Positions 1 to 64,000 of a stretch of DNA of 64,000 nt are shown one piece after another. Below the pieces are notes generated by a model. The model was given only the letters and a program-made list of their open reading frames with translations. It had not been told where the DNA came from and made no database searches. A program made the translations under genes and the position numbers. The first letter of the stretch is position 1. Each line of letters opens with the position of its first letter. Origin of the DNA: Acidobacteriota bacterium (GTDB lineage Bacteria > Acidobacteriota > Thermoanaerobaculia > Multivoradales > UBA5704); the NCBI GenBank assembly GCA_040005235.1, contig JBDTZG010000026.1, positions 13,354 through 77,353 of the forward strand. Direction: 5' to 3'.

Positions 1-2
1 GC

Positions 3-548
3 TGCCTTTCCGCCGTGCTGCGCTCCGCCGGACAGGAAGCCGATCAGCCGCGCCTGATGCGCCTGATTGCCAGGAAGGCGCGCTATTACCAGGAGCGCAT
101 CCGCGCCGGGGGCTATCCGTTCTTCCCCGGGGCGGTCGAGCTGATCCGCTCGGTCTCTGCTGCCGGCTGCATGCTGGGAGTGGTCTCGGGAGCGCTCCAA
201 GAGGAGGTCGAGGGGGCTCTGCGCCAGGCGGAATGCCTCGACCTGTTCAAGACGATCGTCGCCGCCGAAGACGTCACCGAGGGGAAGCCCGATCCGGAGG
301 GGTACAGGAAGGCGCTCGATGCGCTCAATTCCGAGCCGCCGCTGCCCGCCCGGCTGTTTCATCCCCACGAGGTGCTGGCGATCGAAGACAGCCCCGCCGG
401 GCTGTCGGCGGCCTCCGATGCGGGCTTTAGGACCCTAGGGGTCGCCCAAACCTATCCGCCCGGACAGCTGGGCCTCGCCGAGAAGGTGGTACCCGCCGTC
501 GCGGGGTTGACCTTTGAAGGGATTCTGGCGCGGTTCCAAGGGGCTTAA
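3..548 (+). CDS. HAD-superfamily phosphatase (beta-PGM/CbbY-like), 5' end outside window
   Basis: Motifs GVVSG, GKPDPEGY and LAIEDSPAG match HAD motifs II-IV. Motif I is absent because the frame runs off the window start. Confidence 0.85.
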   Translation, partial: CLSAVLRSAGQEADQPRLMRLIARKARYYQERIRAGGYPFFPGAVELIRSVSAAGCMLGVVSGALQEEVEGALRQAECLDLFKTIVAAEDVTEGKPDPEGYRKALDALNSEPPLPARLFHPHEVLAIEDSPAGLSAASDAGFRTLGVAQTYPPGQLGLAEKVVPAVAGLTFEGILARFQGA

Positions 549-598
549 GGGCGGGCCAACCGCCCATGGCATACAATCCACCGGCTCGACCGGCCGCT

Positions 599-1168
599 AT
601 GCTCAACGTCCCCAACATTTTGAGTCTGTTTCGCATCCTGCTCGTACCGCTGATGGTGGTCGCGCTGTTTACGAAACCCAAATACTTCGGCCAGGAGTGG
701 ATCGGCCTCGGGTTGTTCCTGCTCGCCTCGCTGACCGATTTTCTCGACGGATTCCTGGCGCGGCGGCGAAAGCAGATCACCCGGCTGGGGCAAATTCTCG
801 ACCCGGCGGCGGACAAGATCTTGACCTCGGCGGCGTTCATCTCGCTGGTCGAGCTGAATCCGCGGGTGGTGCCGGCCTGGATCGTGGTGGTGATCATCGC
901 CCGCGAGTTCGCGGTGACCTCGTTGCGCAGCTTCGCCGCGGCGGAAGGAATCGTCATCCCGGCCGCCCCCTCGGGCAAGGTCAAGACCACGCTTCAGATC
1001 GTTGCGATCTCGCTCTTGATCGTCTACAACGAGTTGGGGGAGTTCCGCCACCTCGCCCCGATCTCCCTCTGGCTCGCCATGCTCGTGACCGTCTGGTCGG
1101 GCATCGATTACTTTCTGCAATTCGGCCGCCGCCTCTTAAAAAGCGAAGGCCCTCCGGTGGTGCCATGA
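599..1168 (+). CDS. pgsA: CDP-diacylglycerol--glycerol-3-phosphate 3-phosphatidyltransferase (CDP-alcohol phosphatidyltransferase)
   Basis: NVPNILSLFRI start and the signature DFLDGFLARRRKQITRLGQILDPAADK. ATG at 599 chosen over 566. Confidence 0.9.
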   Translation: MLNVPNILSLFRILLVPLMVVALFTKPKYFGQEWIGLGLFLLASLTDFLDGFLARRRKQITRLGQILDPAADKILTSAAFISLVELNPRVVPAWIVVVIIAREFAVTSLRSFAAAEGIVIPAAPSGKVKTTLQIVAISLLIVYNELGEFRHLAPISLWLAMLVTVWSGIDYFLQFGRRLLKSEGPPVVP

Positions 1169-3798
1169 CCCAGACACCCTCCCCGCCCGCGCCGCCGAAG
1201 GACCGCATGTATTTGCGATGGATCGCGGAGGTCGCCCATCGCCGCTACGGACGGGTGTTGGCGGTCTTCGCTCTGCTGGTCGCGGCTTCGATCGCGCTGG
1301 CCGCGAACCTCCGCTTCGACACCGACATGCTCCGTCTGTTGCCGAAGAAAGATCCTGCGATCTCGGCCTACGTGGATGCGCTCGAACAGTTCGGCATGGG
1401 CTCCCTACTGCTGATCGCGGTGCCGATCCCCGAAGGAGCGGTGCTCGATCCCTACTTGGGCTATGCCGACGCGCTGGCCGCCGAGGTGGGCAAAGCACCG
1501 GAGATCGCGCGGGTCGAATTCAAACTCGGCAATCCGGAGGAGCTGCTCACCACCTTCTTCCCCAAGGCGGTTCTGTTCCTCGACGACGCGGGACGGCAGG
1601 CGCTGGAGGCGAAGTTGTCCGATCCGGCGATCCGCGATCGGGCGGTCGAGCTGCGGCGGCGTCTCGGCACGCCGCAAGGGGCGGCGCTCAAGGAGCTGTA
1701 CAAGCTCGACCCGCTCGGACTGGCCGACGTGTTCCTTGGCCGGATGGAGAGTTCGCGCGGCGCCCTGAACGTCGATTGGACCAGCGGCTACTACCTGTCG
1801 AAAGACCATCGCCTGCTGCTGTTGCTCGCGGAGCCGAAGCGGCCGCCGCAAGATGTGAAGTTCAGCCAGCGGATGGTGATGAGCGTGCGCGAGCGGATCG
1901 CAACGACCGGAAAATCGTGGCCCGAGATCGTCGGCGGTGTGAACGGCGCCGCTAATCCTGGTGATGACGAGAAGGCCTTGAGCGTGCCGGCGGTGCCCGA
2001 CACGGCGCTCGGCGGTCCGTACCTCACGACGGTCGGCGACGCCAACCTGCTCGGCTTCGACATGGTGGTCAACATCGCGACCTCGGTGGTCGGCGTGCTG
2101 CTCCTGTTCCTGTTCGCGTTTCGCCGGCCGAGCGCGCTGCTTTATGCCTTCGTCCCCTTGCTCGCCGGCCTGGTCCTGACGTTTGGGTTCGCCAAAATCG
2201 CGATCGGCTCGCTCAGCTCGGCGACCAGCGTGGTGGCGGCGCTCCTGGTCGGCTTGGCGATCGACTTTGTGATCGTCAATTATGGCCGTTTCGTCGAAGA
2301 GCGGCGCAACGGCGCCTCGTTCGAGGCGGCGCTGGTGGCGATGAACAGCCTGTCGGGGCGCGCTGTGCTGACCGGGGCAGTCACCACGGCCGCCACCTTC
2401 TATGCCTTCACCACCACGTCGTTCGGCGGCCTGCTCCAGATGGGGCTGCTCACCGGGACGGGCATTCTCCTGTGCGTGATCTCGGTTCTCTGGCTCCTGC
2501 CGGCCCTTCTCGCTTGGCGCGAGGACCGTCATGCGAAGCGCGCGACGGAGCCGAACCTCTACATCCAGAGCTTTGGAACGAGCCGCTTGATGGCGATGTC
2601 GACGCGCCATCCGCGGGCGGTGCTCGGGATCGGCCTGGTGATCACTCTGCTCGCCGTCTGGAGCGCGCAGAGGGTCACCTTCGACGAGAGCATGAAGACG
2701 ATGCGCCCGCACGGCAATCCGGGGACCGCGACCACCGACGAGATCGGCAAACGGTTCGGCTCGGGCTTCGACTCGATGAGCGTCATCGTCCACGGCAAGA
2801 CGCTCGAAGAGACGCTCGCTCTCGCCGACCGCACCAGCGCGGTGGCGCAGGGGCTGGTCGATCGAGGGGTGCTCAACAGCGCGAGCGGTGTCGGCTCGCT
2901 GATCCCGCCGCTCGAACGCCAGCGGAAAACCCTCGATTGGCTCGCCGCCGGCCGTTCGGGCCCTCTCGACCTGGCGCGGATTCGCGCGAGCTTCGCCGAG
3001 GCGGCGGGCGCCTCTGGCTTGCGGCCGGAATCCTTCGAATCCGGGTTCGCCCTGCTCAACCAGGCGCTCTCCCTTCCCGGGCCGATCGGGGTCAAGGATT
3101 TCCGCAGCTCGCGGCAGACCGACTTGCTGCTCGATCGTTTCCTCGCCCAGGACGGAGACGCGTGGGTGAGCGCGGTCTACCTCTACCCGCCCCAGAACCG
3201 CTGGCGGCGAGAGGCGCCACCGGAGGTGGTGACTGCCATCGCGAAGCTCGGGCCGAACGCGATCCTAACCGGCAACAATGTGCTCAACCAGCGGGTGCGA
3301 ACGATGGTGCTCAATGATGCCTGGGTCGCCGGCATCCTCGGCTATCTGGTCGTCGGGCTGATTGTCTGGATCGACTTCCGCAGTCTCCGCGACGCGCTCT
3401 TGGCGCTCGTACCTCTCTCTCTCGGCATCGTGTGGATGGTCGGCGGGATGGGCGTGTTCGGCATCAAAATGAACTTCATCAACATTTTCGTCACGACCAT
3501 GATCATCGGGATCGGAGTCGATTACGGCGTCTACGTCATTCACCGCTACCGCGAAACGACGAGCCAGCCCTGGGCCGAGCGCGAGCGGGGGATGACCGAA
3601 ACCGGAGGCGCCGTGGCGGTGGCGGCGCTTTCGACCATCGTGGGCTTTGGGTCGATCGGCTTTTCCCACTATCCGGGATTGAAGACGGTGGGTTTCGTGG
3701 CGATCCTGGGGGCGCTTTCGACCTGCCTGATTACCATCACCCTGCTGCCGGCGTACCTGTCTTGGCGGGATCGGCGGACGACCGCGCCGACGGTATAA
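1165..3798 (+). CDS. MMPL/RND-family lipid exporter
   Basis: Two repeats of TM + large soluble loop + 5 TM, with GLAIDF and GIGVDYG motifs. ATGA overlap with the pgsA stop gives the real start at 1165, not 514. Confidence 0.85.
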   Translation: MTQTPSPPAPPKDRMYLRWIAEVAHRRYGRVLAVFALLVAASIALAANLRFDTDMLRLLPKKDPAISAYVDALEQFGMGSLLLIAVPIPEGAVLDPYLGYADALAAEVGKAPEIARVEFKLGNPEELLTTFFPKAVLFLDDAGRQALEAKLSDPAIRDRAVELRRRLGTPQGAALKELYKLDPLGLADVFLGRMESSRGALNVDWTSGYYLSKDHRLLLLLAEPKRPPQDVKFSQRMVMSVRERIATTGKSWPEIVGGVNGAANPGDDEKALSVPAVPDTALGGPYLTTVGDANLLGFDMVVNIATSVVGVLLLFLFAFRRPSALLYAFVPLLAGLVLTFGFAKIAIGSLSSATSVVAALLVGLAIDFVIVNYGRFVEERRNGASFEAALVAMNSLSGRAVLTGAVTTAATFYAFTTTSFGGLLQMGLLTGTGILLCVISVLWLLPALLAWREDRHAKRATEPNLYIQSFGTSRLMAMSTRHPRAVLGIGLVITLLAVWSAQRVTFDESMKTMRPHGNPGTATTDEIGKRFGSGFDSMSVIVHGKTLEETLALADRTSAVAQGLVDRGVLNSASGVGSLIPPLERQRKTLDWLAAGRSGPLDLARIRASFAEAAGASGLRPESFESGFALLNQALSLPGPIGVKDFRSSRQTDLLLDRFLAQDGDAWVSAVYLYPPQNRWRREAPPEVVTAIAKLGPNAILTGNNVLNQRVRTMVLNDAWVAGILGYLVVGLIVWIDFRSLRDALLALVPLSLGIVWMVGGMGVFGIKMNFINIFVTTMIIGIGVDYGVYVIHRYRETTSQPWAERERGMTETGGAVAVAALSTIVGFGSIGFSHYPGLKTVGFVAILGALSTCLITITLLPAYLSWRDRRTTAPTV

Positions 3799-4318
3799 CC
3801 TACGAGGACCTGGGACCGCCGAAGCTCCGCGGAAAACGACGGCGGCCACGCTGAGTTCGCTCTGCGCGCCCGCAAGCTCACCGACCGCGCACTGGAATTC
3901 GCTCACCGCGCGCAGCCGGTCCCTCGGTCCCACGGGAATGCGGTCGCACGCACTTGCAATGTGCGAGCGATCTGACCGTGCGCGTCAATCGCCCGCCGGG
4001 GGGAGCGCCCGGGACAAGCTTCCTGTAGAGAAGGCGAAAACGGCCACTGAAGTCCCATCCTTGCCCAGGATTTCCTCTTCGACCAGCAGTTCTAGGGAGC
4101 CCGTCGCGTAACCTCTACCGCCAAGCCCCGTCGGCCAACACCCCCGCGGCACTTAGCCGACATGCACTTGCCTCTTTTCTTCCCGGAACGCTTGCCATAC
4201 AGTACTGTCAGGTCATGAAAGCGAGAGATTTGCCAAAGAGCCGGCGGCTGCCCGGCGCCTGGCGGCGCCGCTTAGCAGCATCACGTTATCCGGCATTCAA
4301 GGCGCTGGAGGTTAACTT

Positions 4319-5020
4319 GTGGCTTCCGTATTCTTGAGCCATTCCTCAACAGACAAGCCATTTGTGCGGAAGCTAGCGCGCTCCTTGGCAACCCGAGGTC
4401 ATACCGTGTGGCTCGACGAGATCGAACTACAGCCAGGAGATTCGCTGGTGCAGCGGATTTCCGAGGCGCTAGAAAAAGCGGACTTTGTAGCAGCAGTGAT
4501 TTCGCCTGCTTCGATCAAAAGTCGATGGGTAAAGAAGGAGCTTCAACTCGCCGCCACGAAAGAACTGCGAGACAATCGCACGATAATCCTCCCGATCTTG
4601 ATTGGCCGTTGCGAAGCGCCTGAATATCTCAGAGACAAACTATACGTGGATCTTCGCGACGCAAGGCAGTATCGATCCCGCTTGAAGCTGCTGATGCGCC
4701 GGCTCGATAACGACCAATACCAGACTCGCGTTCGCTCTCGGGAGAGCGTACGCCTAGAGGTCAAGGTCACTTTGGCGCGTCTACTAGAGCCAGCTCATTC
4801 GCTGAGCTTGAATAATCAGAAGGAACTTCGCGTTAGCGCACTATGCGGCTGCTTTTACTGTCTAGCGATTTTCCCACCGTCTGAGATCAATTCTTGGATC
4901 ACCTTTGGAGAGAGCACCGCGATATGCCCGAATTGCGGGATCGACTCGGTGATCGCCTCCGAGTCTAGCGTACCAATTAGCAAGGCATTCTTGAAAGCTA
5001 TGCACAAGCGCTACTTCTAG
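4319..5020 (+). CDS. TIR (TIR_2) domain protein fused to a C-terminal Cys-rich putative Zn-binding domain
   Basis: VFLSHSSTDKPFVRKLA...WLDE...SRWVKKEL is a TIR_2 pattern with the catalytic-position Glu. The C-terminus has CGCFYC...CPNC. GGAGG RBS; visibly lower GC than its neighbours. Confidence 0.85.
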   Translation: MASVFLSHSSTDKPFVRKLARSLATRGHTVWLDEIELQPGDSLVQRISEALEKADFVAAVISPASIKSRWVKKELQLAATKELRDNRTIILPILIGRCEAPEYLRDKLYVDLRDARQYRSRLKLLMRRLDNDQYQTRVRSRESVRLEVKVTLARLLEPAHSLSLNNQKELRVSALCGCFYCLAIFPPSEINSWITFGESTAICPNCGIDSVIASESSVPISKAFLKAMHKRYF

Positions 5021-5105
5021 CGCGCTCGCCTGAAAGACAATTTGCACTGTCCGCTTCGGATGTGGCCCTCAATAGCTCGGCCCAGGCGGTGATAGGAAGG
5101 ACGCG

Positions 5106-5549
5106 ATGAGCACCTGGGAGCACCTGTTCCTGACCGGCGAGTTCCGCGCGCGGACCGATCTGTTGTCCGGGCTCAACCTCGAACAGGTCACGCTGCGCCC
5201 GGCCGGAATGTCTCACTCGATCTACGACGAGCTTTGGCATGCGGCGACGTGGCAGCGCACGGTCGTGGAGCGCGAGGCGGCGGTCGACGGCGACTACTAC
5301 CCGAGCGCGGAGCCGGAGCACGAGCAGCAGTGGCACGATGTGGTGCGCCTGTTCCTGGACGGCGCGCGGGCGGCCGTCGCTTGGTCGGAATCGCCGGAGC
5401 GGTTGGCGCTCGAAGTCGAGCCGGGTGTGACGATGGCCGATGAGCTGCATAGTCTGGCCGTCCACAATGCGTATCACCTCGGCAAGATCGTCGCTTTGCG
5501 GCAAATGATCGGCGCGTGGCCGCCGAAGGCAGCGACGGAGGAGTCGTAG
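5106..5549 (+). CDS. DinB/YfiT-like four-helix putative metalloenzyme
   Basis: HSIYDELWH and HNAYHLGKI His triad. Confidence 0.75.
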   Translation: MSTWEHLFLTGEFRARTDLLSGLNLEQVTLRPAGMSHSIYDELWHAATWQRTVVEREAAVDGDYYPSAEPEHEQQWHDVVRLFLDGARAAVAWSESPERLALEVEPGVTMADELHSLAVHNAYHLGKIVALRQMIGAWPPKAATEES

Positions 5550-5735
5550 CGGCAAGGGCAGTGCGACGCCGCCCGACGAGCGGATCCACCCGGACGCTCG
5601 CGGCCAGCTGCGCCGGAAGCATGAATTGCCCAGATCTTCTGGACGCCTTGTCGAATTCCGCTCTCCTCGTTCGTCGTAAGAGGGAAGGCTGGACAACTAG
5701 GCTCAAAACTCCAACCCCGGAACACGGAGACGCCA

Positions 5736-6317
5736 ATGAGAAAGCTCAAAATCATCGAACACATCTCGCTGGACGGCGTGATCCAGCACTCCGCCGATGA
5801 CGGCGATTTCCCCTACGGCGCCTGGACCGCGCCCTATCGGAGCCCCGCCGGCCTGGAGGCAATCCTGGCGGCGCAAGGCGACAGCTTCGATCTGCTGCTG
5901 GGCCGTCGCACCTACGATATCTGGTCGGGCTACTGGCCCAAGGCGCCAAGTAGTCCGATGGCGGACGGCCTCAATGCGGCAAGAAAATATGTCGCTACCC
6001 ACCGTCCGGAAAGTCTTGAATGGGGCCCGTTCGAGGGCCTTGGACCGGACATCGTCGAGGGCATTCGCCGCATCAAGTCGCAGGACGGCCCGGACCTTAT
6101 CCTCTCGGGTAGCTCCACGCTGACATCGACGCTGCTCGAACATGGGCTTGCGGATGAAGTCCTGCTGGCCGTCTATCCGGTCCTGTTGGGCACGGGGAAG
6201 CGCTTCTTTGCGGAGGGAACCCCGGCACACTCCTTCGAGCTCGTCAGCACGAGAGCGATGCCGTCCGGTATCATCCTCAGTGCGTACAAGGTCGCCGGGC
6301 CTTTGAAGACCGGATAG
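5736..6317 (+). CDS. Dihydrofolate reductase-family (RibD C-terminal) protein
   Basis: ISLDGVIQ, LLLGRRTY, GSSTL and YPVLLGTGKRFF motifs. Confidence 0.9.
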   Translation: MRKLKIIEHISLDGVIQHSADDGDFPYGAWTAPYRSPAGLEAILAAQGDSFDLLLGRRTYDIWSGYWPKAPSSPMADGLNAARKYVATHRPESLEWGPFEGLGPDIVEGIRRIKSQDGPDLILSGSSTLTSTLLEHGLADEVLLAVYPVLLGTGKRFFAEGTPAHSFELVSTRAMPSGIILSAYKVAGPLKTG

Positions 6318-6364
6318 CTCGACGACGCGGCCCCGGCGCCGGTTCAACCCACGAGGAGCTCTCG

Positions 6365-7663
6365 ATGATCCGACCCCTACTACTTCGCTCCCTGGTTCTG
6401 CTCGGGGCGGCGCTCCCTGCCGCCGCGGAAACGCTCTACCTGCCCAATCCCGACACCAACGGCAAGGGATCGCCCACGACCCGCCTCCTGGTACAAAACC
6501 GCGACAACGTTTCGCGGCCGCTTAAGGTGAAGTTCATTCCGACCGGCGCGAGCGGCACCGGGACTCTCTCGACCAAGCGGTACACAATCCCCGCGCATGC
6601 CACCTTCGCGCTGTCGATCGCCGAGGCGCTGCGCGGCGTGGGCATGGAGGAGATCTCAGGCAACGACAGCCTCGACGTCACGGTCGCCGCTTGGGATTTG
6701 AAAGTCGGCAGCCAGAACCTCACATGGTCGTTGCCGTTGCTCGACGAGAGCAATCGCTTCGAGAAGAACGAGACGGCCTACCTCAAGGAGCTGGCGGCCA
6801 CCGCTGCGGGGATGTTCAAGCCGAACATCGAGCTGATCAACCTGGCGAGCGCGCCCGCCGTCTGCACGATCGCGCGTTTCGATTCGGCGGGGGTGGCGAT
6901 TCTGCCGAACCTGGTGGTCAACCTGAGCCCGCTATCGCACAGGGTGAGGAAAAACGTCGTGGCCGGCCTGGGGCTCGCCGACGGCGTACCGATCTCGGCG
7001 CGGGTGACCTGCACCCAGCCGTTCTGGGCGCTCGGCACGGTGGTCGGCACGGACCCGTTGAAGACCCGCCTGTTCTTCCCGCTCGATGCTCCGTCGCCGC
7101 CGGTCGAGGAAGCCGTGACGCTGGACGTTCCAGGAGCCTTCTTCACCCCGGTCGAAGGAGCGTCGTACCTGGAGGTCCCGCTGCCGCTCGTGCCCGGCAC
7201 GGCCTATCGCCGGGCGACGATCGACTACGACCTGTTCGTGGGCGATTTCTCACCAATCTTTACCGGCCTGTTGGGGATGTTTCACGCCGGGGGGCCGCGC
7301 TTCAACAAGACCCTCTATTTCGGCTCGTTCGCCCGCGCCATCCGCGACCGGAGCATCTTCGATCAAGGCATTCCGGTGATCGAAGCGGCGATCCAGCGCA
7401 GCAGCGACTGGACACCCCAGAGCAACTACCACGTCCGGGTCTTCTACGACACCGAGGGCGGGCGGATGCGCTGGATCGTGACCGAAAAGGAAGGACTCCT
7501 GCGGACGATCATGGCGTTCGAGTGCGGAATCTTCAACTTAGATCTCGCCGACCGCGACGCGCCCATCTATCTCGCATTCGGCCTGCCGGGCGTCGCCGAC
7601 AACGCCTACTATCCGCCGATCGGCTGGCGGTTCACGAACCTCGCGGTGCGGGTCGAGCGGTAG
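6365..7663 (+). CDS. Secreted beta-rich hypothetical protein
   Basis: Signal peptide MIRPLLLRSLVLLGAALPAAA, GAGGAG RBS, GC3-biased codons, downstream hairpin. Confidence 0.7.
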   Translation: MIRPLLLRSLVLLGAALPAAAETLYLPNPDTNGKGSPTTRLLVQNRDNVSRPLKVKFIPTGASGTGTLSTKRYTIPAHATFALSIAEALRGVGMEEISGNDSLDVTVAAWDLKVGSQNLTWSLPLLDESNRFEKNETAYLKELAATAAGMFKPNIELINLASAPAVCTIARFDSAGVAILPNLVVNLSPLSHRVRKNVVAGLGLADGVPISARVTCTQPFWALGTVVGTDPLKTRLFFPLDAPSPPVEEAVTLDVPGAFFTPVEGASYLEVPLPLVPGTAYRRATIDYDLFVGDFSPIFTGLLGMFHAGGPRFNKTLYFGSFARAIRDRSIFDQGIPVIEAAIQRSSDWTPQSNYHVRVFYDTEGGRMRWIVTEKEGLLRTIMAFECGIFNLDLADRDAPIYLAFGLPGVADNAYYPPIGWRFTNLAVRVER

Positions 7664-7669
7664 GGGGTT

Positions 7670-7693
7670 GGCCGGCCCCGGAAGGGGCCGGCC
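7670..7693. terminator. GC hairpin between convergent genes
   Basis: GGCCGGCCCC-GGAA-GGGGCCGGCC, with no U-tract. Confidence 0.5.
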
Positions 7694-7701
7694 GGTCTCG
7701 C

Positions 7702-8057
7702 CTAGGGGATCTCTTCGATCAGCACGTTCTGGGTCACGCGGCCGTCGTAGCCCGGTTCGTCGCCGTCCCCTTCGGTCTTGATGCCCAGGCAGCCGAAAGC
7801 GCAGGAACCGTCGGGATCGACGCCGCTCGAATCCGCCGTGCCGAGCAGCCGTCCGGTGCCCGGCGCGTCGTTGAAGTTACCGATCAGGCGGAACGTTCCC
7901 GGATAGGCGTGGTCGAGCTCGAAGTGCGGTCCGCGGAAGCCCGTTGAGTAATCGCTGGTGTCGTAGAGATCGTTCGGGCCGCGGCCGGCCGTCGACCTTG
8001 ATGCCGTTGGCGTATTCGGTGAGCTGAACGGTGCCGTCGGCGATCGGTATTAGGTCG
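7702..8057 (-). pseudogene. Start-less, frameshifted C-terminal gene remnant (not in the ORF track)
   Basis: Hand translation of the minus strand gives DLIPIADGTVQLTEYANGIKVD, a frame change near 7990, then GPNDLYDTSDYSTGFRGPHFELDHAYPGTFRLIGNFND...RVTQNVLIEEIP*, with strong GC3 bias. Confidence 0.55.
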
Positions 8058-8109
8058 GAAACAAACCCCGACCCCTGCCGTACAGCCTCGCGGGAGGAGT
8101 TTGGATCTC

Positions 8110-8994
8110 ATGCTTGAAATCAAGGGACTCACCAAGAAATACCCGAGCGGCACAGTCGCTCTGTCAGATTTTTCGCTGTCGGTGGGGGAAGGGGTGCTCG
8201 GCCTGCTCGGCCCGAACGGCGCGGGCAAGACAACGTTGATGACGATCCTCGCGACGGTGACCCAGCCGTCCTCGGGTACGTTTCACTGGGAGGGGCACGA
8301 CGGCGTTGCCGATCCGCTCGCGGTGCGCCGGACGCTCGGCTTTCTGCCGCAGGATTTCGGGGTCTACGAGAAGCTCACCGCTAGAGAGTTTCTGCTGTAC
8401 CTCGGTCGCTTGAAGGGGCTCGTCGGCAAGGATCTGAAGAGGCGGGTGGGCGAGCTGCTCGCGCTGGTGAACTTGCACGGCGCGGCCGACCGGCGGCTCG
8501 GCGGCTACTCGGGCGGCATGCGCCAGCGGGTGGGAATCGCCCAGGCGCTGCTCGGCGATCCGAAGTTGGTCATCGTCGACGAGCCGACGGTCGGGCTCGA
8601 CCCGGAGGAGCGGGTCCGTTTCCGCAACCTGCTCGCCGAGGTCGCCCAAGGCCGGGTCGTCCTGCTCTCCACCCACATCGTCTCGGACATTGAGGCCATC
8701 GCCTCGTCGATCGCCGTCGTCCGCGCCGGGAGGCTGCTGGTTCACGCCTCCCCCGAAGAGCTGCTGCGGACGGCGGAGGGGCGGGTGTTCCGTGCCGTGG
8801 TGCCGAGCGACCGGCTCGCCGCGGTCCAGGCGCAGGTGCCGGTCTCGAACCTTGCGCGTCGGGCGGACGGCGTCCACGTTCGCTTCGTCGGTGCGGTGGG
8901 GGGCGCCGCGGCTCTTCCCGGCGCCGAGCCGGTCGAGCCGACGCTCGAAGACGCCTACCTGATCTCCCAGCTTGCTTCGAGCGGCCGGCCATGA
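8110..8994 (+). CDS. ABC transporter ATP-binding protein
   Basis: GPNGAGKTT, YSGGMRQR, VIVDEPT; GGAGG RBS. Confidence 0.95.
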   Translation: MLEIKGLTKKYPSGTVALSDFSLSVGEGVLGLLGPNGAGKTTLMTILATVTQPSSGTFHWEGHDGVADPLAVRRTLGFLPQDFGVYEKLTAREFLLYLGRLKGLVGKDLKRRVGELLALVNLHGAADRRLGGYSGGMRQRVGIAQALLGDPKLVIVDEPTVGLDPEERVRFRNLLAEVAQGRVVLLSTHIVSDIEAIASSIAVVRAGRLLVHASPEELLRTAEGRVFRAVVPSDRLAAVQAQVPVSNLARRADGVHVRFVGAVGGAAALPGAEPVEPTLEDAYLISQLASSGRP

Positions 8995-10616
8995 GCGCTC
9001 TCGGCGCTTCGATCGCCGCCCAGGTCGGGGCGGAGGTGCGCACGCGGCTCCGTTCGGCCGGCACCTTCGTGGCACTCGCGCTGTTCATGATTGGCGCCTA
9101 TCTCTGGATTCCGAATCCGGGCGGCAAGGCGACCTCGGTCTCCTGGCAACTGGCCGACGGCCGGCTGCAAACGAGCGTCCACAGTGCCGCCTATATCGGT
9201 TCGGCGATGTCGTTCCTCGGCGGCTTCTTCGCGGTCGCGATCGGCTTTTACCTGGTTGCCGGCTCGATCCGGCGCGACCGCCAACGAGGCATCGGCGCCA
9301 TCCTCGCGGCTACGCCACTGCCGAACGCCTCCTATCTCGGTGGCAAATTCCTCGCCCATGTCTGCTACCTGGCGTTGATGACCTCTCTGATCGTGCCGAT
9401 CGGGATCTACCACTGGCTGCGCTTCGGCGTCGGCCCGTTCGACCTGGTCGCTTTCTTAGGTCCGCTCGTCCTGCTCACTCTCCCCGGGATCGCATTCGTG
9501 TCCGCCATGGCGGTGCTGTTCGACGTCGCGCCGGGTCTGTCCGGGCGCTTCGGCCTGGTCGCCTGGTTTTTCACCCTCTCGATTTTCGTCGCGGCGCTGC
9601 CGATCGCCCAGGCCAGGAATCCGGTAACCGGGCTCAACGACCGCCTGCCGTTCTTCGATCCGATGGGCGGGACGACCGTTGCGGTGCTGATCGGCAAGTC
9701 GCTGCCGCAGGCGAAAGAGGGTTCGATCTCGACCGGGTTAATCTTCCGCGAGGGTCCGCCGATCGAGCAGGTGGCTTGGTCCGGCCTGCCGATCGACGCC
9801 CGCTTCGTGGCGCTCCGCCTGGGCGGCATCCTCTGGGGCCTTCTGCCGCTTGGCCTGGCGCTCCTGCTGTTCGACCGGTTCGATCCGGCGCGCCGTCGCC
9901 TCCGCCTGCCCAGTCCCGGGCGCGCGGCGAAAGAGGCGGCGGTGGCAGTGGCCGCGGAGAGCCCGGAGATTCCGCGAGCTCGCTTCGCCGATCTGGCGCC
10001 GATCCAGGTGAGCCCTTCCCGCACGCGGGCGGTGCTTGCCGATGCGCTCCTCCTCTGGCAGACCAGCTCGTTCCTCCGTTGGCCTTTGCTGCTCGCCGTC
10101 ATTTTGGCCGCCTTCGTTCCGGCCGGCGCGACCCCGATGCTCGGCGCAGCCTTTCTTCTCCTTCTGGCCGCGACGATCGCCGAAGCCCCCTGCCGAGAAG
10201 AGCTTGCCGGAGCGGCACCGCTCGTCTTCTCGCAACCCGGCGTGCCGCGCTCGACTGTGCTCTGGAAACTCGCCTCGGTCGGTCTGTTCAGTCTGATCGT
10301 CGGCGCGCCGTTCCTTCTCCGTTCGGCGTTGGCTTCACCGGCTCAAGGCTTCGCCGCCGTTTCCGGCCTGCTGTTCATGGCCGCGCTCGCGGCGAGCTTC
10401 GGGGTGCTCACCGGCGGGGGCAAGCTCTTCCTCGCCCTCTTCCTCGGCCTCTGGTACTGCTCGCTCAACCGGATTCCCTACCTGGACTTCTGCGGACTGT
10501 TCGGCGCGGATCTGGGGCTGCCGGTCCGCGCGGCGTATCTGGCGGCGGGGACGGTCTTCGTAGCTCTCGCGATGGCGGTCGAGACACGGCGGCGGGCGGG
10601 GGGCGTAGGACGCTGA
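8991..10616 (+). CDS. ABC-2-type membrane permease
   Basis: Multi-TM protein, translationally coupled (ATGA) to the ATPase. Confidence 0.8.
   Translation: MSALGASIAAQVGAEVRTRLRSAGTFVALALFMIGAYLWIPNPGGKATSVSWQLADGRLQTSVHSAAYIGSAMSFLGGFFAVAIGFYLVAGSIRRDRQRGIGAILAATPLPNASYLGGKFLAHVCYLALMTSLIVPIGIYHWLRFGVGPFDLVAFLGPLVLLTLPGIAFVSAMAVLFDVAPGLSGRFGLVAWFFTLSIFVAALPIAQARNPVTGLNDRLPFFDPMGGTTVAVLIGKSLPQAKEGSISTGLIFREGPPIEQVAWSGLPIDARFVALRLGGILWGLLPLGLALLLFDRFDPARRRLRLPSPGRAAKEAAVAVAAESPEIPRARFADLAPIQVSPSRTRAVLADALLLWQTSSFLRWPLLLAVILAAFVPAGATPMLGAAFLLLLAATIAEAPCREELAGAAPLVFSQPGVPRSTVLWKLASVGLFSLIVGAPFLLRSALASPAQGFAAVSGLLFMAALAASFGVLTGGGKLFLALFLGLWYCSLNRIPYLDFCGLFGADLGLPVRAAYLAAGTVFVALAMAVETRRRAGGVGR
10245..10604 (+). 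repeat. Direct repeat copy 1 (3' end of permease gene)
   Basis: CCGCGCTCGACTGTGCTCTGG... matches 15038-15400 at about 95% by eye. Confidence 0.95.
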
Positions 10617-10926
10617 CCGGCTGAGCTGAAGCCGCCGGTGACACTCGGCGAGCGGCCGAAGGCGAAGCTCTCGGCGATTGCCGCCGGGGCACTACGTAAC
10701 AGCAACGGACAAACCCCGGCGGGGATCTTCCTCGCCGGTGGCGCTAGACTAGACTAGATAATGCGCAATGATCGGGTCATGCAGAAGGTTCACTCGCGCC
10801 CGAGTTTCGAGCGGATCGGTTGCCCTGACCGGGCGATCTGCCGCCCCTGGCCTGCCTGACCAGGCACGAGCCTGGCCAGGGCCGAGCGGCAACCTCGAGC
10901 GGCGAAACTGAAGCACGAGCCACCCC

Positions 10927-11577
10927 TCATTCGCTCGCCGCCTCGGCGGGCGCTTTCGGTAGGAAGGCCACTACGAGCACAAATGGATAGTCCACGCCGG
11001 GGCTCTCGGTGTGGGGGGCGGCGTCAACGTCGAGGGGCAACTCGGTCAGGGTCTCCTGGACCGCCTCTGTCGTCAAGCGATCCGCGCGGCTGCTCACGAA
11101 TCGCCAGATCACCTGTGCCTGGGTCGCGGGCTCAAGGCGAAAGGGTCCGTCGTTGAAGGCCGCCGCGATCTCTCCTCGACACGGCGACGACGCGCCCGCG
11201 GGGCAGAGGCTGACCAGCGCCCTCTCCGCTTCGAGGCTTCGCCGCACCAGCGGATCGCACGTTTCGACCTCGCGCGACGGCACGGCAGCGCAAAGGCGAA
11301 TCCGCACCTCCCGTGAGGCTTCATCCACAACTTCTACCGGTGCTACGTAGGGAATGCCAATGTGCATGACGTCTCGCGAGCGAGCGCAGCGGATCAGCAC
11401 TGCGGTCGCCGACGTCATGACGGCTTGCTGTTGATCTGCGGAGAGCTGAGAATCGCGAGGGGCAGAGATGTCTGCGCACCATTCCACTCGCGACGGTACG
11501 GCGATGTCCAAGACTTCCGCGTGTGCGGCGAGTGCGGCAAGAAGCGAAATAGGCACCCAGAGTGCTGAACGGTTCAT
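10927..11577 (-). CDS. Secreted Cys-containing hypothetical protein (weak GyrI-like resemblance)
   Basis: Signal peptide MNRSALWVPISLLAALAAHA; GGGAGG RBS at the upstream gene's stop. The start could instead be GTG 11583. Confidence 0.65.
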   Translation of the reverse strand: MNRSALWVPISLLAALAAHAEVLDIAVPSRVEWCADISAPRDSQLSADQQQAVMTSATAVLIRCARSRDVMHIGIPYVAPVEVVDEASREVRIRLCAAVPSREVETCDPLVRRSLEAERALVSLCPAGASSPCRGEIAAAFNDGPFRLEPATQAQVIWRFVSSRADRLTTEAVQETLTELPLDVDAAPHTESPGVDYPFVLVVAFLPKAPAEAASE

Positions 11578-11594
11578 GTTCACGAAAGGCCTCC

Positions 11595-14500
11595 CTATAG
11601 TTGCCCGAGGCATAGCAGATTGCCCGTTGGAGTGGCCAACGAGCTGGCCAGAAACCCAACGCCCTTTGCAAGCCCCGTTGCAAGGGCAGACTCCGCCAGA
11701 TCGAAGGAACCGGACAGTAGCGGGTTAATGCTGACTCTGAGGATGTCGTCGATTAGGGGCACCGATGAGTCGACCTGCGGGGAGACGCCACCAGCCAACA
11801 GCACGCCCCCCGACAAGCTGGCGACCGAGACGATCCCGCGATTGCAGACGCGGAGCCTTCCATCCGCGAGCTGCAGCAGCGGGTTCGTCAGCATAGCTGT
11901 GGCGCCCAAAGCATGGACCTCGAACCTCTTGTGCCATTTCAAGGCGACCTTGTCGTGGAGCTTCGTCTTCCACTCGCAGCCCTCATATCGGACACAGCCG
12001 CAGATGCCAAACACGCACTTCGTCTCGGTGCAGCAGAGTCCAGACGTTGACACCCACTTCTCGGGAAGGACTTCGAACTCCTCTGGCTCGGTGTCGCACG
12101 ACGCACCGCTGGTGCTCTTGAGTAGAACTCCGAGCGGCGCCAGGTTGCCGGTCGCCGCGAAGTGGCCCTCTCGGACCATTACGTCGAGGGCGGCCCCTCC
12201 CGAGGCGTAGTTGTACTCGACAGGTATGTTCAGCTTGCAGAATGCTTCGGCAGGTATCGACGATGTAGCCCAGCCGGTGAACGCACCGACCTTGGCGGTT
12301 CCTTTGCCGGATAGCTGGTCAGAAAGCCCACTTGCCGTCGCCGAAATCTCAAACCCGGCATTGTCGTTGATGTGTGCTTCCCCGCTGACGCTCAACCGCC
12401 CGGATGCCCAGAAGGAGACATCCTGATACTTATACTGCACGGGTTCGCTCTGTGGCAACACGCTCACGGAAACGGCGCTCACAGTCAGTCGCGCTTCGCC
12501 AACCGCTACGTCGGTACCGAACTGAACAGCGGCGTTCCGAAGATCCAAGGAGAAACCGCTGAAGGTGACAGGGAGTAACGTCAGCGAATCTGCCAGCATG
12601 GCTGAGCCGCTCATCCGGTCGAGCTTGATCGGAGCGGCTGGTGTCGCCTCGAAGGCAACCTCGCTCGGTCGGTCTGCGGGCCGCGGATGCGAGACATGGG
12701 ACGAGTCGATGGTGAGGCCGGCCAGGCTGAACTCTGCCAGCTCGCCATTCGCTACCAGCGTCAGCTCCCGGAGTTTGATCCGCGGCGCGCTGATCAGGGT
12801 GCCGGAAAGATCGATAGTAGCCGACGGGTCGAGAAGGGCGAACTCGACATCCCTGGCCGCAAACTGGCCGCTCAACAGGGACACGTGCCCGGTCGCGAGG
12901 TCGAGGCCGATGCGCACCGTTCCCTGCGCCGAGAGCGCCAGCGTCGCACGCGCCTCTTTGCCCTTTTCGCCGATCCGGATGATGGGCTGCCCGAGGGCGA
13001 GTAGCTCGCTGCTAATGGTGAGTGCGCCAGTGGTCTCTTTGCCCACCGCGAGCGGCGTCGCGTTGGTGAGCACCACTCCAGCCGAAGCGAAGGATGGTGT
13101 GGCCCCCGCCATGAATGGCTTCGTGGCGACCGTGCTGGCCAAGGTCAGTCGCAGGCCATCGGCTGGCACCTCCAGGCGGCTCTTCTCGAGCTCGGGCCAC
13201 TGGAGAGCCACAACACCGGAAAGGTTTCCCTCGGTGATCGATGCCGAGAGCAGGGCCTCTTGGTTGTCGTCGAAAATCGTCACCGAGGATCCCACAGGCG
13301 GAAGGGCGATCGCGAGTGGAATCCGTATCTCGATTCCGACCGCGCCTAAGGTGAACGGGAGTGATATCCCTTGAGAGATCTCGACGCGCCCGATCTTGAA
13401 GCGTGACGCAACGAGCCTGCCCTGGGTTCTCATACTGTTGGGCGCACCGCTGACCTCTAGATGGAGCGTCTCGGCGGATTCGGCAGGAACGAGAAAGGAG
13501 AGGGCCGGCAAGTCGGGGCGCGACCAGTCGATTTTCCCATCGACTATCTTGGAGTCGAGCTTTGCGAAATGAGCCTTGACGCCACCCCGAACCAGTACGG
13601 CGTCCCCCGTCGTCTTGACCTCACCCCGATCGGACTCCAAGGCAACGTCGCTGCTCGAGAGCGCCGACAGCACCAAGCCCTGGCCCGCAGGTGCTTCGAC
13701 CACTGAAGTCAGCTCTTTGACGTGGAGCGTCGGACGGTCCAGAGCCGCCGTGTCGGTGTCTCGCACGAACACGGCGGTGCCAGCCGTCCCTTCCAAGTTA
13801 TGCACAATCGCTGTCGACTGCCCACCTATGGTCTTGATCTCGAAGTTCTGAACCTTTAGCGTGGCCTCTCGGAGAACGACGGGCCCCAGCGCTAGCTCGG
13901 CAGCGGCAAAGGAGACGAGTGAGGTGCTGCGCATCCTTGCCTTCCAGAATCGCGCGAGGCGCTTGGCGAGGTCGAGATGCACGGTCACGTTCTCGGTGTC
14001 CGGCGAGATGGGCGCGAGGTCTGCAGTCGTCACGGCGCCACCCGGGAGAGTGATGGCAGCGCCCATGACATTGCGTTTCCAGGCCTCGATCTGCAACGTG
14101 CCCTCGAGCCGGTCCGGCAAGGCGAGGACCCGGGTCACGTTCTCGACGTAAAGCAGGGCGCCGGCGAGAGGCATGGTGCCTCCGGCGAGGCTGATGGTAC
14201 CGGACTGAACACGGCTCAGCGTCGCCTTGAACTGGCGGGCATCGATCTGAAACCGATTCCCGCCCCCGTTGTTGGAGCGGAATAGCTGTGCGTTCAGGAT
14301 TGGAAGAGCTTGGATGGTTCCCGCGAGCAGAAGGTGGATCCCCTTTTTCTCGGCTTCCAGGGCAATCTCCTCGCAGCTGAGCTGGGCTTCCTGGTCCGGC
14401 AAGGTGCTATCGAAAATGAACAATCCCGCCCGGGAGCGCCTTGCAGGGTCGAGCTCATAGCTCCAGGGTACCCACATGCCATCGGGCTTCGGATTGGCGC

Positions 14501-14819
14501 GTGCTGAATCGCTCTGTCCGCGGACGCCATCCAAGCAGAGCGAGCCGATGGTCACGCCACCCTTGCTTGCCGGCGAGGCCGCCCAAACAGGGTGCTCACC
14601 GACCGCGGCCAGGAACATCATTAGGGCGCAGATCAACGCGATATCAAGAAGGGCGCCAGATTTTCTTCCCACGACGACTCGCCATCGAGATCGAACCGAC
14701 GCCGGGCGGGCGGCGCCACCTCCAGATTCATCCGGACGAGTTGCTTGCTCAGTAGCTGCACCCGCAAGCAGTTGCTTGACGCCCCCACTCCAGGAACGAC
14801 CGATAATCCACGGGACCAT
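11595..14819 (-). CDS. 1074-aa beta-strand-rich exported orphan protein with Cys-rich C-terminal motif
   Basis: Long open frame with AAGGAGG RBS before ATG 14819, a hydrophobic signal/anchor (LLDIALICALMMFLAAVG), and the motif GLCCTETKCVFGICGCVRYEGC. Confidence 0.7.
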   Translation of the reverse strand: MVPWIIGRSWSGGVKQLLAGAATEQATRPDESGGGAARPASVRSRWRVVVGRKSGALLDIALICALMMFLAAVGEHPVWAASPASKGGVTIGSLCLDGVRGQSDSARANPKPDGMWVPWSYELDPARRSRAGLFIFDSTLPDQEAQLSCEEIALEAEKKGIHLLLAGTIQALPILNAQLFRSNNGGGNRFQIDARQFKATLSRVQSGTISLAGGTMPLAGALLYVENVTRVLALPDRLEGTLQIEAWKRNVMGAAITLPGGAVTTADLAPISPDTENVTVHLDLAKRLARFWKARMRSTSLVSFAAAELALGPVVLREATLKVQNFEIKTIGGQSTAIVHNLEGTAGTAVFVRDTDTAALDRPTLHVKELTSVVEAPAGQGLVLSALSSSDVALESDRGEVKTTGDAVLVRGGVKAHFAKLDSKIVDGKIDWSRPDLPALSFLVPAESAETLHLEVSGAPNSMRTQGRLVASRFKIGRVEISQGISLPFTLGAVGIEIRIPLAIALPPVGSSVTIFDDNQEALLSASITEGNLSGVVALQWPELEKSRLEVPADGLRLTLASTVATKPFMAGATPSFASAGVVLTNATPLAVGKETTGALTISSELLALGQPIIRIGEKGKEARATLALSAQGTVRIGLDLATGHVSLLSGQFAARDVEFALLDPSATIDLSGTLISAPRIKLRELTLVANGELAEFSLAGLTIDSSHVSHPRPADRPSEVAFEATPAAPIKLDRMSGSAMLADSLTLLPVTFSGFSLDLRNAAVQFGTDVAVGEARLTVSAVSVSVLPQSEPVQYKYQDVSFWASGRLSVSGEAHINDNAGFEISATASGLSDQLSGKGTAKVGAFTGWATSSIPAEAFCKLNIPVEYNYASGGAALDVMVREGHFAATGNLAPLGVLLKSTSGASCDTEPEEFEVLPEKWVSTSGLCCTETKCVFGICGCVRYEGCEWKTKLHDKVALKWHKRFEVHALGATAMLTNPLLQLADGRLRVCNRGIVSVASLSGGVLLAGGVSPQVDSSVPLIDDILRVSINPLLSGSFDLAESALATGLAKGVGFLASSLATPTGNLLCLGQL

Positions 14820-15037
14820 GTCTAGGCCTCCTTTAAGTTGTAAAACGAACGAGGCACCGAATCCGAACAAGTCACGTGCCTTAAGCCGTTCGTTGGAATA
14901 GACGGACCCTGGTTGCGGATTCGGGTCGGGTGGAACGGTCTCTGGCTGAAGGCTGGCGGCGGATGACACGAAGCCGTCGGAGGGCGCCGCGGGCTGGCTA
15001 GCCGATGAGGCCGTTGGTGGGCGGCGGCGTGGTGTTA

Positions 15038-15400
15038 CCGCGCTCGACCGTGCTCTGGAAGCTCGCCTCGGTCGGTCTATTCAGTCTGATCGTCGGCGCG
15101 CCGTTCCTTCTCCGCTCGGCACTGGCTTCACCGGCTCAAGGCTTCGCCGCCCTTTCCGGCCTGCTATTCATGGCCGCGCTCGCCGCGAGCTTCGGGGTGC
15201 TCACCGGAGGGGGCAAGCTCTTCCTCGCCCTTTTTCTCGGCCTCTGGTACTGCTCACTCAACCGGATCCCCTACCTCGACTTCTGCGGGCTGTTCGGCGC
15301 GGATCTTGGACTGCCGGTCCGCGCGGCGTATCTGGCGGCGGGAACGGTCTTCGTAGCTCTCGCGATGGCGGTCGAGGCGCGGCGGCGGGCGGGGGGGTAG
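15038..15400 (+). pseudogene. Direct repeat copy 2: orphaned 3' fragment of the ABC permease gene
   Basis: Encodes PRSTVLWKLASVG...AVEARRRAGG*, nearly identical to the permease C-terminus, with no 5' part. Confidence 0.9.
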
Positions 15401-15411
15401 GCGCTAAAACG

Positions 15412-15451
15412 AAAAAAGCGGGTGGCTCCTCCTCGGAGCCACCCGCCTTTT
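15412..15451. terminator. Bidirectional rho-independent terminator
   Basis: A6-GCGGGTGGCTCC-loop-GGAGCCACCCGC-CTTTT. Confidence 0.85.
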
Positions 15452-15474
15452 AGAACTTCGATTCGTTGCGAGCT

Positions 15475-16572
15475 CTAGACCGTGCGGCGACGCAGCGCGA
15501 AGAACGACGCGCCGGCGAGCAGCAGGGCGAGGGCCGCGAGGCCGAAGCCGGAGGCGGTCGGAATCTCGGTGACGCCGCGCGCTTCGAAGTTCACGATGTT
15601 CGAGCGCTCTGCCGGAGTCAGGCAGTCGAGCGCTGCACCGCCGAGGCCCGCAAGCGCCGCCGACTTGGCCAGCGCCGCGGCGCGGGTGGGCTGGACAACT
15701 CCGTAGTTGACGATGATCTTGGTTTCGCCGGGCGCGAGAGTGAAGTTGTAGGCCCAAGTCGGGAAATCCGACGACGCGCCAACGGGGAAAGTCACGCTCG
15801 AAACGGGGGTCCGAGCACCTGGACCCTGGAGGACATGTCCCAGTCGCGGATCATTGGCATCCATGCCGGTGAAGTTTCCGTCCGTAGCGACCCAGCTATC
15901 GGTCAATTCAGCGGTCGTGTTGCCATTCGACGAGCCAAAGATGGTGGTGTTTTCTTGCGAGCCAAGATTGTTCGCGATGACTGCGGTGACCGACTGCGAA
16001 CCGCCGCCGGTGTTGGTGAAGATGTTCACCCACCGTGCAAACTGGTCATTGTCCGGGACGAAGATCTTCCGCTGCACCTGGATGCTGCCGATCGTCTGCG
16101 GCGGGTTGATCACCTGACGGTCGTTGCAGTCGAGCGACGCCTGGCCGTTCTGGGTGTAGAGCGTGTAATTCGCCACGTCGGAGGCAACGCACGGGCCGAC
16201 CGCCCCGGTGAAGCTGACGCAAAGCGAGTTGTAGCCATCGTAGGCATCAGTGAGTGTGGCGGACACGGACCCGCCGCCCGAGGTGTCGGCATTGACCGGA
16301 CCGGTGAAATTAGCCTCGGTCGCGGCGCCTGAGCCGCTGAAAGTCGTGGAGAAGGGCAGGTCCGTATTGATAAAATACTGTACACCCGCGGCGTCGACGA
16401 GTTCCTTGTCACCGAAGCTCTTGATCAGGGCCCGGTCGCGGCGGTGGCCACTGTGCCTCAACTTCTCGGTGGCGCGAATTCGGGCGAGACGACCGCTTTC
16501 GATGACCGCGACGTCCGCAAAGGCGGAGCCCGCCATCAAGAGTCCTACTAGACCAGCAACGGCGCGTTTCAT
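15475..16572 (-). CDS. Secreted surface protein with IPTL-CTERM-type sorting signal
   Basis: Signal peptide MKRAVAGLVGLLMAGSAFA and GGAGGAG RBS. The C-terminus is EIPTASGFG + TM + RRR. Confidence 0.85.
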   Translation of the reverse strand: MKRAVAGLVGLLMAGSAFADVAVIESGRLARIRATEKLRHSGHRRDRALIKSFGDKELVDAAGVQYFINTDLPFSTTFSGSGAATEANFTGPVNADTSGGGSVSATLTDAYDGYNSLCVSFTGAVGPCVASDVANYTLYTQNGQASLDCNDRQVINPPQTIGSIQVQRKIFVPDNDQFARWVNIFTNTGGGSQSVTAVIANNLGSQENTTIFGSSNGNTTAELTDSWVATDGNFTGMDANDPRLGHVLQGPGARTPVSSVTFPVGASSDFPTWAYNFTLAPGETKIIVNYGVVQPTRAAALAKSAALAGLGGAALDCLTPAERSNIVNFEARGVTEIPTASGFGLAALALLLAGASFFALRRRTV

Positions 16573-16620
16573 GCGTATTCTCCTCCTGCTACCAACTTCC
16601 GTGGCTGGTAGGATGGGTAA

Positions 16621-18906
16621 ATGGAAATCGGACAAAAGGAGAAGTGCGGGCTTTGGGTACAACCGGGACACCTTCGTCGTGCGTACATTACGGCGTTTTT
16701 TCGAGCGCTCTGTGCCGTTTCCTTGGGATTCTGGGGCTTGGTGTCGTCCGGCTGCGCCCGTCCCAAGATCGAGAACGTCCTCATCATAACCCTCGATACG
16801 ACCCGGGCGGATCACCTCGGGGCTTATGGTTTCACCCTCGCGCGCACGCCCAATATCGATCGGATGGCCCAAGAGGGGACGCGGTTCGCCGACGCCATCT
16901 CCGCGGCACCGATCACCATGCCTTCTCATTCGACGATCTTTACCGGCCTCTTGCCGCCCGCCCACGGCGTCCGCGACAACGGCTCGTACGCCCTGGGCGA
17001 CGGGGCGACCACGCTCGCCGAGCGCTTTTTGGCCGCCGGCTACCGGACCCAGGCGTTCGTGTCCGCGCTGGTCTTGAATCGTCGCTATAACTTGAACCAG
17101 GGATTCGAGGGGTACGACGACGATCTGTGGGCCGAAGACGAGCCGCCGATGTTCATGATCCGCTCCCGTTCCGCGCCGAAGACGGCGGAGAGGGCGGTCC
17201 GCTGGTTCGAGGGGTGGCATCGCGAGAAGGTGAAGAAGCCGTTCTTCGTCTGGGTCCATTTCTTCGATCCGCACCAGCCGAACAATCCCCCGCTGGCGGA
17301 ACAGGCCAAGTGGCCTTCCGCCTACGACGCCGAGATCGCGGTCGCCGACCGGGGGGTCGGCATGCTGCTCGATGAATTGAAGAAGCTCGGCGCGCTCGAC
17401 CGAACGCTGGTGGTGCTCACGGCGGATCACGGCGAGAGCCTCGGCGAGCATGGCGAGAAGACCCACGCCATCTTCATCTACGACGCCACGGTCCACGTGC
17501 CGCTGATCGTGCGCGCTCCGGGCGTGGTGCCGGAGGGCAAGGTCTACGGCGGCCCCGTGCGTAGCGAGGACATCGCGCCGACGGTGCTCGCGGCGCTCAA
17601 ACTGCCGGGCGGCGGCGAGATGCAGGGAATCGACCTGCTCCCGGCGGTTCGCGGGGCGGTGCCCCCTCCCGATTTGCCGCAGTACTCCGAATCGCTCACC
17701 GCGGAGGTCGGTTTCGGCATGGCGCCGCTCTACGGCGTGCGCCGGGGAGGCTGGAAGTGGATTCGCGCGCCGCGGCCGGAGCTGTACGACCTCGCGGGCG
17801 ATCCCAAAGAACTCGCGAACCGCATACCGGCCGAAGCGCGGCGCGGCGCGGCGCTCGACGGCGAGCTGCAGAAGATCCTGGACGACAGCCGCCGCCACGC
17901 GATCGCTGCGAAGCAGAACCCGATGGACAAGGAGACCGAGGAGACGTTGCGCGCGCTCGGCTATCTCGCGCCCCAAGGGGAGAAGGAGGGGATGGGCGGC
18001 ATCGACCCCAAGAATGGCATGGTGCTCTATCAGAAGCTCGAGGATGCCCGGCATCTGGCGCAGGACGACCATTGGCCCGAGGCCGAGAAGGCCCTGCGCG
18101 AAATCCTCGCGGTCACTCCGAGGAACGTCACCTGCTGGAACATTCTCGCCTTGGCCCGCCTGCACCAAAAGGATGGCGAAGGGGCACGGGACGCCTATCG
18201 CCATTCGCTCGCCATCTCGCCCGACCAGGCCCGTGTCTACTCGATGCTCGGTGCGATCGGTCTGCTGCAGGGCGACCTCGACGGGGCGGAGAAGGAGTTC
18301 GACCGCGCTCTGGTGCTCTCGCCTGGATTCGTCGAGGCGATGTCGAACTTGGGGCTGATCGCCGCCCTTCGCGGCGACCAAGCCAAGGCGAAGAGCCTGA
18401 ACGAAAAAGCGCTCGCGCTCGATCCGAGCTTTCCCCGCGCCTACCGCCGGCTGGCCGACCTCGCGTATGAGCAGGGGGAATGGGGGCGAGCGCTCGCGAA
18501 CTACCGCAAGGTGATCCAAGTGGAACCCTCCGATTTCGCCGCGCTCGTCCAGGCGGGCAACTCGGCGCGGCGGTTGAACCAGCCGGCCGAGGCCGAAAAG
18601 TTCTTCCGCAAGGCCGCAAAGCTGCGCCCCGACAGCTGGGTGCCGGGCTACAACCTGGCCTGCTTAAAGGCGGTCCGGGGCGACGCGCCGGCCGCACTCG
18701 CGGAGCTCGGAAAACTGGTCGCGCCCGGCGGGCCGGGATTTCACCGCGTGGATCTGCTCGATCACGACGCCGACCTGGCCGCCCTTCGCATCCTGCCGGG
18801 CTATCCCGGCGTGCGTCAGAAAACGGAAGCCGCGGCGAAAGAGTTTGCCGCCACCCGGCAAGAAGAGAGCGAGGAAGGCGCGGAGCTGACCTCGTCGGTG
18901 CCCTGA
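16621..18906 (+). CDS. Sulfatase-like (alkaline phosphatase superfamily) hydrolase with TPR repeats
   Basis: IITLDTTRADHLG, PITMPSHSTIFTG, VHFFDPH and TADHGESLGEHGE, followed by TPRs. Possible lipobox VSSGC. Start uncertain. Confidence 0.85.
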   Translation: MEIGQKEKCGLWVQPGHLRRAYITAFFRALCAVSLGFWGLVSSGCARPKIENVLIITLDTTRADHLGAYGFTLARTPNIDRMAQEGTRFADAISAAPITMPSHSTIFTGLLPPAHGVRDNGSYALGDGATTLAERFLAAGYRTQAFVSALVLNRRYNLNQGFEGYDDDLWAEDEPPMFMIRSRSAPKTAERAVRWFEGWHREKVKKPFFVWVHFFDPHQPNNPPLAEQAKWPSAYDAEIAVADRGVGMLLDELKKLGALDRTLVVLTADHGESLGEHGEKTHAIFIYDATVHVPLIVRAPGVVPEGKVYGGPVRSEDIAPTVLAALKLPGGGEMQGIDLLPAVRGAVPPPDLPQYSESLTAEVGFGMAPLYGVRRGGWKWIRAPRPELYDLAGDPKELANRIPAEARRGAALDGELQKILDDSRRHAIAAKQNPMDKETEETLRALGYLAPQGEKEGMGGIDPKNGMVLYQKLEDARHLAQDDHWPEAEKALREILAVTPRNVTCWNILALARLHQKDGEGARDAYRHSLAISPDQARVYSMLGAIGLLQGDLDGAEKEFDRALVLSPGFVEAMSNLGLIAALRGDQAKAKSLNEKALALDPSFPRAYRRLADLAYEQGEWGRALANYRKVIQVEPSDFAALVQAGNSARRLNQPAEAEKFFRKAAKLRPDSWVPGYNLACLKAVRGDAPAALAELGKLVAPGGPGFHRVDLLDHDADLAALRILPGYPGVRQKTEAAAKEFAATRQEESEEGAELTSSVP

Positions 18907-18914
18907 ACGGCTAA

Positions 18915-19149
18915 GCGAACCCAGGGCTACGAACTCAAGACCACGAACCCAGGCCTTACGAACCCAGGCCCTACGACCCCAGGCCTTACGACCCCAGGCC
19001 TTCAGCCTGGGCTAACGGGAAGAACGGCCCTTCGGGCCTAGAGAAGCCCCGTATCAGCGTTTGTTGTTTGCGGCCCAACGGGTCGCGTCTTCGTTAGCCC
19101 AGGCTGAAGGCCTGGGTTCGTGGGCCTGGGTTCGTGGGCCTGGGTTCGT
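18915..19149. repeat. REP/REPIN-like inverted element with tandem 14-15-nt arms
   Basis: About six ACGAACCCAGGCC(T)-like units, the last extended into CCCAGGCCTTCAGCCTGGGCTAACG, mirrored by CGTTAGCCCAGGCTGAAGGCCTGGGTTCGT + (GGGCCTGGGTTCGT)x2. Confidence 0.85.
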
Positions 19150-19221
19150 GGGGCTGGGGCCGCTGGGTCTGGCCTATCGGATCAATCCTCCGTTGGACCT
19201 CTGTGTTAATTTCTCGCCCCT

Positions 19222-20160
19222 ATGTGGAATGCGTCCTCAGAACGCCCCGCGATCCGTTGCCGCGGCCTGGTCAAGCGCTACGCGGACGTCACCGCGGTCG
19301 ATGGGCTCGACCTCGAAATCCTGCCCGGCGAATGCTTCGGGCTGCTCGGTCCGAACGGCGCGGGCAAGACCACGACGATGGAGATCCTCGAAGGTCTCAC
19401 CGAACCGGACGAAGGCGAGGTCGAGGTGCTCGGGCTCGGGTGGAAGAATTCCGAGCGCGAGCTGCACGAGCGGCTCGGCATCTCACTCCAAGAGACCCAG
19501 CTCAACGAGAAGCTCACCGTGGGCGAAACCGTCCGCCTGTTCGCCTCGTTCTACGCGCAGGCGCGCGACCCGGAAACAGTGCTTGCCGAGCTGTCGCTCA
19601 CCGAGAAGCGCGATGCCCGGGTCGGCAAGCTCTCCGGCGGCCAGAAGCAGCGCCTCGCGGTCGCCTGCGCCCTGGTCGGCAATCCCGACATTCTGTTCCT
19701 CGACGAGCCGACCACCGGCCTCGATCCGCAGAGTCGGCGCGAGCTGTGGGATCAGATCGCCCGCTTCCGCTCGACCGGCGGCACGCTGTTGCTCACCACC
19801 CACTACATGGACGAGGCGGAAAAGCTGTGCGACCGGATCGCGATCGTCGACAAGGGCAAGGTGATCTCGCTCGGCACCCCGCGCGACCTGATCTCCCAGC
19901 TTCCTTCGGCGTATGTGGTCGAGATCGATACCGAGCCGAGCTGGGGCGCCGAGCGGTGGCGCGCTATCCCCGGAGTCCACGAAGCGCGCCGCTTCGGCGA
20001 GGTCTGGTCGCTCGCGGTCACCTCGCTCACCGAAGCCGTGCCCGAGCTGCTTGCCGCCGTCGAGCGCGAAGGGGCGAAGCTCGTTCATCTCTCCACCCAT
20101 CGCGCCACGCTCGAAGACCTGTTCGTGGCCTTGACCGGAAGGGCGCTGCGCGATGAGTGA
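19222..20160 (+). CDS. ABC transporter ATP-binding protein (DrrA/NodI-like)
   Basis: GPNGAGKTT, LSGGQKQR, FLDEPTTGLD. Confidence 0.95.
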   Translation: MWNASSERPAIRCRGLVKRYADVTAVDGLDLEILPGECFGLLGPNGAGKTTTMEILEGLTEPDEGEVEVLGLGWKNSERELHERLGISLQETQLNEKLTVGETVRLFASFYAQARDPETVLAELSLTEKRDARVGKLSGGQKQRLAVACALVGNPDILFLDEPTTGLDPQSRRELWDQIARFRSTGGTLLLTTHYMDEAEKLCDRIAIVDKGKVISLGTPRDLISQLPSAYVVEIDTEPSWGAERWRAIPGVHEARRFGEVWSLAVTSLTEAVPELLAAVEREGAKLVHLSTHRATLEDLFVALTGRALRDE

Positions 20161-21265
20161 CCGATCCCCCTGGCGCCGCCGCCTGGCCTCGCTCGGCCAC
20201 CTCACCCTCTGCCGCGCGAAAGAGTTCACCCGCGAGCCCGAGGCGGTGTTCTGGGTCTTTCTCTTTCCCGTCCTGCTCGCGGTCTCGCTCGGCCTCGCGT
20301 TTCGCGAAAAGGCGCCGGACAAGATCCCGGTCGGGGTGATCACAGGAGGCGGTGGAGCCTCCAACCCGATTTCCGCGACCGCGGACCCGGCGAACCTGGC
20401 AGCCACCGCGGCACTCGAAGCGCTCCGGCGTTCGCCGCAGCTGGCGCCCCGGGCCTACACCGAAGCCGCCGGCCGCGAAGCGCTGCGCACCGGGCGGATC
20501 TCGCTGCTCGTGGCGCCCGGCGCGCCGGGAAAGGCCCCGCGGGTGATCCTCGACGAGACCCGGCCCGACGCACGCACCGCGCGGCTCGAAGCCGAGGATG
20601 CGCTCCAGCGCGCCGCGGGCCGGAAGGATCCGCTCGCCGTCGGCACCGAAAAGCTCACCGAGCCGGGTGCGCGCTATATCGATTTCCTGATCCCCGGCCT
20701 CTTGGGGCTCAACCTGATGGGCACCGGCATCTGGAGCCTCACCTTCTCGATCGCGGTCGCCCGCCAACGGAAGGTCCTGAAGCGCCTGGTCGCGACGCCG
20801 ATGCACAAGGCCGACTACCTGCTGAGCCAGATCTTCGGCCGGATGATCTTCCTAATCCCCGAGCTGGTCATCCTGATCGGCTTCGGCTGGATCGCTTTCG
20901 GCGTCGCCGTCCACGGATCGATCCTCCTGCTGGCCGCAACCTCGCTGCTCGCCGCCATGTCCTTCTGCGGCCTCGGCCTGCTCACCGGCTCCCGAGTCAG
21001 CACCATGGAAGGAGCAAGCGGCCTGGGGAACATGATCCTGCTGCCGATGTGGCTCCTGTCGGGAACCTTCTTCTCTTCCGAGCGCTTCCCCGACGCGGTC
21101 CAGCCGCTGATCAAAGCCCTGCCCCTCACCGCGCTCAACCAGGCCCTCCGCGCGATCATCAACGAAGGACACGGCCTAGCCGAGATCTGGCCCCAACTCA
21201 CCATCGTCGCCGCCTGGGGTTTCGTGAGCTTCGTGGTCGCGCTCAAGATTTTCAAGTGGAAGTAG
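20153..21265 (+). CDS. ABC-2 transporter permease
   Basis: REPEAVFWVFLFP, YIDFLIPG, LSGTFF; overlaps the ATPase stop. Confidence 0.9.
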   Translation: MSDRSPWRRRLASLGHLTLCRAKEFTREPEAVFWVFLFPVLLAVSLGLAFREKAPDKIPVGVITGGGGASNPISATADPANLAATAALEALRRSPQLAPRAYTEAAGREALRTGRISLLVAPGAPGKAPRVILDETRPDARTARLEAEDALQRAAGRKDPLAVGTEKLTEPGARYIDFLIPGLLGLNLMGTGIWSLTFSIAVARQRKVLKRLVATPMHKADYLLSQIFGRMIFLIPELVILIGFGWIAFGVAVHGSILLLAATSLLAAMSFCGLGLLTGSRVSTMEGASGLGNMILLPMWLLSGTFFSSERFPDAVQPLIKALPLTALNQALRAIINEGHGLAEIWPQLTIVAAWGFVSFVVALKIFKWK

Positions 21266-21320
21266 GGGGGCGATAAACCGCTTTTCCCTGGGAGAAATCG
21301 AAGAGCACTAAGCAGGCAGT

Positions 21321-21405
21321 TTCCCGGGACCGCCGAGCACCAGCTCGGCACCGGGGCGGCGCAAACGCCAAAAGCGGCCGAGCTGGTGCTCGGCGGTCCC
21401 GGGAA
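21321..21405. repeat. REP-like doublet: perfect 29-bp inverted repeat
   Basis: TTCCCGGGACCGCCGAGCACCAGCTCGGC ... GCCGAGCTGGTGCTCGGCGGTCCCGGGAA. The same unit recurs at 63961. Confidence 0.9.
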
Positions 21406-21452
21406 CTACCCCGCGCCCAGGAGAAAAAGGCTCCTGGGCGGGCGCCGTTTGC

Positions 21453-24167
21453 CTATAGCGACAAATCCAACCTCCAGCGGTTGAGCTTCCCCACGTCCTG
21501 CGCCGCCAGATCGCTGACGTGCAGGGTCCAGTTGCCTTGCGTCGCAGCACCGGCAAGGGCCGCCAGGCCGGGGCTGGTCACGGAATCGTAGGCCCGGATG
21601 AGGTTGTCCGCGTTGCCGCCGGAACGGTCGTGCAGGAGGACCTTCTGGCCTCCCGGGGCGACCAGCTCGATGCGCAGGTCGCCGATGTAGGTATGGGTGA
21701 TGTCGACGCTCACTTTGACGCCTTTGACGGTGCCGGCCTGCGCAACCGCGAGGCTGCTATTCACTCCGGCCGGAGCGTTGTCGGGAATCGCCAGCCCCGG
21801 GGCCGCTTCTTGATGGATCGTCTGCGTCGCGGCTTCGAGATTCATCTCCAAGCCCCAGTGCTTGAGAGTTCCGACATCCGCGCTGGCGAGGTCCGCCACT
21901 TGGAGCTGCCAGTTCCCTTTGGCCGGATCGCCCAGCAGGGCGGCCAGGGCCGGCAGATCCTCGCTGCGGAAGGTGGCCGTCAGGTTGTCCTGGTTGCCGC
22001 CCGCGCGGTTGTGCAGGATCGCGGTCTTTCCGCTCGGGGCGACCAGCTTGACGGTCAGGTCGCCGATGAAGGTATGGGCGATGTCCACCGCCACGCTCAG
22101 GCGTTTGATGCGCCCTTCGTTGGCGACCGAGAGGACGTGCGAAATGCCCGCCGCGGTGTTGTCGGGAATCGCCAGGTTCGGATTGCCTTCGACTTTCACG
22201 GTCGGCGCGATCGGCCCGGTTGGTCCGGTTGGTCCGGTTGGTCCGGTCGGGCCGGGAGGCGCGGTGGAGGGCGGCGGGTTGAAATCGGCGACGATGCCGG
22301 AAAGCGTTGCGCCGTTCGAGTGGGCGTTCGGGCCCATGCCGAATTTGGCGAACGCCGCCCAGGCGCCGGTCTTCGCTGCGTCGAACTGCGCGGGGGTCAA
22401 TTGGCCCGCCGCCCGCTTGTCGGCGAGCGCGCGGAGGATGGCGTCGCGCGCATCGAGGAAGCTGGGATTGGCGGGAGTCAGCTTGAAACCATCGACCACC
22501 AACTGCAGGCCCAAAACCTTGCCGATGTTGCGGTTCATCTCCATCAGCGCGGCGCACCAGAGCTCGCCGATGTTGTGGACTTCGGTATAGCGGCCGGTGC
22601 CCAGTTTTCCGAAGTGATCCGGGAAGTGGCTGTCGTAGGGAAACCCGCGAATCCCGGTTGGATCGTTGACCACCCAATTGCCCACCACCGTCGAGTCGTT
22701 GACGCTGCACGCGATGTAGTCGCTCCATCCTTCGCCCATGCCGGAGCTTTGGATCGCCTCCAGCGCCCGGTCGTTGGCCGGGCCGCCCACCAAACGATTG
22801 GACACCCCGTGGGTGAACTCGTGAAAGACCACGCTCGAATCGAAGGCGGTATGCCGGTTGGTCGAAGTCACCAGGCCCATGTTCATCACCGGGCTTGAGC
22901 CGTCCACGGGGGTGCCCATGTTGGCCGTGCCGTTCACCGCCCCGGAGTGCGCCCGCGCATCGACCCGGTCGGTGGCCAGGCCGCCGCGCCCCAGGTTGTC
23001 GCTCTGGAAGTTGCCGTCCCGTTCGCGGAAGCCGAGCAGGTAGAAGAAATCGTGCATCACGCAGTTGAAATAGAAAATGTTGAGAACTTTTTGATCGTCG
23101 CCGGTGGCATCGGCGGGATTGAACTCCAGGACTCCGCCTTGCACCGCTCCGGTGCCGGAAGCGCCGCTCACGCCCAAATGGGCGAGGGCGCAGTTGCCGG
23201 TGGTTTGGTTCGCCCCCACCCATTCGTCGGGAAAACCGGTCGGCAGGCCCGCGGGAACCGGCAGGCCGTACTCCGCGAGAGGACGAGGAAAGTCGGTGAC
23301 CTGGCGCGCGCTGCCGCCGTCGACGCGGAAGACGTTGCCCCGTCCTCGTACGCTCTGCATCAACTGGCGACAGAAGAGGATTTCGCCGCTCTGGGCATCG
23401 ACCAGCGTACGGAACTGACCTTCCTCCTCGGGCATCGTCAGAATGACTTCCCAGGTCAGGCGCAGATCGCCCTCCAACGGAAACCAGACCAGCCGCGCTT
23501 TGATCGCGGCGGCGAACGGTCCGGCTTCGAGGACACTCAGACGTTCCGGTTTCTCTGCGAACGCCGCGCTGACTTTCGGCTCCCAGCCCGTCAGATCCAC
23601 GGACTTCCACACGAGCGGCTCGCCGTAGGGATCTTTCTCTCCCGCCTCGTCCGCGTCGGGCTCCGCCACATGCTGAGCGGCTTTGAGCACCGCCTGCTCC
23701 ACGGTCAAGGCCGCCGACACCGCCAGCTCCTCTTGGACGGTGACGCTGCTGCCCACGGTCTCCTGGATCGCCCCGGCCGGATCGAAACGAACCGTCTCGG
23801 CCGCCTGAAAGATCGTAATCCCCTTGTAACGCTGCTGCATGTGCACGGCCACCGAGCCGCTGCTGGTCTGCTGGAAATCGGGATCGGCCTGATACTCCTT
23901 GGGCTGGTCTGCCACAAGCCCGAACACACCGCCCAAGCCCTGAACATGATCCAGGGCGCGTTGGACGTAGTTGCCCGGTTCGGCCGGGGCACCTTCGGAA
24001 GCGACCAGCGAGGGGTTGCCGGTAGCGGCGTTAAGTCCCTCGATCCGAACGCGATGGGCGCCCGGCAGGAGATCCGAAGACGTCGCCGCCCGTTCGTTCA
24101 GCTCCGTTTCGCGGAGCGGCGTGGCGCGGTTGATACTGGGGTCACGGCGATCGATTTCTCTGCTCAT
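21453..24167 (-). CDS. M36 (fungalysin) metallopeptidase with FTP propeptide, (GPT)n linker and two proprotein-convertase P domains
   Basis: HEFTH zinc motif, GMGEGWSD, EVHNIGELW, and two AIPDN...VDI.HT.IGDL...GNW.L.V.D.A..DVG.L..W repeats. GGAGG RBS before ATG 24167. Confidence 0.9.
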   Translation of the reverse strand: MSREIDRRDPSINRATPLRETELNERAATSSDLLPGAHRVRIEGLNAATGNPSLVASEGAPAEPGNYVQRALDHVQGLGGVFGLVADQPKEYQADPDFQQTSSGSVAVHMQQRYKGITIFQAAETVRFDPAGAIQETVGSSVTVQEELAVSAALTVEQAVLKAAQHVAEPDADEAGEKDPYGEPLVWKSVDLTGWEPKVSAAFAEKPERLSVLEAGPFAAAIKARLVWFPLEGDLRLTWEVILTMPEEEGQFRTLVDAQSGEILFCRQLMQSVRGRGNVFRVDGGSARQVTDFPRPLAEYGLPVPAGLPTGFPDEWVGANQTTGNCALAHLGVSGASGTGAVQGGVLEFNPADATGDDQKVLNIFYFNCVMHDFFYLLGFRERDGNFQSDNLGRGGLATDRVDARAHSGAVNGTANMGTPVDGSSPVMNMGLVTSTNRHTAFDSSVVFHEFTHGVSNRLVGGPANDRALEAIQSSGMGEGWSDYIACSVNDSTVVGNWVVNDPTGIRGFPYDSHFPDHFGKLGTGRYTEVHNIGELWCAALMEMNRNIGKVLGLQLVVDGFKLTPANPSFLDARDAILRALADKRAAGQLTPAQFDAAKTGAWAAFAKFGMGPNAHSNGATLSGIVADFNPPPSTAPPGPTGPTGPTGPTGPIAPTVKVEGNPNLAIPDNTAAGISHVLSVANEGRIKRLSVAVDIAHTFIGDLTVKLVAPSGKTAILHNRAGGNQDNLTATFRSEDLPALAALLGDPAKGNWQLQVADLASADVGTLKHWGLEMNLEAATQTIHQEAAPGLAIPDNAPAGVNSSLAVAQAGTVKGVKVSVDITHTYIGDLRIELVAPGGQKVLLHDRSGGNADNLIRAYDSVTSPGLAALAGAATQGNWTLHVSDLAAQDVGKLNRWRLDLSL

Positions 24168-24440
24168 GATGGGGCCTCCATTCTGCTGGCCCGGGGCCTT
24201 TGTCATCGCCGAATCGGATGACCTACCCGGGACCTAAGGAATTGGACGGCCACCCCGCTCCAGTTTCTCGGCTAGATCGAGGGAACGCGGAGCGCCGTCT
24301 CTCCTCCTTGGGCGCCCCGCCGAGGAAAAGCGTTACGGTATTTCCGCTCGGGCTTGTCGAGCGAGCCGATGCGCTTCGCTCGACGTTGTCCATGCAATAG
24401 AGTTAGAAATCCACACCCGTGTTGGCGCAAGAGGCACCTA

Positions 24441-25417
24441 ATGGCAAAGCGTAAGACACCCGAACCATCGCTCGTCCCTTTGGCGGAGCCGCTGTACCGG
24501 GAGATTCGAGCGGTCCTCGAAATGGCTCGTGTCGGCGCCTACCGCGCAGTCAATGCGGCGATGGTGCAGGCCTACTGGCAGGTCGGGCGGCTGATCGTCG
24601 AAAACGAGCAGAATGGACGCCGTCGAGCGGGATATGGCGAAGCTGTAATTGTGACCCTTGCGGAGCGACTGAACGGCGATCTGGGAAGTGGGTTTGACGT
24701 GCGAAATCTGTGGTACATGCGCAGGTTTTTCCTCGCCTTCCCGATTCTGAACGCACCGCGTTCACAATTGCCAGGACAGGAGAAGAGCGCCGAAGCAGGC
24801 CTTGAATCTGTGACTCTTCCTCCGGTGCATGAGGCAACGCGAGCCCTTCGGCCGGAGCTTTCCTGGACCCACTATCGCCTGCTCCTTGGCGTTGAAGACC
24901 CCCAAGCCCGCGAGTGGTACCTGAAGGAGGCCGCGGACCAGCACTGGTCGACCCGTCAGCTCGAGCGCCAGATCTCGGTGCTCTATTACGAGCGCCTATT
25001 GGCCAGCCGCAGGAAGGCGCCGGTCCGCAAGAGGCAGTTGACAAAATCGCAGCGCTCGAACCGGAGCAGTTCATCCGGGACCCGTACGTGCTCGAATTCC
25101 TCGACCTGAAAGACTACCCGGCGCTGCGCGAATCTTCGGTCGAGAAGGCGATCATCGGCAACTTGCAGGAGTTCCTCTTGGAACTGGGCAAGGGCTTCTC
25201 CTTCGTCGCCCGCCAGAAGCGCCTGCGCTTTGAGGACGAGGACTTCTATGTCGACCTCGTCTTCTACAACTACCTGCTTCGGTGCTTCGTGCTGATCGAC
25301 CTCAAGGTCGGCAAGTTGACCCACCAGGACATCGGTCAGATGGAATCCTACGTGCGCATGTTCGACGCCCACGCTCGGCCAGAGGGCGACAACCCGACCA
25401 TCGGCCTGATCCTTTGA
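24441..25417 (+). pseudogene. yhcG: YhcG/DUF1016 PDDEXK nuclease, frameshifted and C-terminally truncated
   Basis: AVNAAMVQAYWQVGR and LSWTHY lie in one frame; IRDPYVLEFL, FLLELGKGF and IDLK lie in another (shift near 25030). It stops at PTIGLIL*. Confidence 0.85.
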
Positions 25418-25433
25418 GCCGTCCCATTTCCCT

Positions 25434-27846
25434 CTACTCGTACCGCAGCGCCACCACCGGTTCCACCCGCGTCGCCCTCCGGGCGGGAATCCAGGTGGCG
25501 AACAGCGCCACCGCGAGCAGGACGAGCGGCACGCCGACGAAGGTCCACGGGTCGCGCGGGGTGACGCCGTAGAGGAGGCTCGCGAGAACCCGGGCGAGGA
25601 AGAAGGCGCCCAGCAGGCCGGCCACGGTTCCGGCGAGGACGATGCCCAGCCCTTCGCGCAGGAGTTGGCGCAGGATCTGGCCCGCGCCGGCTCCCAGCGC
25701 CATGCGCAGGCCGATCTCGCGCGTCCGTTCGGCGACCGAGTAGGAGAGGACGCCGTAGATCCCGACCGCGGAGAGGACGAGCGCGAGCGCCGCGAGCAGG
25801 GAGAGGAGGAAGGTCTGGGCGCGCGGCTCGGCGACCGAGTCGTAGAGCAAGGCGTCGAGCGTCTTGACGTGGGCCACCGGCAGGGCGGGATCGACCTCCC
25901 GCACAATCCGGGCGACCGCCGCGGCGAGGCCGGCCGGGTTTACCGCGGTGCGGATCACCAGAGCCGCCTCGGAGTTGGGCGACTGGAAAATCGGTAGATA
26001 CGCCTGGTTGCCGGATTCCTCTTTCAGCTCCGAATGATGCACGTCGCCGACCACTCCCACGACGCGGAACCAGTCCGATTTCTCATCCACCGGGACGTCG
26101 AACGAGAACCTCCGCCCGAGCACGCTCTGGCCCGGCCAAATCTTCTCGGCGAGCGACCGGTTGATCACCGCGACCTTGTCGCCGCCGATCGAGTCGCGCC
26201 CGTCAAAAGCGCGCCCCTGGCGCAGCGGAATGCCGAGCGTCGAGAAGTAGGTCGGCGAAACGAACGCCATGTTCGCGCGCGGCAGATCTGTGACCTCTGC
26301 CGGCTGCCCCTCGGCCTGGAAGGCCAGGCGCATGCGGTCGCCCGAGAGCGGCAGCGGATATCCCGCCGCGGCGTTTTGCACCCCCGGCAGGGCAGCGAGG
26401 CGCGGCAGCAGATCGCGGTAGAAAGCGGCCTGCTTTTCCTCTGTGCCGTACGTCGTATCGGGCAGCGCCACCTGGACGGACAGGGCATGGTCGGAGCGGA
26501 ATCCCGGCTGCACGTTCTGCAGCGCGCGCAGGCTGCGAATCAACAACCCCGCTGAAATCAGCAGGATCATCGCGAGCGCCACCTCGGCGAAGACCAGGGC
26601 GGAGCGGGTCCGCCGGCCGCGCCGGTCGCCCGCGCCTTTCGCCCCGTCGCGCAGCGTCGATTGCAGATTGGGGTTGGAGGCATGAAGGGCCGGCAGCAGC
26701 CCGAACAGCAGCCCGGTCGCGAGCGACAGGCCGAGGGTGAACGCGAGCACCGTCGTATCGACCCCAACCTCGGCGGCGCGCGGGATGCGGTTACCGAACA
26801 GGGCGAGCAGGAGAGGCGTACCGAGGGCCGCGAGCCCTGCGCCGAGGAGGCCTCCCGCCAGCGACAACAGCGTGCTCTCGGTCAGGAACTGGCGGATCAG
26901 CCGGCCACGCCCGGCCCCCAGCGCTGTGCGCACCGCCACTTCGCGCTCCCGCGCGGCGAGCCGCGACAGCAGCAGGTTCGCGACGTTCGCGCAGGCGATC
27001 AACAAAACCAGCCCGACCGCGCCGAGCAGGACGAACAGCGCGGGGCGGATGTTTTCGACCATCGTTTCCTGGAGCGGCGACAAACGGATGCTCCAGTTCG
27101 TGTTGGTGTCGGGGTGCGCCTTGGCGAGGCGGGCCGCGATCCCGCTCATCTCGGCCTGCGCTCGGGCAAGCGTCACCGCCCGGGCCGAGGCGGCCGAGTA
27201 CGCGCAGGAAGTGGCCGCCGCGCTGCTCTTCGGCAACCTCCAGCCGCAGCGGCAGCCAGAGATCGACGCCGCGCGGCAGGTCTAGGGTGGCCGGCATCAC
27301 ACCGACGATCAGCGTCGGCTTGCCGTTCATCATCATCAGCCGCCGGCCGACGACGCCGGGGTCGCCGCCGAAGCGCCGCTGCCAGAGGCGCGAGGAGAGC
27401 ACCGCCACGTGCGGTCCGCCGGGGACGTCCTCCGCGGGCAAGAGCGGCCGGCCAGCCAACGGTTGAAGCCCCAGCAGGCCGAAGAAATCGCCGGAGACCC
27501 GTCCCGCGAACAGGCGCTCGGGTTCCCCTTCGCCGGTCAGGTTGACGTTGTCGGTCCCCATCGCGGCGAGGTGCGAGAAGACCTTGTTCTGCTCCCGCCA
27601 GTCGGCGAAATCGGGCGGCGACGTCGCCCCCGCGCGTAGACCGTCCGGCGCTACGTCGATCAGGCGGATCACCCGCTCCGGCTGGGAAAACGGCAACGGC
27701 TTGAGCAGCACCGCCTGCACCACGCTGAAGATCGCGGTGTTCGCGCCGATTCCGAGCGCGAGCGCCGCGACCGCGATCAGGGTCAGGCTCGGGTGCTTCC
27801 ACAGGCTGCGCCAGGCAAATCGAAGATCGGTGCCGAAGCTCTCCAT
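25434..27846 (-). pseudogene. ADOP/MacB-like duplicated ABC permease split by a single-base frameshift
   Basis: N-part DLRFAWRSL...ALGIGANTAIFSVV; C-part VLLIACANVANLLL...RTREIGLRMALGA...ALRYE. An extra base near 27177 breaks PGVTLARA. Confidence 0.85.
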
Positions 27847-27948
27847 TGCGAGCTCTCCTCAGAAAACAGAATTCGCTCCCCCGAGCCGGGGGATCTCTTT
27901 AGAGAACGCAGAACGCGGCGCAAGGTTGCAGACGGAAGGGCGGGTGCC

Positions 27949-28326
27949 GGAAGCCGCCATCGGCCACCAACAGCGTTTCTGCGGCCTTCGAGAGCGGCTA
28001 TCTGGCCCTGGATCTGCGCATCGCCCGTCTATACCCGCTTTCGGCGCCTGGATCGCGGGCAGCGCTCTTCGAAAGCCGCTATCGCCCGAGGAGAACGACG
28101 TTACAGCGGCGGATAGCGGCTATCGCTCTCGGCCGGCCGCCAGCGGCCAAGGAATCACGCGTTTTTCCTTCTGCATCCCGCTCTCCGCGCCGGATGGCCG
28201 AATCCAGCGGCGGAAAGCCGCTATCGGCGGTTGCGCCGCGAGCGCAGCGGGCGCCAACGCTCGGCGAAGCTCGCTGAGCGAATTCTCCGCTCGGCAGTGA
28301 GCCCGCCGGAGCGCATAGCGGTATTG
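27949..28326. repeat. Phased array of imperfect 13-bp palindromes GATAGC-S-GCTATC
   Basis: Copies start at 27949, 27990, 28030, 28071, 28112, 28213 and 28314. Confidence 0.6.
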
Positions 28327-28343
28327 CGTCGGCGCTGCGAGAA

Positions 28344-29282
28344 TTACCGCCGCCGCAGGCGCCGCGCGGCCATCAGGCCCAAGCCGCTTGCCAGCGCCGC
28401 AAGGCCGAATACGTCGAGCGTTGGGATCGCCAGCACCGTGAGCCCGTCGGAATCGGTCGCCGTGTTGTTCCCCGGCGTCGGATCGGGGATGGCTGGAGGC
28501 GCCGTGATCGTCGCTGTGTTCACCAAAGGCGCGGCCGTTCCCGGGGCGATCGAGCAAATCGCGGTATAGGTGGCGGTTCCCCCGGCGGGTAGGTTGACGA
28601 GGTCGTTGATATTGCCCGCTCCGCCGGCCGTGCAGGTCGCTCCTCCAGCCCCCACGCAGGTCCAATTACAGGTCAGCGAGGCGGGGAAGGTATCGGCCAC
28701 CGTGGCGCCCGGAGCGTCCGACGGGCCGGCGTTGCTGGCCACGATCGTGTATGTCGTCGAACCGCCGGCCGTAAAGGTGCTCGAGCCGTCGCTCTTCGAG
28801 ATCGCGAGGTCGGCGATTGGATTCAGCCCATTTGAATCGGTGGCCGAGTTGTTCACGCCGACCGGGTCGGAAAAGCCCGCGGGCGAAGTGATCGTCGCGG
28901 TGTTGAAGAACGACAGCGTCGCATTCGACGCGATGTCGCAGGTCACCGTCACCACGACCTGGCCGCCGACCGGCAGATCGACCGACTGATTCGCGCTCGG
29001 CTCGCCGCCCGCGGGGACCGAGCACAATCCTCCAAGCTGCCCCACGCAGGTCCACGTGCAGTTTTCGAGCGGCGCGGTGAACAGATCCCCGAACGCCGAT
29101 CCGGGCGCGTTGCTCGGCCCCGCGTTGCTCGCGATGATCGTGTAGGTGATCGTCCCGCCCGGCGTCGAGGTGAGAGCGCCATCGGTCTTGGTGATCGAAA
29201 GATCGGCCGTCGGGTTGCCCGCCCAGGCGGCGGAAGCCCCGAGGGCGAAGAGGACTGCGAGAGAAGCGAGTGGCTTGAGCAT
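28344..29282 (-). CDS. DUF11-repeat surface protein with IPTL-CTERM sorting signal
   Basis: Signal peptide; two ADL.I.K.DG...TYTI..SNAGPS.A...DP...NN.ATDS repeats; C-terminal AIPTLDVFG + TM + RRLRRR. Confidence 0.9.
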   Translation of the reverse strand: MLKPLASLAVLFALGASAAWAGNPTADLSITKTDGALTSTPGGTITYTIIASNAGPSNAPGSAFGDLFTAPLENCTWTCVGQLGGLCSVPAGGEPSANQSVDLPVGGQVVVTVTCDIASNATLSFFNTATITSPAGFSDPVGVNNSATDSNGLNPIADLAISKSDGSSTFTAGGSTTYTIVASNAGPSDAPGATVADTFPASLTCNWTCVGAGGATCTAGGAGNINDLVNLPAGGTATYTAICSIAPGTAAPLVNTATITAPPAIPDPTPGNNTATDSDGLTVLAIPTLDVFGLAALASGLGLMAARRLRRR

Positions 29283-29363
29283 CGTGAATCTCCCAGAATA
29301 CGAAACGAGTGGGCGCGAAATTGAACGGCTAAGGTTCCAGCGAATCGTATCGCGAGCAGGCAC

Positions 29364-29396
29364 AAAAAACCCCGAAGCCTTCCGGCTCCGGGGTTT
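29364..29396 (-). terminator. Rho-independent terminator
   Basis: Minus strand reads AAACCCCGGAGCC-GGAA-GGCTTCGGGG-TTTTTT. Confidence 0.85.
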
Positions 29397-29423
29397 GAAT
29401 CGTCGAGCTTTTTGTCCTCGGGC

Positions 29424-29795
29424 TTAGTGGATCACTTCCACCGTGCCGGTCGAGGGGTACCACTCCTCGGCGTTCGAGGCGACACCGGAGCATTGGAGAG
29501 TTTCGAGATTCAGGGTGACCGTCAACGTATAACCTGAATCTGAAAGGTACGACACCAAATGCACGTCCGGTGCGACCTCGAAGGAGGCATAGGGGACCCC
29601 CTTCGGTTCCTTGCCGTTCGCGGACGGTTCCGCTTCGGTCGATTTCGCCGGTTGTTTCTTGGCGCCGTTTACATCGCGCCAAGCCACAGTGCCGTCGGGG
29701 AAGAACGTGTGCTCGTAGGTCTTCCCGGCCGTGGGGCCGTCTTCAAAAGTCCAGCGAATCGTTTGACCCGCCAGAGATCGTTTTGTTTGATTCAT
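29424..29795 (-). CDS. Small MoaF-N/calycin-like beta-barrel protein
   Basis: LAGQTIRWTFEDGPTAGKTYEHTF...VAPDVHLVSYLSDSGYTLTV; GGAG RBS. Confidence 0.65.
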   Translation of the reverse strand: MNQTKRSLAGQTIRWTFEDGPTAGKTYEHTFFPDGTVAWRDVNGAKKQPAKSTEAEPSANGKEPKGVPYASFEVAPDVHLVSYLSDSGYTLTVTLNLETLQCSGVASNAEEWYPSTGTVEVIH

Positions 29796-29851
29796 CGTGC
29801 CCTCATCTCCAAGTGATGTGTGAGGTGTTGCCCCCACGAAACCTAGGAGAT

Positions 29852-29867
29852 TGCAGGGGGTGTGCCA
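29852..29867 (-). promoter_or_regulatory. Candidate sigma-54 (-24/-12) promoter
   Basis: TGGCACACCCCCTGCA, with canonical GG-N10-GC spacing, about 55 nt upstream of ATG 29795. Confidence 0.45.
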
Positions 29868-30190
29868 TGCTCTATAAGCCACATGGAGAGAATAGTTTGC
29901 GGCAAATCCGAAAGATGTAAGGCGAGAGTGTCGACGCCCGGTGGTCCTCGCTGATTTTGCCGCCGCCGGAAAGTTCTGCGTAAGGAAGAAAGAGGTGCGG
30001 TAGGCGTGAGAGGATGCCCCGAAGGCGCCTGGCCGTTCAATGAGCGCGAGTTCGTGGATGTTTTTGGGTTGAGTAAGAAGGGCCACCCGGGGCAAAGAGG
30101 CGTAGGATGCAGGTCAGGCACTTCTCGGCTTCAAGCGACAAGGTACCACCGCGAAGTCGGTCGTACGCGGTTGGGCGACGGGAGTCGGAA

Positions 30191-32995
30191 ATGGCGAATG
30201 GGAACAAGGGTCGGGCGAAAGCCCCTTCGGGGGCCGAGCGGATGCTCAGGTCCCAGCCGCCCGCCCAGCCGGTCGCGGGAGAAGGTTCTGCCGACGGAAC
30301 GGACGAAGCGGGCGATCATGGCCTCTTCCCGGTGATTGGAATCGGTGCCTCGGCCGGGGGGCTCGCGGCGTTCGAGGCGTTTTTCTCCGGCATGCCGGCC
30401 GGTGCGGACACGGGAATGGCGTTCGTGCTGGTGCAGCACCTGGCGCCGGACCACAAGAGCCTTTTGGCCGATCTGATCCGCCGCAGGACCCGCATGCAGG
30501 TCTTCGAGATCGAGGACGGCATGCCGGTGCAGCCCAACCGCGTCTACATCATTCCGCCCAACCATGACCTGGCGTTCTTGCATGGGACGCTGCAGCTGCT
30601 CGATCCGGCCGAGGCGAGAGGCCAGCGCCTGCCGATCGATTTCTTCTTTCGCTCGCTCGCCGCGGACCTGCGGGAGTGCGCGATCGGCATCGTGCTGTCC
30701 GGCACCGGGGCCGACGGCACCCAAGGGGTGCGGGCGATCAAGGCCCAAGGCGGCATGGTGATGGCGCAGACCCTCGCGTCCACCGAGTTCGACGGCATGC
30801 CGAGGAGCGCGGTCGGCACCGGCCTGGTGGATTACGAGCTGCCTCCGGCCGAGATGCCCGCCCGGCTGATCGACTACGTCGCGCGCTCGTTCGGCAAGCT
30901 ACCGCGTTCGGCCACCGTCACGCCGACGCAGGAGTCGAAGGCGCTCGAAAAAGTCTTCGTCCTGCTGCGCGCCCAGACCGGCCACGATTTCTCAGGTTAC
31001 AAGCCGAGCACGATCGAGCGGCGGATCGAGCGGCGCATGGCGATCCACCAGGTCGAAACGCTCGACGGCTACGCCAAGTATCTGCAGCGGACCCCGGCCG
31101 AGGTGGAGGCTTTGTTTCGCGACCTGCTGATCGGCGTCACCCATTTCTTCCGCGATACGGAAGCCTTCGAGGTGCTGGAGCGGGAGGTCATTCCCTCGCT
31201 CTTTGCCGGCAAGCCCGCGGGTGCCCCGATTCGCGTCTGGTCGGTGGGGTGCTCCACCGGCGAAGAGGCCTATTCGCTCGCCATTCTTCTGCAAGAGCGG
31301 AAGGAGGCGATCAAGGCCACCAACTCGGTGCAGGTGTTCGCCACCGACATCGACAGCGTGGCAATCGCCACGGCCCGGCTGGGAATCTATCCGGCGAGTC
31401 TCGACATGGACATCTCGCCGGAGCGGCTGGCGCGCTTCTTTTCCCTAGAGCCCGACGGCGGCGTGTATCGGATTCACAAACGCATTCGCGACCTGCTGAT
31501 CTTTTCCGAGCAGGATGTGATCAAAGACCCGCCGTTTTCCAAGCTCGATCTGATCTGTTGCCGCAACCTCTTGATCTATCTCGGGGCCGACCTGCAGAAG
31601 AGAGTCATTCCCCTCTTTCACTATGCCTTGAACCCGGAGGGACGGCTGTTCCTCGGGACGTCCGAAGGGGTCGGCGAATTCTCCGATCTGTTCGCGGTCC
31701 TCGACCGCAAGTCGAAGTTGTACAAGCGGAAAGAAGAACCGGGCGGACGGGAGCGCCAGGCATTGCGCCGGGTTCTGGAGAGCCGGACGGCGATCGATGT
31801 TGCGCTGAGGCTTCCCGCCAAGACGGCCTTTCGCGGGAAGCTGCCGCTTCGCGAGCTGGTCGAGCAGACGCTCCTTGAGCAGGGGGTGCCGCCCTGCGCG
31901 TTGGTCAACGGCCAGGGCGACATCCTCTACCAGCACGGCCGCACCGGTCTGTTCCTGGAGCCGGCGCCGGGCGAAGCGGGGATCACCAACGTTATGAAGA
32001 TGGCGCGCGAGGGGCTGCGGCCCGGCTTGACCACCAGCCTGCATCGCGCGGTGAGCCGCCAGGAGGTGGTGCGAGCCGCCAATCTTCGGGTCAAGGCCAA
32101 CGGCCATTTCATCCGGGTCCATCTGACGATTCGCCCGGTCGCAGTCCGTCCGGGTGGAGAAGGCACCCCCGCTCTTTTCATGGTCCTGTTCGAAGAGGCA
32201 CCGGATGCCGAAACCGGCGCGGCGCAGACGGCCGCCACGGCGGCGGACGGCGGAACCGAAACTCCGGTCGCGCGGATCGCGACGCTGGAGCAGGAATTGC
32301 GGGCCAAGGAGGAATACCTTCAAACCACGCACGAGGAGCTGGAGAGCTCGATCGACGAGTTGCGCACCTCGAATCAGGAAATGCAGTCGATCAACGAGGA
32401 GCTGCAATCCACCAACGAGGAGCTGGAGACCTCGAAGGAAGAGCTGCAGTCGGTCAACGAAGAGCTGGCGACGGTGAACAACGAGTTGCAGACCAAGGTG
32501 GCCGACCTGTCGCAGACCAACAACGACATGAACAACCTGCTCGCCGGCACCGGGATCGCGACTGTCTTCGTCGATCACCAGCTGCAGATTCTGCGCTTCA
32601 CCCCCACCGCGTCGCAGTTGATCCACCTGATCAAAAGCGACGTGGGCCGGCCGGTCGGGCACCTGGTCTCCAATCTGGTCGGTTATGACAGCCTGGTGGC
32701 CGACGTGCAAGAGGTGCTGGACACCCTGGTCCCGAAGGACGCGCAGGTGGCGACCCAGGCCGGCCTCTGGTTCACCATGCGCATCCGCCCCTATCGCACG
32801 CTGGACAACGTCATCGAAGGGGCGGTGATCACTTTCGTCGACATCACCGAAACCAAGCACGCCCAGGAGGCGCTCGCCCTTGCGAACGATCGGATCCGGC
32901 AGGCGATGATGGCGCGCGACGCCGAAGAGGTCCTCGTCCTAGAGGAAAGACGACGAGGCGTGGCGATCAGCCGCAACGAAGGAGGCGCAGAGTGA
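30191..32995 (+). CDS. CheB methylesterase-CheR methyltransferase fusion with coiled coil and PAS domain
   Basis: GASAGG/QHL/SGTGADG (CheB triad), WSVGCSTGEEAYS (CheR), ELQSTNEEL heptads, C-terminal PAS. Confidence 0.92.
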   Translation: MANGNKGRAKAPSGAERMLRSQPPAQPVAGEGSADGTDEAGDHGLFPVIGIGASAGGLAAFEAFFSGMPAGADTGMAFVLVQHLAPDHKSLLADLIRRRTRMQVFEIEDGMPVQPNRVYIIPPNHDLAFLHGTLQLLDPAEARGQRLPIDFFFRSLAADLRECAIGIVLSGTGADGTQGVRAIKAQGGMVMAQTLASTEFDGMPRSAVGTGLVDYELPPAEMPARLIDYVARSFGKLPRSATVTPTQESKALEKVFVLLRAQTGHDFSGYKPSTIERRIERRMAIHQVETLDGYAKYLQRTPAEVEALFRDLLIGVTHFFRDTEAFEVLEREVIPSLFAGKPAGAPIRVWSVGCSTGEEAYSLAILLQERKEAIKATNSVQVFATDIDSVAIATARLGIYPASLDMDISPERLARFFSLEPDGGVYRIHKRIRDLLIFSEQDVIKDPPFSKLDLICCRNLLIYLGADLQKRVIPLFHYALNPEGRLFLGTSEGVGEFSDLFAVLDRKSKLYKRKEEPGGRERQALRRVLESRTAIDVALRLPAKTAFRGKLPLRELVEQTLLEQGVPPCALVNGQGDILYQHGRTGLFLEPAPGEAGITNVMKMAREGLRPGLTTSLHRAVSRQEVVRAANLRVKANGHFIRVHLTIRPVAVRPGGEGTPALFMVLFEEAPDAETGAAQTAATAADGGTETPVARIATLEQELRAKEEYLQTTHEELESSIDELRTSNQEMQSINEELQSTNEELETSKEELQSVNEELATVNNELQTKVADLSQTNNDMNNLLAGTGIATVFVDHQLQILRFTPTASQLIHLIKSDVGRPVGHLVSNLVGYDSLVADVQEVLDTLVPKDAQVATQAGLWFTMRIRPYRTLDNVIEGAVITFVDITETKHAQEALALANDRIRQAMMARDAEEVLVLEERRRGVAISRNEGGAE

Positions 32996-33066
32996 GCAAC
33001 CAAGAACCCCGACCCTCCGGCATCGAAGGGGCGCGCAGGCTCGAAACGGATGGAGACAGCTCATGA
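32992..33066 (+). CDS. 24-aa small ORF bridging cheBR and the PAS gene
   Basis: GGAGG RBS; GTGA overlap with the upstream stop and ATGA overlap with the downstream start. Confidence 0.35.
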   Translation: MSNQEPRPSGIEGARRLETDGDSS

Positions 33067-33689
33067 GCCGGCAGGGGCTTTTCGCCGGACCCCTCGGCTC
33101 CCTCTCGCCGGAAGAGCGGGAGGCCGCGGGCCACCTTCTGCGCCAACGGGCCGAAGCGATCGCCCAAGCCCGAGGAGCTCGGCCGAGAGCCCGGTTAGAG
33201 GGCTTGTCTCTCGAAGAGACGCAAGAGATTCTTCACGAGCTGATGGTGCATCACATCGAGCTTGAGATGCAGAATGAAGAGCTGCATCGCGTGCAGGAGC
33301 AGCTGGACGCGGCGCGTGCGCGCTATTTCGACCTCTACGACTTGGCACCGTTGGGCTATTGCACGCTCGACGAGCTGGACGTGATCGTGGAGGCCAACCT
33401 CACCCTCGCCGACCTGTTGAGCGTGTCCCGGGACGAGCTGGTCGACCTGCCGATCTCCCGTTTCATCTACCGGGACGACGAAGACGTCTTTTACCTGCTC
33501 AAGAAGCGCCTGGCGACGATCAGAGGGGCGCAGTCGCGCGAGCTGCGGATGGTAAAGTCCGGCGGTACGCCGGTCCCGGTCAGCCTGGTGGCGAGCCTCG
33601 GTCGTGCCGCCGACGGTACGCCCGAGCTTCGTTGCATGGTGACCGATATTTCAGGGCGAAAGCCTGCCGGCCGCGACCGTACCGCGTGA
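33063..33689 (+). CDS. PAS-domain protein without output domain
   Basis: LHELMVHHIELEMQNEEL...YFDLYDLAPLGY...VTDIS; ends right after the PAC motif. Confidence 0.8.
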   Translation: MSRQGLFAGPLGSLSPEEREAAGHLLRQRAEAIAQARGARPRARLEGLSLEETQEILHELMVHHIELEMQNEELHRVQEQLDAARARYFDLYDLAPLGYCTLDELDVIVEANLTLADLLSVSRDELVDLPISRFIYRDDEDVFYLLKKRLATIRGAQSRELRMVKSGGTPVPVSLVASLGRAADGTPELRCMVTDISGRKPAGRDRTA

Positions 33690-33743
33690 GACGCGGGGAT
33701 CATCGACACTCCTTTCCGAATGTAAAAGTGACGACGGGGTCTC

Positions 33744-34502
33744 CTAGCGAAGCCAGAGGTAGACGAGCGCGGCCAGAGCGATCAGGGTGATCCAGAACCC
33801 GGGGCGTTCGAGCATCCGCACCGCCGCCCGGCCGGCCGCTGCGGCCCCGATCGCGCCGACGTCCAAAACTTCGGGCGTCTGGAACGGCGCGGCGGGAACG
33901 ACCCCGGCGACCACCGCTTCGGCGACCGCCATCGCCGCCCCCGGAACGTGCGCGATTTCCTCCGCGATCGCCGCCCCCGGAGCGGGCGCGCTTTCCTCCG
34001 CGCCCTCCGCCGAGGGGGGCACAGGCGCCTCCGAGGGGTCCGCGGCGGGGGTCTCCAGCTGGCGCCGCATGGCGTCGGAAAACTTGCCGAACATCTGATC
34101 GCTCACGTCCTGGATCATGCCGCGGCCGAACTGCGCGAGGATGCCGAAGACGTTGACGTCCGAGACCACCGTCACCTCGGTCTCTTCCGGAGAGCGGGCG
34201 ACGACGCGGCTTTTCATCCGCATGTCGGCGCCCCCCTTTCCTTTCGTCTCCTGGCCCGAGCCCGACAGCTCGGCCTCGCCCGCCGCCTCGTCGAGGCGCT
34301 CGAAGCGCAGCTTGCCGCGATAGCTCGCGGTCACCGGGCCGACCTTGACGTTCATCGTCCCCTTGTACTCCTGGTCGCTCACCTTCTCGGTGATCGCCGC
34401 TCCCGGCAGACAGCTCGCGACCCGGTACGGGTCGATCAGGAAACTCCATACCGCGGGCGCCGCGGCGCGGACCACGAAACTCTTCTCGATTTGCATTCCC
34501 AT
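33744..34502 (-). CDS. coxG: CoxG/SRPBCC-family protein with C-terminal membrane anchor
   Basis: VWSFLIDPYRVASCLPGA, VKVGPV, GILAQFGRGMI; Ala/Pro linker; terminal TM. No cox structural genes in the window. Confidence 0.75.
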   Translation of the reverse strand: MGMQIEKSFVVRAAAPAVWSFLIDPYRVASCLPGAAITEKVSDQEYKGTMNVKVGPVTASYRGKLRFERLDEAAGEAELSGSGQETKGKGGADMRMKSRVVARSPEETEVTVVSDVNVFGILAQFGRGMIQDVSDQMFGKFSDAMRRQLETPAADPSEAPVPPSAEGAEESAPAPGAAIAEEIAHVPGAAMAVAEAVVAGVVPAAPFQTPEVLDVGAIGAAAAGRAAVRMLERPGFWITLIALAALVYLWLR

Positions 34503-34641
34503 GGGGCGGACTCTTTCACAAGGAGAGCAGAGGAACGAGCCGTAGTTAGTGTGACTCAATCCGCCAGGTGTCCTTCCTGGAAGGCCGCATTCCGCCCAAT
34601 GTGTCCTTGACAGAAGGCCACATTGGCCCTCGCGTGCCGGT

Positions 34642-35405
34642 ATGAGCCTTCATCCCGTTCTGGCCGAGAAGCTGAGCGCCGCTCTGGAAGAGGGCCCACC
34701 GGAGGTTTTGACGCGGCGCGATGCTCGACTTCCTGGGATCGCCGGCAAGGTGCATGCGGTAATTGGGATGCGCCGCGCGGGGAAGACCACGTTTCTGCGC
34801 CAGCTCTTGAATGATCGCCGGGCGAAGGGGCCTCTGGAGCGGGCGGTCTATCTAAGCTTCGACGACGACCGACTCGCCGTGTTGGACCTGGAGCAGCTCG
34901 GCTTTCTTCTCGAAGAGTACTACCGCCGTTTTCCCGCGCTTCGCGGGCGCGAGACGGTTTCCTGGTGCCGCTCGCTACGGATTCGGAACGGCAGCAGAAC
35001 TCGAATCCGCGAAAGCTGTATCCCGCGGATCCGGGATTGATCCAGGCCTTCGACGCGAGCGGCCGGTCGAATCTCGGCCATGCGTTGGAAACCGTGGTGC
35101 ATAACGAGCTGGAGCGGCGCGGCGCCGAGGTTGGCTATGTCAAAACCGCCGACGGTTTCGAGGTGGATTTCCTGGCTTGTCGGCCGGAAGGCGGAGAAGA
35201 ACTGATCCAGGTGTGCGCGGACCTGTCAGCACCCGAGACCCGTGCGCGGGAGCTCCGGGCGCTTAACGCGGCGGGAGCGTCTTATCCGCACGCGAGGCAG
35301 CGATTGTTGGTTCTCGATCGCGAATCGTCCGCGTCGGCCGACGTGCCGGGAATCGAGGTCCGGCCCGCCCACGAATGGCTGCTGTCGCCGCAGGTAGAAG
35401 GCTGA
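34642..35405 (+). pseudogene. AAA_14/DUF4143 ATPase with large internal deletion
   Basis: Walker A GMRRAGKT in the first frame. It jumps at ~34965, before Walker B, to the C-terminal NPRKLYPADPGL...ETVVHNEL...EVDF...IQVC in another frame. Confidence 0.8.
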
Positions 35406-35471
35406 GCAATCGCCGCGCCGCCTTCTGATAGATTTCTCGCCGAACCCTGACCTTTGAGGAGGTTGCCGGCA

Positions 35472-37115
35472 ATGTCGAGGACTCCCTTGTTTCGCTACTT
35501 GGAGCGCGCCGCCCGGCTCGCGCGCGCGGCGCAGGCTTCCGGCGCCTCCTCGGCCGAGACGGTCGAGCGTTGGCGCGAGAGCGTCCAGTTCTCGCGGCGC
35601 AGCTTTCTCACCACGGCGGGAGCCGCCGCCGTGGGACTCGCGGCCGGTTGCGGCAAGATCGCGCAGCTCACCGGGCGCGGCGACGGCAAGAAGGGCGATC
35701 GGCCGGTGCTGATCATCGGCGGCGGCATCGCGGGTCTCACCTGCGCCTACCGGCTGCATCAGCAGAACGTGCCGGTGCGGGTGATCGAAGGGCAGAAGCG
35801 GGTCGGCGGCCGGATGTTTTCACTCACCAACTATTTCCCCGAAAACCAGGTGTGCGAGCTGGGCGGCGAGCTGGTCGACTCCGGCCACGAGCACCTGCGC
35901 GGCCTCTGTCAGGAGTTCGGCCTCACCCTCGACGATTTCGACACCGACGACCCGAAGCTGTCCGACGACCTCTGGTATTTCGACGGCGTCCGGCGGAAGG
36001 ACGCGGATGTGGTCGAGGCGTTCAAGCCGATCGCCGAGAAGATGGCCAAGTCCTGGGAAGAGGTGAACGGCGACTCGTTCGACTACAAGAACCCTAACGG
36101 CGCCGAGCAGGTGGACAACCTGTCGATCGCCCAGTGGCTCGACGAGGCGGAGTGCGACGGCTGGTTCCGGAAGCTGCTCGAAGTGGGCTACGTCACCGAA
36201 TACGGCCGCGAGGTCTCGGAGCAATCCGCCTGGAACATGCTCTACCTGATCGATTACGAAACGCCCGATCCGTTCCGTATCTTCGGCGACAGCGACGAGC
36301 GGTACCACATCCGCGGCGGCAACGATCAGGTGCCGAAGCTGCTCGCCGGCAAGCTTGGCGACCGGGTGGAAACCAACAGCCGGCTCGAATCGATCTCCCG
36401 CGCGCCCGACGGTTCGTATCGCTGCTCGGTGCGGCGCGACGCGACATCCGAGACGATCTCGGCCGACCGCGTGGTGATGGCGCTGCCGTTCACCATGCTG
36501 CGCGAGGTGCAGATGGACGTCGAGTTGCCGGCGGTCAAAAAGAAGGCGATCGCCGAGCTGGGCTACGGCACGAACGCCAAGCTGATGGTCGGATTCTCCG
36601 AACGCGTCTGGCGCACCGGTTCGGTCGCCTCGAACGGCAGCATCCTGACCGACTTGCCGTTCCAGCTCACGTGGGAATCGACCCGGCTGCAACCCGGCAA
36701 GGGGGGAATCCTGGTCGGTTACACCGGGGGAGAGCGCGGCATGGCGATGGGCGAAGGCACTCCGGCCGACCAGGCGGAGAAGTTCGTCGCCGAGCTCGAA
36801 AAGGTCTACCCCGGCGTCGCCGAGCGGCGCACCGGCGAGACCCGCATGCACTGGCCGACGTTCCCCTGGATGAAGGCGAGCTACGCCTGCTACCTCCCCG
36901 GACAGTGGACGACGATCTGCACCGCCGAAGGCGAACGGGTCGACAAGCTCCACTTCTGCGGCGAGCACACCTCGGTCGATTTCCAGGGCTACATGGAAGG
37001 AGGCTGCGAAAGCGGCACCCGCGTCGCCGACGAAATCCTGGTGGACTTAGGATTGAAGAAGCCCGAGCCGGAAGAAAAGGCGGCGCCGGAAGCGACGGAG
37101 AAGAAAGCCGCCTGA
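35472..37115 (+). CDS. Flavin-dependent amine oxidase family protein, probable Tat lipoprotein
   Basis: SRRSFL twin-arginine motif, LAAGC lipobox, IIGGGIAGL FAD motif, VGGR, FCGEHT...GYMEGG. Confidence 0.88.
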   Translation: MSRTPLFRYLERAARLARAAQASGASSAETVERWRESVQFSRRSFLTTAGAAAVGLAAGCGKIAQLTGRGDGKKGDRPVLIIGGGIAGLTCAYRLHQQNVPVRVIEGQKRVGGRMFSLTNYFPENQVCELGGELVDSGHEHLRGLCQEFGLTLDDFDTDDPKLSDDLWYFDGVRRKDADVVEAFKPIAEKMAKSWEEVNGDSFDYKNPNGAEQVDNLSIAQWLDEAECDGWFRKLLEVGYVTEYGREVSEQSAWNMLYLIDYETPDPFRIFGDSDERYHIRGGNDQVPKLLAGKLGDRVETNSRLESISRAPDGSYRCSVRRDATSETISADRVVMALPFTMLREVQMDVELPAVKKKAIAELGYGTNAKLMVGFSERVWRTGSVASNGSILTDLPFQLTWESTRLQPGKGGILVGYTGGERGMAMGEGTPADQAEKFVAELEKVYPGVAERRTGETRMHWPTFPWMKASYACYLPGQWTTICTAEGERVDKLHFCGEHTSVDFQGYMEGGCESGTRVADEILVDLGLKKPEPEEKAAPEATEKKAA

Positions 37116-37183
37116 GGTGCGAATCCCGGTCGGCCGCGGGTAGCCTGCGGCCGGCCGGACGAGCTCTTGCAGGCCATGGGTCA

Positions 37184-37230
37184 CTTTGCAACGCAAAGGA
37201 CTTGACGATCCGATGACTCGCGGATAGATT
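37184..37230 (+). promoter_or_regulatory. Operator palindrome plus sigma-70 promoter (probably leaderless mRNA)
   Basis: CTTTGC-AAC-GCAAAG (37184-37198), then TTGACG-17-TAGATT. The GTG start is 6 nt after the -10. Confidence 0.65.
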
Positions 37231-37236
37231 CCGCCC

Positions 37237-37851
37237 GTGCCCGCCCTGCGTCCCGTCCCATCCGACCCTCCCGAACCCTCTTCGCTCCATGTGCGGGCGA
37301 TGGACAACCTGCGCTACATCCGCGAGACGATGGAGGGAGCGGCGCCGTTCACCGGCGTTTCCGGCTTCGGCGAAATGGCGGTGGGTGCCACGGCGCTCGG
37401 CGCGGCTTGGCTGGCCCACCGTTCCGGTCCCACATCCTGGCTTTCGATCTGGCTCGGCGAATCGGTGCTCGCGTTCCTCGTCACGTTCGGTGCGATCGCC
37501 TGGAAGGCGCGCCGCGCGGGTTTGAGTCTGATCACCAAACCCGGCCGCCGCTTCGCGTTCGCGCTCTTTCCTACGCTGGTGGCCGGCGCGCTACTCACGT
37601 TCGTCCTGGTGCGCGAAGGACAGCTCGAAATCCTGCCCGGGCTCTGGCTGCTGCTCTATGGTGCGGGGGTCGCCACCGGCGGCGCGTTCGCGGTACGCAC
37701 GGTGCCGGTGATGGGGCTGTCGTTCATGGCGCTCGGCGCGGCCGAATTGGTTTTCGGTCCCTACGCCTCGCGCGATCTGCTGCTTGCCGCGGGCTTCGGC
37801 GGGCTTCATCTGATCTTCGGCGCGATCATCGCCAAGAGGCACGGTGGCTAG
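37237..37851 (+). CDS. Six-TM membrane protein
   Basis: AMDNLRYIRETME followed by six hydrophobic segments, ending GFGGLHLIFG. Confidence 0.8.
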   Translation: MPALRPVPSDPPEPSSLHVRAMDNLRYIRETMEGAAPFTGVSGFGEMAVGATALGAAWLAHRSGPTSWLSIWLGESVLAFLVTFGAIAWKARRAGLSLITKPGRRFAFALFPTLVAGALLTFVLVREGQLEILPGLWLLLYGAGVATGGAFAVRTVPVMGLSFMALGAAELVFGPYASRDLLLAAGFGGLHLIFGAIIAKRHGG

Positions 37852-38230
37852 GCGGGCAAGCCTCGTGCGCAACCCGGAGAGCGGCGAGGCCGGCGAGCAC
37901 GGCGAGGCTCCAGCAACTCCGGCATCCCCCGGCTCCGCGCTCGATCTCGACCGGCTGATCCACGAGCGGATTCGCCTCGGCATCCTCTCGGCGCTCGCGG
38001 TGCACGACACTCTGACCTTCAACGACTTGAAGCACCTGCTTAATACGACCGACGGCAATTTGAGCGTCCACGCCCGCAAGTTGGAAGACGCCGGCTACAT
38101 CGACTGCGCGAAGCGGTTCGAGGGGCGTGTGCCGAAGACCGAATACCGCCTCGCGGCCCCGGGCCGGCGCGCGCTCGAACGTTATCTGGACCACATGGAA
38201 GCGCTGATCCACGCCACGCGCCACGCTTGA
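37844..38230 (+). CDS. Winged-helix transcriptional regulator (HTH_34, MarR/ArsR-like)
   Basis: [16 protein letters not shown]...[18 protein letters not shown]...PKTEYRL. Confidence 0.9.
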
Positions 38231-38292
38231 CCTTTTTTTCTTTGGAGACTTTGCCAAATGAAGCGCTTTGCCTTGAGGGATGGGAGCAACCG

Positions 38293-39048
38293 ATGAATGG
38301 GACGGCTCCGCTTCACGTGGCGATCATCATGGACGGCAACGGCCGCTGGGCGACCCGCCGCGGACGCTCGCGCACGGCGGGGCATCGGGCCGGGGCGACG
38401 GCGGTGCGGCGGACGGTCGAAAACGCCCCCCGGCTCGGGATCGGCACGCTCACGCTCTACGCCTTCTCGTCCGACAACTGGCAACGCCCGCCGGTCGAGG
38501 TTTCGGCGCTGATGCGGCTGTTCCACGCGTACCTGGCCAACGAGGCCGCGCGGGCGGCGGACAACGGCGTGCGGATCGAGGTGATCGGCCGGCGCGACCG
38601 GCTGTCGCCCGAGCTTCTTCGGTCGATCGAGAAAGCCGAGGCGACGACCTCGCGCGGCGAAAAGTTACGCCTGCGGATCGCCGTCGACTATTCGGCGCGA
38701 GACGCAATCCTCTTCGCCGCCGATCGACTGCGCGCACTTCCCGCCGGGGCGATCGACCGCGAGACCTTCTCGCGCCTGCTCGCCGGGGGGATCCACGGCT
38801 CTGCCGCGCCGGATGTGGATCTGCTGATCCGCACCGGGGGCGAGCAGCGCCTATCCGATTTCCTGCTCTGGGAATGCGCCTACGCCGAGCTGGTCTTCAC
38901 CGACCGGATGTGGCCCGATTTTTCCGCCGACGATCTACACGCGGCGGTCGACAACTTCCATCACCGCGAACGCCGCTACGGCAAAGTGCTGGAGATGCCG
39001 GTTCCGCGCGAAGAGGCGCCGCGGCTGCGGATCGCAGCGCGGGGCTAG
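38293..39048 (+). CDS. uppS: cis-prenyltransferase (undecaprenyl diphosphate synthase family)
   Basis: [49 protein letters not shown]. Confidence 0.92.
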
Positions 39049-39056
39049 GCCGGGTC

Positions 39057-39085
39057 AAAAGGGGCGGGGAGACCCCGCCCCTTCA
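39057..39085. terminator. Terminator between convergent uppS and htpG
   Basis: AAAA-GGGGCGGGG-AGA-CCCCGCCCC-TT. Confidence 0.8.
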
Positions 39086-39091
39086 TTCTTC

Positions 39092-41176
39092 TTACCCTTC
39101 GACGACCGGCGCCGGTTCCTCGGCCTTCGGCACTTCGATAATCACATCCGAGGGCCTGACCTCGAGGACCGGTTCCTCGGCCTTGGGCTCCTCGGCCACG
39201 GGTTCCGGTTTCGCTGCCGGTTCCGGGGCGGGCGGAGCGTCTTCGAGGCCGCGGGTCATCATGTCGGAGACCGCTCGGTTGAAGCGAACGACGTCCGGGA
39301 TCTCGGCGCTTTCGGCGAGTAGGCCGTAGCCGAGCAGCATCTGGGCGTAGTCCTCGATCCGCGAATCTTTCGGATCGGCATGCCACAGCCCGTGAAGGCG
39401 GGTGAGGATTGGGTGGCTCGGATTCAGCTCGACGATCCGGCGCTGCGCCGGGCCGCCGCCCTTGCCCTTTTGGAGCAGCCGTTCGAGCTGCGGGCTGTAG
39501 TCGTGCTCGGCGCCGACCAGGCAGACGGGCGAGCTGGTGAGCCGGTTGGTCAGACGCACCTGCTTGACGTGGATGTCGAGCAGCTTTTGGAGATGGTCGA
39601 GGAACGGCCGCAGGTGCTCTTCCTTGTCCTTGAGCTCCGCTTCGACCTTCTTCTGCTCGTCCTCGTTGCCCAGCTTGACCGTGCCTTTTTCCACCGACTT
39701 CAACTTCTTGCCCTGGACCTCTTGGAGCGACTGCACCAGCAGCTCGTCGACCGTGTCGGTCAGGAACAGGACTTCGATCCCCTTCGCCTTGAACGCTTCG
39801 AGGTGGGGCGAGTTCTCGACCACCTCGCGCGATTCGCCGGTCAGATAGAAGATCTCGGCCTGACCCTCCTGCATGCGGGAGATGTAGTCGGCGAACGAGG
39901 TCAGTTTTTCCTTGTCGGCCGACGACTCGAAGACCAGCAGATTGAGCAGCTTCTCTTTGTTCTCGTAATCCGAGCTGGTGCCTTCCTTCAGGCAGCGGCC
40001 GAAGTGCTTCCAGAACTTCAAGTACGTCTCGTTCTCGTTCGCCTTCATCTCCTCGAACGATTCGAGCAGCTTCTTGGTCAGCCACTTCTTCATCTGGGCG
40101 ATGTGGCGGTCCTGCTGCAGCATCTCGCGCGAGACGTTCAACTGAAGATCGGGCGAATCGACCACGCCGCGGACGAAGCGGAGGTACTGCGGCAGCAGGT
40201 CCTCGCACTTTTCCATGATCTGGATCCGCTTGACGTAGAGCTGGAGGGCCGGTTTGGACGCCACGTAGTACAGGTCGTACGGCGCCTCGGACGGGATGAA
40301 CAGCAGTGATTGGTACTCGATGCGCCCCTCGGCCTTGTACGACAGCACCTTGAGCGGCTCGTTCCAATCGTGGGCGATGTGGCGGAAGAAGTCCTTGTAC
40401 TCCTCGGCCGTCACCTCGGCCTGTGGCCGGGTCCAGATCGGCTTCATCGAGTTGAGCGTCTTGTCCTCAATCCGGACCGTCACGTCCTCGCCCATCACCT
40501 TCTTGTCGAGGTCTTCGTCGTTCTCGGCCTTGAGGACGATCGGATAGGTGACGAAGTCCGAATAGCGGCGGACCACGCGCTGGATCGCCCAGCGCTCGGC
40601 GAAGTCGTCGAGGCCGTTATCCTTGTCTTCCGGCTTCAGGTGGAGCGTGATCGTCGTTCCGTGGCCCTTCCGCTCGCCCTCTTCCAGCTGGTAGGTGCCG
40701 TCGCCGGTCGATTCCCAGCGCCAGGCCTGATCCTCGCCCGCGCGGCGGGTGACCAACACGACCTTGTCGGCGGCCATGAAGGACGAATAGAAGCCGACGC
40801 CGAACTGGCCGATCATCTCGGCGATCGCCTGCTTGGATTCGGCCGCGTCCATCTTCTCGACCATCTCGCGGGTGCCCGATTTCGCGATCGTGCCGATGTT
40901 GTTGATCAGCTCCTCGCGGTTCATGCCGATGCCGTTGTCGGCGATCGTCAAGGTGCGCGGCTCCTTGGTCGTGTCGAGGCGGATTTCGAGCTTCTCCTCG
41001 CCCAACAGCTCGGGGTGGGTGAGCGCCTCGAAGCGCAGGCGGTCGAGCGCGTCGGACGCGTTCGAGATCAGCTCGCGCAGGAAGATCTCTTTGTTCGAGT
41101 ACAGCGAGTGGATCATCAGGTCGAGCAGCTTCTTGGTCTCGGCCTGAAACTGATGGGTTTCGACAGGGGCAGCCAT
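39092..41176 (-). CDS. htpG: Molecular chaperone HtpG (Hsp90)
   Basis: YSNKEIFLRELISNASDALD, IGTIAKSGT, IGQFGVGFYS, LNVSREMLQ; GAGGAGG RBS; acidic Pro/Glu tail. Confidence 0.97.
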   Translation of the reverse strand: MAAPVETHQFQAETKKLLDLMIHSLYSNKEIFLRELISNASDALDRLRFEALTHPELLGEEKLEIRLDTTKEPRTLTIADNGIGMNREELINNIGTIAKSGTREMVEKMDAAESKQAIAEMIGQFGVGFYSSFMAADKVVLVTRRAGEDQAWRWESTGDGTYQLEEGERKGHGTTITLHLKPEDKDNGLDDFAERWAIQRVVRRYSDFVTYPIVLKAENDEDLDKKVMGEDVTVRIEDKTLNSMKPIWTRPQAEVTAEEYKDFFRHIAHDWNEPLKVLSYKAEGRIEYQSLLFIPSEAPYDLYYVASKPALQLYVKRIQIMEKCEDLLPQYLRFVRGVVDSPDLQLNVSREMLQQDRHIAQMKKWLTKKLLESFEEMKANENETYLKFWKHFGRCLKEGTSSDYENKEKLLNLLVFESSADKEKLTSFADYISRMQEGQAEIFYLTGESREVVENSPHLEAFKAKGIEVLFLTDTVDELLVQSLQEVQGKKLKSVEKGTVKLGNEDEQKKVEAELKDKEEHLRPFLDHLQKLLDIHVKQVRLTNRLTSSPVCLVGAEHDYSPQLERLLQKGKGGGPAQRRIVELNPSHPILTRLHGLWHADPKDSRIEDYAQMLLGYGLLAESAEIPDVVRFNRAVSDMMTRGLEDAPPAPEPAAKPEPVAEEPKAEEPVLEVRPSDVIIEVPKAEEPAPVVEG

Positions 41177-41433
41177 GCGGTCCTCCTCTTGCCTGACGCT
41201 CGAATTGTTGAAGTTCGGGGAGCCCGGGACGGTGAGCAACGTTCCGTCGAGGCGTACTCGACCCCAGATGTTTCCGTATTGTACCAGTGCCTCGGGAGAG
41301 TCAACCAGAGACTGCGGGATAGGGGCTAAGATTCTGCTCGCCCACCTCCAGTCTAAGCATCGAACACTCAAGATGAGCCGCTGAATTCCCAGGAAGGGGA
41401 CCGAAGGGGGCGGCGACGGCTGCTAGACTCGCG

Positions 41434-42348
41434 ATGTTGCCAGCCACCTCGCTTTCACCCGCAGACCAAGCCCTAGAAGCCGGCGCCCCGGCGGTTTGGG
41501 CTGCCCTCTCGCCGCTCGGCCGGCGGTTGTTTCAGCCGGCGAACTTCCTCCCTCAGCAGACCGCGGACGCTCGCGGCACGGCCTATAACGGCACGATCGG
41601 CCAGATCACCGATGGAGCCGGCCGGCCGCTGCCGCTAGAGCCGATGGCCGAAGCGCTCTCCGGGATGCCGCAAGCGGCGCGGAACCGGTCGTTCCTCTAC
41701 TCGCCCGTCGAGGGGATCGCCGAGGTCCGCGCCGCTTGGCGGGAACGGCAGCGGCGGGGGATTCCGGACGAGATTCCGTCCTCGCTGCCGATCGCGACTT
41801 CCGGGCGGGAGCTGGCGATCTCCGGGCTCGCGGAGATCTTCTTGGAGCCGGGACGCACGGCGCTGGTCGCTTCGCTCGATCCGGTGGCCTTCGAAGATCT
41901 GCTGACCCTCCACACCGGAGCGCGGCTCGAACCCGTAGCACTCGATGGCGAGGCACTGACGAAGGCGCTGGAGAAGCTTCGGGCGGAAGAGCCGGGCTTT
42001 CTGCTGATCTCGGGAATCGACGTGGCCGATCGATCGGACATCGTGCGCGCGCTCGAAGCGGCGGAACGCCCGCTGATCGTCATCTGCGATGCGGGGGAGG
42101 CGCTCGATCCGCGCCCCTGGTTCTGGGACCTCGCCGGCCGGGCGCCCCATCTGGTGCCTTTCCTTGTCGACGGACCGGAGGATTCGTTTCCCGGTGCCGG
42201 GCTGGCGTTCCTCACCTTGCCGTTTGCGCCCGGTTCCGCCGTGGCGATGGCGCTCGAATCGAAGGTGAAGACGCTCTTGCGCGCCGTGGTCGGCTCGCCG
42301 CCTACGCTGGTGCAGATGTTGGTGCTCGAGACGTTGCGGGCTGGCTGA
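41434..42348 (+). CDS. Degenerate class I/II aminotransferase-like protein
   Basis: YNGTIGQITDG and YSPVEGIAEVR resemble a fold-type I N-terminus; the PLP motifs look eroded. Confidence 0.6.
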   Translation: MLPATSLSPADQALEAGAPAVWAALSPLGRRLFQPANFLPQQTADARGTAYNGTIGQITDGAGRPLPLEPMAEALSGMPQAARNRSFLYSPVEGIAEVRAAWRERQRRGIPDEIPSSLPIATSGRELAISGLAEIFLEPGRTALVASLDPVAFEDLLTLHTGARLEPVALDGEALTKALEKLRAEEPGFLLISGIDVADRSDIVRALEAAERPLIVICDAGEALDPRPWFWDLAGRAPHLVPFLVDGPEDSFPGAGLAFLTLPFAPGSAVAMALESKVKTLLRAVVGSPPTLVQMLVLETLRAG

Positions 42349-42379
42349 GGTGGTGGCAGGGGCCACTGCTTCGGGATTG

Positions 42380-42408
42380 TTGACAGGCGCGCAGATTCGG
42401 GATAAGTT
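42380..42408 (+). promoter_or_regulatory. Sigma-70 promoter of the NYN locus
   Basis: TTGACA-17-TAAGTT. Confidence 0.6.
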
Positions 42409-42414
42409 GCTCCG

Positions 42415-42490
42415 CAACTTAGACGCTATGGGGCTCTGGCCCCGAGCAATTTACCTCCCCCGGGCCTGCGCAAGCACACCCGGGGTTTTT
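42415..42490 (+). ncRNA. Candidate structured small RNA / terminated leader upstream of the NYN gene
   Basis: GGGGC-TCTG-GCCCC hairpin, then CCCCGGG..TGC-GCAA-GCA..CCCGGGG (GNRA-capped stem) followed by T5. Confidence 0.5.
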
Positions 42491-42505
42491 AGTTTGGGGC
42501 TCCCC

Positions 42506-43135
42506 ATGTCAGATCGGGCGATTTTATTCATCGACGGGAACAACTGGTTCCATGCCTGTAAGCAGTGCGGCCTGAAGGCTCTGTTCGCCCTGAACTACGC
42601 CGCGATCTCCGAAAAGCTGGTGGCCCCGAGGGCGTGGGTAGGAACTCGCTATTACATCGGTGGCCTCAAACAGGAGCACAAAGGTTTCCGCGAGCAACGG
42701 CAGTTCCTCTCCCGAATTCAGAATCAAGATCCCAGGATTACCGTTCACTATGGGCGAATCGAAGAAAGGCCCAAAGCAAACGAGCTTGCGATTGCGCTCT
42801 CCAGTTACCTTGCCACCGCGACTCTCGAACCCCCTGTGAGAGCGGAACTCGAGCGGCTGGCCAACGAACATAGAAGGGTCTCCTTCCTGAAGGAGAAGGC
42901 AGCCGATGTGATGCTCGCCGTAGAGATGTACCGGTTGGCAGTTGAGGACCGCTATGAAGCGGGCTACCTGTTGTCGGCAGACGGAGACTTCACTCCTGCG
43001 ATCGAAGCGGTCCGAAACCTGGGGAAGAAAATCTACTGCGCCTCGCCCATGTTCAGCTATGCGCTCAAGAACACTGCCAACTCCTTCATCCCTCTCGCCA
43101 AGGATTGGTTTGCGGGCTGCTTCGCCTTCGAATAA
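42506..43135 (+). CDS. NYN-domain (LabA/DUF88, PIN-like) ribonuclease
   Basis: ILFIDGNN, EKAADVMLA and LLSADGDFTPAIEAVRNLGK carry the acidic catalytic residues; lower GC. Confidence 0.88.
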   Translation: MSDRAILFIDGNNWFHACKQCGLKALFALNYAAISEKLVAPRAWVGTRYYIGGLKQEHKGFREQRQFLSRIQNQDPRITVHYGRIEERPKANELAIALSSYLATATLEPPVRAELERLANEHRRVSFLKEKAADVMLAVEMYRLAVEDRYEAGYLLSADGDFTPAIEAVRNLGKKIYCASPMFSYALKNTANSFIPLAKDWFAGCFAFE

Positions 43136-43163
43136 AGGGCCGAAAAGGGCGAGGTAACCGCGC

Positions 43164-44148
43164 TCAATTCGCGGCGGGCCGCACCCCGACCGCCACGGTC
43201 GAAAGCGGCGGCAGGGTCCAGCGGAGAACCGTCCCCTCGGAGGAGACCAAGCTCGGGGCTGCTTCCCCGAACACAGGCTCGAACGTCGATTTCACTCCCA
43301 CCAGGCCCTTCGGATCGAACGTCAGCTCGCGCGGCGCGGTGCCCAAGTTCGTGGCGACCAGAATCGTCTCGTCCGCGGTTTTCTTGGCGAACGCCAGAGC
43401 GGTCTTGTCGGCAAACAGAGGAAGCCGCTCGCCGTGGGAAAGCGCCGGATGCTCGCGGCGGGCGTGGAGGATGCGGGCGGTCTTTTCGACCAGTGCGGCG
43501 TCGAGCTTGCCCCAGGGCATGGGAAGGCGCCCGGCGTCGGTGAAGCCCGCTTTCGGCCCGCCGTGGGCGAGGCCGGTTTCGGTTCCGTAATAGATCACCA
43601 TAGGCCCGGAGACGCTCGCCATGAAACCGACAGAGCTTCTCGGCATCCTGGCGCGCGGCGGTGGTCCTCGGGCGCAGGCCGTCGGGATCGCCCGCCGGCT
43701 TGTCGTAGGTGCCGGCCGCGTGGTTCAGCGGAATGTCGAGAATCGTTCGGATGCCGCGCTTGGCCAGCTCGCCGCGGAGCTTTTGGAACAGGGCGAGGGA
43801 CTCCTCGGGCTTGCCCGGGATGCCCACCGCGTCGCCGATCCGGTAATAGTTGGTGACGTCGTAGCCGTGCGAGCTGCGGGCCGCGAAGACCGGCGACAGC
43901 CAGACCGCGTTGATCCCCAGCTTTTCCAGATGGTCGAGGTGGTCGAGGATGCCTTGCAGGTCGCCGCCCGCGTAGTTGGGCTGCTTCCAGCCGGAGATTT
44001 CGCCGTCGTTCGCTCGGTTGCCGTCGGCGAACATCTCGACCGTCACGTGATAAATGATCCAGTCGTCGAAAGGCCCTGCAGGTGCGGCGCAAGGCGCGCC
44101 CAACAGGGCCGCCCCGAGGATCAACCCTAGGGTCAGGCGAGTTCTCAG
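43164..44148 (-). pseudogene. GH13 alpha-amylase-family gene with internal deletion
   Basis: IYHV...FADG, GGDLQGI, VWLSPVF, HGYD and DIPLNH are joined out of frame (~43632) to PMVIYYGTETG...RLPMPW. The catalytic D/E/D region is missing. Confidence 0.8.
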
Positions 44149-44159
44149 AGCCTCTTTCC

Positions 44160-45350
44160 TCAGATCCCTTTCGGGGGAGGCGCCGAAGTCGGGTTGACCG
44201 GGGGCGCAGGTGCCACTTCCGGTTCCGCCACACAACCGTCGGCGGTGGAATCGCCGCAGCCGGCGGGGATTACCGGAACGGTCACCGGGTCGGCGGGCTT
44301 CGCGGGATCTTCGCCTTTTGGGTCTTGGCCCTCCTTCGCGGCGGCTAGGCACTCCTCGTCGTCTTCCTCGCAGGGGGCATCGCTCTCGTCGGCGGTTACC
44401 GACTCCGCAGAATCGGCTTCAGCGTCCTCTTCCTCCGCTTCCGGTTCGTTCTCCAATACCGCGGCGGAGGGCGCCAGACTCTCGGGCAGCTCGGTGGTCT
44501 GCTCCAGGAAGCTCCAGGCTTTTGCCTGATCGAGATCGAGCACCTTCACCGAGCCGATCTCGGCCTCGGTCTGAATCTGATCGACGATCGGATCGACTTC
44601 GGCGTAGGCGGCGCGCTGCGCCTTGGGCGCGGCGGCTTTGATCGCCGCCCATTCGCCTTCGATCTCGGGCAAGGCGGCGAGCGCGTTCAGGTAGGCGTCG
44701 AGGTCGTTCGCCGAGAGGAGGGACGCCTGGGTTCGGGCACGGAAATGGGCGAGGCGGCGCGCCTCGTCGAGCTCGTGCGCGCGGCGGGCCCTGGCTTCCA
44801 GGCGGTCGATCAGGCGGGCGAGCTGCTCCTGGGCTCGGCGCACCACGTCCAGCCGGTGGGCCTCTTCGGCCGAGAGCGGCCGGTCTTGGCGGTGGCGCAC
44901 GCCCTCGGGGCCGTAGGTGCCGCGAAACACCGTCCACGAGGTCGAAAGCGTGGCGAGCCCCGTCTGCACCCCGGCGTTCGGAACCCCGATCCGCTCCCAG
45001 GCGGTACCCAGCTCGGCGATCCGGCCACCGGCCCGCGCGACGCGCGAGAACAGATCGCCGGCCGGCGGGTGGCTGGGGCCGCCCAAGCCGGCGCCGACTT
45101 CCGCGAGCGCCTGGTTGGCGCTCTGAAGCGAGGCCCAAAACGGCGCGATCCGCGCCGGCTCCGCGCCCAGGCGGGCGTCGGCCGAAGCGGCCTGCTGCAC
45201 CGAAACGAGGGAGTTGGCGGCGATCGAGATCAGCGACCGGGCCGAAACGCGCGGCGGAGCGCTCTGCGCGGCGGCGCCCGTAGCAACACCAAGCAGCAGT
45301 AGGAGCGCGAGCGAGGATCGGCCGGGAAGGAGAGGTTTTGCGATCTTCAT
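44160..45350 (-). CDS. Secreted helical hypothetical protein with acidic tail
   Basis: Signal peptide ending AAAQ; GC3 bias; acidic low-complexity C-terminus with two Cys pairs. Confidence 0.65.
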   Translation of the reverse strand: MKIAKPLLPGRSSLALLLLLGVATGAAAQSAPPRVSARSLISIAANSLVSVQQAASADARLGAEPARIAPFWASLQSANQALAEVGAGLGGPSHPPAGDLFSRVARAGGRIAELGTAWERIGVPNAGVQTGLATLSTSWTVFRGTYGPEGVRHRQDRPLSAEEAHRLDVVRRAQEQLARLIDRLEARARRAHELDEARRLAHFRARTQASLLSANDLDAYLNALAALPEIEGEWAAIKAAAPKAQRAAYAEVDPIVDQIQTEAEIGSVKVLDLDQAKAWSFLEQTTELPESLAPSAAVLENEPEAEEEDAEADSAESVTADESDAPCEEDDEECLAAAKEGQDPKGEDPAKPADPVTVPVIPAGCGDSTADGCVAEPEVAPAPPVNPTSAPPPKGI

Positions 45351-45434
45351 GGCGTCTTTTGGTTCGGAAAGTATACGAGCGCGACGGGCGCGGTGTCGGG
45401 CACGCCATCGGACACGCCATCGGGCCGGAAGACG

Positions 45435-46127
45435 CTAGTACGGGCCGCCCATCTCCAGGATCAGCGGCTTGGTCTTGGTCGCCAGGCCGACGCCGTCGCC
45501 GAGCGGCAGCACCACCGCTTCGAGCTGCGGGTGGATCATGAAATAGCCGTTGAACGACTGGATCGCCTCGATCTTCTCGTCGTCTTCGTCAGCATCCGCG
45601 TAAGTGGCGACCTCGCCGCCCCAGAGCAGATTGTCGACCACCACCAAGCCGCCCACGCGAACTTTCGGCAGCAGCAGATCGAGATAGCGGCGGTACTCGG
45701 TCTTCACCGCATCGAGGTAGACGAGGTCGAACGGTCCCTCGATCGCGCTGTTGCCGCCGAGCACGGCGAGCGCTTCGCCGTGGACCAGCTCGACCCGATC
45801 CAGTACGCCGCCCCGTTCGAGGTAACCGCGCGCCTCGGCGAGAATCTCGGCGTCGGCGTCGATCGACAGGATCTTGGCTTCGGCCGCGGCGCGCGCCAGG
45901 CAGAGCGTGCCGTAGCCGATCGAGGTACCGACCTCCAGGATGCGCCGGGCGCCGATCGAGCGGGCGAGAATCCCGAGCAGGCGGCCGACCTCGGGATCCG
46001 AGATCGGCAGCTTGCGCTCGGCGGCCACCTGCTCCATCTCGCGCCGGAGCGGATCGCGCGGCGGCAGCAGGCGATCGAGGTAGGTCGCCTGCTCCGTGCG
46101 CAGGATGGCGTCGGCGCCGTGTTTCAT
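45435..46127 (-). CDS. SAM-dependent O-methyltransferase (Methyltransf_3)
   Basis: ILEVGTSIGYG, FDLVYLDAVK, VVDNLLWGG, PLGDGV. Confidence 0.9.
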   Translation of the reverse strand: MKHGADAILRTEQATYLDRLLPPRDPLRREMEQVAAERKLPISDPEVGRLLGILARSIGARRILEVGTSIGYGTLCLARAAAEAKILSIDADAEILAEARGYLERGGVLDRVELVHGEALAVLGGNSAIEGPFDLVYLDAVKTEYRRYLDLLLPKVRVGGLVVVDNLLWGGEVATYADADEDDEKIEAIQSFNGYFMIHPQLEAVVLPLGDGVGLATKTKPLILEMGGPY

Positions 46128-46161
46128 GCGGTCGGGTCTGGGCCGGTCAAGCTTTTGCCGG

Positions 46162-47040
46162 TCAAGCCTTTGGAGACCACGCGGCGTTCTCCAAAGCGAG
46201 CGAGCGCTGGTGCGGGGAGCCCGTGACTTCGAGGTGGAAATCGGCCCGGAAGCGGATCACGCACTGGCCGCCGGCCGGCAGGTTGTCGATCGTGATCGGC
46301 ACCAAGTGGATGCCCGGGCCGGAGACATTGGTCTCCGCGCCGCCGCAACCGTTGATGATCTGCGCTGAAGGGGGGTGGGTGCCGTCCAACACCAACTTCT
46401 CGCCCGGGTTGTCGCCGGCCGGAATGCGCACCGAGAGCCAGAGCGTGCCCGGCTTGGTGATGGGGGCCAGGCGGATCGCCCCGTTGCCGGCGAGCCAGCG
46501 ACGGACGAGGGTCTGGCGATCGCCGCCGTCCTCTGCAGGAAGCCAGGTGCGGGTGAACTGGAGCTTGGTGGCCAGCTTGTCGACCGGCGGCACGTCGATC
46601 TCGCCCACCACGTATTCCTTCTTCTTCAGCTCCGTGCCCGTCGTCTCAAGCGCCCAGCGGTCGCTGCCCGGAACGTAAAGGCCCATCACCAACCGGTGCT
46701 TGCCTTCCGGCAGCGGGGTGGCGAGAGCGGTTTGGTAGAGATGGACGTTGTACGACTGCGGCGTGCCCGGTTTGAATGCCGCCGGATAGGGATGGTCGAA
46801 CGTCCGCTCGATCTCCCCCTTGTCGTCCACGATGTGGACGAACACGGTGGGACTGGCGGCGATCGCGGTAATCGGCTCCCAGGTCAGTTTGACCGCGGCG
46901 AGCTCGGGGTAAGGCAGGCGAACGGTCGAGGGCTCGATGCGCAGCCGGGCGACCGGAGGTTCGGAGCGTCCGCAGCCGGCGAGAAGGGCCAGCGGGAGCA
47001 GAGCGAGGCTAGGGAGGGTGAGGAGAAGATTCTTCTTCAT
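46162..47040 (-). CDS. Hypothetical lipoprotein
   Basis: MKK-hydrophobic-LLAGC lipobox; VFVHIVD...FDH beta domain. Confidence 0.7.
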   Translation of the reverse strand: MKKNLLLTLPSLALLPLALLAGCGRSEPPVARLRIEPSTVRLPYPELAAVKLTWEPITAIAASPTVFVHIVDDKGEIERTFDHPYPAAFKPGTPQSYNVHLYQTALATPLPEGKHRLVMGLYVPGSDRWALETTGTELKKKEYVVGEIDVPPVDKLATKLQFTRTWLPAEDGGDRQTLVRRWLAGNGAIRLAPITKPGTLWLSVRIPAGDNPGEKLVLDGTHPPSAQIINGCGGAETNVSGPGIHLVPITIDNLPAGGQCVIRFRADFHLEVTGSPHQRSLALENAAWSPKA

Positions 47041-47110
47041 GGGCCAAAGACGGTAGCTAGGCGGGGGGGCGCTGTCAAGTTGGCTCGGCCCCCTCCCGGC
47101 CCTCGATCCC

Positions 47111-47962
47111 TTACTTTCCGCCCAGCTCGACGATGCTGACCGCACCGTTGACCGTATCGATCTCGATCTCGGGGCCGCCGCCGTTCAGGGTGCCTTCGAT
47201 CCGGTTCCGCTTTTTGGCGCCCGCCACGTCCAAATCGCAGCTGACCCCGCCGTTGGTGGTCGAGGCGGAGAGATTTGCCCGAACCGAGGCGGGGAGTCGC
47301 AGGGTGATCCCGCCGTTGGTCGATTCGAGTGAGCTCTTGCCCGCCAGATCGGCGAGCTCGGCCTCGATCCGACCGTTCACCGTCGAGGCTTCGAGCGTGC
47401 CGCGGGTGTGATGGGCTTCGATGGCGCCGTTGGTCGATTCGAGCTTGAGCGTGCCGTCGGTGTCGGTTGCACTGACGCCGCCGTTGACGGTGGTCAGGCG
47501 CAGGTCGCCCTTGCCGCCCTGGAGCGTGATGCCGCCGTTGACGTTGTCGATCCGCAAGTCGGCCTCGCGGGGGATGCGCACGTGAAACTCCACTTTGATC
47601 GACTCGACTGCCCGGCCGGACAGCCAGCTGAACAGGCCGCTATGCCCGTGAGGGAATTGCGCTTCGACCTTCACCCGGTTCGGCTTGGCGTCGACGATCA
47701 CCTTCACCTGATCGAGGGTCCTGTTCGCCTCGTCCTCGCTCGGCGACTTGACGATCTTGTCGGCCCGGACCTCGACCTCGGGGCGATCCCACGCCTCGAG
47801 GGTGATCGAGCCATTGACGTTCGACAGGTCGAGCGTGCCGTTCGCCGCGAGCGGGTAGACGCCGGAAACGACTTTATGAACGGTGGCCGCCTGGGCCGGC
47901 AGGGTCGCGGCGCCGAACAGGGCGGCGCCGAGGAGCAGATTGCGGAGCTGGAGTGTGGACAT
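47111..47962 (-). CDS. DUF4097 beta-strand repeat protein
   Basis: Signal peptide; repeated (T/V)NG.I motifs; GGGPEIEIDTVNG end. Confidence 0.85.
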   Translation of the reverse strand: MSTLQLRNLLLGAALFGAATLPAQAATVHKVVSGVYPLAANGTLDLSNVNGSITLEAWDRPEVEVRADKIVKSPSEDEANRTLDQVKVIVDAKPNRVKVEAQFPHGHSGLFSWLSGRAVESIKVEFHVRIPREADLRIDNVNGGITLQGGKGDLRLTTVNGGVSATDTDGTLKLESTNGAIEAHHTRGTLEASTVNGRIEAELADLAGKSSLESTNGGITLRLPASVRANLSASTTNGGVSCDLDVAGAKKRNRIEGTLNGGGPEIEIDTVNGAVSIVELGGK

Positions 47963-48104
47963 GACCGTATCCCTCTCTGGTTTTTTCAATCTTGGGGGCT
48001 AAAGCCTACTGGAGAGCCTTACGTTCGAACCGGGCTCGAAGTTACAGTAGGCATCGGTCCAGGCGGAGAACGCCGCGGGCCGGCCGGAAGGCGGAGAAAC
48101 GAAC

Positions 48105-49751
48105 TTGGGCGAAAAGCAGGTCACCGACGATCTTTCCCTGCTGCTGGGCATCCTTCCGGACGCCGTGCGGCAGGCCCTGGCCGAGCGACCGGATCTCGAC
48201 CGGCTGCTGGAGATCGTGCTCGATCTCGGCCGGCTGCCGGAGGCGCGCTTCCCGGCGCGGGGCGAAGACATCGGTTTCGAACCGGTTTCGCGCGACGATC
48301 TCGCCCACGTGGTCGAGCGGGTCGGACGGTTCGGTGCGGACAATCGGGCGGGAATCGAGCGGACGCTCCACCGCATCTCGGCCCTGCGCAACCGGAACGG
48401 CCAGGTGGTGGGCCTCACCTGCCGGGTCGGCCGGGCGGTCTACGGCACGATCGATATCGTGCGCGACGTGATCGAATCGGAGCGCTCCCTTTTGTTGCTC
48501 GGTCGGCCGGGGGTGGGGAAGACCACCCTCTTGCGCGAGGCGGCCCGGGTGCTCGCCGACGAGCTCGGACGGCGGGTCGTGGTGGTCGACACTTCGAACG
48601 AGATCGCGGGCGACGGCGACATTCCGCACCCCGGCATCGGCCGCGCCCGGCGGATGCAGGTGCCGACCCCCGCCGAGCAGCATGCGGTGATGATCGAAGC
48701 GGTCGAGAACCATATGCCGCAGGTCATCGTGATCGACGAGATCGGCACCTCGGCCGAGGCGGCGGCGGCGCGCACGATCGCCGAGCGTGGCGTCCAACTG
48801 GTGGCGACCGCCCATGGCAATGCTCTGGAAAACCTGCTGCAGAACCCGACGCTCGCCGATCTGGTGGGCGGCATCCAGGCGGTCACCCTGTCGGACGAAG
48901 AGGCCCGCCGCCGCGGCACCCAGAAGACCGTGCTCGAACGGAAGGGCCCGCCGACCTTCGACGTGCTGGTCGAGATCCAGGACAAAGACCGCCTGGCCGT
49001 CCATCGCGACGTGGCCGAGGTGGTCGACCGTCTGCTGCGCCACATTCCGCCGGCCCCCGAGCTGCGGGTGCGCACCGCCGACGGTTTCGAAGTCCAGGCG
49101 CCCCCTGCTGGGCGCGTCGGGATCTCCGCGGCGTCCTCGGGCACGCCATCGAGGCCGAAACCAGCAAAGACCGGCTCCGACGAACCGAACGGTGGTGCCG
49201 AGGCAGGTCCCGCGCCCGCCGCGGCGAGATTGGAATCGAATTGGCCGGGCCGGCCGGTGAAGAGCCGGACTCGAAAGCTGTTTCCTTACGCGGTTTCGAG
49301 GAGCAAGATCGAACGTGCGCTCCGCAAGCTGCGGGTGCCGGTCCTGATCGTCGAAGACCTCGACGACGCCGATCTGGTGATCGCGCTCAAAGGCCAGGAG
49401 CGGCGCCAGCCGAAGAAGCTGCGCGAGGCCGCCGAGCGCGGCCTGCCAATCGGCGTCGTGCGCACCAACACCCAGGCGCAGATCGAAATCTTCCTGCGCG
49501 ACGTCTTCGGGCTCGACGAAGAGGAAGAGGGGACCGAGGACGTGGTGCTTCAAGAGGTCGAGACCGGAATCGACGAGGTCCTCGAAACCGGCCGCTCGGT
49601 GGAGCTGGCGCCCCGGGCGAGCCACCAGCGCCGGTTGCAGCACGAGCTGATCGCGAGCTCCGGCTTGGCGTCGCGGAGCCAGGGCGAAGAGCCGTTCCGC
49701 CGGGTGGTGATCTACCCCTCGGCCCGCTTCGCCCCCGCGGCCGACGCCTGA
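48105..49751 (+). CDS. SpoIIIAA/Ycf45-like AAA ATPase with C-terminal R3H domain
   Basis: [33 protein letters not shown]; RRLQHEL...[10 protein letters not shown]. Confidence 0.88.
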
Positions 49752-50845
49752 GCGGTTTCCAGTGGGGCCGGCGGAGCCGGCGAGTCGTTCAGGCCGTCGA
49801 GCACGTTTTTGAACTCGACCGCGTAGATTTCCAGCACCGCGAGGAATAGCGCGGCCACCACCGGGCCGACGATGAAGCCCATGGCGCCGAACATCGCGAT
49901 GCCGCCCAGGGTCGAGAAGAAGACCATCAGGTCGTGCATGCCCGCCTCGTGGCCGACCAGCCGGGGGCGGATGAAGTTGTCGACGCCGCCGATCACCACC
50001 GTCGTGAGGATGATCATCAGAATCCCCTGCCAGATCTGTCCGGTGAGCAGCAGGAACACCGCCGCGGGGTAGAGCACCAGCCAGGCGCCGACGACGGGCA
50101 GGATCGACATGATGGTCGCCACCACGCCCCAGAGGATCGCCCCGTCGAGGCCGAAAGCCCAGAGCGTGATGGCGGCGAGGCTCCCTTGGACCAGGGCGAT
50201 CACCAGAGTGCCCTTCATCGTCGCCCGGGTGACCGAGGAAAAGCGGGTGATGATCGCGTCCAGATGGCCTTCCGGCAGAGGGATCAGGTACTTGATCCGA
50301 GGAAGGATCTTCTCGCTGTCGCGGAAGAAATAGAACAGCGTAAACAGGGTGAGGAACAGGAGGATCACCACATGGATCGTGCCCGACGACGTCGCCTTGA
50401 TCACCTCGGCGAGAAAGGTGCCGGCGCTCTTTGCCGCGTCCTGGGCGCTCGCGCTCCAGTCGAATTGATCGAGGTGCAGAGTGCGGAACCAGACGGAGCG
50501 CTTCATGGCGCCGAGCGGACCGGCGTCGCCCTCTTCGAAGAACTTGCGGAGCTGCGCCTCGGACGAGTTGTAGAAGTCGAGCGCCTCGTGGGCGACCAGG
50601 TTCGCCACCCAATACAGCGGTACCACGAGGCCGATGATCACCAACAGGCAGCAGATCAGCGCGGAGAGCGCCCTCCGGCCCCCGGTCTTCCTCACCAAGG
50701 CGTCGAACAGCGGCGCGAGCAGGGTGCAGAACACGGCGGCGAGCAGCACCGGGATCAAGAAATCCCGGACCATGTAGAAGAACAGCGCGGTAGTCGCGAT
50801 CAGGACGAAAACGAAAAAATTGCGGCTCAAGCGCGGTTCGTTCAT
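49712..50845 (-). CDS. AI-2E family transporter
   Basis: [28 protein letters not shown]. Confidence 0.9.
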
Positions 50846-50976
50846 GGGCTACCTCGGGGGTTGGCGGTGGGGCATTCTTCCACGCTCCGGCCAAGTTCGG
50901 ACGGGAGGGGTTGAACGGATCTAGATCTCGGGTATGATCCGCGCCTCGCCGGAAAGATGTAGGCGACCTGATCGAA

Positions 50977-51855
50977 ATGCCCGAGAAGACTAATTTCATC
51001 TCGCCGACAGGGATCTTGCGGCCCATTTGCGCCGTGAGCGTCGTTCTGTGCGGCCTCGCCGCCGGGCCCGCCCGGTGCCAGGAGCCGCTCGCGCCTCCCG
51101 GGTCCTTCTCCGAGCCGACCGGCGCGGTCGTCCTTCTCCCGCCGAGCGGCGATGCGTCCGCAGGGCCGGCCCAGCCGAGCGGCGCGCGGGATACCGAACC
51201 GGCGGTCGGACCCGAAGCGATTCCCGCCCCGGGATCCACCTCGCCGTCCACGCCCCCCGCCGCCTCGCCTTCCTCGTCAAGCCTCTCCGGTTGCCTTCCC
51301 GATCTTCCGAACGAACCGCTCCTCGCCCGAAAATCTCTGCTGATCCCGGTCTTGGGGGTCGTGCGCAGCTCTCTCCACGACTCGTTCGTCCAACGTCGGA
51401 GTGGCGGCAGGACGCACCACGCGATCGACATTATGGCGCCGCGCAACTCGCCGATCCTCGCGATCGAAGACGGCACGATCGTCAAGCTCACCTACAACCG
51501 GCTCGGCGGCATCACCCTCTACCAACTCGACCCGACCGGCACCTACGCCTATTACTACGCCCACCTGGAGCGCTATGCGCCCGGCCTCGCCGCCGGTCAG
51601 TCGGTGCAGCGCGGCCAGGTGATCGGCTATGTCGGGACCTCGGGGAATGCGCCGAAGAATGCGCCGCACCTGCACTTCGCGGTCTACCGGCTTCCCCCCG
51701 AGGAGCGCTCCAGCTGGCTCGGCCAGCCGATCAATCCCTTCGAAATCCTCCATCCGAGCCATTGCGCCGGCCCGGAGGAGGGGAAGCTCGCGAAAGACAG
51801 CCGAACGGCTGCCGAGCTGGCCGCCGCCACGCTCTCCCTCGTGGCGCACCCCTGA
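50977..51855 (+). CDS. M23 family metallopeptidase
   Basis: [27 protein letters not shown]. Confidence 0.9.
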
Positions 51856-51882
51856 TCCGGTTCTACCGAAACCCTCTCCAGC

Positions 51883-52836
51883 TCAGTGGTGCGGACCCGC
51901 GGCGAATTTCTTTTCGCCGGCCTCGACGCGCAGGTCGAGCCGATTCTGCTTCGGCGGTAGCGGGCAAGTCGCAAACGCGGTAAACGCGCAGGGCGGGTTG
52001 TACGCCTTGTTGAAGTCGACCACCACCTTGCCGTCCTTCGGCGGATCGGTATCCAGGAAACGTCCCGCGCCGTAGGTCTCTTTGCCGTTGGTGTCATCGG
52101 CAAAGATCAGAAACAGCTCTTCGCCCGGCTCGCCGAGGCCGTCAAGCCGATAGGTCTTGCCGCCGAATTCGAACACCACCGCGCCGGCCGACGAGGTGTC
52201 GTCGATTTGGCCCAGAATGTTCGGCACCGGCACCTTCTTGACCGGAACGTAGGGCTCGAACTTCGCCTCGAACCGCCAATCGGGCCGGGTCGGATAGGTG
52301 TCGATCCCCGGAAAGTTCTTCACCAGGGCGCTGCCCGTGTCCTTCACCCGCACCCCGAGCCGATCGCCGCGCTGGATCACGTAGAACCGGAGCGAGCCGA
52401 GCTCCAGATGGGTCGGTCCCCCCTTGTCGGCATCGATCGAGAGATCCATCTGGGTCACAGGCTTGCCGTCGCTGGTGAGACCCGATCCCGCCGCGGCGTC
52501 CACGCTGACCTTGTCGCCATGGCGAACGAACTTGCCGGCGACCTCCGGTCCGCTCCCCTCCGGAAAGATCACCCGGTTTTCCGCGCCGCTGCCGAACCGG
52601 TTGTCCCCCTCCTGAAGCCAGAACAAGCCGACCAACGACAGCCACCCATCCGGCCGTTTCAGACCGTCGATCCGCTCCTGCCGGAAGGCGTCGATCTCCT
52701 TCTGATATGCCCCGTCCGAAGCGGGTGCCGCCTTGGGTTCCGGGTCTGCGGCCCGGGCGGATGTCGGGGGCAGAAGAGTGATTCCCGCCACCAGAACGGC
52801 GGCGAAGGCGGGTGCAGCGAAACGGATCGAGAGCAT
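51883..52836 (-). CDS. DUF1684 domain secreted protein
   Basis: GWLSLVGLFWL, ETYGAGRFL, DFNKAYNPPCAFTAFATCPLPP. Confidence 0.9.
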   Translation of the reverse strand: MLSIRFAAPAFAAVLVAGITLLPPTSARAADPEPKAAPASDGAYQKEIDAFRQERIDGLKRPDGWLSLVGLFWLQEGDNRFGSGAENRVIFPEGSGPEVAGKFVRHGDKVSVDAAAGSGLTSDGKPVTQMDLSIDADKGGPTHLELGSLRFYVIQRGDRLGVRVKDTGSALVKNFPGIDTYPTRPDWRFEAKFEPYVPVKKVPVPNILGQIDDTSSAGAVVFEFGGKTYRLDGLGEPGEELFLIFADDTNGKETYGAGRFLDTDPPKDGKVVVDFNKAYNPPCAFTAFATCPLPPKQNRLDLRVEAGEKKFAAGPHH

Positions 52837-52933
52837 AGAGAAACCTCCAGTTATGCGGTCGGCGGGAAGCATAGCCCAGAGGCTACTCAGCGAGTGAAGA
52901 CGCACCTTGAAGTGTGAATAGAAAGACGCGCCC

Positions 52934-54478
52934 TCAGTCGTAGTGCTTGATCCGCGGCCAGAGGTCTGCCAGCCGTCCCTTCAACCCGTGGCAGACGTGG
53001 ATGTTCAGCCTGCTCTCGTAGGGCATGCAGTTCCGGCATTCGTAGATTGCGCCGAGCCGGACGTTTTCGAACAGCTTGCTTAGGGTGGCCTCGTCGTCGC
53101 CGATGACGATCATGCAGCTGCCATCCGCGCCGCGGGGTCCCCAGGGGTAGTAGTTGTTGTGGCCGGAGATCGCGTCGGGCAGACCGTAGCGGTCTCCAAG
53201 GACTTCGATCGCTCCTGCCTCGCCGTAGTTTTGGCCGAAGATCGCGCAGTGGCCGCGCTCCGCCTCCGGGACCTGCTGCCAGACCTGGCCCACAGTCGCG
53301 GCGAGGCCCTCCCAGCCGTGCATGTCCGCAAAATGTTGCGGCAGCCGGCCCATCTTGTGGTTTTCGGAAGATCCGGGCGCTTGGCCGATCGCGGCCTGGT
53401 AGCGGATGAACGTCTCGACCGGCAGGATCGGCAGGGCGAGCGGCGCGGTCAGAGTGCCGCCGATCGCGAGGAGGCCGAGCGCCGCGGGCTTCGGCCAGGC
53501 GAGCTGGCGATTGCCGAGCCAGCCGGCCAAGGCGAACGCGCCGACCGCGAACAGCAGCGGGTAGATTGGCGCGAGATAGTAGGGCTTGCCCCCTTGGGCC
53601 ACGAGCAGCGCGAAAATCGCGACGTAGGCGACCGCGACCGCCCGGTAGCGCCGCCCTGGCCGGGCGAAAGCGCACCAGGCGAGCGCGCCGAGCCAGAGCG
53701 GGAAGGTGAACGGGTGCATCTGCTTCACCTGCTCGGCGAGGAACGCGAGCCCTGAGTAGTGGACGTTCTTGTGCGCCGCGGCGTTCGCGGCGAATTCCCG
53801 CAGGGGCCAGCCGTTGGCGACCTGCCAGGCGAGATGGGGGGCAAACAGCGCCACAGCGAGCGCGCCACCGATCCATGGCCAGCGGTTGGCGAGCAGGCGC
53901 CGCTCCGGGGTCGCGACCAGGCCGATCACCACCCCCGCGCCCAGAAACGCCACGCTGACCTTGTTTTCAAGCCCGAGCCCCGCGATCGCGCCGAACGCCA
54001 GCCAGAGCCGCGGATCGGCACCGCGCAGAAGCTTGAGCAGAATCCATCCGAGGAGAGTCCAGATCAGAATGTCGATCACGTTCATCGACAGGTAGTGGAA
54101 GATGAACAGGTAGACCGGCGCCACGAGCGTCGCGAGGCTCGCGAGCGCTTCGGCGAACCGCCCGCCGCCCAGGTCCTTGGCGATCCAGCCGGCCAGAAAC
54201 ACCACGAGCCCGCCCGCGAGAATCGGCAGGACGCGCAACCCCTCGGGCCGGGTCCCGAATAGAACCTCCGAGATCCGCGCGAGCAGCGCCACCGCGGGAG
54301 GATGATCGACGTACCCCCAGGCGAGCCGCCGGCCGCAGGCGACGTAATACAGCTCGTCCCGGAAGATGCCGTACTTGCCGATCGTCGCGGCATGGAGCGC
54401 GACCCCAAGGGCGGCGATCCAAAACGCGGGAGAGAGCATCAGACTGGAGCGAGGGGCGGGCGAATCCGGTTCGGACAT
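52934..54478 (-). CDS. GT39/ArnT-like polyprenyl-phosphate-sugar glycosyltransferase
   Basis: FRDELYY...LAWGYVDHPP, multiple TMs, NYGEAGAI. Confidence 0.88.
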   Translation of the reverse strand: MSEPDSPAPRSSLMLSPAFWIAALGVALHAATIGKYGIFRDELYYVACGRRLAWGYVDHPPAVALLARISEVLFGTRPEGLRVLPILAGGLVVFLAGWIAKDLGGGRFAEALASLATLVAPVYLFIFHYLSMNVIDILIWTLLGWILLKLLRGADPRLWLAFGAIAGLGLENKVSVAFLGAGVVIGLVATPERRLLANRWPWIGGALAVALFAPHLAWQVANGWPLREFAANAAAHKNVHYSGLAFLAEQVKQMHPFTFPLWLGALAWCAFARPGRRYRAVAVAYVAIFALLVAQGGKPYYLAPIYPLLFAVGAFALAGWLGNRQLAWPKPAALGLLAIGGTLTAPLALPILPVETFIRYQAAIGQAPGSSENHKMGRLPQHFADMHGWEGLAATVGQVWQQVPEAERGHCAIFGQNYGEAGAIEVLGDRYGLPDAISGHNNYYPWGPRGADGSCMIVIGDDEATLSKLFENVRLGAIYECRNCMPYESRLNIHVCHGLKGRLADLWPRIKHYD

Positions 54479-54590
54479 GGTGGGAATCATGCCATGAGCC
54501 CTCGTCCGGAGAGCTCTTGGCAGCGTGATAATCTCTCTCGGGTAGTTGCCGCTTTCCTAGAAGAACCCCCGAGAGGCAGGTCTTTTCCGC

Positions 54591-55613
54591 ATGAGCCAGA
54601 CGATTACCGTACTCCCCGGCGACGGCATCGGGCCGGAGGTCACGAAAGCGACGCTTCGCGTGCTCGATGCCGCGGGCGCCGATCTCGATTACGAATTCCA
54701 CACCGCAGGCGCCGACGCCGTGGCGGAGGAGGGCGAGCCGCTGCCCGAGCGGGTGCTCGAATCGATCCGCCGCACCAAGGTGGCGCTCAAAGGTCCGATC
54801 ACGACCCAGGTGGGCAAGGGCTTCCAGTCGGTCAACGTCCAGCTGCGCCAGAAGCTCGACCTCTACGCGAACCTGCGGCCCACCCGTTCGCTCGAAAGCA
54901 TTCCGAGCCGGTTCGAAGGGGTCGACATCATCGTCGTGCGCGAAAACACCGAGGATCTCTACGCCGGCCTGGAGCACACGGTGGTGCCCGGGGTGGTCGA
55001 GAGCTTGAAGATCATCACCGAGGTCGCCTCCACCCGGATCGCGAGGTTCGCGTTCGAGTACGCCAAGCGCCACGGCCGCAAGCGGATCACCGCGGTGCAC
55101 AAGGCGAACATCATGAAACTTTCGGACGGCCTGTTTCTCTCCTGCTTCCGCAAGGTGGCGACCGAGTATCCGGAGATCGAATCGGACGACAAGATCGTCG
55201 ACAACCTGTGCATGCAGCTGGTGATGCGTCCAGAGGAGCAGGACGTGCTGCTGCTGCCGAACCTCTACGGCGACATCGTCTCCGACCTCTGTGCCGGCCT
55301 GGTCGGGGGCCTCGGCGTCGTGCCGGGCGCGAACCTCGGCCTCACGGTAGGGGTGTTCGAGGCGGTCCACGGCAGCGCGCCGGACATCGCGGGGAAGAAC
55401 TTGGCGAACCCTCTCGCGATGATCCGCTCCGCGATCTTGATGCTTTGGCACCTGGAGAAGGACGAGGCCGCCGCCCGCGTCCGCGCGGCGTTGCGCGACG
55501 TCATCGTGCGCCAGAGAATCCGCACCCGCGATCTCGGCGGCGAGGCGTCGACGACCCAGTTTGCCGACGCGGTGGTCGCCGCGATCGAGGCGGGAGCGAG
55601 CGCGACGGCGTAG
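54591..55613 (+). CDS. Isocitrate/isopropylmalate dehydrogenase family (NAD-IDH-like)
   Basis: PGDGIGPEV, RENTEDLY, VHKANIMK, NLYGDIVSDLCAGLVGGLG, FEAVHGSAPDIAG. Confidence 0.92.
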   Translation: MSQTITVLPGDGIGPEVTKATLRVLDAAGADLDYEFHTAGADAVAEEGEPLPERVLESIRRTKVALKGPITTQVGKGFQSVNVQLRQKLDLYANLRPTRSLESIPSRFEGVDIIVVRENTEDLYAGLEHTVVPGVVESLKIITEVASTRIARFAFEYAKRHGRKRITAVHKANIMKLSDGLFLSCFRKVATEYPEIESDDKIVDNLCMQLVMRPEEQDVLLLPNLYGDIVSDLCAGLVGGLGVVPGANLGLTVGVFEAVHGSAPDIAGKNLANPLAMIRSAILMLWHLEKDEAAARVRAALRDVIVRQRIRTRDLGGEASTTQFADAVVAAIEAGASATA

Positions 55614-55688
55614 TAAGGATTTGGATGCCCCGCCGGGGACTCGCCCGTCTCCCGGCGGAATGACGCAAAAACGTCGAAAAGAGAGGCC

Positions 55689-57725
55689 ATGACCGAGCCG
55701 GTGTCCTCAACCATCTCCCCGAACCCCGCGGTTTTGACCCTGGCGACCGCCTGCCCGTTCGACTGCCCCGACGCCTGTAGCCTGGAGGCCCGGGTGGAGG
55801 ACGGCCGGGTGACCAAGCTCGACGGCAGCCATCGGAATCCCTTCACCGCGGGGTACATCTGCGCCAAGGTGCGGCGTTACCCCGAGGCGGTCTATGGTCC
55901 GGATCGGATGACCCATCCGCTGCGCCGGGTCGGTGCCAAGGGCGAGGGCCGGTTCGAGCGGATCTCCTGGGATCAGGCGTTGGGCGAGATCGTCGAGCGG
56001 GTCGAGGCGCTGCGCGGGAAGGGCGTCCCCGAGGCGATTCTGCCGCTCTGTTACGGCGGATCGAACGGTCTGCTCACCCACGACTCGGTCGATGCGCGCT
56101 TCTTCCGCCGGATCGGCGCCTCGCGGCTGGCGCGCACGGTCTGCGCCGCACCCACCCGCCGAGTGGCGACCGCTCTCTATGGCCGGATGGCGGGGGTGGC
56201 GCCGCAGGACTTTCGCCATTCGCGCCTGATCGTCGTCTGGGGGACCAACCCCTCGGCTTCCGGGATTCACCTCGTGCCGCCGATCCGCGACGCCCGCGCG
56301 GCGGGAGCGAAGTTGGTGGTCATCGATCCCCGCCGGACGCCGCTGGCCAAGCAGGCCGACCTGCATCTCGCGGTCCGGCCGGGCACCGACCTCGCCGTAG
56401 CGCTCAGCATCCATCGGCACCTGTTCCGCACCGGGGCTGCCGATCTTGAGTTCCTCCGTTCCGCTGCCGACGGTTGGGAGGAACTGGAGCGCCGGGCCGA
56501 CGAGTGGACCTTCGAGCGCGCGGCGGAGATCTCCGGGGTGCCGGCCGCGGACATCGAACGGTTGGCCACCTGGTACGCCGAGACCTCCCCTGCGGTGATC
56601 CGCGTCGGCTGGGGGAGCGAGCGGAACCGCAACGGCGGCTCGGCCACCGCGGCGGTGATGGCGCTGCCCGCCGTAGGGGGCAAGTTCGGAGTCCGCGGCG
56701 GCGGCTATCTCCAGAGCAACTCGGGGATCTGGAACAACGATCTCGACGGCGCCGGAACGATCGCCGAGCCGGAGCCCGCGACCCGGCTGATCAACATGAA
56801 CAGGATCGGCGAGGCTCTGCTCGAAGCCGAGCCGCCGGTCGAGCTGCTGTTCGTCTACAACTGCAACCCGGCGATGACGCTCCCCAACCAGGAGAAAGTC
56901 CTGCGCGGCTTCGCCCGCGAGGATCTGTTCACCGTGGTGTTCGATCCCTTCCTAACGGACTCGGCGCTCTGGGCGGATCTCGCTCTTCCCGCGACGAGCT
57001 TCTTCGAGCATGCGGAGCTGAACCGCGGCTACGGCGCGATGTTGCTCCAGGACGCCCCCGCGGTGGCCGATCGGGTGGGAGAGTCGCGCCCGAACTACGA
57101 GGTGTTCGGCGAGCTGATCGAGCGGCTTGGGCTGACGCGTCCGGGCGATACGGTAAAACCGGAAGACGTCCGCGGAAAGCTCCTCCGTACGGCGAACGGT
57201 GCGGCTGAAACGCTCGACCGCGATGGGATCGTGTTCCCGACGTTCGGCCACGGGCCGATCCAGATGGTGGACGAGCTGCCGCGCACCCCCGACCGGAAAA
57301 TCCACCTCTGCCCGGAAGACCTCGATCGCGAGGCGCCGGGAGGGCTTTACGCCTTCCTCGACAACCCCTCCAACCTCGGTTTTCCGCTCACCTTGGTCTC
57401 ACCCGGCACTAGCAAGACGATTAGCTCCAGCCTCGCCCAATTGGTCAAGGAGCCCGCCGCGGTCGATCTGCACCCGGACGACGCTGCCGCCCGCGGGTTG
57501 AAGCATGGCGCCGCGGTCCGCGTCTGGAACGAGCTGGGAGAGGTCTGGTGCCTCCTTCGGGTCACTTCGGAAGTCCGTCCCGGAGTCGCCTCGCTCGCCA
57601 AGGGCTTCTGGGCTCGCCATACGGCGAACGGCCGCACCGCCAACGCCCTCGCGCCGGATGACCTCACCGACCTCGGTGCCGGCGCCTGCTTCAACGACGC
57701 GCGGGTGGAAGTGGCGGCAAGATAG
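55689..57725 (+). CDS. Molybdopterin-dependent oxidoreductase with N-terminal 4Fe-4S site
   Basis: CPFDCPDAC...ICAK, WGTNP, VIDPRRT, HPDDAAARG. Confidence 0.9.
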   Translation: MTEPVSSTISPNPAVLTLATACPFDCPDACSLEARVEDGRVTKLDGSHRNPFTAGYICAKVRRYPEAVYGPDRMTHPLRRVGAKGEGRFERISWDQALGEIVERVEALRGKGVPEAILPLCYGGSNGLLTHDSVDARFFRRIGASRLARTVCAAPTRRVATALYGRMAGVAPQDFRHSRLIVVWGTNPSASGIHLVPPIRDARAAGAKLVVIDPRRTPLAKQADLHLAVRPGTDLAVALSIHRHLFRTGAADLEFLRSAADGWEELERRADEWTFERAAEISGVPAADIERLATWYAETSPAVIRVGWGSERNRNGGSATAAVMALPAVGGKFGVRGGGYLQSNSGIWNNDLDGAGTIAEPEPATRLINMNRIGEALLEAEPPVELLFVYNCNPAMTLPNQEKVLRGFAREDLFTVVFDPFLTDSALWADLALPATSFFEHAELNRGYGAMLLQDAPAVADRVGESRPNYEVFGELIERLGLTRPGDTVKPEDVRGKLLRTANGAAETLDRDGIVFPTFGHGPIQMVDELPRTPDRKIHLCPEDLDREAPGGLYAFLDNPSNLGFPLTLVSPGTSKTISSSLAQLVKEPAAVDLHPDDAAARGLKHGAAVRVWNELGEVWCLLRVTSEVRPGVASLAKGFWARHTANGRTANALAPDDLTDLGAGACFNDARVEVAAR

Positions 57726-57732
57726 GGGCCGG

Positions 57733-59094
57733 ATGGCCACCCTCTTCGACGATCAGGAGCCTCCGAAAACGGCAGGTGTGCAGGAACCCGGTCCGGGCTC
57801 TCCTTTGCCGGAGCGGATGCGGCCCCGCACCCTCGACGAGATCGTGGGGCAGGAGGCGGTGGTGGGGAAAGATGGCTTCCTTCGCCGGGCGATCGAGGCG
57901 GACCGCGTGCCCTCTCTCGTCTTCTGGGGACCTCCCGGCTGCGGCAAGACGACCCTCGCTCGGGTGATCGCGACGGCGACCGCGGCGCGGTTCGTGCCGT
58001 TTTCGGCCGTGACCTCCGGCATCAAGGAGGTCAAGGAGGTGATGGCCGAGGCGGCCGAGCACCGCCGCCGTACGGCCAAGCGCACGCTCCTGTTCGTCGA
58101 TGAGATCCACCGCTTCAACCGCGCCCAGCAAGACGCCTTTCTTCCGTATGTCGAGCGCGGCGACATCGTGCTCGTGGGGGCGACCACAGAGAACCCGTCG
58201 TTCGAGATCAACGCGGCGCTCCTTTCTCGCTCGCGCGTCGTGGTGCTCGAACCGATTGGCGTAGAAGCGCTCGCGGGCCTGCTCCGCCGCGCGCTCGAAG
58301 ATCCGGAGCGGGGGTTGGGCGCCTTGGGGCTCGGCGCCGACGCCGAGGCGCTCGACTCGCTCGCGCAGCTCGCCTCGGGCGACGCCCGCAAGGCCCTGAA
58401 CCTTCTGGAGCTGGCCGCCGCCGATGCGGTCGAAGAAGGGCTGCCGGCGCTCACGCCCGAATCGGTCCGCCGCGTGGCGCAGAAGAAGGTCCTGCTCTAC
58501 GACAAGTCGGGCGAAGAGCACTTCAATCTGATCTCGGCGCTCCACAAGTCGCTCCGCGAAAGCGACCCGGACGCCGCGCTCTATTGGCTGTACCGCATGC
58601 TGGAAGCCGGTGAAGAGCCGCTCTACCTCGCGCGGCGAATGATCCGCTTCGCGAGCGAAGACGTCGGCCTCGCCGATCCGAACGCCCTGGTCCAAACTTT
58701 AGCCGCGGCCGACGCCTACCACCGCCTCGGCAGCCCGGAAGGCGAGCTGGCGCTCGCCCAAGCGTGCCTCTATCTGGCGCTCGCGCCCAAAAGCAACGCG
58801 ATCTACGCCGCGACCGGCCGGGTCAAAAAGACGATCGAAGAGCGCCCCGCCGAACCGGTGCCCCCCGTCATTCGAAATGCCCCCACCCGCCTGATGGCCG
58901 GGCTGGGCTACGGCAAAGGATACGTCTACGCCCCCGACACGCAAGAAGGCGTCGGCGGCCTCGACTGCCTGCCCGAAGCGCTCCAGGGCACCCGTTTCTA
59001 CCAGCCGAAAGGCGAGGGCTTCGAAGCTCGCCTCAAGGAGCGGATGGAGAAGTTCCGCGCGCTGCGGCAGACGGCCCGCGGGAAACGGGGGTAG
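57733..59094 (+). CDS. rarA: Replication-associated recombination protein A
   Basis: PLPERMRP, WGPPGCGKTT, FVDEIHRFN, GATTENPSF, ISALHKS, ASEDVG. Confidence 0.95.
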   Translation: MATLFDDQEPPKTAGVQEPGPGSPLPERMRPRTLDEIVGQEAVVGKDGFLRRAIEADRVPSLVFWGPPGCGKTTLARVIATATAARFVPFSAVTSGIKEVKEVMAEAAEHRRRTAKRTLLFVDEIHRFNRAQQDAFLPYVERGDIVLVGATTENPSFEINAALLSRSRVVVLEPIGVEALAGLLRRALEDPERGLGALGLGADAEALDSLAQLASGDARKALNLLELAAADAVEEGLPALTPESVRRVAQKKVLLYDKSGEEHFNLISALHKSLRESDPDAALYWLYRMLEAGEEPLYLARRMIRFASEDVGLADPNALVQTLAAADAYHRLGSPEGELALAQACLYLALAPKSNAIYAATGRVKKTIEERPAEPVPPVIRNAPTRLMAGLGYGKGYVYAPDTQEGVGGLDCLPEALQGTRFYQPKGEGFEARLKERMEKFRALRQTARGKRG

Positions 59095-59145
59095 CTTTTC
59101 CCTGGGCGCGCCAGGCTCCAGCCTGGCCGTTTTTCCGGGATCGGC

Positions 59146-59169
59146 TATGATTCGCGCCGCACTGCGGCG
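59146..59169 (+). promoter_or_regulatory. -10 box plus perfect palindrome CGCCGCA-C-TGCGGCG (PhaR-box-like)
   Basis: TATGAT at 59146-59151; palindrome at 59155-59169, 24 nt before the first ArsA-like ATG. Confidence 0.55.
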
Positions 59170-59193
59170 AACCCTCCGATTTCGAGCCCCCTC

Positions 59194-60111
59194 ATGCCGA
59201 CCTCTCTCGTCCATCGCCAGTTGATCGTCGTCACCGGCAAGGGGGGCGTAGGCAAGACGTCGGTCGCCGCATTGCTCGGCAGCGCGCTCGCCGCGGCAGG
59301 ACGGCGAACGCTGGTGGCCGAGGTCGATCCGCGGGAGAACTTGCACCGGATGCTCGGGGTTCCCCCGTCGGGCGGGGAGATCCTGCGCGCGGGCGGCAAG
59401 CTCTGGGTCCAGAACTTGAGCCCTCAACGGGTGATCGACGACCTGGTCCGCGAGCAGCTCAAATTCGGCCTGATTTCCCGCCGGGTGCTCGAAAGCCCGA
59501 TCTATCAGCACTTCACGGCCGGGGCTCCGGGTTTGAAGGAGATGGCGGTGCTCGGCCACGCCCTGCGCGTGCTGCGCGGCGAGGCGGGGAAGGACGCTCC
59601 GGCGATCGAGACCGTCATCCTCGATGCTCCCGCGACCGGCCACGGCGTGGCGCTGCTCGCGGCGCCGCACTTGGTTTCCGAGGCGGTCCGCTCCGGGCCG
59701 ATCCATCGCATGTCGGGTGAGGTGGCGGAGCTGATCGCCGATCCCGCCCGGTCGGCGATCGTCGCCGTCACGCTCGCCGAGGAGATGCCGGTGCAAGAGG
59801 TGCTGGAGCTGGCCGAGACCCTGCGCAGCCGGGTCGGCCGCGAGCCCGAGCTGCTGGTGGCGAACGGGTTGTTTCCTCCCGTTCCGGCGGAGGAGGCCGA
59901 CGAAACCGCCACCGCCACCGCCGATCCCGCGGGCCACCTCTGGCGGCGCCGCCGGGCGAGCCAGGAGCGCGAGCTGGCGCGCCTCGCCGAGCTGTGGCCG
60001 GGAAGCCGGATCGACCTGCCCCAGCTGCCGCTCGCCGGCGGGCCGGAGCTAGTCGCGACGCTGCGCCGCGAGGCGGAATCCCAACCGGCTTGGAGCGAGC
60101 TGTGGAGCTGA
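59194..60111 (+). CDS. ArsA/Get3-like ATPase, subunit 1
   Basis: GKGGVGKTS, APGLKE, LDAPATGH, TLAEEMPVQE. No Cys residues, so no arsenite ligands. Confidence 0.88.
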   Translation: MPTSLVHRQLIVVTGKGGVGKTSVAALLGSALAAAGRRTLVAEVDPRENLHRMLGVPPSGGEILRAGGKLWVQNLSPQRVIDDLVREQLKFGLISRRVLESPIYQHFTAGAPGLKEMAVLGHALRVLRGEAGKDAPAIETVILDAPATGHGVALLAAPHLVSEAVRSGPIHRMSGEVAELIADPARSAIVAVTLAEEMPVQEVLELAETLRSRVGREPELLVANGLFPPVPAEEADETATATADPAGHLWRRRRASQERELARLAELWPGSRIDLPQLPLAGGPELVATLRREAESQPAWSELWS

Positions 60112-61187
60112 TCTCTTCCGACGCGCCGCTGCTCGTGTTCGTCGGCGCCGGGGGTGTCGGCAAGACCACCCTCGCCGCTTCGACGGCGCTGCGCGCCGCC
60201 CGCGAGGGGAAGCGCACCCTGGTGATGACGTTCGATCCCTCCCTCCGCTTGAAAGATGCGCTCGGGGTGGGCGAAGAGGCGCGCGACCGGGAGGTGCCGG
60301 TCGATCTTTCCGGCCTCGCGCCGATCCGGGCCGGCGGCTCGCTCCACGCGAGCCTGCTCGATGCGCGGCGGACGTTCGACCGGTTGATCGAGCGCTATGC
60401 CCCCGATCCCGCCGTGCGCGAACGGATCCTCGGCAATTCTTTCTACGGGCAGCTCTCCGGCTCGCTCGGCGGCATCCTCGAATACATGGCGGTCGAGCGC
60501 CTGTTCGAGGCCGCGGGCGACGGTAGTTACGACCAGGTCATTCTCGATACGCCTCCCACCCGCCAGGCGCTCGATTTCCTGGAGGCACCCGCGCGGATCA
60601 TGGGCTTTCTCGACAGCGGCGCGCTCAAGGTGGCGCTCAAGCCCTGGTTCGACGAGAAGGGCCGGTTGAAGCCCGCAACTCGCTGGGGCGGCCTGGGGCG
60701 GAAATTCGAGAGTTTTCTCGACGACGTGGTCGGGCTCGATCTGTTGCGCGACATGGCGGAGTTCTTCCAGGTGTTCGCGCCGCTTTTCGCCGGCTTCCGC
60801 GAGCGGGCGAGCGAAGTCGAAGACCTCCTCCGCTCCGCCCGGACACGTTTCATGCTGGTCGCCGGTCCGGGCGAGGAGGCGATCCCCGACGCCCTGTTCT
60901 TCGCCCGGCGGCTCGGCCAGGCGGGGCTCCACCTCGGTGCGCTGGTGGTCAATCGGGTGCACCCCCTGCTAACGCCGCTCCCTCAGGGGGGCGATGAGCG
61001 CGATGGCCGTCATCTGCTCGCTTGGCTGGGGGAGCGCGACCGGAACGGGCTGGCCCGGCTGGCGGAGCTTGCCGGGCCGCGGCAACCGCTCCTGCCGGTG
61101 CCGCTTTCAGCCGATGAACCGACCGATCTGCCCGCCCTTGCGGCCCTTGGTGACTTCCTTGCAGAAGGTCTTTCCGAGGGGCATTGA
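60102..61187 (+). CDS. ArsA/Get3-like ATPase, subunit 2
   Basis: GAGGVGKTT (signature Lys replaced by Ala), TFDPS.RL, EYMAVERL, LDTPPTRQALDFL. The GTG start overlaps the subunit 1 end. Confidence 0.88.
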   Translation: MELISSDAPLLVFVGAGGVGKTTLAASTALRAAREGKRTLVMTFDPSLRLKDALGVGEEARDREVPVDLSGLAPIRAGGSLHASLLDARRTFDRLIERYAPDPAVRERILGNSFYGQLSGSLGGILEYMAVERLFEAAGDGSYDQVILDTPPTRQALDFLEAPARIMGFLDSGALKVALKPWFDEKGRLKPATRWGGLGRKFESFLDDVVGLDLLRDMAEFFQVFAPLFAGFRERASEVEDLLRSARTRFMLVAGPGEEAIPDALFFARRLGQAGLHLGALVVNRVHPLLTPLPQGGDERDGRHLLAWLGERDRNGLARLAELAGPRQPLLPVPLSADEPTDLPALAALGDFLAEGLSEGH

Positions 61188-61236
61188 CGCAGCGCGGCAA
61201 GATTGCTTGACGAATCATGCCGCAGTGCGGTAATTT
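61185..61236 (+). promoter_or_regulatory. phaR promoter with two TGCCGCA-N-TGCGGCA-like operators
   Basis: TGACGCA-G-CGCGGCA (61185) and TGCCGCA-G-TGCGGTA (61218). The second lies within TTGACG-18-TAATTT. Confidence 0.6.
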
Positions 61237-61292
61237 CCTTTTGCGGGGGTAGTAGCCGCCGCGAACGGACGAACCAGAAAGAAGGTACCGCA

Positions 61293-61736
61293 ATGGTCCG
61301 CCTGATCAAGCGTTACGAAAGCCGCAAGCTGTATGACACCGAAGAGAGCCGCTATGTCGGGCTCGACGAGATCGCCGCCTGGGTCCGCGAGGGCCAGGAG
61401 ATCCGTGTGGTCGACAACGGCAGCGGTACGGACGTGACGCCGCAGACCCTGACTCAAATCATCTTGGACGAGGGGCGCAAAGGCACCTCGTTCCTTCCGA
61501 GCGACCTGCTCCACGATCTCGTACGGATCGGCGAGCGGGCCGTGCATGCGGGCAAAGAGCAGTTGGCCCAAGGTGTGGACAAACTGGTGCAGGCGTCGAT
61601 CGATCACCTCGGGCCCGTGCGCAAGGTGCGCGAGGAGATGGCGAGTCTGCGCAACCGGCTCGAAGATCTGGAAGCTTCGCTCGCCGATCTCGATCCCGCC
61701 TCGAGCCCGAAGACCGAAGAGGCCGAGCCGAGCTGA
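61293..61736 (+). CDS. phaR: PHA synthesis regulator with PhaR-type DNA-binding domain
   Basis: IKRYESRKLYDTEESRYV.L..I...VREG....VVD..SG.DVT..TLTQII. Confidence 0.88.
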   Translation: MVRLIKRYESRKLYDTEESRYVGLDEIAAWVREGQEIRVVDNGSGTDVTPQTLTQIILDEGRKGTSFLPSDLLHDLVRIGERAVHAGKEQLAQGVDKLVQASIDHLGPVRKVREEMASLRNRLEDLEASLADLDPASSPKTEEAEPS

Positions 61737-61781
61737 CCCGTCCCGCCTCGTCACGAAGCGTTACCCAGAACGGAGAACACC

Positions 61782-62174
61782 ATGATCCAGGAACTAGAGA
61801 GCGCGACCGACAAAACCGGCGCCGTGCTTCAAAAGATGGGCCGCGACCTCGCGGCGACCGGCCGCAACGCCTGGCTCGCAGGGTTGGGCGTCGTGGCGGA
61901 GGCCGACGAACAGGGCCGCAGCCTGTTCGACCGCTTGGTCGAGCGCGGCCGGCCGCTGGCCGAAAAGCAGAAAGAGACGTTCGCCGAGGCGACCGACAAA
62001 ATGGAGCGGTCGGCTCGCGAGCTCGGCAAGCTGGTCAACGACTCGGTCGAATACGAGGTCCGCGGCGCTCTCGGGCGTTTCGGCCTCGCGACGCGCGACG
62101 ATCTAAAGGCGCTCGAAAGGCGTCTCGAAAACCTGTCGCGCCAGCTCGACGACCTCACCGTCGTCGGCTCGTAA
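61782..62174 (+). CDS. Phasin-family granule-associated protein (PhaI/PhaF-like)
   Basis: RNAWLAGLG...LFDRLVERG...GLATRDDL..L..RLE.L. Confidence 0.85.
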   Translation: MIQELESATDKTGAVLQKMGRDLAATGRNAWLAGLGVVAEADEQGRSLFDRLVERGRPLAEKQKETFAEATDKMERSARELGKLVNDSVEYEVRGALGRFGLATRDDLKALERRLENLSRQLDDLTVVGS

Positions 62175-62215
62175 GCACCGCAGCACCCAACCACACAAAC
62201 TCAAGGGGATTCCCC

Positions 62216-62614
62216 ATGGCTACTCAAGAGAAGAAGATCCAGGACGATGTGAAGGACTCTGCCCACCGCATTTGGCTCGCGGGGCTCGGCGCGCTGGCCG
62301 CCGCTGAGGAGGAAGGCTCGAAGCTGTTCTCCCGCCTGGTCGAGCGCGGCAAGGGTTTCGAGGCCGACGGCAAAGATCAATTCGCCAAGGCCAAGAAGAA
62401 GGCCGAGAAGGTCTACGAGGACGTGAGCGAGACGGTCGACGAGAAGGTGACCGCCGCCCTTCATCGCCTCGGCGTGCCGACCCGCGAAGAGATCAAGCAC
62501 CTGACCAAGAAGGTCGAGGAGCTGACCGCGAAGGTCGAGCAGCTCAAGCCGAAGGTCGCCGCCGCGGCCGCCGACGAAGAGAAGAAGGCTCCGGCGCGCA
62601 ATAAGGCCGAGTAA
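62216..62614 (+). CDS. Phasin-family granule-associated protein (PhaF/PhaI-like)
   Basis: SAHRIWLAGLGA...EEGSKLFSRLVERG...LHRLGVPTREEI; short Ala/Lys tail. Confidence 0.88.
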   Translation: MATQEKKIQDDVKDSAHRIWLAGLGALAAAEEEGSKLFSRLVERGKGFEADGKDQFAKAKKKAEKVYEDVSETVDEKVTAALHRLGVPTREEIKHLTKKVEELTAKVEQLKPKVAAAAADEEKKAPARNKAE

Positions 62615-62691
62615 CTTTCCATCCTTAGGCGGCCGGTTCCCTCGCGGAGCGAGAGAGCCGGCCGGTCGATTCACCTTTCGGGAGCGGAGGG

Positions 62692-63942
62692 GTGTCCAGC
62701 GTGAGCAAGGCACGGACGGCGGGAAAGACCCACGGTGGCAAGATCGGACTCGCGCTCGCCGGGGGTCTGATGGAGGGCGCGATCTACGAGATCGGCGCAC
62801 TCCGTGCGCTCGACGAAGTGCTCGACGGCTTCGACTTCAACGCGGCGCACATCTACGTCGGCGTCTCGGCCGGTGCGTTCTTGGCGGCGTGTCTCGCGAA
62901 CAACCTGACCACCGCACAGATGTGTCGCGCGATCGTCTCCACCGAGCCGGGCGAGCACCCGTTCGTTGCCGAGACTTTCCTCACCCCCGCCTTTTCCCGC
63001 GTCGCCGGGACCGCAACCGCGCTGCCGCGCCTGTTGTTCGAGGCGATCCAGGACTACGTCGCCCGCCCGGCCGAGAAGTCGTTCCTGGGCTCGCTCACTC
63101 GGCTCTCCCGGTCGCTGCCGATTGGCCTGTTCGACAACGAACCGATCGTTCGGTACCTCGAACGGGTCTGGAGCATCAAAGGCAGGACCGACGACTTCCG
63201 CAAGCTCGGCAAACACCTGGTGGTGGTCGCCACCGATCTCGATTCCGGCCAGGCGGTGCGTTTCGGCGAGCCGGGTTTCGATCACATCCCGATCTCCAAA
63301 GCGGTCCAGGCCAGCTCGGCGCTGCCCGGAATCTATCCGCCGGTCGACATCGAAGGGCGGCACTACGTCGATGGGATCCTGATCAAGACACTCCACGCCT
63401 CGGTCGCACTCGAAGCGGGCGCCGACCTGGTGCTCTGCATCAACCCCATTGTCCCGGTAGATCTCGCCCGCGCCCGCGGCGCCGGCTATGAGGGGAACGG
63501 GAACCTGAGGAGTATGGGGCTGCCGACCGTGTTGTCGCAGACCTTTCGAACCCTGATTCATTCGCGGCTCGAAATCGGCATGGCGGCCTACAAGACCAAG
63601 TTCAAGGACGCCGACGTCGTCCTGTTCGAGCCCGACCGCAACGATCACCGGATGTTCTTCACCAACATCCTCGGTTTCTCCGAGCGCCGCAGGGTCGCCG
63701 ACCACGCCTACCGCTCGACCCGCCGCGACTTGCTCCGTCGCGCGCCGGAGCTGGGTCCCCAACTGGCCAAGCACGGCATCACGCTACGCACCGACCTGCT
63801 CGAAGATCTCGACCGCGACCTCTGGGAGAGCGTCGGCCCGAGCGGCGGCCGGCACGCCCGCAAGGAATCGACCAGCGACGTCGCCGATCGCCTCGATTCG
63901 GCTCTCGACCGGCTCAGCACCTGGATGGACAGGCAAAACTAA
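62692..63942 (+). CDS. Patatin-like phospholipase / putative intracellular PHA depolymerase
   Basis: LALAGG..EGAIYEIG, GVSAG nucleophile, ASSALPG, YVDG. Confidence 0.88.
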   Translation: MSSVSKARTAGKTHGGKIGLALAGGLMEGAIYEIGALRALDEVLDGFDFNAAHIYVGVSAGAFLAACLANNLTTAQMCRAIVSTEPGEHPFVAETFLTPAFSRVAGTATALPRLLFEAIQDYVARPAEKSFLGSLTRLSRSLPIGLFDNEPIVRYLERVWSIKGRTDDFRKLGKHLVVVATDLDSGQAVRFGEPGFDHIPISKAVQASSALPGIYPPVDIEGRHYVDGILIKTLHASVALEAGADLVLCINPIVPVDLARARGAGYEGNGNLRSMGLPTVLSQTFRTLIHSRLEIGMAAYKTKFKDADVVLFEPDRNDHRMFFTNILGFSERRRVADHAYRSTRRDLLRRAPELGPQLAKHGITLRTDLLEDLDRDLWESVGPSGGRHARKESTSDVADRLDSALDRLSTWMDRQN

Positions 63943-63960
63943 GCGGAGCACGAGCTTTTC

Positions 63961-63987
63961 CCCGGGACCGCCGAGCACCAGCTCGGC
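63961..63987. repeat. Further copy of the REP-like unit at 21323
   Basis: CCCGGGACCGCCGAGCACCAGCTCGGC is identical over 27 nt. Confidence 0.9.
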
Positions 63988-64000
63988 ATCGAGGCGGTCG

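Follow-up and report, generated by a model that had tools for sequence, protein, structure and literature searches.

The DNA analysed here is a 64,000-nucleotide window of a contig from a member of the Thermoanaerobaculia (Acidobacteriota), whose 6.22 Mb genome is 100% complete. Six co-oriented genes, all on the + strand, were identified by ORF listing and by Pfam and NCBIfam scans (Table 1). They encode two Get3/ArsA-fold ATPases, a PhaR-like regulator, two phasin-family proteins and a patatin-like lipase. The gene before the cluster is RarA/MgsA-like in the same scans and is set apart from it by a hairpin with a T-run. The contig and the window both stop 58 nt past the patatin stop codon, and gene content can be read only up to that point. 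The scans bear out the preliminary description, which had placed two overlapping ArsA-like genes in the same orientation as phaR, two phasins and a patatin, with no phaC or arsB/C/R in the window; neither phaC nor any ars gene was found among the 50 window ORFs scanned. Position 59146, where that description began, is intergenic and lies 5' of bagA.

Table 1 Genes and sequence features of the cluster, in window coordinates.
Feature	Position	Strand	Remarks
Terminator-like hairpin with T-run	59110..59127	+	3' of rarA/mgsA-like gene
Palindrome CCGCACTGCGG	59157..59167	n/a	27 nt 5' of bagA ATG; candidate PhaR-like operator
bagA-like Get3/ArsA-fold ATPase	59194..60111	+	305 aa; PF02374
bagB-like Get3/ArsA-fold ATPase	60102..61187	+	361 aa from GTG 60102 (start inferred); PF02374
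Palindrome CCGCAGTGCGG	61220..61230	n/a	63 nt 5' of phaR-like ATG; candidate autoregulatory operator
PhaR-like regulator	61293..61736	+	147 aa; PF07879
Phasin-family protein 1	61782..62174	+	130 aa; PF05597; WLAGLG motif
Phasin-family protein 2	62216..62614	+	132 aa; PF05597; WLAGLG motif
Patatin-like lipase	62692..63942	+	416 aa; PF01734

The two ATPases carry different P-loops. In the BagA-like protein, GKGGVGKT occupies residues 15-22 (nt 59236-59259) as a deviant Walker A with the signature Lys, and a DAPATGH motif is found at 59623-59643. In the BagB-like protein, GAGGVGKT occupies residues 15-22 (nt 60144-60167) without the signature Lys, and DTPPTRQ is found at 60546-60566. The longest bagB-like ORF opens at 59994; the favoured start is the GTG at 60102, with GGAG 6 nt 5' of it, and from this start the two genes overlap by 10 nt. 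PF02374 was matched with 75.6 bits by the BagA-like and 73.8 bits by the BagB-like protein. The top NCBIfam models were NF053622 (BagA, 108 bits) and NF053621 (BagB, 233.3 bits), under their equivalog cut-offs of 400 and 521 bits, respectively. The best PDB matches were 6bs3_A (Rv3679, E 1.8e-22) and 6bs3_B (Rv3680, E 7.6e-56), so that each protein finds its own counterpart in the 6BS3 heterodimer, and the gene order A then B is kept. These reciprocal best matches agree with the likeness to Rv3679/Rv3680 (BagAB) proposed earlier for a Cys-free tandem pair. A BagA-like gene lies 5' of BagB in 77/80 loci of a genome collection, and two of the three misses lie at contig edges. The helical insert of BagB has conserved aromatic and aliphatic residues, of which W182, F221, F225, L228 and F232 do not vary among 35 sequences. 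By homology to 6BS3, BagA and BagB are predicted to form a heterodimeric ATPase.

Neither protein contains a cysteine or is a fused ArsA, and no other strong ArsA-family match occurs in the whole genome. The earlier inference that the pair does not export arsenite stands. An ArsA arsenite pump was rejected because both proteins have no Cys, are encoded by two separate half-size genes instead of a fused one, and have no ars gene in the window. TIGR04291 (ArsA) scores 53.7 and 52.7 bits against a cut-off of 650 bits. The one point in favour of an arsenite- or antimonite-stimulated pump ATPase is the Pfam family name PF02374, and this alternative is hardly credible.

The PhaR-like protein scores 86.5 bits with PF07879 (cut-off 25 bits) and 84.8 bits with TIGR01848, under the equivalog cut-off of 109.45 bits. 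The N-terminal PHB_acc_N DNA-binding domain was the sole domain found; the PHB_acc C-terminal domain was not detected. Phasins 1 and 2 score 71.1 and 102.5 bits with PF05597 (cut-off 28.8 bits) and are its only matches genome-wide. Their TIGR01837 scores are 55.9 and 87.2 bits, both under the cut-off of 94.7 bits. Phasin 1 occurs in some related loci and is missing from others; phasin 2 is the copy retained by linked loci, and its WLAGLG motif is invariant in 35 orthologues. The patatin scores 83.8 bits with PF01734 (cut-off 27.7 bits), and its motifs are intact, with the GVSAG nucleophile at 57-61 and the VDGIL Asp at 226-230. The preliminary description spoke of a depolymerase; the patatin is a lipase-type enzyme and not a PHA depolymerase. 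Triacylglycerol lipases of eukaryotic droplets are also patatin-domain enzymes.

A palindrome is common to both parts of the cluster. The sequence CCGCANTGCGG was found, with at most one mismatch and at most 200 nt 5' of the phaR-like gene, in 47/47 loci, and it is perfect in 36 of them. The window also has it 5' of bagA, as do 22/60 loci; about 1.3 would be expected by chance, given a background of 0.021 per 230 nt. It is missing at bagA in the other 38/60 loci. A perfect copy lies 5' of bagA in 7/7 other genomes of the genus, as well as in G013 and G036. The bagA copy is also kept in G023, G026 and G037, whose phaR lies 16 kb off or on a different contig. Two perfect copies occur in the 64-kb window, where 0.21 are expected, and they lie in the two leader regions of the cluster. 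Genome-wide, 15 perfect copies were counted in 6.22 Mb, and the further ones adjoin unrelated genes. None was seen at WS/DGAT promoters. The palindrome is a candidate operator of the PhaR-like regulator. In a simple scan, the CCGCAGTGCGG copy doubles as a weak terminator-like hairpin.

The gene neighbourhood was surveyed, as the preliminary description proposed. A phaR-like gene was found near bagAB in 28/37 fetched loci of the same order, in 7/16 further loci of a phylum sample and in 12/80 loci of the genome collection, including two from Gemmatimonadota; these counts come from related genomes and overstate independence, and some loci are the same contig twice (L034/L087 and L061/L091). In a BagB tree of 131 rows, all 47 linked rows fall into a single 65-row clade (support 99), which covers several Acidobacteriota families and two Gemmatimonadota and also holds 14 unlinked rows. 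None of the 66 rows outside this clade is linked. The flanks of the block vary by lineage and include RarA, ALAD, transposase, aminotransferase and GMC oxidoreductase genes; the association of bagAB with phaR, phasin and patatin genes is conserved well past flanking synteny. Co-occurrence persists where the genes are unlinked, with PhaR_N in 5/5 extra genomes. Unlinked bagAB adjoins lipid genes such as acyl-CoA ligase (L093, L097, L101 and L141), two LCAT-like genes (L091), fatty-acyl reductase-like (L112), KAS (L114 and L157), FabH (L134) and PlsC (L117). A functional tie between bagAB and the phaR/phasin/patatin genes is likely.

In the source genome, PF07167 and TIGR01836 gave no PhaC-like match (E<=0.001). 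Among 41 genomes of the same order, PhaR_N is present in 40 and a PhaC-like gene in one (G031), which has no BagB. In the phylum sample of 201 genomes, BagB was found in 21, PhaR_N in 33 and PhaC-like genes in 7; the 21 BagB genomes include 18 with PhaR_N and none with a PhaC-like gene. WS/DGAT was found in 18 of the 201 genomes. All 18 have PhaR_N, and the two genes are at most 10 kb apart in 8 of them. PhaR adjoins WS/DGAT operons at four loci (L176, L177, L179 and L180). The patatin gene is followed by WS/DGAT and an ABC1 kinase in three lineages (L103 of the Gemmatimonadaceae, G142 and G033), and by a PlsC-like gene and an ABC1 kinase at L094. The source genome has one WS/DGAT, on a contig other than that of the cluster; three of the 12 phylum-sample genomes with a linked cluster (G132, G041 and G178) gave no WS/DGAT match at E<=1e-10. 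The lack of a PHA synthase in carriers of the conserved block points to wax-ester/triacylglycerol droplets instead of bioplastic granules, and the PHA part of the PHA/lipid-granule cluster named in the preliminary description gives way to a WS/DGAT neutral-lipid context. A neutral-lipid storage body, made by WS/DGAT, is somewhat favoured over PHA. Because no PHA synthase was found, the cognate surface of the window phasins probably differs from a PHA granule.

Published lipid-inclusion proteomes list the orthologue of Rv3680 in R. jostii RHA1 and those of Rv3679 and Rv3680 in M. smegmatis (PMC10699116 supplements). Rv3680 is also in the shared list of 168 proteins, marked with an amphipathic motif; the same list holds ribosomal proteins and gyrase, and the R. 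opacus table does not contain BagB (PMC10699116 supplements). Lipid-droplet proteomes are rich in such bystanders. Neutral-lipid storage in Acidobacteriota has been termed unexplored (PMC10351704).

Herein, we tentatively propose that Acidobacteriota and Gemmatimonadota share, in this block, a conserved module for a storage-lipid body, which includes a co-regulated Get3-like ATPase; this reading is plausible if still short of probable. The five to six genes would serve wax-ester/triacylglycerol droplets made by WS/DGAT, and the module proteins would localise to the droplet. The PhaR-like protein may repress transcription by binding CCGCANTGCGG at its own promoter and, in the genus of the window and several others, the bagA palindrome as well. 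By analogy with PhaR, the hydrophobic surface of the droplet may titrate it away from DNA. Phasin-like proteins would form the droplet coat, and the lipase would mobilise stored lipid or remodel the droplet surface. BagA and BagB may form an asymmetric, Cys-free heterodimeric ATPase of Get3 fold, whose opening and closing would be driven by ATP. It may bind droplet proteins by their hydrophobic or amphipathic segments and deliver these to the droplet surface or detach them from it. The clients may be the phasins, the lipase, WS/DGAT and ABC1 kinases with a C-terminal anchor. This specific targeting mechanism is doubtful. The conserved block suggests a testable job for a little-understood pair of Get3/ArsA-like ATPases.

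BagAB may instead be a general lipid/membrane-homeostasis (stress-protection) ATPase, which merely shares the regulon or neighbourhood and handles neither phasin nor lipase. Such a role is suggested for mycobacterial BagAB in PMC10597346. The phasin-free surroundings of bagAB outside the linked clade, among varied lipid or unrelated genes (0/66 linked), and the 14 unlinked rows within it are consistent with this. The five-gene order, however, is constant across families and two phyla as the flanks change, the palindrome is common to bagA and phaR, PhaR_N accompanies BagB in most genomes (18/21), and BagA/BagB orthologues occur in lipid-inclusion proteomes. We regard this alternative as unlikely. 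That the adjacency is only inherited gene order without functional meaning is rather remote: one phylum supplies most linked loci and the counts are phylogenetically non-independent, but the block is conserved where flanks are not, and the Gemmatimonadota carry this block too, accompanied by WS/DGAT and ABC1K just as G142 does. The retention of the bagA palindrome after phaR moved away and the 5/5 co-occurrence of unlinked genes also argue against it.

A true PHA-granule system, with a synthase too divergent for recognition, is quite improbable. The complete genome and all 21 BagB genomes are without a PhaC-like match, PhaC-bearing genomes of the phylum sample are without BagB, and the syntenic, co-occurring enzyme is WS/DGAT. 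These findings stand against the annotation of PF05597 and PF07879 as PHA families, a PF09650 'PHA system' protein in the G142 locus, and a like PhaR that adjoins a PhaC-like gene in G195 (family f42). BagAB might also position or segregate droplets like ATPases of ParA/MinD type, which are of the same SIMIBI class, with no chaperoning. The deviant Walker A with signature Lys in BagA, weak Pfam matches to CbiA/ParA/MinD families and a separate ParA-like gene in the G142 locus fit this idea. The nearest proteins by sequence are nevertheless Rv3679/Rv3680, ArsA and Get3, and no DNA- or membrane-binding tail is evident, which makes it very improbable.

The storage-lipid module proposed here can be compared with known systems. 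Rv3679/Rv3680 (BagA/BagB of Mycobacterium tuberculosis, PDB 6BS3) are likewise encoded side by side, and in this order, by half-size genes of the Get3/ArsA fold. The P-loop asymmetry (GKGG in the first subunit, GAGG in the second, with GAGGVGKT in the Rv3680 alignment) and the DTPP motif of the second subunit are also common to both. However, the window pair falls well short of the BagA and BagB equivalog cut-offs (108 vs 400 and 233 vs 521 bits) and belongs to a distinct, long-branched clade of the BagB tree, and neither phaR nor phasin nor patatin genes adjoin the actinobacterial bagAB loci. The mycobacterial phenotype was reportedly described by Whitaker et al. 2020 and Hu et al. 2019. It is given as glycerol and NO toxicity in PMC10597346. 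With ArsA, the window proteins share PF02374 membership and the DxAPTGH-like motif of BagA; they differ in being unfused, in lacking metalloid-binding cysteines and in having no ArsB/ACR3 or other ars genes nearby.

To our knowledge, no Get1/2-like receptor is known for BagAB. The pair shares its fold family with Get3/TRC40 and matches many Get3 structures significantly in sequence; TIGR00345 scores 70.5 and 71.5 bits, under its cut-off of 135 bits. Get3 is a homodimer with a CxxC zinc motif at the dimer interface, whereas the window pair is a predicted heterodimer of two different subunits without this motif. Get3, an ATP-driven dimer, shields hydrophobic helices, and the monotopic hairpin protein Erg1 is among its clients (PMC9123286).

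In the PhaR-PhaP circuit of Paracoccus and Ralstonia, a PHB_acc_N regulator likewise adjoins phasin genes, and an operator-like palindrome with TGC/GCA half-sites lies at its own promoter. PhaR of PHA granules is surface-sensing and is titrated off DNA by the hydrophobic granule surface. Window-type genomes, in contrast, have no PhaC, and PhaR has the patatin lipase and bagAB as neighbours, joined in several lineages by WS/DGAT. The known coat proteins of actinobacterial droplets are not PF05597, unlike the window phasins, and no PF05597 match was found in two Rhodococcus genomes and one Microthrix genome. ABC1Ks are core cyanoglobule proteins (PMC12223511). Neutral-lipid droplet machinery comprises bacterial WS/DGAT bodies as well as cyanoglobules and plastoglobules with their ABC1 kinases, and genes of both types adjoin the block in L103, G142 and G033.

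Six close-set genes were found on the plus strand of the window at 59194-63942 by the listing of its open reading frames. A GGAG precedes the likeliest start codon of the bagB-like gene by 6 nt, and this start gives a 10-nt overlap with the bagA-like gene. No cysteine is present in the bagA-like, bagB-like, PhaR-like, and both phasin proteins. Window and contig both stop 58 nt past the patatin gene. The genome is rated 100% complete with 0.33% contamination, and the names of homologues assign the organism to class Thermoanaerobaculia of Acidobacteriota.

Positions of the gene block, of genes beside related loci, and of other genes noted. L-numbers are fetched loci or contig stretches, and G-numbers are sampled genomes; WS/DGAT, wax-ester/triacylglycerol synthase; unlinked, bagAB without the phaR-like, phasin and patatin genes nearby
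Sequence	Position	Strand	Feature	Remarks
Window	from 59194	+	ArsA/Get3-fold ATPase 1 (bagA-like)	305 aa; GKGGVGKT
Window	from GTG 60102 (likeliest start)	+	ArsA/Get3-fold ATPase 2 (bagB-like)	GAGGVGKT
Window		+	PhaR-like protein	147 aa; PhaR N-terminal DNA-binding domain
Window		+	Phasin-family proteins, two	PF05597
Window	ends at 63942	+	Patatin-like lipase	416 aa; GVSAG and VDGIL intact
Window	59110-59127		Terminator-like hairpin	Between upstream rarA-like gene and block
Window	514-3798		Large MMPL-family transporter	No evident tie to block
Window	30107-32995		CheB methylesterase, CheR methyltransferase and PAS fusion	962 aa; small PAS protein next
Window	39092-41371		HtpG (Hsp90)	No evident tie to block
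L087	11198-13174		Type I restriction-modification methylase (HsdM)	Same-genus genome; after patatin gene, where the window contig breaks
L103	11686-13314		ABC1 (UbiB-type) kinase	Beside WS/DGAT or PlsC-like gene, just after block
L094	11969-14218		ABC1 (UbiB-type) kinase	As L103
L173	10823-12544		ABC1 (UbiB-type) kinase	As L103
L181	10263-12185		ABC1 (UbiB-type) kinase	As L103
L181 (G142)	7456-8702		PF09650 'PHA_gran_rgn' protein and ParA-like ATPase	Patatin-WS/DGAT interval
L093	4300-6117		Acyl-CoA ligase, AMP-binding_C_3	Unlinked member, same BagB clade
L097	3785-6094		Acyl-CoA ligase, AMP-binding_C_3	As L093
L101	4044-5822		Acyl-CoA ligase, AMP-binding_C_3	As L093
L141	4119-6047		Acyl-CoA ligase, AMP-binding_C_3	As L093
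L091 (contig of G040)	9068-12102		Two tandem LCAT-like (lecithin:cholesterol acyltransferase/PDAT-type) genes	Directly after unlinked bagAB
L107	2308-3483		Third, full-length ArsA-family gene with ArsA_HSP20 domain	After bagB, another acidobacterial BagAB branch

Among solved structures, each ATPase is closest to the corresponding subunit of the Rv3679/Rv3680 heterodimer (PDB 6BS3), with E-values of 1.8e-22 (first gene) and 7.6e-56 (second gene). The top NCBIfam models were BagA (108 bits vs a cut-off of 400) and BagB (233 vs 521), both scores lying far under the equivalog cut-offs. The ArsA and Get3 models scored weaker than these and were likewise under their own cut-offs. ArsA carries metalloid-site cysteines and Get3 a CxxC motif, whereas both ATPases of the window contain zero cysteines; neither site is therefore possible. 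No other strong ArsA-family match exists in the genome, and neither ars genes nor phaC were found in the remaining 44 window ORFs scanned. The sequence comparison identifies the pair as BagAB-type, from a distinct branch. The preliminary description had argued against arsenite export, and this function is indeed excluded by the lack of cysteine, the sub-threshold ArsA score, and the lack of ars genes in the ORFs scanned. In another acidobacterial BagAB branch, the third ArsA-family gene of L107 is followed by a histidine kinase and a sigma-54 activator, and third ArsA-like segments also occur in L079, L080, L112, and L149.

The gene-neighbourhood survey proposed in the preliminary description was carried out, and the linkage of the pair with phaR, phasin, and patatin genes proved conserved. 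BagB-like genes were detected in 39/41 genomes of the order, and in 28 of the 37 fetched loci of the order, phasin(s) and patatin come after a phaR-like gene. Among the nine order loci without phaR nearby, two are cut by the contig end, three have phaR 3.4-16 kb away on the same contig (G035, G013, and G037), and in the other four phaR is found on a separate contig. G033 has its phaR-phasin-patatin genes oriented divergently from bagA. Across the phylum, sampled evenly, 21/201 genomes contain BagB, and the same block was found in 7/16 of those outside the order. A scan of a species-level genome collection gave 80 loci, of which 12 were linked, including one Gemmatimonadales and one Gemmatimonadaceae genome; Actinomycetota, Binatia, Myxococcota, and other rows of the collection have the bagA-bagB pair and none of the remaining block genes. 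The genes flanking the block vary by lineage.

A FastTree phylogeny was built from 131 BagB rows, with 3 short rows left out. All linked rows (47/47) fall in one 65-row clade with a support of 99 and a long stem. This clade also holds 14 unlinked and 4 cut rows, and outside of it 0/66 rows are linked. The linkage counts are not independent, because all rows are related and some contigs were reached twice (L034/L087, L061/L091). One gene with the PhaR N-terminal domain (PhaR_N, PF07879) was found in each of five extra genomes (5/5), two from Gemmatimonadota and three with unlinked bagAB of the same clade. The GC3-based gene finder is crude below about 55% GC (L178) and above about 70% GC (L182), and these two loci are partly annotated. 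A complex prediction of BagA, BagB, and phasin 2, run with a separate 35-row alignment for each protein, scored 0.00, which is evidence neither way.

Within the 64-kb window, the palindrome CCGCANTGCGG has exactly two sites: one precedes the bagA ATG by 27 nt, the other the phaR ATG by 63 nt. In shuffles of the window, 0.21 sites were expected, and two sites were reached in 2/100 shuffles. The 6.22-Mb genome contains 15 perfect and 546 one-mismatch sites, or 0.021 per 230 nt. A site with at most one mismatch lies upstream of phaR in 47/47 loci, Gemmatimonadota included, and is perfect in 36; it is often doubled, at a spacing of about 31-33 bp. The bagA upstream region has a site in 22/60 evaluable loci vs about 1.3 expected. 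The bagA-upstream site is perfect in 10 (the other members of the genus, 7/7; the duplicate row L087; G013; and G036), and a one-mismatch site lies 44-72 nt upstream in nine further loci, including G023 and G026, where phaR is on another contig, and G037, where phaR is 16 kb away. The palindrome is thus a candidate binding site of the PhaR-like protein, and since it is shared by the bagA and phaR upstream regions, bagAB may belong to the regulon of this protein in part of the clade. No wider regulon is claimed, because the palindrome was absent at WS/DGAT genes and in PhaR/WS/DGAT loci without BagAB, one-mismatch sites in the window were at chance level (6 vs 6.9 expected), and other perfect sites of the genome adjoin unrelated genes (MM-CoA mutase/RNR, TetR). 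The second, phaR-upstream palindrome was also flagged as a weak hairpin. A TTGACG-18-TAATTT arrangement seen by eye around it was dropped as a promoter, since a sigma-70 scan of 58900-64000 returned no promoter by its criteria.

The preliminary description had placed the pair in a PHA/lipid-granule cluster. A functional link between the pair and the granule genes is likely, given the conserved linkage and the palindrome; a PHA storage body is disfavoured by the lack of a recognisable PHA synthase (PhaC). In the genome of the window, no match was obtained with the PhaC N-terminal family or with the class III synthase model. PhaR_N is present in 40/41 genomes of the order, and a PhaC-like gene only in G031, where it adjoins phaR and BagB was not found with the query used. 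In the phylum sample, PhaC-like genes were detected in 7/201 genomes at E<=1e-10; 0/21 BagB genomes have one, and 18/21 have PhaR_N. Among the 33 PhaR genomes of this sample, BagB or WS/DGAT is present in 27 (both in 9) and a PhaC-like gene in 6. WS/DGAT was found on another contig of the window's genome, in 34/41 genomes of the order (a few as weak matches in giant ORFs), and in 18/201 of the phylum sample at E<=1e-10, and 18/18 of the latter have PhaR_N. In 8/18, PhaR_N and WS/DGAT are 1-8 kb apart, with PhaR divergent from or beside operons of WS/DGAT, acyl-CoA ligase, AdhE-like reductase, GNAT, and lipase-like genes. WS/DGAT was not found in 3/12 linked-cluster genomes of the phylum sample (G132, G041, and G178), which counts against the neutral-lipid reading. 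On balance, the stored material is probably fat, not PHA.

PhaR (pfam07879) has been used as a proxy for PHA producers (bioRxiv 10.1101/2024.12.02.626346). In Acidobacteriota and Gemmatimonadota, the PhaR-like and PF05597 genes occur mostly with WS/DGAT and bagAB and not with PhaC, so this proxy would misclassify these soil phyla. PhaR_N is an unreliable guide to PHA synthesis in Acidobacteriota: it is accompanied by a PhaC-like gene in only 6 of 33 genomes of the sample, and by WS/DGAT in 18. Within one family (f42), the neighbour of PhaR is a PhaC-like gene in G195 and WS/DGAT in G184 and G215. The PF09650 protein of G142 is another 'PHA-labelled' family in a WS/DGAT setting. Neutral-lipid storage in this phylum has been called unexplored (PMC10351704).

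In L103 (Gemmatimonadaceae), G142, and G033, the patatin gene is followed by a convergent pair of WS/DGAT and ABC1-kinase genes, with an HMG-CoA reductase gene in between in G033; a PlsC-like acyltransferase and an ABC1 kinase lie beside the block in L094. Most ABC1 kinases beside the block have a C-terminal hydrophobic segment and are tail-anchored in look, which makes them possible tail-anchor, or Get3-type, clients. Rv3197 is presumably an ABC1-family protein. It is listed in 3/3 actinobacterial lipid-inclusion proteomes (Table S4, PMC10699116).

Lipid genes also often adjoin unlinked bagAB pairs. A long-chain-type acyl-CoA ligase gene is directly upstream in L093, L097, L101, and L141, and a Crp-like regulator is downstream in L093 and L097. 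Other neighbours are fatty-acyl-reductase-like (L112), KAS (L114, L157), FabH (L134), and PlsC (L117) genes. Rhodococcus instead has a PBP neighbour. In Acidimicrobiia, an NfeD-family membrane protein is upstream and a stand-alone response-regulator receiver downstream, often with STAS; this conserved setting (L109, L116, L118, L121, L122, L126, L132, and L133) is unlike that of the window.

Published lipid-inclusion proteomes are compiled in the supplements of PMC10699116. An Rv3680 orthologue is listed for R. jostii RHA1 (Table S1), M. smegmatis has entries for orthologues of both Rv3679 and Rv3680 (Table S3), and Rv3680 is among the 168 proteins common to at least two data sets ('Rjos-Msmeg', amphipathic motif 'yes'; Table S4); the R. 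opacus table has no Rv3680 orthologue. These entries are suggestive only, since ribosomal proteins and gyrase are also found in such proteomes (PMC10699116). Rv3679, Rv3680, BagA, ArsA, and Get3 are not mentioned in the main text of PMC10699116, nor in the main text and two supplements of PMC11980559. In PMC10597346, bagAB is described as guarding M. tuberculosis against glycerol- and NO-induced toxicity. PF05597 was not found in two Rhodococcus genomes and one Microthrix genome, indicating that actinobacterial droplet coats are not of this family.

Each protein by itself is a new member of a family already known. What is new is their combination: a BagAB-type ATPase occurs together with a PhaR-type circuit, phasins, and a patatin lipase, the whole being tied to WS/DGAT and found in genomes that lack PhaC. 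Neither an ArsA/Get3-phasin link nor a PhaR-wax-ester link is described among the matches listed, where coverage of subscription papers is thin and absence is unproven. The structure of BagAB has been solved, and we know of no client. The conserved, apparently co-regulated droplet-type neighbourhood offers a concrete, testable function for BagAB, agrees with proteomic data left unremarked in a supplement (PMC10699116), and suggests that abundant soil bacteria, most of them uncultured, store neutral lipid.

A droplet module of four elements may be proposed. The PhaR-type repressor would leave its operators once hydrophobic surface appears, as PhaR does in PHA systems. The phasin-like proteins would form the coat, with their invariant WLAGLG helix as the likely surface anchor, and the patatin lipase would mobilise the stored lipid. 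BagAB may use ATP to hold hydrophobic or amphipathic segments and to deliver or extract them, possibly with the ABC1 kinases beside the clusters as tail-anchor-type clients; the conserved, aromatic-rich helical insert of BagB would fit a binding groove.

A more far-reaching reading, which we regard as unlikely, is that bacteria have a GET-like pathway devoted to lipid droplets, with BagAB as its ATPase. The clients would be amphipathic or C-terminally anchored proteins, namely the phasin-like coat proteins, patatin lipase, WS/DGAT, and ABC1 kinases, which BagAB would bring to or take off the droplet monolayer, while the PhaR-type regulator would sense free droplet surface and set the level of the whole machinery. 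If true, the actinobacterial proteome entries would place droplet biogenesis as ancestral to the whole BagAB family, and the mycobacterial glycerol phenotype would be accounted for. The droplet module may be a prokaryotic counterpart of protein targeting to eukaryotic lipid droplets.
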